A stretch of 62,177 nucleotides of DNA, from contig NW_014040488.1 in NCBI RefSeq assembly GCF_001186125.1, positions 63,609-125,785 on the forward strand, given 5' to 3'. The notes under the pieces are model-generated. The model was not told the DNA's origin. It worked only from the letters and a program-made list of their open reading frames with translations, and made no database searches. Shown piece after piece: positions 1 to 62,177 of this stretch (positions are counted from its first letter, which is position 1; the number at the start of each line of letters is the position of its first letter). A program made the translations under genes and the position numbers. The stretch is from Sphaeroforma arctica JP610. Its lineage: Eukaryota.

Positions 1-11
1 TAAGTGGACGA

Positions 12-500
12 TCATCTCACTCTGCCTTTCCACGTTTTCAGCCTAGTGATCGCTTGTTTCGCCTTCTCTAACTTGTTATACCTGTAAGAGGACGGCTTAA
101 AGCTCTGCTGCGCTGCTTCGAACCATAGGTTCTTCCGTAGATTGGCTGTAAGCATAATCGGTCCAAACTCTTTCAAAGACCTAGATAACACTGCCAGACT
201 GCTAGTATCGATTGGATCCTTCCGGTCCTTTCGATCAGATCTGTATGTCGTTGGTAGTTTACCTATGTCCTTTACAAACTTCTTGCCTTCCACAGCCTTC
301 TCGGTCTGAATCACTCTTAGTTCTGAATCAATCTTAGTCTGGAGATGCGCAGCCATTGTCATATAAAGACTAGCGGCATCAATCCTACCTAGATTCATCG
401 CTTCGAGTGAAGCAGCCTCGGCCTTGTTCATTTGAATAGTGAATAAAGCAATTTTCAGATCACTACTAGAGTGATCTGATCCCTTCTTTTCTGATTGCAT
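12..500 (-). pseudogene. gag-like ORF fragment of copy A
   Basis: 162 aa ORF, clearly homologous to 5949-6332, which lies upstream of a zinc knuckle, protease and RT in copy B. Confidence 0.65.
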
Positions 501-512
501 CTGACCATGCAG

Positions 513-2020
513 TCAGTTATCTGCCTCATCCTTTGATCCATCGATCTGTTCAATGTTAATGAACGCTTCGGATGGGACAGCATCTTTTGTCGTCTTTGGG
601 ATAGCCGCTGGGGGCGAACTGTCTCCCGATGACGACAAGAATTTTCTAGCTTTCACCTGATCAGGTTTAGGCTCTTCGGTCGGTTTGTCCTTCTGAAATA
701 CCTCTGGAGCAATCTGTGGATTTCCTTCCGGTAATGGATTTGTATTAGGCTCCTGTTCAGATGCCATTCGCGACATTGCTGTTGCGTCCAATCCAGGAGA
801 GGGTTGAGTTTCGGGTGATGACGATCGGAGTCTGCTTGCCTCTCCATTGTCTGACAACATCTCGAACGCCAATATGGCTTGATAGAGTGCCAAATGGTTT
901 GATATCAAGTCGGGAAGATCTATAAGAAGATCCCGAATTGCGTACCAAATTAAGAATCCAAAACTTCCATATATCCTAGTTCCGAATACCTCCGGTAGTA
1001 TCTTTTGAAATTGACGGAAAAGTTTGCGTGCTTGCTTACCTTCGTCAGTTTTCATTAATTTTAGCCGATTGTAGTATTTAGTATCCCTAAACAAATCGCA
1101 CCCAAACTTTCTTACCGCTGCAATATCATTACATACCTCGGTGAGATGGTACCGTCTGGGTTGGTCTTCAATACGTCAGGAAAGTACTTTCCATACGTAT
1201 TTCGAAACACCCATGCCCTGTTGGCCCGCTGTCGGATTAAATCTCGTTGACCCTCCTCCTGACTATCAATCTGCGCCTGGTATGAATTGCCCAGATGAAA
1301 ATTCTGTCGCCAAGCCGGTCGGAGTGGTGTTTTGGGTATACGCAGGAATTGTGAGGCAATCTTGCTGTCCGAATCGTCGTCATGACGGTGAAATGTCTGG
1401 TCCACATCGTCCGGACCTATATCCACGAAACGCAGTTGTTCTTCCGATACGTTGATTTGGGGTTGATCCAACAGTGGTGTTGGCTCATCCTCCGAGTCAT
1501 CCTCCCCTGATTCATCACGACTTTGATCCTTCGCTGCGGCTTGCTTTTTCTTTCGCTGCTTAGTAGGTCTCAAATCATGTACCATTAGTTGGTAGTCTTT
1601 CAGAAAGGCTCTCCTATCCCTTGCTATCATGTGATAAGTAGGATTTCGCCCACGTGCTTTGCACGTATCCACTGGTGGATATGGTACATCTGATTCCAGT
1701 GCATGTCGCACTTCCTCTGAAGTTGAATTGTCTGAGGATTGCGTTTTCTCGGCCTTTCCCTTTCGAGATTTCGCCTTCTTGGCTGGTGGCTTCTGTGGCT
1801 CCGTAGTCACATTACCTCCGGATGCACATATACCCGAGTCAACCAACTTCTTACGTTTTTCATTAGTCAGAACTGGTACCGGTTGTCTGGACGTGAACTC
1901 AGTTACGTCAGAGTCCACTGATGATACCGGGGGTGTTTTCTACTTTCCATCGCCTACAGTAAACAAATTTACTTTTGCAGCCTTAGCTACATTCGCTGCC
2001 CTATTGTTTCCTTTCGTCAT
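513..2020 (-). pseudogene. Upstream low-complexity ORF (ORF0) of copy A, disrupted
   Basis: ATG at 2020 (MTKGNNRAA...), in-frame TAG at 1940-1942, ORF 1112-1918, a frameshift near 1112-1170, then ORF 513-1094. K/S/D/E/P-rich. Confidence 0.55.
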
Positions 2021-2052
2021 AATATCGATAGCGTATTATAAACTTAAAAATA

Positions 2053-2956
2053 TGTAAAAGTCGGTCTCCTCTAGGCTGACTATACGATACCAAGACGTTT
2101 GGGTAATAAGACAATACGTTAAAACGTTAAAACGCAAGATATTAAAAATAAGTTTAGCTTCAGCCCTTGGTAGTGAGCAAAAGATTAGGGGATTTTAGAC
2201 TGAGACTATTGTCTATATGCTCCACTCTAATCACTCACTACTTCGGTCTAGATTTTTTATAATTTAGTTACTAAGACTAGATATCATTTCATTGGACGCA
2301 TATTTTACATTTCACGCGTCGAAACAACTATCTACTCAAACTAACCAATAAAATATCTCTAAGTCCAACCTAAGAAAAATCAAAAATCAAATCAAAACAC
2401 CAAGCTGATGCAGTATACATCTGCACCTAAACCCCATCACTTGGTACCTAACTCCTCATCCCATTTAAGGCATAGACGGGCACATCTAGTTGGCTGGCAA
2501 TGAGGAATCAAAACCATGTTGTCCTAAATTCTAACAACTTTGATCCTGTCCTTTTCTCAGTGGATTATCCTGTTCTGAAATTACTATCGAATTATACCAT
2601 TGGTTTGTACCAACAACCATTTCATGCCTGAGACCCTCTCTCATGGTACTCCCGTTGATTAGAGATTCCCAAAGTGTCATTTTCAGGTGTCAGATTTGTA
2701 TCATTCCTAGGGTTTAGGGTTTCTACACCCTAAACCCTGAACCCTTATGTACGATTCTAATTTCAGTGGAAAAACCAATCTATATTTGGAAAACCACCTA
2801 ATTGTCTACAGTAGAATCCCTTACTCTACTGAGTACTATCACATGTTCAGAATCTTAAATATCTCAATTCTTGTTCATGTCCAATTCGTTAATACGTTTA
2901 TACGTTTATAATATACGTCAACTGTGCAACTACTATTAGGAACCCGCTATTTTACA
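2053..2956 (-). repeat. LTR (family 1, 5' LTR of copy A)
   Basis: TGTAAAA...TTTTACA termini; aligns by eye with 4599-5487 (inverted), 6994-7870 and 9559-10452. Confidence 0.92.
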
Positions 2957-3933
2957 TGTGGCTCCCTTGAATGAATACTGCTGTCCCTCACAAGTGAAGG
3001 TGAAATACTTCCGGTGTGGTTTGTATATCTTCATTTGGGGGTAGCCTTGCTTAAAATCGATGGTCGAAAATATCTTCGCTCCTTCCATTCTTCTCAGCAA
3101 TTTATTAATTCTCGTTAAGTGAAAGTTGTGTGTGGGTATAAGAGCTTTTATAGGACACATATCCAAATACACGCGAACCTTCTTTAACGTGGCATCGGAG
3201 TTGAACTGGTCTACAGCCAAGAGTGCCAGGTAGACAGGAGTAGGTTCGTAGTTGACTGCGATTACCCCGTCTTCCAAACATGCCTTAACTTGTTCTCGTA
3301 CCACCTGTTCGTGACGCCACGCTACATAATTTCGCGTTGAACATTTCAACTTCGAAAAGTCCATTTTTGTCAAATTTAAGCTCATGTATCCATTGTTGAA
3401 TTTGAACTGAGCCCAGTCGGTGATCTTTATCTTGTTATTCTCGAAATAAGATTCATTAGCTTCTCCGTGAATTGAGGTATCATCTCTTTCACAGTCTTAG
3501 AAGGCTTATATACAGATTTCAGCAGATTGTCATATGACTGATCCTTCTGTGGGTCTATGTTTGTTGGCAAACCGGTAATCGTTATACCTAACGATAGCAA
3601 ATCCCCCATCCCCACTATTCAATCATAGTCAGGCGAAGTGTTACAGACAACCGCTTTTGGAACCGTGGTCCTTTGATTTGTAAGGGTAAATCATAAATCG
3701 CTGGCCATGTCATGACACGTAATCTCCCTTTCGTCGGCTAATTTCAACATAGTAGGTTCTGATTTAAGAGCTATATCATTTATCTTACAGAATCTCGATG
3801 ATATACATAAAATTTGCGAGCCCGGATCCAATAACGTTTTTATTCCATGTCCATTAACTCGTACATCTAGAATGACGCGCTCATCTTTGGTGCATCCTTT
3901 TGTTTCAATGCCAAGATCCGGTAAGATTGTCAC
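2957..3933 (-). pseudogene. pol fragment: aspartic protease plus N-terminal reverse transcriptase
   Basis: TLLDPGSQILCIS; KKVRVYLD; GAKIFSTIDFKQGYPQMKI...YFTFT. Broken by stops and frameshifts and truncated by the LTR at 2956. Confidence 0.88.
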
Positions 3934-4583
3934 TTAACTTCTACCTTTAATTGCACCTTACACATGTGTTTGTGGTAACCTCCAGTCCCTGCACAGTCTG
4001 CACACTTCGCAATAAAATGTTTACATTTCTCTGCGTGCCTGCCATTCCAGCGTCCATTTGGCTCATGTTGGGTCATGTGCCAGCTGCAATCTGTCTCAGC
4101 ACAGTCCTTGGTCTCCTTATACTTTGGTTTAAGAGGTTCGGCTGCCTGATTAGATTTATTGCCCAAAGTCCCGCGAGTGTTGACATTGTTCTTTACCATC
4201 ACCATCTTGTGCATGCTTGTTCTTCTGGCCTTCTTTGTCTATACCTTTGTTCCCTTTGTTATTTCCTGTTCCCGTATGAGAGTGTAAAAATAACGGGTTC
4301 CTAATAGTGGTTGCACAGTTAACTTATATTATAACCGTATTAACGTATTAACGCTTTTACTAATAATCCTGGAATACGTTTAACGAAGTGAATATGAACA
4401 AGAAATGCGTAACTAAAACTTATAAAGGCTAAGCATACTTTGTCTAAGAGAATATAACATAAGCATTGAGGCCGTTATATGATCAAAACCCGTTTCTTTT
4501 CTTTTTCGCATGTACAATTCATGTGAGCTTTTTGAGTCTATGTACTGATACGTCATATAAGCCAACATTGTAATTTTCAAGCT

Positions 4584-4595
4584 GAGGGGGGGGGG
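4584..4595 (+). promoter_or_regulatory. Polypurine tract (plus-strand primer)
   Basis: GA followed by ten G, ending 3 nt before the LTR start at 4599; this fixes the LTR sense orientation. Confidence 0.85.
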
Positions 4596-4598
4596 CTA

Positions 4599-5487
4599 TG
4601 TAAAAATAGCGGGTTTCAAATAGTAGTTGCACAGTAAACGTATAAATGTATTAATGTTTATACTTATATTCCTGGGATACGTTTAACGAATTGAACATGA
4701 GCAAGAACTGCGTAGTTCAAAATTCTGAACATGTGGTAGTACACATTAGAGTACGGGACTCTACTGTGGACAATTAGGTGGCTTTCCAAATATAGATTGG
4801 TTTTTCCACTAAAATTAGAATTGTACATACTCTAGGAATGACACAAATCTGACACCTGAAAATGACACGTTGGGAATCTAAAATTATTGGGAGTACCGTG
4901 AGAGAGGGTCTCAGGCATGAAATGGTTGTTGGTACAAACCTATGGTATACTTCAATAATGATCTCAGAGCAAGATAATCCACTGAGAATAGGACAGGATC
5001 AGAGTTGTTATAATTTAGGACAACATGGTTTTGATTCCTCCTAGTCAGCCAACTAGATGTGCCCGTCTATGCCTTAAATGGGATGGGGAGCTAGGTACCA
5101 AGTGATGGGGTTTAGGTGCAGATGTATACTGTACCGACTTGGTGTTTTGATTTGATTTTGATTTTTTTCAGTTGGACTTAGAAGTATTTTATTGGTTAGT
5201 TTGATTGGGAGATTGTTTCGAGGCGTGAAATGCACACTATGCGTCGAATGAAATGATATCTAGTCTCAGTAACTAAAACATAAATAAATCTAGACCGAAG
5301 TAGTGAGTGATTAGAGTGGAGCATATAGACAATAGTCTCAGTCCAAAATCCCCTAATCTTTTGCTCATTACCAAGGGCTGAAGCTAAACTTATTTAACAT
5401 TTTGCATTTTAACGTTTTAACGTATTGTCTTATTGCCGTTAACGTCTTGGTATCTTATAGGCAGCCTAGAAGAGACCGACTTTTACA
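4599..5487 (+). repeat. LTR (family 1, 3' LTR)
   Basis: TGTAAAA...TTTTACA termini; reverse-complement homolog of 2053-2956. Confidence 0.92.
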
Positions 5488-6993
5488 GGCACCGTCTTCT
5501 TATTAGGCGGTATGAATTTCACCAAAGGATTCGGCGAACCAGAAAACGTCTGATCTGCTCTCGAGTAAAATTCAGTCCAAGTCAGGTCGGCGAGTTTCAT
5601 GATGCCGTAAGTTGGCCCTTCAATTGAAATCTCACGTACCTTTTCTGGGAAAGATTGATGCATGTCTACGTACAACACTTCCTGGTCTTTTCGGTGAAGA
5701 GCCGACCGAAAAATTGTTTGTACCCACAACACACATACTCAGTGTGTCTGGTGCCATTTCTTGTGTCTGAGCACGTGATATATGGGTGTCCAATTCCAAT
5801 AAGTAATGTGACACTGGCGTCCCTTCGTCCGGGGGTGCCGTTATAGATACCAGCAGTTCCGGCCCGGGGTCGATTGAAAATATATGAACTATCATCTCGC
5901 TCTGCTCCTTTCATGTCTGCAGATTTGTTACAGCAGCCTTTGCCTTCTTCAACTTATTATACTTATAAGATGATGGGTAAGCATGAATTGACCAAACTCT
6001 TTTAAAGATCTTGACAATAGCGTTAATTTACTCGTATCGATTGTATCCTTTTGATCTTTTCGAACTGGGCGATACGTGGTGGGTAACTTACCTATATCCT
6101 TGACAAATTTCTTACTGTCCACTGTCTTTTCGGTGTGTATGATGCGTAGCTCCGTGTCGATCTTGGATTGGAAATGCCTCGCCATTGTCATTCTCAAGCT
6201 GGCTTGCTCTATCTTCCTTTGATCCATTGCTAGCGTCGCCCCCTCTTCCGCGTGAGGGATCCGAGCTGTGAAATCAACAATCTTCGTGTCACTCTCCGAA
6301 ATCTCATCAACTGATGCGTCCGTCTCCCTCATACCATGCAGTCACGGATCATCTCCATCGTCCCTGTCATCCTTCTTGCTCTTCTTGCGCTTAGTCATCG
6401 TCGTCTCGTTGATGTCTTCGATCGCTTAGCAGACGGCGGCTGATTATCTGGTCCCGACGAGTCTGATTCTTCAAATTCTGGCGATGTTCGACTTTCGTCA
6501 CCGCTAGAACTCTTCGACTTCATTTCCACCGTGAATTTTCTTTTGCCGGTATTCTTCTGGTCCTTGTATTCCTTGAATGCGGCTGCCAGCTGGCGTAATT
6601 CGCGCATGTAATCGTCGGTAAATCTTCTCCCTCCGAGTTTGAATCCGGTTCTGATTCAGATTGTAGAGCCTCTTTACCTTTCGGCGTTGGGCTCTCCGAC
6701 TTTGATTCCGGTGGTTCCGGCTGGTCTTCCGCCGAACCCTTCTTTGGATTCCTTTTGCCTTTCTTCTCCTTTGGCTTCTTTGACTTCTTAGACTTGTGTG
6801 GTTTACACATCGTCACATCGTCAAAGATCTCTTTGGGTAGAGCATGTGCCATCATAATTGACACATCTTCAGCCGCTTGAGAATCGGGCTCGTAGGGGGG
6901 TTTGAGAGGACTGACCTTCGGTTGGCTCTTAAATGCCTTGGATTTTCCTTTACGTTTTGTCCTTCTCTCGATAGCGTTATAAACTTAAAGTTA

Positions 6994-7870
6994 TGTATAA
7001 GTCAGATTAACCAGGCTGACTATCGATGTCAATAAGTTAACGTAAAAGAAAGTACGATTTCAAAGTAAATTTGCATAATGTAATTTAAGTAGCTTCAGCC
7101 CTTGGTAATGAACCAAAGATTCGGGGATTTAAGACTGAGACTATTGTTGTCTTTATAGTTCCGCTCTAATCACTCAATACTTCGGTCTAGTTTTATTTAG
7201 TGTCAGTAACTAAGATCAGATTTCATTTCATTGGATGCATGATATTTCATTCCATTTCATTTTACGCTTCAAAACAATCTTCCAATCGCAATCACTCATA
7301 AAATAACTCTAAGTCCAACTTGAGAAAATGAAAAAGGTATCAAAAACACCAGGTTGGTACAGTTAAATGTCTGTACCTATACCCCATCACATGGTACCTA
7401 GCTCTCCATCCCATTGAAGGCATAGACGGGCACACCTAGTCGGCTGGCTAGGGGGAATCATTTTCATGCCCCATTTCTCAGTGGGCCATTTCGCGCTGCG
7501 AGTGTTCGGTAATATAACGTGTGTCATCAAGTGTCAAATTCACCTCAGACTCTCCCAACTATTATATTCCAATATTCTGGTGGAAAATATATCGTTATAG
7601 CAAAACCATCATGTCAATATCAACCGAGTCTCCAACCTCTGTTGTATACAATCATATTTTCAAATATCCCAAAATAGGTTATTTGTTTGTTTGTGTTCTG
7701 CAAATTTAATATATCTAAATTTAGATTATTCGATTATTATACAGATACAAATATCTACAATTGCGTTTCAACGTATACCAGGTTTTATAACCGTAATAGC
7801 GTTTAAACGTTAATACGTGTATAAGTACGTTTATCATGTGCTTCTACTATAGGAACCCGCTGATTTTACA
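6994..7870 (-). repeat. LTR (family 1, diverged subfamily; 5' LTR of copy B)
   Basis: TGTATAAG...TTTTACA termini. Homologous to the other copies except ~7460-7750, and has the same adjacent leader motif as copy A. Confidence 0.88.
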
Positions 7871-7981
7871 GAAGTACCATTTCTGATAGCTTGTTCAGCA
7901 CTTAAACTGTCTAAAAGAACAATCAATAACAACACTTAACACACAAAACAAATAACAAATATGTTATACATTTAAAATCGT

Positions 7982-10900
7982 TTATTCATCTAGTTGCTTT
8001 GCTTTCTTTACTCTTCTACTTGTTACCTTGGGCTTAACCTTATTTTGCGTTATACAATTGAGTCTGTTGTAACCACCTTTACACCCTGGTTCTGGACAAA
8101 GACTACATGGCTTCTTCACACTCTTACTCATCAATTCTATGGATGTATTTTGTTGGAAATCCTGTTGTAATTGCACAGGTTGTACAGGGTGTTGTAGTTG
8201 CACAGTCTGTCGTGGCTGTACAGGCTGTTGTTGTGAAGCCTCGCTTGATGTTGCTTTGTAGTCTGTTGCTGCTGCTGTTGCGGGTGGTGTTGCTGTTGTT
8301 GCGAGTTTTGTTGCTGTCCAGCTTGCTGTGCAGTTTTCGCCTGCTGCTGTACATTCCCCCGTTCCTATTGCATAACATTCTGCTGTTGCATAATTTGTTG
8401 CTGTTGCATGAGTTGTTGCAATTGCATAAATTGCTGTTGTATTATGATCTGTTGCTGCATGGCTTGCTGAGAACTAATCATGACTTCATTTGGACGCATG
8501 GTATGCATCATACCAGAATTTGTTGGTCGTTGTTTCCTGATCTGCGGCGGCAATTGCTGAGATATGCGAGGTTGAGCTTGTATATTTTTGAACACTGCAG
8601 TACTTGCAACAGTTTGCGTGAGACCGCCTGCAGTCTTAGCACTCTGAGCTAATCTTGGCATAGACTGCATATTAGGAACAAATTGACTGCTCGAGGATTG
8701 ATGTTGAGTACTAGTAGTACAGTTATCTTTATTACTACCATGGTGGATTTGGTATATTACCTCATCCTCTTCTTATTGTTCCGATACTTCGGTGCGAGCA
8801 GCATTACTATTGAGCTTAGAACTCAATTCGTCTAACCCCGGGTATTGCGCACGTGTCGCTGCCTCGTTTCGCTTCCTTTCCATTACGCCTCTAGCAGTTT
8901 CAAAGTGTGCCTCCACCTTCATTAAAATATCCTCATCGTTCACCTGTACATTCCATGGCTCCATCATAGCTTCATTCGTTAACCCTTGACCCATTAACTT
9001 CTGTTGGTAATTCTTGTACCTCTGCAACATATGCCCGATCGGGTGTGAGCTTCACATCCTTCAGTCTTTCTTCTAACTCTGAAAGTTGCGTCTAATCCAC
9101 AGTGTAGCGCATACTAGATATACCCGTTGTCTCTCCCGTATTCAAGAAGTTTGTTTTCGACTCCCATGGCACGCCATCAATACTATAAGTTTCACCTGTG
9201 AGATCTCCGTATGCTGATGCAATGGTGTCCTCCAATGCTAAATCGCGATGTCCACAGTCAGCCACCCCTCTTTTCTGTACACCAATTGTGTAGTTCCTTT
9301 GTGTTACGAATCTAGACAGAATCATGTCCCCTTGTTTACCACTCAACATGTAGCAGCCCGATCTTCTACTGAACTCCTGATGCCAAGCTCCCTCAACACC
9401 ACTAGTACCACGTCTTCATACAGTGTGAAGTACATTCTTTTCCCTGGGATCTGAATAACACCCCCTGCGGAAGCTTAGCAATATGCGTCTGGCTTGCTGA
9501 GATACACTTGTAGTGAAAAACCGCTCATTTTGAATACTAGTTGCACACATCGAGTGATTGTAAAAGTCGGTCTCCTCTAGGCTGACTATATGATACCATG
9601 ACGTTTACGTTATTAAAACAATACGTTAAAACGTTGGAATTCAAAATGTTAAATAAGTTTAGCTTCAGCCCTTGGTAGTGAGCAAAGAATAGGGGATTTT
9701 AGACTGCGACTATTGTCTATATGCTCCGCTCTAATCACTCACTACTAGGGTCTAGATTTATTTATGTTTTAGTTACCAAGACTAGATATCATTTTATTGG
9801 ACGCTTAGTTTACATTTCACGCCTCGAAACAATCACCTAATCACACTAACCAATAAAATAACTCTAAGTCCAACTTAAGAAAGAAAAACCCTAAAACAAA
9901 AAGAAAATCAAAACACCAAGCTGGTGCAGTATATATCCGCACCTAAACTCCATCACTTGGTACCTAGCTCCCCATCACATTTAAGGCATAGACTAGTTGG
10001 TTGGCTAGGAGGAATCAAAACCATGTTGTCCTAAATTCTAACAACTCTGATCCCCAGTGGATTCTCTTGCTCTGAGATCATTTTCGAATTATACCATAAG
10101 TTTGTACCAACAACCATTTCATGCCTGAGACCCTCTCTCATGGTACTCCCAATAATTAGAGATTCCCAAAGTGTCATGTTCAGGTGTCAGATTTGTGTCG
10201 GTCCTAGAGTATGTACAATTCTAATTTCAGTGGAAAACCCAAGCTATATTTGGAAAGCCACCTAATTGCCCACAGTAGAGTCCCATACTCTAATGTGTAC
10301 TGTCACATGTTTAAAATCTTGAATTACGCAGTTCTTGTCCATGTCCAATTCGTTAAACGTATTCCAGAATTATAAGTATAAGCGTTAGTACGGTATACGT
10401 TTGTAATATACGTTAACTGTGCAACTACTATGAGGAACCCGTTCTTTTTACATGATGATCACTGGATCGGGACATATACGTGAGACACGTGCTGTCAAGT
10501 ATGCTCGCCCACTCTTAGTCTTGTCATTCTGTAAAACAGATGAATTCTGTCGTGTAACTAGAACGTGATCCACTATCTGCGTTATAGCTGTATCGCGTAC
10601 ATACTTCGCATCCTTGAACAAACGCATGAAAGCTTGAAAGCAAGAGTGTTTTGTTTTAAGCGGTAGTAGCTTGAGGACATGGAATCCATCACCGAGCACC
10701 CTTCTGAAAGCTGGCATATCTTCTGGAAGGGCTGCACCACTCCCCAGCTCTATAGGCGATAGTATGTTGCCAATCTCAGCCTCGATGCCGTCCTGTCCCG
10801 TGCACGAGAATGATGTGCCTCCACATTACTACGTATACAATTGAAGTGTAGGACCTGGCTCTCCTAAGTTTAAACCAGTCTTCGTTCTGAGCCACCATCG

Positions 10901-11157
10901 TGGCCCGAAGTGATGCAACAAACTGTCGGCCGAAACGGTTCAGTTGCTGCTGAAGTATGCGCATCGCGGGACTCGTCCAGAGATACTTTTGATAACGCAC
11001 AGCTGGCCATATACGTGCGTAGCTCTTCTAACGCGTGTACTGTAACCCGCAGATCCTTATGCAGTGCGCGCACATGGGCCGCCACCACCGAATGTGAAGT
11101 GTCTTTGCGTAAATGACGCTATTCACCAGCATGTAACGTGGCCATCGCATCAATCGC
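7982..11157 (-). pseudogene. Decayed DDE transposase-like gene with a Gln-rich tract and C-terminal Cys cluster, split by a solo LTR
   Basis: Fragments RVLGDGFHVL..KHSCFQAF (DxxH), RVSRICPDP, GCYSDP, RGTSGVEGAWHQ (candidate catalytic E), poly-Q (8100-8670) and CSLCPEPGCKGGYNRLNC. Many frameshifts. Confidence 0.55.
9559..10452 (-). mobile_element. Solo LTR (family 1) with 4-bp target-site duplication
   Basis: TGTAAAAG...TTTTACA flanked by TGAT at 9555-9558 and 10453-10456. Confidence 0.92.
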
Positions 11158-12994
11158 TATATATATANNNNNNNNNNNNNNNNNNNNNNNNNNNNNNNNN
11201 NNNNNNNNNNNNNNNNNNNNNNNNNNNNNNNNNNNNNNNNNNNNNNNNNNNNNNNNNNNNNNNNNNNNNNNNNNNNNNNNNNNNNNNNNNNNNNNNNNNN
11301 NNNNNNNNNNNNNNNNNNNNNNNNNNNNNNNNNNNNNNNNNNNNNNNNNNNNNNNNNNNNNNNNNNNNNNNNNNNNNNNNNNNNNNNNNNNNNNNNNNNN
11401 NNNNNNNNNNNNNNNNNNNNNNNNNNNNNNNNNNNNNNNNNNNNNNNNNNNNNNNNNNNNNNNNNNNNNNNNNNNNNNNNNNNNNNNNNNNNNNNNNNNN
11501 NNNNNNNNNNNNNNNNNNNNNNNNNNNNNNNNNNNNNNNNNNNNNNNNNNNNNNNNNNNNNNNNNNNNNNNNNNNNNNNNNNNNNNNNNNNNNNNNNNNN
11601 NNNNNNNNNNNNNNNNNNNNNNNNNNNNNNNNNNNNNNNNNNNNNNNNNNNNNNNNNNNNNNNNNNNNNNNNNNNNNNNNNNNNNNNNNNNNNNNNNNNN
11701 NNNNNNNNNNNNNNNNNNNNNNNNNNNNNNNNNNNNNNNNNNNNNNNNNNNNNNNNNNNNNNNNNNNNNNNNNNNNNNNNNNNNNNNNNNNNNNNNNNNN
11801 NNNNNNNNNNNNNNNNNNNNNNNNNNNNNNNNNNNNNNNNNNNNNNNNNNNNNNNNNNNNNNNNNNNNNNNNNNNNCTGGGCGCACTGGCTGCAGCAGCA
11901 AGCCTTTCGCCAAACCTGGCTCCTCGGCAGAACCACACCTGGCCCATCCGTGGATGCAGGACACACTCGTGCAAACAACATCCTAGTCTGCGTGTCCACC
12001 ACCAGCAAGACCTTGGACTGTCCGTTATCACTGTCAAAGTCCATAAAGTCCATGCTTATCACGCGCATGGTCTCTTCTAGGCGCACTGGCAGCAGCAGCA
12101 AGCCTTTCGCCAAACCTGGCTCCTCGGCAACCGCCTGACACGCGTTGCAGCTTTTACGGACACGATACAACATCTCTTTCAAGCCGCCCCAACCCCATAG
12201 CCTGCGTACCAGATCATCCAGTCTCTTGGCACTGCTTGCGCAAACAGTACTTGCGTGTATCGAACGATATGCTCGAGGACATCACCCCTTCCACTTCCAC
12301 ACCAAGCACAGAACGCTTCAAGCGTCTCAACCGTTGTCGCAACAGCTTGTCTCCCAGCTCGTTTACTGGTGGCCCTTCCGTGTCATCCAGTGGCACACCA
12401 TCCGCAGGATCCTGCTCCAACTGGACTAACTCCTCTGTGGTGAGTGATTCCTCATACTCTCACGTGTGGTCCTCCACTGATGCGTCACTCTGTGTTTTAT
12501 CGATGTCCATCGCTTCCAAGACCGGATGGGTATCCACAACCACCGCTGCCTTGCGCTCACGACGCGTAAGCAACGCGGGAGTGTACATAGCACCGAGCGA
12601 TCCCCCACTCGTGCTCACCTCAGCTGTTGCCAGCCAAGTCTCTGCCATCGCACCCAGCGATCCCTCACTAGGGTTAGCAGATGCCCCTCTCAGCCATGCT
12701 TCGCATGTCTCAGGGACTCACTCAGAACACCCTTAGCCTCCCGCCAAGGCTGAGTGGTGAGCGCCAATGCACTGACCGCACTGACAGGGGTAGTTTCTAT
12801 ACCAGCTTCTTCCGCTGGCATACCCCTACGTACCGGTTTCCCACTCGGGTGCGCCACCGCCCCTATGACACAACTCTGTGTCATACAGGACGCTACGTCT
12901 TACTCACGTAGCACCGCCGCCGCAGCCAACTTCTCCCAAGCTGGCCGCTTAGCCTCCAACTCCGTCCAGAAGTCTCCTCGAAGCTTGTGGTCGC

Positions 12995-13258
12995 GGTAAG
13001 GACTCACATAGCACACCAGAGTAATGAACCCTGGCGCCTCCATTGGCTCATTCCCGTGCTTGAGAAATATCCCCTTCTTTGGTAAATAACCATAGGGTCT
13101 GCTGACAGCAGAGAAACCATTTCTTTGAACCAACGTGCTGCAGGCGCGTACGGGCAGACCATAGCCTTGTCACCGTAGCCTTGTCCCGAATCCTGGTAAC
13201 CACTTTACCGAGATCCGACCACTTCGGGGTGAATTACCAACGCGGTCCCATCCAGGTC
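12995..13258 (-). pseudogene. Dam-like N6-adenine methyltransferase domain remnant (C-terminal part) in the pol of element C
   Basis: Read across frameshifts: TPKWSDLGKVVTRIRDKATV / MVCPYAPAARWFKEMVSLLSADPMV / LPKKGIFLKHGNEPMEAPGFITLVCYV. Aligns with the domain at 22292-22797. Confidence 0.7.
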
Positions 13259-16200
13259 CTTAAAGCGAACAGTGGTAATCCAGTCGAGACTGCACATCCG
13301 CCACAGGATTCAACTCCCCTGGCACAGGCTTCAGGATGATATCAAAATCACGTAGCACCTGCGCATATCTTGCCATCCGCCTGCCTCTAACCGTTGACTC
13401 ATACGAGGTGAGGTCCTGTGCCAACATGCGCACCAGCGGTTCATGGTCCGTGAACACCGTTAACGGGTGTCTCGAACGCTTGACAATCCTCCACGACTTA
13501 TGGAGACAATACACGATTGCGAGGGCCTCCTCATCTGTGATGCGGTAGCCCAGTTGTGCTGGACTAAACTTCGAAGACCAGAATCCCACAGGGCACAGCT
13601 TACTCTTTCGCCGAGCAAACAAACCCCCACCTACTCCAACTGAGTCACAGGCATCGCAATACAGCTCCAGCTTATCTTCAAACCCTGGCTCGAGCAACAC
13701 CCCTCTCTTGGCTACCTCTTCCCGAATCCGATCATAGGCCGCCTGCTGCGTCCGACCCTACACAAAGGGGACTTCTTTCTTGCTCAGATTCGAGATAGGG
13801 GCCATGACCCTAGAGTAGTCAGGAACGTACTGGCTCCAGTAGCCAATCGTGGGATACCACGAGGCCAAGAGATCCTTATCCGTGGGCGGTGGCATGCACA
13901 GGATGGATTCAATCCGATCCTCACTGATGTACGAGCTATTCTCATCCACGCTCGCCCCAACGCGATAACCGGCCGATCTGAGAACCCAAAACAACACTTC
14001 TTGAGGTTCAATTTTGCATTGTGCTTTACACACGCCGCAATGAGCTTTTTAATGCTCGTCCAGTGCTCTCTAGCACTGTAGTGGCCTACACCCATGTCGT
14101 CAATATAAATCTTCAAGTCGTCCACGCTTTGGAAAGCATGCTCCATTCGCGCCTGCATGATCCACGATGCAGGGTTGATATCGAACGGCATGCCAACAAA
14201 CGTCCGCTTTCCCCACGGCGTCCAAAAGGTAAGCATATGCTGAGAACTCTCAGCAACCTTCTGTTGACAAAAACCCTGCCCAAGATCCACCATCGTGCAA
14301 TACCTCTTGCCCCGTACCGCCGACAGAAAATCTTGCTCCGTCGGTACTGGGTACGCTTCATACTTAAGCGTGGCGTTCAACTTCTTGTAGTTGATACAGC
14401 AACTCTAGTTATGAACAGATAAAGGAACTACGCCCGGATTCTTAAAGATCATGTGCGGCATGGCACAATAGCCCTTAGCCTCGGCCTCCGAGATTTCTCT
14501 TGTTACACCCTCATGGTCCCAGTTATCAACCTTTGTGTCCAACACTGAAGTGAATGTCGGATCATTGTTCAGGTACACATTGTAGGACGGCTTTTCCCCA
14601 TCCTTCAGGTGAAACTCCACGCCGTTCCTGAAGCGAATGTCATCATACACCATAAAGATGCGTGTTGCTGCATTATACGCAACTGACTGAATGGCTGAGA
14701 TCATCTCATCGAATTCCTTCTTCGGGAGCCCACACTTCTTGTGCAACTTCCGAAGCTGAGACTGATCAAAGTCAACATATGCCTTCGGGTCCACTTCTTT
14801 CGTCGGCGAGATGGTTGTCGCGCCAATGGGCATGTCGACCTCCGCTAACAAGTCGTTCAACCGCGGCAGGAAATATTCGTCCGCATCATCCAGCTCCGCC
14901 GCAGTAGCCAAGTACTCCACCCTCTTCTGCACCTTAAGGAAGTATGCTTTCATGGACGCAACATAATTGCGCCTCTCCTGTTCCTTGAACTCGTTCCTAT
15001 GGATAGCCTGCAACCTCAGCCGGCTCCTAATAGTATCCAAGCGTAGCTCTTGCGATATCACGTCCGAGAGCTTGCGTTGCTTGTTGTTGACCTCCGTCCT
15101 CCTTGCCTTTGCTCGCTTTGCCCGCTTTCTCCGCGGGCCCGACATGGGTGGCAGCTCATTCTCAAGAGCCTCCGTAGTAAGGAAGTCAATGACCGCAGTT
15201 TGAGGTACCACCGTCAGAAAATCATGCTTCGTCCACATAAGGGCCAGATGGTCCTTTCGCGTGGACTGAAATCCTAACAGAATATCCGTGTCAAATGGCA
15301 GAGAGTCCCCCACCAGCAAATCCATTGGTCTCTCAATGGTATTGCCACCCCATGTATCGATTGTCACTTTAGATTTAACCACACCAGATGGGCGTACAAG
15401 CCCCATCTCAGCCATCCCTTTGTAAGGTGGACCTAAATATCGAGCCGTTTTTAAACCTTGTTGCGCCGCAAAGAATTTGGTGACCAAGCTCGGTGTAGCC
15501 CCCGAGTCGACATAGACCTCTACATCCTCACCAGCAACAGCACCCTAAATGACACTTCCAGCTTGCGTTTTCTCCTGCACCACAGTGCCCAGAGCGCCCG
15601 CAAGTCACTGCTGTGTCTCTGGGCAGGACTTGCGAAAGTGTCCACGCTGCTTACAGTTGAAAACAGCGAATCACCTTGTGGTAGACCTCCCGAGCTGCCC
15701 GGATGTCGTCATCCTCCGAGAGCTCAATCCCTGGCTCTACCGATGCCACTCTTGGGCGTTCCTGACCGCCCTTGCCCTTATCCGCCCCTTTGTTCTTGGG
15801 ATTGGGCTGACGACTACGCTTGAGCAGGTTGCGTATATCCTTCTTCTGTCCCGCCAAATCCTTCTGCTGCCCAGCCATGCTGGCACGTAAATCATTAACG
15901 GCCGCCAACGTAGCCCCTAACTCGTATCTGTCCCCCCCTTGACCCGCTGAGGAGGCCACAGGAGCTCTCGGCGGTGGAGCAACATCTCCTTGCGCATTCT
16001 GCACCATCACCGGCGCAGACGAAAGCCCCTTAATGTGATATACCAACCTAACGTTATCTCCTAAGGCCTTGTCATGCACAAACAAGCGCTCAAAGAAGAG
16101 ATCCATACCTTCGTGTATGGCCGTCATCGATTCGGAGACCGCCTTGCCATAAATAGGTTACATTCGTATCAACTCGAGGAAAAACGTGGCGTGAGGGCTC

Positions 16201-16978
16201 TGGAAACATTCCAACCCGTGGTTTGCAATCACCCCACCTTTTGTCGACAAGCGCGCCGTGACAACAAGGTGCTCCTTCATCGCCTCGGTAGCTTCCATCA
16301 CCGGCTCATACATGAGCACACGGTCCGGATCCTCCAGGAAAAACGAAGCCGGATCCTCGTAAGCGCCCGCAACTTGACCATGAGACGCTCAGCAAGCTGG
16401 ACATGGTCCTGGCCATTCCAGGCCTGCGGGTTAACCCCAAAGACATCCAAGTTATTGGGTATGGCACCAGCAGCATCCCTGTGCGCCAGAATCCAAAACA
16501 AGTGGTGCCCCGTGCCGGCCCATATGCCGTGTTTGGAGATTCTGCAACAACGCAATCACCTTCCATGGTGAGTTACGATACTCGCCGGCCAAGCGATCCA
16601 CAGTAATGAGCATGTCAGAACGAGGCTCTTCAAACAGCATCTTCAACATGTCGCAATGTTTTGCTAAAATTACAGTATCGACAAGGCCAATGTCCATCAG
16701 ATCTGTACCCAGTGTCGCTCTATTGCTGGCCTGGGTCGCAGTGTTGAACCCTTTCTTCAGAAAATCGTCAGCAGCATGGCGCTGCTTTGCTGTCGCTCCA
16801 ATAACTTGACTAGGGTTATGGGCCCTACGCTCTTTTATAACCTGGCCCGACGTCCTCATCCAATGTTGCCAATCGTCATCCCTCTTTTCATGAAAGATCT
16901 CAATCTCATCTTTCGCCATCTCGAAGAAAAATAAATACTAGCGTCTAACTATCCTGATATACGCTACTCTAATCTAAT

Positions 16979-17407
16979 TGTGAGTGATTCTAGACAATAG
17001 TTAGACTCACACAAATTACAGGTTTATTCACTAAGTTATTATATTAGTGGTGTAGCGTGTGGCAGTTCTCCTGCCACACACATATACTCTATCTATATGA
17101 TCAAATATGTTTGTTAGTAATATTATCAAATTGCTCCCAAAGTAGTCCTGCCCTACAACCGTGGTCACGACTACACAATATTTGAGGATGACTCATCACT
17201 GAGCCAAAACCAGAGTCTCTCAAATCTGAGAGCCTCAGGCCCCCACTATACGGGTAACCCTAGGTCCGGGTCCTTCCCAGCCTCTGCTTATGGGTAATCT
17301 TAAACCTGACCATTCCCCAGGTCTCAGGCTTAGGTTATTCGGGTCCCAGGCCTAGGCTAGCCACCTAACCAACCACTAACACCTTAGGGTTCCACCTACA
17401 GTCAATC

Positions 17408-17410
<3 letters not shown>
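16979..17410 (-). repeat. 5' LTR of element C (432 bp)
   Basis: TGTGA...TCACA inverted termini, 59 nt upstream of the gag ATG at 16919; abuts (TA)n. The second LTR is not visible (gap). Confidence 0.7.
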
Positions 17411-17498
<88 letters not shown>

Positions 17499-18086
17499 NT
17501 AATATATATANNNNNNNNNNNNNNNNNNNNNNNNNNNNNNNNNNNNNNNNNNNNNNNNNNNNNNNNNNNNNNNNNNNNNNNNNNNNNNNNNNNNNNNNNN
17601 NNNNNNNNNNNNNNNNNNNNNNNNNNNNNNNNNNNNNNNNNNNNNNNNNNNNNNNNNNNNNNNNNNNNNNNNNNNNNNNNNNNNNNNNNNNNNNNNNNNN
17701 NNNNNNNNNNNNNNNNNNNNNNNNNNNNNNNNNNNNNNNNNNNNNNNNNNNNNNNNNNNNNNNNNNNNNNNNNNNNNNNNNNNNNNNNNNNNNNNNNNNN
17801 NNNNNNNNNNNNNNNNNNNNNNNNNNNNNNNNNNNNNNNNNNNNNNNNNNNNNNNNNNNNNNNNNNNNNNNNNNNNNNNNNNNNNNNNNNNNNNNNNNNN
17901 NNNNNNNNNNNNNNNNNNNNNNNNNNNNNNNNNNNNNNNNNNNNNNNNNNNNNNNNNNNNNNNNNNNNNNNNNNNNNNNNNNNNNNNNNNNNNNNNNNNN
18001 NNNNNNNNNNNNNNNNNNNNNNNNNNNNNNNNNNNNNNNNNNNNNNNNNNNNNNNNNNNTATATATAATATATATATATATATATA

Positions 18087-21000
18087 GATGACTCTAATAT
18101 CAGGAATATTTGGATCCTAATCCCAGTACTCAATATTTGATGATTCTGAGGTTTTGGGATTTGGATTGGATTTCTGATAATCTGGTCCCTAGATGCTACA
18201 GAAGGAGCAAAAAACAGTGAGTTCTGACATATACAAAATGCTGTATAAATCAGAAGTAAGACACGCAGACATAGGAGCATCGGCACATGTCAATTCAACA
18301 ATGATAAGAAGGAATCAAAACACAAAACAACAGACATGCAGACAAGTAAAAATATACCACTACAAAACCAATAGGTGTACAACAAAGACAAGGAAACATG
18401 GCTGAAGAAATGATCAGACAAGGCAAATAGAAAGTTAATCAAGCATATCTAAATCCATACATGGCCAAAACACACAAAAGCATATACTACTTCTTAACTT
18501 CATACATGGTTAAAACACACACAAGAATAAACTACAAAAAATAATAAACGACTGATGTCTAAACTTCTTAGATAGCAAAAATAGGCAAAGTAATAAATCA
18601 GATGTGAGTGAAATATGCAACTAAATACAAACATGAGATCGGACACACGCAAACGGAAGTATAAAACCCTAAAACTCGCAACTGGCATGTACAAAGCACG
18701 TACATATTCAGCGTGACAAAAACAAAGAAGGACGCAAACAAGTATATAAATACAAGTACGTGAAGGCGCACATGTCATGAGTAAAAAAGTATTGTAGAAA
18801 TTTACAAGCTTTTAGCTGGAAGATGCACAAGCAAGAGGTGACACACACCGTTATGTAAACTTGCACGTTCAAAGCACAAACATCTTCAACAAAACAAAAA
18901 CGCAGAGTGACACAAACAGGTATACAAACACAATTACTGCTTCATGTCATTAGCAAAGAAGCATTCTATAAATATACACACATTTAGCTAGAGAAAATAA
19001 GGCATATCATCTGCTATACTTCAAACGCAAAATATGACACATATAGTGAAGCAAACAAAACGAAAACTTCATAGCACACTTCACATTGAAGCCTAATACA
19101 AATGAGACAAGCAATCACAAAACAATGACACAAGAATACAAGAAGTAAATCGGAACAATCCATTCCACACGATAGATACATAGCAGGTAAAAACAACTAA
19201 ACAATTCACAAAGACAAACGAGACACACCGCACGCGATTTAGAAATACGCGCGAACACACAAGACATCGGTGTACACACAAACTTCGTACACGCACTGTT
19301 CCATATACGAGGTCAGTACGATTACAAACATAAAGGTCCAGTACTCAGAAATCAGAATTAATAAAAAAATTCTGTCATCAGAAGAAATTAGAACCTTCCC
19401 AATACCCAGAATTTTACACAGTTTCTAGATGTTCGGAACTCGAACACGAGACAAAAATTAAAATCAAACCAATAAACATCAATCCAAATTTGACAGAACG
19501 ATAAAGAAGGTTCACACCAAAAACTTAATTTACAACGAATAATCCAACATAAACCAAAGTTTATCACCTCAAACTAAAAATCCTCCAAATAAGCCCAGGT
19601 ACCTCGGAGACGGACAGTTCAAGCCAATGAGCTGCACTCAACACCGTCACCGAACACCACGCAGGAGACACACATCGATGTAATCAATCGAATTTGACTC
19701 AAAATGTGTATCAGTAAAGAACTGAACCAATTAATGTTGACAAATAACAAATGAATTCTAGAAACACAATAAATTTTCAACACACAGAACAGTCAATGAC
19801 TTCTGCGCCTTACCAAAGGACAAGAGCAGCACGAATGAGTCTACGCACACAAGTGAGCTCAAGTCGCACACACACAAAATGAAGTGCAAGTCGTACAATC
19901 AGAAATCGGCCGGAACAACCACACACGATACCAGTATCACAGACACACACAAACGACTACACTCCGAACAATGGAGCGGCGATGCAGCTGGATGACCAGT
20001 CCACACCAGGAAGAGCACCACTAGACCTAGTATTGAGTAAGTTCAAAGTGTCCATTGACAAGAACATATACGAGGGCAACGCATAGATCATTGGTGTATT
20101 AGTGGACAGACTGTACGCACAGAAGACGGACAAACGCATTGACATTATTGATCAAACTTACAAATAAAGTTCACAACCATCAACCTAACAGATTGATATC
20201 AGAAGTAGATTAATTGTTGTCAGAGTTATACAATAAAGCTACGTAGAAGTGTGATAAAAGTGATCACGATGAGTGTATTGGGATCAGTGGCTATATGAGC
20301 GAGTTAACACTAACTAGATCTCATGAAGGGGATAAAATCTCAGACCCAGAGTCAACAGGCTTGATGGGCGGAAGCTAACATTGTAAGCATGGTAGACATT
20401 GTGAATCTACACACTGATGAAGAAACGTTGTTAATAAATGCAAATGAAATTGCTTACACAGCCTATTCTTTAGTTCCCAATCCACGAGACAAAAAATTGC
20501 ACATAAACGTACAAATCAATGACACGACACACAACGCACTGGTAGATTCAGGAGCACAACTCTCATGCAAGGATCGCAGTGTTGTGACTGAAATATACTT
20601 GTCAGTCAACCGGCTATATACAGCTAGCACAATCTGATGCACGAGTACAGCGTTCAGGCTCAACAGAAGTATGTGATGTAAACTACGGCGGTAGAAAAAT
20701 GTCAAAATGTTTTGAGGTACTCGACCTCCCCAACAAGAAGTCACCAATACTTTTAGGTATGGATACGTTGTTTGAGCATATATTTAGCAGGGATAAATAG
20801 TACATTTATACCAACGAATGCAAAATGGGAATCACTTCTTACATCCGAAAATGGTTATCGGACTTATTCGACCAAAATGGCATGATCTCACCTGATGTAT
20901 ATTAAAGGTCAGTAGTGGAGATACCAATACAAGAAGTCAAAGTCAAAAACAACAGACATGCTGAATAAACTTTGTTCCAGACCAGTGCATACCATAAACA

Positions 21001-23455
21001 GATGACAATGTTTAAAAGTGGGTAAAGGATGGGCGCATATACAAGAGAACGACATGTGAACTTGAAACAAAAAGGCCTAATAAAGAAAGTACACACTTGT
21101 ACAGACTTAAGAGAAACCAACTATCAACATGAACAAGACAAATTCGTAATACCGAAAATAAAAGTACTTCACAACCTACAAGGTGCACAATTTTTTTCTT
21201 CCAAATTGGACTTGACAGGAGGATTCCATCATTTTCGTGTACTCGAAAAAAGCCATCACTTCTTCACCTTTTCATGGAGTGGAGCATAAAACTCATTTAA
21301 GTCAGCACCATTTGGACTACACTCGCGTCAGCACAATTTCAAAAAGTAATAGCAAACCTTCTCATTGGCATTAAAGGTGTACAAGTATAAGTAGATGACA
21401 TAGTCGTCGCGAGCCTTACAGAAGAGGAACACAGAAAGACCGTACGAGAAGTCATCCAAAGACGGATTTCTGCCAACTTCAGGCTACAACACAACAAATG
21501 TGCGTTTGCAGTCAAAACAGCAACATTCTAGGCGTCAAGCTACAACACAGGGGCTTGAAACAGAGCCAGAGAAACAAAAACGCATGATAGACTGGACTGG
21601 ACCTTGCCTCGAACCAAAAGAGAGCAGTCGGACTAACAAAGCTACACGCGGGACCACATACCCCACTTTGCGTATATAACGAAACACTTCCGTAATCTTA
21701 TGGAAGGGAAAATGAACCAGAACATAGCAAATATTTGAACACCTGAACACATTAAGAAATGGGAAGAAGTCAAGACGCTATCGCTTGTTCAGTAACATTA
21801 GTTTACCCCGTAAACGGTGTTCCGCTACAAATCATGAATGACGCAAGTGCTTATGGTATAAGAGGCTGCCTATTTCAAATCATTAACGGGTGTTAGACGA
21901 GATATACTCTTTTTGTCAGAAGGCTTAAATTCCGAACAACAAAGATATGGGACGAATAAGAAAGAGATACTAGCGCTAGTGTACAGCCTAGAACAGGTTT
22001 CGAAGTACATCAAAGGAGGCGACAAAATGCCGTGGACAGATCACAAAGCGCTGTGCCAGATGAATCAGCAACAAACGCTGCATCCCATGTTAGCAAAGTA
22101 GATAGCAGAATTATTCTACCACCACTTTACAATCATACATATGCCAGACAAAGACGTCCAACTCGCCGACATGCTTTCACGATTGCATGAAGATACCTTC
22201 AACTTCAAAACATCAAATGTATTGAAGGGAGCTAACAAGAACACACAAACAATGGTCAAGAATACACTGACCTTAAAAAAACATGCCCATACCTTTATCT
22301 GCCATAGACCGAAAACTACATCCACAATTCCACAAAGAAGCGAAACGAAAGTTTAAGAAATTCACCATCGACTTGTTTGCAGCAGCACACAAGACAGAAA
22401 AGCTCTACACCAAAGAACAGAATGCACTACTTCAAAAGTGAGCAGATGATTTAAACGCATGGGCAAATCCTCCATGAAAACTCTTCCTCGACGTTCTTGA
22501 CAAAGTCATAGAAGAAGCCACTAGCATCACAGCATGGGTAAATCCTCTATGGAAACTCATCCTCGACGTTCTTGAGAAAGTCATAAAAGAAGCCACTAGC
22601 ATCACAATATTTGTACCCTATTACCGAAATGTAACGTGACTCCCCAAATTCTTGTCACTACTAGAACAAGACCCGATGATAGTCGAAAACACGAACAACA
22701 GATTTCTCAAAGGCGGCACAACAGCTTGCGACAAAGCGCCGTGGGGGGTCACACTAGTAGCCTGGATAGGCACAAAGTCACCATACATCAGAAACTAGTA
22801 CATCCAGCCAAAAAGATCGCGTCGGTACAAATCGAGGACGAGTCGGCATAGCTAAACACAGTCAAGTATGAGGACATGGCTCACCTATTAGCACAATACC
22901 ACACTGTGGGCCAGTACACGGTTGAAGAAACGGTACATAAGCAAACTTCAATTCCAGTACATTGAAGGCTATGTACCACTACTTAATAACAAAATTCACA
23001 ACGAGAGCTTCCACCCCTTACAATCGATAAGAGCCACATCTCCAGGCGATAAGATACAAGTGAATATCATCGGTCCCTAAATAGAACCAAATAGAGGTAA
23101 AACATACGTCCTAGTTTGGCTCGATGTACACTTATCAATATGCCATACTCAGACCAATGATGAACAAATCAGAGGCCACTGTCTCACGAACACTAGTCCC
23201 AATTATATGTGAACATGGCTTTCCACAAGTCATACAAACGGACCAAGGCGCAGAATATGTGGATGACTTTCTCACGAAAAATATCGAGCAAGCCCCGTCA
23301 CAACATCTAGTGTCCAGACCATATCAACCCAAGGTAATGGGAGCAAATGAGCGATCAACTAGAGACTTCATACACTTGCTGAGGGAATTACAACCTGGCA
23401 CAATAGTACCATGGGAAACGCGACTGAAGAATTTTGAGAGACTACAGGAGTAGAC
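18087..23455 (+). mobile_element. Highly degenerate Ty3/Gypsy element D (family 3): PR-RT-RNaseH-MTase-integrase
   Basis: ALVDSGAQLSC (~20540); LDLTGGFHHF and V*VDD (21200-21400); NDASAYG, EILAL, TDHKAL, ADMLSR (21830-22185); IQTDQGAEY and GANERS (23124-23453). The 5' boundary and a possible LTR at ~18087-19380 are tentative. Confidence 0.85.
22292..22797 (+). pseudogene. Dam-like N6-adenine DNA methyltransferase domain in the pol of element D
   Basis: One frame reads KFTIDLFAAAH..KLYTKEQNALLQK*ADDLNAWANPP*KL..VLEKV..ITIFVPYYRNVT*LPKFLSLLEQDPM..FLKGG..APWGVTLVAWIG. The three TGA stops sit where Trp is expected. Confidence 0.85.
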
Positions 23456-56400: not shown

Positions 56401-59400
56401 TCTACTTACTTGCTTCCTTTAATATCCAATCCATCATACACTCTCACACACATCTACACTACTTACTTGCTTCCCTTTATATCCAATCCATCGGTACCTG
56501 GCATTCTCGCAGGCACCATATGACTGCCATAGAACGCAGACACAAGCACAGGCAACACGTTGTCGCTTTTGGCACTGGTCTTCCAACTCGTCAGAAATGC
56601 GTATCTCAGCGCCTCCTCTGCACTCATCGGTGCTGCGTCGTCTCTGTGTGTGTTTCTTTCGGTCTGTGTTGCTGTGTGCGTGTCTTCAGTGTGTTCATCC
56701 GTTTGAGCGTGTGAGTCTGTGGTTCCGTGCGTAGGTTGTGAGCTGTTGTCAGCGGTGGTCTGTACAGCCGCGCCCGTGTCGTCTGTGTCGCTGTGTGCGG
56801 AGGTCTCTTCGTTTTCGGACGATCTGACATTTTTTTGTGCAGAGACGAACGTCAATGCTATCATTGAACAGCGAAAAACCCTAAACCCGCCCCCGCATTC
56901 ACCCATCCGAATGTAAGACAGAAACCATACACACAACATCATTAGGCACTACTCACAAACAAGCATGCAACGCAGCAAACATACACAGTCCCTTCATACA
57001 ACCCCGTACTCACTCATCCGTAAGTAAAACAGCAACCATACACGCAACATCATATGGCTCTATACACAAACAAGCACGCAACGCAGCAAACATACACAGT
57101 CCCTTCATACACCCCCGTACTCACCCATCCGTAAGTAAAACAGCAACCATACAAGCAACATCATATGGCACAATACACAAACAAGCACGCAACGCAGCAA
57201 ACATATACAGTCCCTTCATACACCCCCGTACTCACCCATCGGCCGAGGTCCACATGGTTTGCTCGCGCTGGATGGTTGAAGGCGGTTGTGTCTTTGGGCC
57301 AAACTCCCACAGGTAATCTGTGACATAGTGCAGAATCGCCACTCCCTTGCCGTTCATGCCATCGAATTTGATGTCGCGGTTGCTTTTCAGCATCTTACCT
57401 ACCTGGATGTTCAAAGGAGGCGAAGGTACAACGGATGAGAATATCATAGACGGCAGATAAATANNNNNNNNNNNNNNNNNNNNNNNNNNNNNNNNNNNNN
57501 NNNNNNNNTATCAAGCATACACAGTTAACTGACACCAATCCTTCTCAGCCATGGACACTTGACTAAATGCAATCCTTCTCAACTACGTGCATAGAGCTGC
57601 CTTGTGTGTGGAGAACACTCGCAGTGTGCGGTGTAAATGATATTTCGCGTTGATCCCAGTGAGTGTGTCAACCGATAATCAGACTATGGTCTTCGTTTCA
57701 TGAACACAACAGTTTGTCACAGCATTGCAAGATTTCAGGACGAAAGCAGCACAGAGTGAGCAGCATCACTTTCGCTCATAGTTGTCACGTGACGATGACA
57801 TGGGTTTTCAGGATGTCCTTGTCGTGGCTAGGTCACAAATGATACAGATATGGTTCTATGCGCTATAAGTGGTGGAGATATGGTTCTATGCAGCTCCTGG
57901 GGCGAAGGCGTCACGTCAGTGTGTTCAAAAAAATCACATAAGTACTTTCACAAATCAAGTGGTTAACATGCACAGAATTGCGCGTATGTGCGCTTGTGAG
58001 CATTTCCAGATATTAATATACAACTCGCATCGAATGACCTGGTGGACGCATACTCACAGCGATGTCGCGGATTTCAACGATAGCATTGGACTCGTGCGCG
58101 TGTATACATACACGCCCTGCACGTACCATTCGTGTAGTTGTAACACGCTCTTAAACATCGATCATCCCAGAATGCATGTCTGATACTTCTATCCCATAAT
58201 CTCTATTGTAAGATGCGCATACGCGCACATACGGCCCATTCCAGATCGTTTTCGGAATTAGGCCATGAGTGCACTACGGATACACACGAACAGAGCATAC
58301 ATCAACACAGACACAGCCACACCAGAACAAAGAACATCCACCATCCAGTTGTACCGAACTTACCGCAAACGCCCCGAATGCAGAGGTTATGCAGTCATTG
58401 ACCGCAACTGGCTCACCCACAGTAAGCGGTGGCAAACAGTGCACGTTGTCACTCGGCACAGCCACACCCGGCAGCATCAGGTCTGCACCACCCAGGATCT
58501 TCTTAGCGACAAAGGAGTTTGTACTGAGAGACGGCACACACGACGGGAGCAGCCACAGGGCATAGACGGTGGGGAGGAGTGGCCCGTCTTTGGTGCTGAA
58601 GAACAGTGGCACCTGCAGGCGAGAGAAGCTGTGACTATGAGACTGTGCGTGGGTCGAGGGTGTGGCAATGGGGGAGAGTAAGGGGCGGGAGGGAGTGATG
58701 TATTGTGGGCCTTTTCTGTCTATCGAGTGGGTCATCTTGAGGTCACCTCGGCGAAGAGCATAGTCTTAGCATAGATGTTGCTAGGGTGAACAGCCCAGTT
58801 AGCAACCCGATTTTACGACGTTCTGTGATCACCATGTCGACTCACAAACCACCCGAACTTACAAATCGAACGGATTCAGTTATTCAAGGCTAAGCTTTTA
58901 TAGACACCAAGCACACGGAACGGCTATGGGACTTGCGGCAGGACAACCAGACACATGCATCGGAGTATTATTTGACCATAGCATCACACATCGATTCATC
59001 TGGGCCTTTTGACATCCAACGAAACTCACAACCAACTCCATAGCACGTGGCCTCCTGCTGTGAACAATACGCGTCCACAAATAAATAACAAGGGCTACAC
59101 GTGTAAAACAAATGGACTAGCATATAAGCGACGGATACGTTGGTGGTGACATACTGAGTTGACCACATAGCACAGCACTATGCCGTCTGCGCTGGTCTGC
59201 AGTTTGGCTAGGCGCACCTCTCCCTTGACAGGGACCACAGAATCCAGCTGCTCAGTGGTGACGGAGGGAAACGCCTGCAGCACATTGGCACGTAGTTTGC
59301 GACATTCACTCGTTCTGTAACGAGATGGGAGACGAAAGTTCATATAATCTGGAGATCAGTACAAAGAAGGGGTGCTTATTGGGAACACAGATATACAGGT

Positions 59401-59877
59401 GGTATGCAGCGATAGGGCGAGCCACACGAAAGTTGAGGAAGGGTGCATAGGTAAGCACTCTGGATCTTTATAGACATTAAAAGTTACGAGATATTAAGAG
59501 ATACTCGCAATAGAGTCTGTAGAAGTACTTTAGAAGTATATGACACGCACGCATGCACCTATTGACGACCCCCACAATGGCACCAAAAACTCAACGATAC
59601 AACGGTAAACAGTATCAGGTATAATGTGATTCACAGAGAAGCTATGAATGCATTACTAATGTACAAAGATCACGGCAGTAAGTATTGCATTCACTTTAGT
59701 TGAACGTATCAGATGCACGGTAGCTCATGACTGTACTAGGGTTATTCCAAACTCAGTAATATATGTATTAAATATTCAAAACAGGTCTAAACATTACACA
59801 ACACGCCCCTCTATGTACGAACTATACACATACTTGATTGCCGAGTTGGTTTTTACGTGGAATGGCTTCCTGAACAT
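48122..59877 (-). CDS. EIF2D: Eukaryotic translation initiation factor 2D (ligatin): pre-PUA/PUA, SWIB-like and SUI1 regions, ~13 exons
   Basis: [15 protein letters not shown] (59877-59834); SECRKLR (59314-59155); [22 protein letters not shown] (58612-58364); [47 protein letters not shown]; ends KGKKKK* at 48122. Confidence 0.93.
49300..49820. repeat. Intronic ~52-bp TG/TA-rich minisatellite
   Basis: Tandem copies of TTATGATGTGTATGTATGTGTTTGTTTTGTGACGTGTATGTATATATTCTCGC. Confidence 0.85.
51510..52630. repeat. Intronic 19-bp minisatellite (TATACAAACACTTCAACYA) spanning an assembly gap
   Basis: The same unit occurs on both sides of the N run. Confidence 0.9.
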
Positions 59878-60540
59878 TACGTGTCCCTATCGATGCACAC
59901 CACGGATAAGGGAAGGCAATGCGGCTGGGCAACTGCTTGTGGGTGTGGTCTCGTTGGTTAATGTGTGAATGGAATATGCAACTACTTGTTATTATAGAAA
60001 AATAACTTATTAGATACATACACTACACTACGTAAGTAAGTAACCATGTTAATATACACGTTAATTAAGTCCAATTTATATATCTTTACTATAAAAATAC
60101 ATGAACCCTACAATCGCACCATAGTGTATTTGCCAGCTAAACTCTTAACAAGCACACGAAATCCGAATCAGCCGCCAAAACCGTTTAGCTATATTTGGTG
60201 TATGTGCGTCACCAAAAATCGCTACCCACCCAATCGTTTTGTTGGGGTGCGCGGGTAGTCTCAAGGGATAGGCGGCTACAGAGGCATCAAGGTTAATAAT
60301 ATTTAGATGCAGGCGTATCTACGGGTATTAAAAATTGTCAGATGTATGCAAGGAAATAAGTAATATTGTCCTTTGCATGCTCTACAGTGGAATAAATAAA
60401 CACAATAGAAGCTACTACGTCGTAGGATACACTGCGGTATGTTGGGGTGTTTATCTTGATCCAGTGACCTCCTATGTTTGTTTCACCATGCTGTTTCCGT
60501 ATTTGTGTTTTATAATTAAATACTACAAACACTCTCTTGA

Positions 60541-61228
60541 ATGCCCATAGTTGATATCATAATGATCGTCGAAACAATTGACAAGAAACGGTTCTTCATT
60601 GATAAAGACCAGGTATCTCTGTTGGGTGCTGTGCTACAGCGGGGGAGTGCTGAAACTGCCAACCAAGAAGGGGAAGTTGTAAACATACCTGTCGCATCCA
60701 GTACAATTGATGTCTTATTGCATCCAGATTAATTCACTCATGATCTAGACTACCTGGAGGCAGAGCTCCCCCATACCACCGGATATGACTACGATTTGAT
60801 ATTTTATGATGTTGTGTATACACCGTGTGAGGATTTCCTTCGTGGGATATGCTGGAAAGGTCATTTCACGTATGAGCCTACAGTAGACGAAAGGGAGAAA
60901 CATATATACTGGGAAATCGAAGGCATACCCCGTGAGGGTGCTATACGTCCTCCGCGTTTATATGACTTTGATAAATTCCGTGTCCATATCAGTCAAGAAG
61001 TCCGACACAACGGTTTTGCTACCGCTCATAGTCGTGTACGACTCGCATGTTGCACTGCTAAGTGCTGGCGCCAATCATCAATGGTTTGGACTGATCTGCC
61101 TCGCATTGAGTGGGTATTGCGGCGATAAGATTTATACTCGCAAATTTGAGGCGACACTTCCAACTGAGCTAGAGGCCAAAGGAATTAAGGTGCTTAGCAT
61201 GACTGAGAAGGACGAGCAGGAAGAGTAG
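60541..61228 (+). pseudogene. Intronless disrupted ORF with a SKP1/BTB-like N-terminus
   Basis: IVETIDKKRFFIDK...VVNIPVASSTIDVLL resembles the start of a SKP1/BTB fold. In-frame TAA at 60730-60732 and a frameshift near 61000. Confidence 0.3.
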
Positions 61229-62114
61229 CAATCTTTAAAAGTAGAGACGCGCAGAAGAATCGCGCAAGCAGATAAATTCTCGATCGGAAGGCATGCTACC
61301 TCGGAAACTGATTATTGATGATCAGTGAATATTATATATTTATATACCAGACTTTCGGCATAAACTTGTATTAATATAAATACCATGAATAATTGGCAGC
61401 CGATAAATTATACATTTAGGGGATATCAGTGCGTATTGTTGTACGAACCTATGAGAATGAAGCATTTGCTTCCATTTTATCGTATTTCCGTTTACTATGA
61501 CGTTAAGCATCCGCTACTCACTTGCCTGAATACTGAATACGACTATGTTTCGTATCTGATTCCAATCGGTGTGCGGCCTACTCCGTATGCGTGTTATAGG
61601 CTGCCTTGCGCGTGCGCACGACATATTGGGTGGGGTATTGCTGGTGCATTTGCACCTGTACATCGCGTGTGTTGCCCAAATAAATACATGCATCAATCAT
61701 CGAAGATACTGTGGTTTCATGAGCAGCGCATGGACTGGCAGTGTGGTGGTTGTGTCTGCTCTCTCGCGCTAGAGGTGACACTACACTTTGAGGAAGTCGT
61801 CGCCGGTGGCCCTGTAAAAAGAATCTCAGAACTAAGGGCTCTTGTCGATGCGATTGGGGAACAGGGGACTTCGCGACTTCTCTTAGCCATCCTGAAGCTA
61901 TTCCTATTCTGGCCGACTGAATCAGATGTGTCATTACATTTTCGACGCACTTGGTCCTCATTGTGTTCATCGACTTCTGTATACTACTTGAATAGTGGAT
62001 GCGCAGAGCACGTCTGGTCCGATGACATAATACACAGTTTTTCAAATAAAATCTGTGCATGCTTGTAGAATCACCGATTTCGTGATGCTCACACTCTCGA
62101 TCACTATTAGCAAA

Positions 62115-62145
<31 letters not shown>

Positions 62146-62177
62146 CTATACTATACAGAAACCAATGATATACATAT

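What the first reader, a model, noticed from the sequence alone, without database searches (positions are those of the whole stretch)
22292..22797. Dam-like N6-adenine DNA methyltransferase domain inside the pol of an integrase-encoding Gypsy retrotransposon
Seen: between RNase H (ADMLSR, ~22165) and integrase (~22850 onward), one reading frame broken up by stops in the ORF track gives IDLFA (22367-22381, SAM-binding motif), Y...NAL..[W], WANPP[W] (22460-22477, the N/D-P-P-aromatic catalytic motif of amino-MTases), VLEKV, IFVPY..[W] and a terminal PW..LV.W. Established: a phage-Dam-like MT domain follows RNase H in DIRS tyrosine-recombinase retroelements, whereas canonical Ty3/Gypsy pol is PR-RT-RH-INT with no MTase. 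Inference: a Gypsy lineage able to mark its own cDNA or insertion site with 6mA (or 4mC), perhaps mimicking active chromatin or evading host defence. This copy is dead, and I cannot confirm novelty without a literature search.
Basis: partly seen in the sequence, partly recalled or inferred. Interest (0 to 1): 0.9.

Follow-up and report, generated by a model that had tools for sequence, protein, structure and literature searches.

The report
Decayed methyltransferase-carrying Gypsy retrotransposon in Sphaeroforma
A broken copy of a repeated gypsy-type jumping gene in Sphaeroforma arctica, a single-celled relative of animals, carries an adenine-methyltransferase-like domain between RNase H and integrase that in intact copies likely marks the element's own new DNA copies, but this design, in this species, was already described in a May 2026 preprint.

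Summary
Window 22301-22786 (+) is a Pfam Dam (PF05869) domain with three stops and a 75-bp tandem duplication, lying between RNase H and a DDE integrase. It is not a stray DIRS piece. Three intact polyproteins carry RT-RH-MTase-INT in one frame, the domain is about as conserved as RT, and the RT groups away from DIRS. The host is Sphaeroforma arctica. bioRxiv 10.64898/2026.05.21.726589 already defines an 'Ichthyosporean DAM-LTR lineage' in this species, reports 6mA enrichment on its copies, and found no activity in E. coli. So the kind, lineage and host are known.

Two refinements. The nearest solved fold is the RNA cap methyltransferase PCIF1/CAPAM (Z 9.2), ahead of E. coli Dam (6.5) and T4 Dam (6.2), so the substrate is open. 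Some intact relatives end in a weak chromodomain-like segment, although the preprint says the lineage lacks one.

Best mechanism (about 50%): the domain methylates reverse-transcription products so that host AMT1 keeps new copies marked. In passing: two Copia polyproteins also carry the domain.

The parts
20377..23426 (+). Decayed Ty3/Gypsy pol (PR-RT-RH-MTase-INT) with many stops and frameshifts; 3' part of integrase and everything after it missing; 5' end and LTRs not defined
   Evidence: tblastn of intact relative P0002 residues 3-1040 is collinear over this span in 7 pieces. Summed contig depth is many times flank depth from at least 19800 and falls to flank level by 23622.
20490..20790 (+). 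Aspartic protease region (approximate bounds)
   Evidence: Inferred from P0002 residues 43-145 (Pfam gag-asp_proteas) mapped by tblastn; LVDSGAQ motif in frame
21065..21700 (+). Reverse transcriptase, broken (approximate bounds)
   Evidence: tblastn; a single-frame piece groups with P0002/P0003 at 97* in the RT tree
21740..22190 (+). RNase H, ending in ADMLSR at 22165-22182 (approximate start)
22301..22786 (+). N6-adenine amino-methyltransferase-like domain (Pfam Dam PF05869; nearest solved fold PCIF1/CAPAM); motif I DLFA 22370-22381; motif IV NPP 22466-22474; three in-frame stops
   Evidence: Pfam E 1.2e-6; family profile i-E 1.4e-26 and 1.1e-36 for the two halves; 74% identity outside gaps to S. 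arctica SARC_09892; fold of that relative
22457..22606 (+). 75-bp tandem duplication (two copies, 92% identical) over the catalytic-motif region; the second copy reads WVNPL; absent from intact relatives
22880..23426 (+). DDE integrase (zinc-finger region and rve core), broken and cut short at the 3' end (approximate start)
   Evidence: tblastn; Pfam rve E 6.9e-5 on 23115-23450; H2C2 and rve in P0002-P0004

Best explanation
This is a decayed copy of a multi-copy Ty3/Gypsy retrotransposon family of Sphaeroforma arctica whose polyprotein has an N6-adenine methyltransferase-fold domain between RNase H and integrase, and in intact copies that domain likely methylates adenines in the element's own reverse-transcription products. 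Shown here: the domain, its place in one reading frame in intact relatives, its conservation with motif NPPW, its fold, and the host. Inferred: the domain travels with RT-RNase H into the particle, because it is fused just after RNase H as in DIRS, and has no target-recognition domain of its own, so the polyprotein would deliver it to the RNA:DNA hybrid or new cDNA. The seeded 6mA would then be maintained by host AMT1 after integration and keep young copies in transcription-friendly chromatin; this last step is the preprint's model. This particular copy cannot do any of this. Confidence in the identity is about 0.97; the number given is for the mechanism.
For: Intact polyproteins P0002, P0003 and P0004 carry RT, RH, Dam (E 2.4e-14, 4.4e-15, 2e-12) and rve in that order in one frame. 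14 of the best 150 representatives have the order RT-RH-DAM-INT. P0002 vs P0004 identity is 60% in the MTase, 63% in RT, 68% in RH and 67% in INT, against 43%, 13% and 12% in three linkers, which points to selection on the domain. [NDS]PP[FWY] is intact in 19 of 21 covered close relatives, the window's own row left out. A model of S. arctica relative P0007 has pLDDT 93 and matches N6-adenine methyltransferases. The preprint (whole main text read) reports more 6mA-methylated insertions and higher expression for DAM-LTRs than for other LTRs in S. arctica and A. whisleri, and AMT1 in 9 of 13 DAM-LTR species.
Against: The preprint's expression of these domains in dam-minus E. coli gave no rise in 6mA. 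The nearest solved fold is the RNA enzyme PCIF1/CAPAM, Z 9.2, against 6.5 for E. coli Dam and 6.2 for T4 Dam. Iyer et al. (PMC4738411, passages) put DIRS MTases in the PCIF1 clade and judged them likely inactive. DIRS keep the domain in hosts without AMT1. The 6mA enrichment is a correlation that active transcription alone could produce. A second Gypsy remnant in the window seems to keep only the C-terminal half, with no catalytic motif. One contig in each of three runs skips 22316-22957 (what lies between is not known).
Confidence: 0.5

Rival explanations
1. The domain is a PCIF1-related RNA methyltransferase. It would put N6-methyl on adenosine in the element's own genomic RNA (cap-adjacent or internal), or in the RNA strand of the hybrid, to stabilise or disguise the transcript. 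The 6mA seen on DNA copies would be host AMT1 following transcription.
For: The first five Foldseek rows and the only VIA row at Z>=8 among 48,161 chains are PCIF1/CAPAM. Pfam PCIF1_WW matches 21 of 72 family members at E<=1, best 8.3e-5. CAPAM uses an NPPF catalytic loop (PMC8287941 passages). Iyer et al. place DIRS MTases in the PCIF1 clade. An RNA substrate would explain the negative E. coli DNA assay.
Against: The element has neither the WW nor the helical domain that CAPAM uses to bind capped RNA (domain about 140 aa). Pfam Dam matches 69 of 72 members, far more strongly. Phage loci also match the family profile (14 loci), and the preprint derives the eukaryotic clade from prokaryotes. 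A shared fold shows no function.
Confidence: 0.22
2. The domain is catalytically silent or dispensable. It would be kept as a nucleic-acid-binding or structural module next to RNase H, carried over from a DIRS donor.
For: Negative E. coli assay. Iyer et al. call DIRS copies likely inactive. The second family in the window shows only the C-terminal half. 14 of 60 DIRS-like rows and 2 of 6 more distant LTR rows deviate from [NDS]PP[FWY]. Earlier scan notes on other genomes report motif-less versions (not checked here).
Against: In close relatives both motifs are kept: motif IV in 19 of 21 and DxFA in 15 of 18, window row left out. The same proteins differ by 40% elsewhere in the domain.
Confidence: 0.24
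3. The segment is a secondary insertion of a DIRS fragment into an ordinary Gypsy copy, or a chance motif match.
For: DIRS RT-RH-MTase ORFs carry the same domain with the same motifs (loci L002-L006). In this copy the frames of RH and MTase differ.
Against: Three intact in-frame polyproteins exist. The segment is 66% identical outside gaps to P0002 and 74% to S. arctica proteins. Many contigs of the same organism cover it at depths similar to RH and INT. The RT lies on the integrase-bearing side of a 100* split from 33 DIRS-like rows. Shuffle control 81.6 vs 8.2 bits.
Confidence: 0.02

Closest known systems
Ichthyosporean DAM-LTR lineage (Fernandez-Moreno et al., bioRxiv 10.64898/2026.05.21.726589, 22 May 2026; whole main text read, figures and supplements not seen)
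   Same: Ty3/Gypsy pol with a PF05869-type domain and an Asn-Pro-Pro pocket; host Sphaeroforma arctica is one of the three named species; nearest named relatives are S. arctica and Abeoforma whisleri proteins; RT groups with A. whisleri P0011 at 95*.
   Different: The text says the lineage lacks chromodomains, but some intact relatives here have a sub-threshold chromodomain-like tail. The text does not state the RH-INT position for this lineage (its Fig. 2b, not seen, may). This copy is dead and has a private 75-bp duplication.
DIRS1-type tyrosine-recombinase retrotransposon MT domain
   Same: Same domain directly after RNase H with the same motifs (L003: RVT_1, RNase H, Dam E 1.3e-8).
   Different: Here the domain is followed by a DDE integrase, there is a protease, and the RT is Ty3-like (best PDB match Ty3 Gag-Pol, E 7.4e-60).
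PCIF1/CAPAM cap-specific m6Am RNA methyltransferase
   Same: Nearest solved fold (Z 9.2, rmsd 3.1 A over 118 residues); NPP-aromatic loop; placed in one clade with DIRS MTases by Iyer et al..
   Different: No WW or helical domain; 13-17% identity; embedded in a retroelement polyprotein; substrate untested.
E. coli Dam / T4 Dam (classic GATC methyltransferases)
   Same: Rossmann amino-methyltransferase core (Z 6.5 and 6.2).
   Different: No inserted target-recognition domain; NPPW motif; weaker structural match than PCIF1; no activity in E. coli in the preprint.

Membership tests
Ty3/Gypsy LTR retrotransposon | pol order PR-RT-RH-INT with DDE integrase | tested here: met
   P0002/P0003 Pfam order PR, RVT_1, RT_RNaseH, (Dam), H2C2, rve; window collinear
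Ty3/Gypsy LTR retrotransposon | Ty3-type reverse transcriptase | tested here: met
   Best PDB sequence match Ty3 Gag-Pol E 7.4e-60; RT tree separates it from 33 DIRS-like rows at 100* (the tree held no DAM-less Gypsy references)
Ty3/Gypsy LTR retrotransposon | long terminal repeats and gag | tested here: inconclusive
   No direct repeat pair around this copy; an assembly gap at 17511-18059 lies upstream and the 3' end is cut; no whole genome was held; gag not identified
Ichthyosporean DAM-LTR lineage (bioRxiv 2026.05.21.726589) | PF05869 DAM domain with Asn-Pro-Pro-aromatic pocket inside a Ty3/Gypsy pol | tested here: met
Ichthyosporean DAM-LTR lineage (bioRxiv 2026.05.21.726589) | host among Pirum, Abeoforma, Sphaeroforma arctica | tested here: met
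   Host eIF2D exon 100% identical over 74 aa to S. arctica JP610 SARC_01711
Ichthyosporean DAM-LTR lineage (bioRxiv 2026.05.21.726589) | one clade with S. arctica and A. whisleri elements | tested here: met
   RT tree: 95* group of 14 rows holds the window piece and A. whisleri P0011. DAM tree: 99* with three S. arctica rows, but the link to the A. whisleri group is unresolved.
Ichthyosporean DAM-LTR lineage (bioRxiv 2026.05.21.726589) | lacks chromodomain | tested here: inconclusive
   No Chromo hit reaches Pfam's cut-off, so the statement holds at the preprint's threshold. Sub-threshold hits exist: P0003 E 0.015, P0004 0.0042, P0161 0.0011; none for P0002 or P0158 at E<=0.1. Atlas 0.91 to Chromo clusters for the P0002 tail. 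This copy does not reach the region.
Ichthyosporean DAM-LTR lineage (bioRxiv 2026.05.21.726589) | 6mA enrichment and raised expression of insertions | not testable with these tools
   No modified-base data; no listed holder on record as RNA
DIRS (tyrosine recombinase) retrotransposon | tyrosine recombinase instead of DDE integrase; no protease; DIRS-type RT | tested here: not met
   rve, H2C2 and protease present, no phage-integrase family in P0002-P0004; RT outside the DIRS-like side
Classic Dam (E. coli/T4) | target-recognition domain inserted in the catalytic core | tested here: not met
   The whole domain is about 140 aa; only 92-95 residues of the 128-residue model align, spread over about 240 residues of T4 and E. 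coli Dam
Classic Dam (E. coli/T4) | methylates adenine in double-stranded DNA | not testable with these tools
   The preprint's E. coli test of eukaryotic DAMs was negative
PCIF1/CAPAM | catalytic fold with NPP-aromatic loop | tested here: met
PCIF1/CAPAM | WW domain and helical cap-binding domain | tested here: not met
   The domain is flanked directly by RNase H and integrase; resemblance only, not membership

The most novel reading that the evidence does not exclude
The retroelement 'Dam' is really a stripped-down PCIF1-type enzyme that the Gypsy polyprotein aims at its own RNA or RNA:DNA hybrid inside the particle, making it a transposon-encoded RNA N6-adenosine writer rather than a DNA Dam. 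The ichthyosporean family pairs it with a divergent, cage-less chromodomain, and the same module has also jumped into Copia elements.
Probability: 0.22. Interest if true: 0.65.

Novelty: already known. Interest (0 to 1): 0.2.

Why it matters
If the domain seeds 6mA on new copies, a transposon writes the host's 'active gene' mark on itself to escape silencing. That idea is already in print for this species, and this dead copy adds no test of it. What this work adds is a sharper experiment. The nearest solved fold is an RNA cap methyltransferase and the only assay so far, on E. coli genomic DNA, failed, so RNA and RNA:DNA hybrid substrates should be tried. It also gives three intact polyprotein ids (P0002-P0004), a possible overlooked chromodomain, and Copia carriers of the domain that the preprint's main text does not mention.

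Tried and rejected
Whole-genome search for intact copies: no genome was held, so intact members came from protein collections, and no dN/dS could be computed.
LTR search by self-BLAST: none for this copy.
First fold, from a 3-sequence alignment: pLDDT 50, discarded.
Sequence-profile search of PDB for the MTase: only a weak PCIF1 hit, E 1.5.
Expression: no RNA holder listed, and only contigs were laid, so nothing follows about transcription. Contig depth is not a copy number.
DIRS origin of the domain: the DAM tree (111 rows, 142 columns, quick LG+G4) left 49 of 108 forks open, misplaced one short phage row, and does not nest the LTR rows in DIRS. The rows were chosen by closeness to this family, so the direction of transfer is not shown here. 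Left out of that tree: context-less fragments except eight named ones, P0024, and rows under 85 aa.
Metagenome scan: one RT-RH piece of the family and five DIRS-like loci, 6 of 150 pattern matches. Viral scan: 14 of 132 matches, all partial.
The PCIF1 match ranks only among solved structures; no library of predicted cellular structures was on hand.
Earlier scan notes: nothing by sequence or in this genome.
Rejected: chance match, secondary DIRS insertion, membership in classic Dam or PCIF1 proper, and novelty of the architecture. 4mC: no evidence either way.

Full report
Observation. A 75-bp tandem duplication (22457-22606, 92%) repeats the catalytic-motif region. With stops read as X, Pfam Dam PF05869 is the only family reported (E 1.2e-6, 28.7 bits, cut-off 28.1). 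A profile from 59 DIRS-like domains gives 81.6 bits against at most 8.2 for 1000 shuffles (rows found with this family's profile, so not fully independent).

Is it part of the element? In this copy RNase H, linker and MTase are in different frames, so relatives must decide. A search among long proteins found P0002 (1 of 494 candidates), and a search with its MTase region added P0003 and P0004 (3 of 94). P0002 and P0003 read protease, RT, RNase H, Dam, H2C2, rve in one frame; P0004 is the same from RT on. P0002 residues 3-1040 are collinear with window 20377-23426. The duplication shows as a 25-residue gap against P0002, and each stop faces a conserved Trp. Between P0002 and P0004 the MTase is 60% identical, RT 63%, RNase H 68% and integrase 67%, while three linkers are 43%, 13% and 12%. 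Contigs of public runs of the same organism pile up over the MTase as over RNase H and integrase: summed depth 825-2019 against 63 on the flank in run X2, with 333 of 541 laid contigs under 90% alike. This shows a diverged multi-copy family, though depth is not a copy number. One contig in each of three runs skips 22316-22957, which may be a deleted or diverged copy. A profile search of 1.84 billion representatives gave 4,637 hits at E<=0.001; 14 of the best 150 have RT-RH-DAM-INT, and most of the rest are DIRS-like or fragments.

Class and host. The best PDB sequence match of P0002 is Ty3 Gag-Pol (E 7.4e-60). In an RT tree of 56 rows, all 16 RT-RH-DAM-INT rows and the window pieces lie on one side of a 100* split from 33 DIRS-like rows. 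The window piece sits with P0002/P0003 (97*) in a 95* group that includes an Abeoforma whisleri protein (no DAM-less Gypsy references were in it). Of 20 proteins looked up, five bore organism names: three Sphaeroforma arctica JP610 and two A. whisleri. The window's MTase is 74% identical outside gaps to SARC_09892 and groups with the S. arctica rows at 99* in the DAM tree, whose base is unresolved. An exon of the host eIF2D gene in the window is 100% identical to S. arctica SARC_01711 (1 of 114 candidates). No LTRs could be found for this copy.

Prior art. The first literature search returned bioRxiv 10.64898/2026.05.21.726589, whose main text I read in full (figures and supplements not seen). 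It claims the first identification of DAM domains in non-DIRS LTR elements and defines five lineages. One is an ichthyosporean lineage in Pirum gemmata, A. whisleri and S. arctica with Ty3/Gypsy organisation. It reports 6mA enrichment and higher expression of these insertions in S. arctica, AMT1 in 9 of 13 DAM-LTR species, and no 6mA gain on expression in dam-minus E. coli. It proposes methylation of RNA-DNA intermediates followed by AMT1 maintenance. Six earlier notes of this scan on other genomes reached the same preprint (not checked). Morozov et al. (PMC6338049, passages) list DAM domains for DIRS. PMC5890265 was seen only in search listings.

What kind of enzyme? A model of S. arctica P0007 from a 72-row alignment has pLDDT 93 (a 3-row attempt failed). 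Foldseek ranks PCIF1/CAPAM in the first five rows (best E 4.7e-4) and E. coli Dam 25th. The wide search gives CAPAM Z 9.2 (rmsd 3.1, 118 aligned), the only one of 48,161 chains at Z>=8, then DIMT1 7.3, E. coli Dam 6.5, T4 Dam 6.2 and M.TaqI 5.9. Pfam PCIF1_WW weakly matches 21 of 72 members and Dam 69 of 72. Iyer et al. (PMC4738411, passages) had placed DIRS MTases in the PCIF1 clade and thought them inactive. In this family the motif is intact in 19 of 21 covered close relatives, and in 46 of 60 DIRS-like rows. CAPAM needs a helical domain to hold capped RNA (PMC8287941, passages), which the element lacks. So the fold is certain, the label 'Dam' is loose, and the substrate is open.

Mechanism. 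I commit to methylation of the element's own reverse-transcription products, then host AMT1 maintenance (0.5). The domain's place, conservation, motif and fold are shown. Packaging with RT-RNase H, the substrate and the hand-over to AMT1 are inferred, the last from the preprint. Rivals are a pseudo-enzyme or binding module (0.24), a PCIF1-like RNA writer (0.22) and a secondary insertion (0.02, refuted).

One disagreement with the preprint. It says this lineage lacks chromodomains. The P0002 tail (1200-1270) scores 0.91 to Chromo clusters in the Atlas (175 shared features; 26 of 30 hits). Pfam Chromo gives sub-threshold hits on P0003, P0004 and P0161 but none on P0002 or P0158. A profile from four clear chromodomains scores 6 of 17 tested polyproteins above 8 bits (P0004 21.0, A. 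whisleri P0011 22.1) against 2.5 for the best of 340 shuffles, but P0002 and P0003 only 1.4 and 3.8. By eye the aligned tails keep the central Trp but mostly lack the other two cage aromatics, as group II chromodomains do (PMC3350952, passages). This is a lead, and the window's copy ends before that region.

Verdict. A real, correctly spotted feature, but a dead copy of a lineage already described in this very species. Novelty: already known. Interest 0.2.

Noticed in passing
window 11877-16157 (-), remnant at 13049-13165: A second, very divergent Ty3/Gypsy element (RT and RNase H 23-25% identical to P0002) also has a DAM-like remnant between RNase H and integrase (i-E 1.4e-5 to the family profile; 22.6 bits to the DIRS-only profile). 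Only the C-terminal half is there, about 115 bases after RNase H, without motifs I and IV. It is multi-copy, and no listed contig shows the missing half, so the family may carry a shortened, motif-less domain.
   Followed up: partly
proteins P0080 and P0104: Two Copia-type polyproteins (RVT_2, Retrotran_gag_2) carry the same Dam domain with DVFA and NPPW intact (E 1.3e-8, 7.4e-11), before the protease in P0080 and after it in P0104. The preprint's main text has no 'copia' and one paper search (Copia, retrotransposon, Dam methyltransferase, DIRS) found 0 papers. Its supplements were not seen, and the hosts are unknown.
   Followed up: partly
P0002 1207-1258, P0004 935-985, P0011 1345-1395: Chromodomain-like C-terminal tail in intact ichthyosporean DAM-LTR polyproteins, below Pfam's cut-off and uneven across members; the preprint says the lineage lacks chromodomains.
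   Followed up: partly
proteins P0027 and P0037: Gypsy-like polyproteins with an Exo_endo_phos domain followed by Dam upstream of RT: a third position for the domain.
   Followed up: no
window 2960-3894 (-): Protease-RT piece of a third family from the same DAM-LTR clade (65% identical to P0015); it ends before RNase H and the MTase.
   Followed up: partly
window 54866-59355 (-): Host eIF2D (ligatin) gene in repeat-rich introns; Pre-PUA and WH_eIF2D exons; one exon identical to S. arctica SARC_01711.
   Followed up: yes
window 2012-10454: Several 400-950 bp copies of one repeat in both orientations, 74-86% identical (2053-2957, 4598-5487, 6955-7460, 9559-10454), possibly LTRs or solo LTRs of another element.
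   Followed up: no
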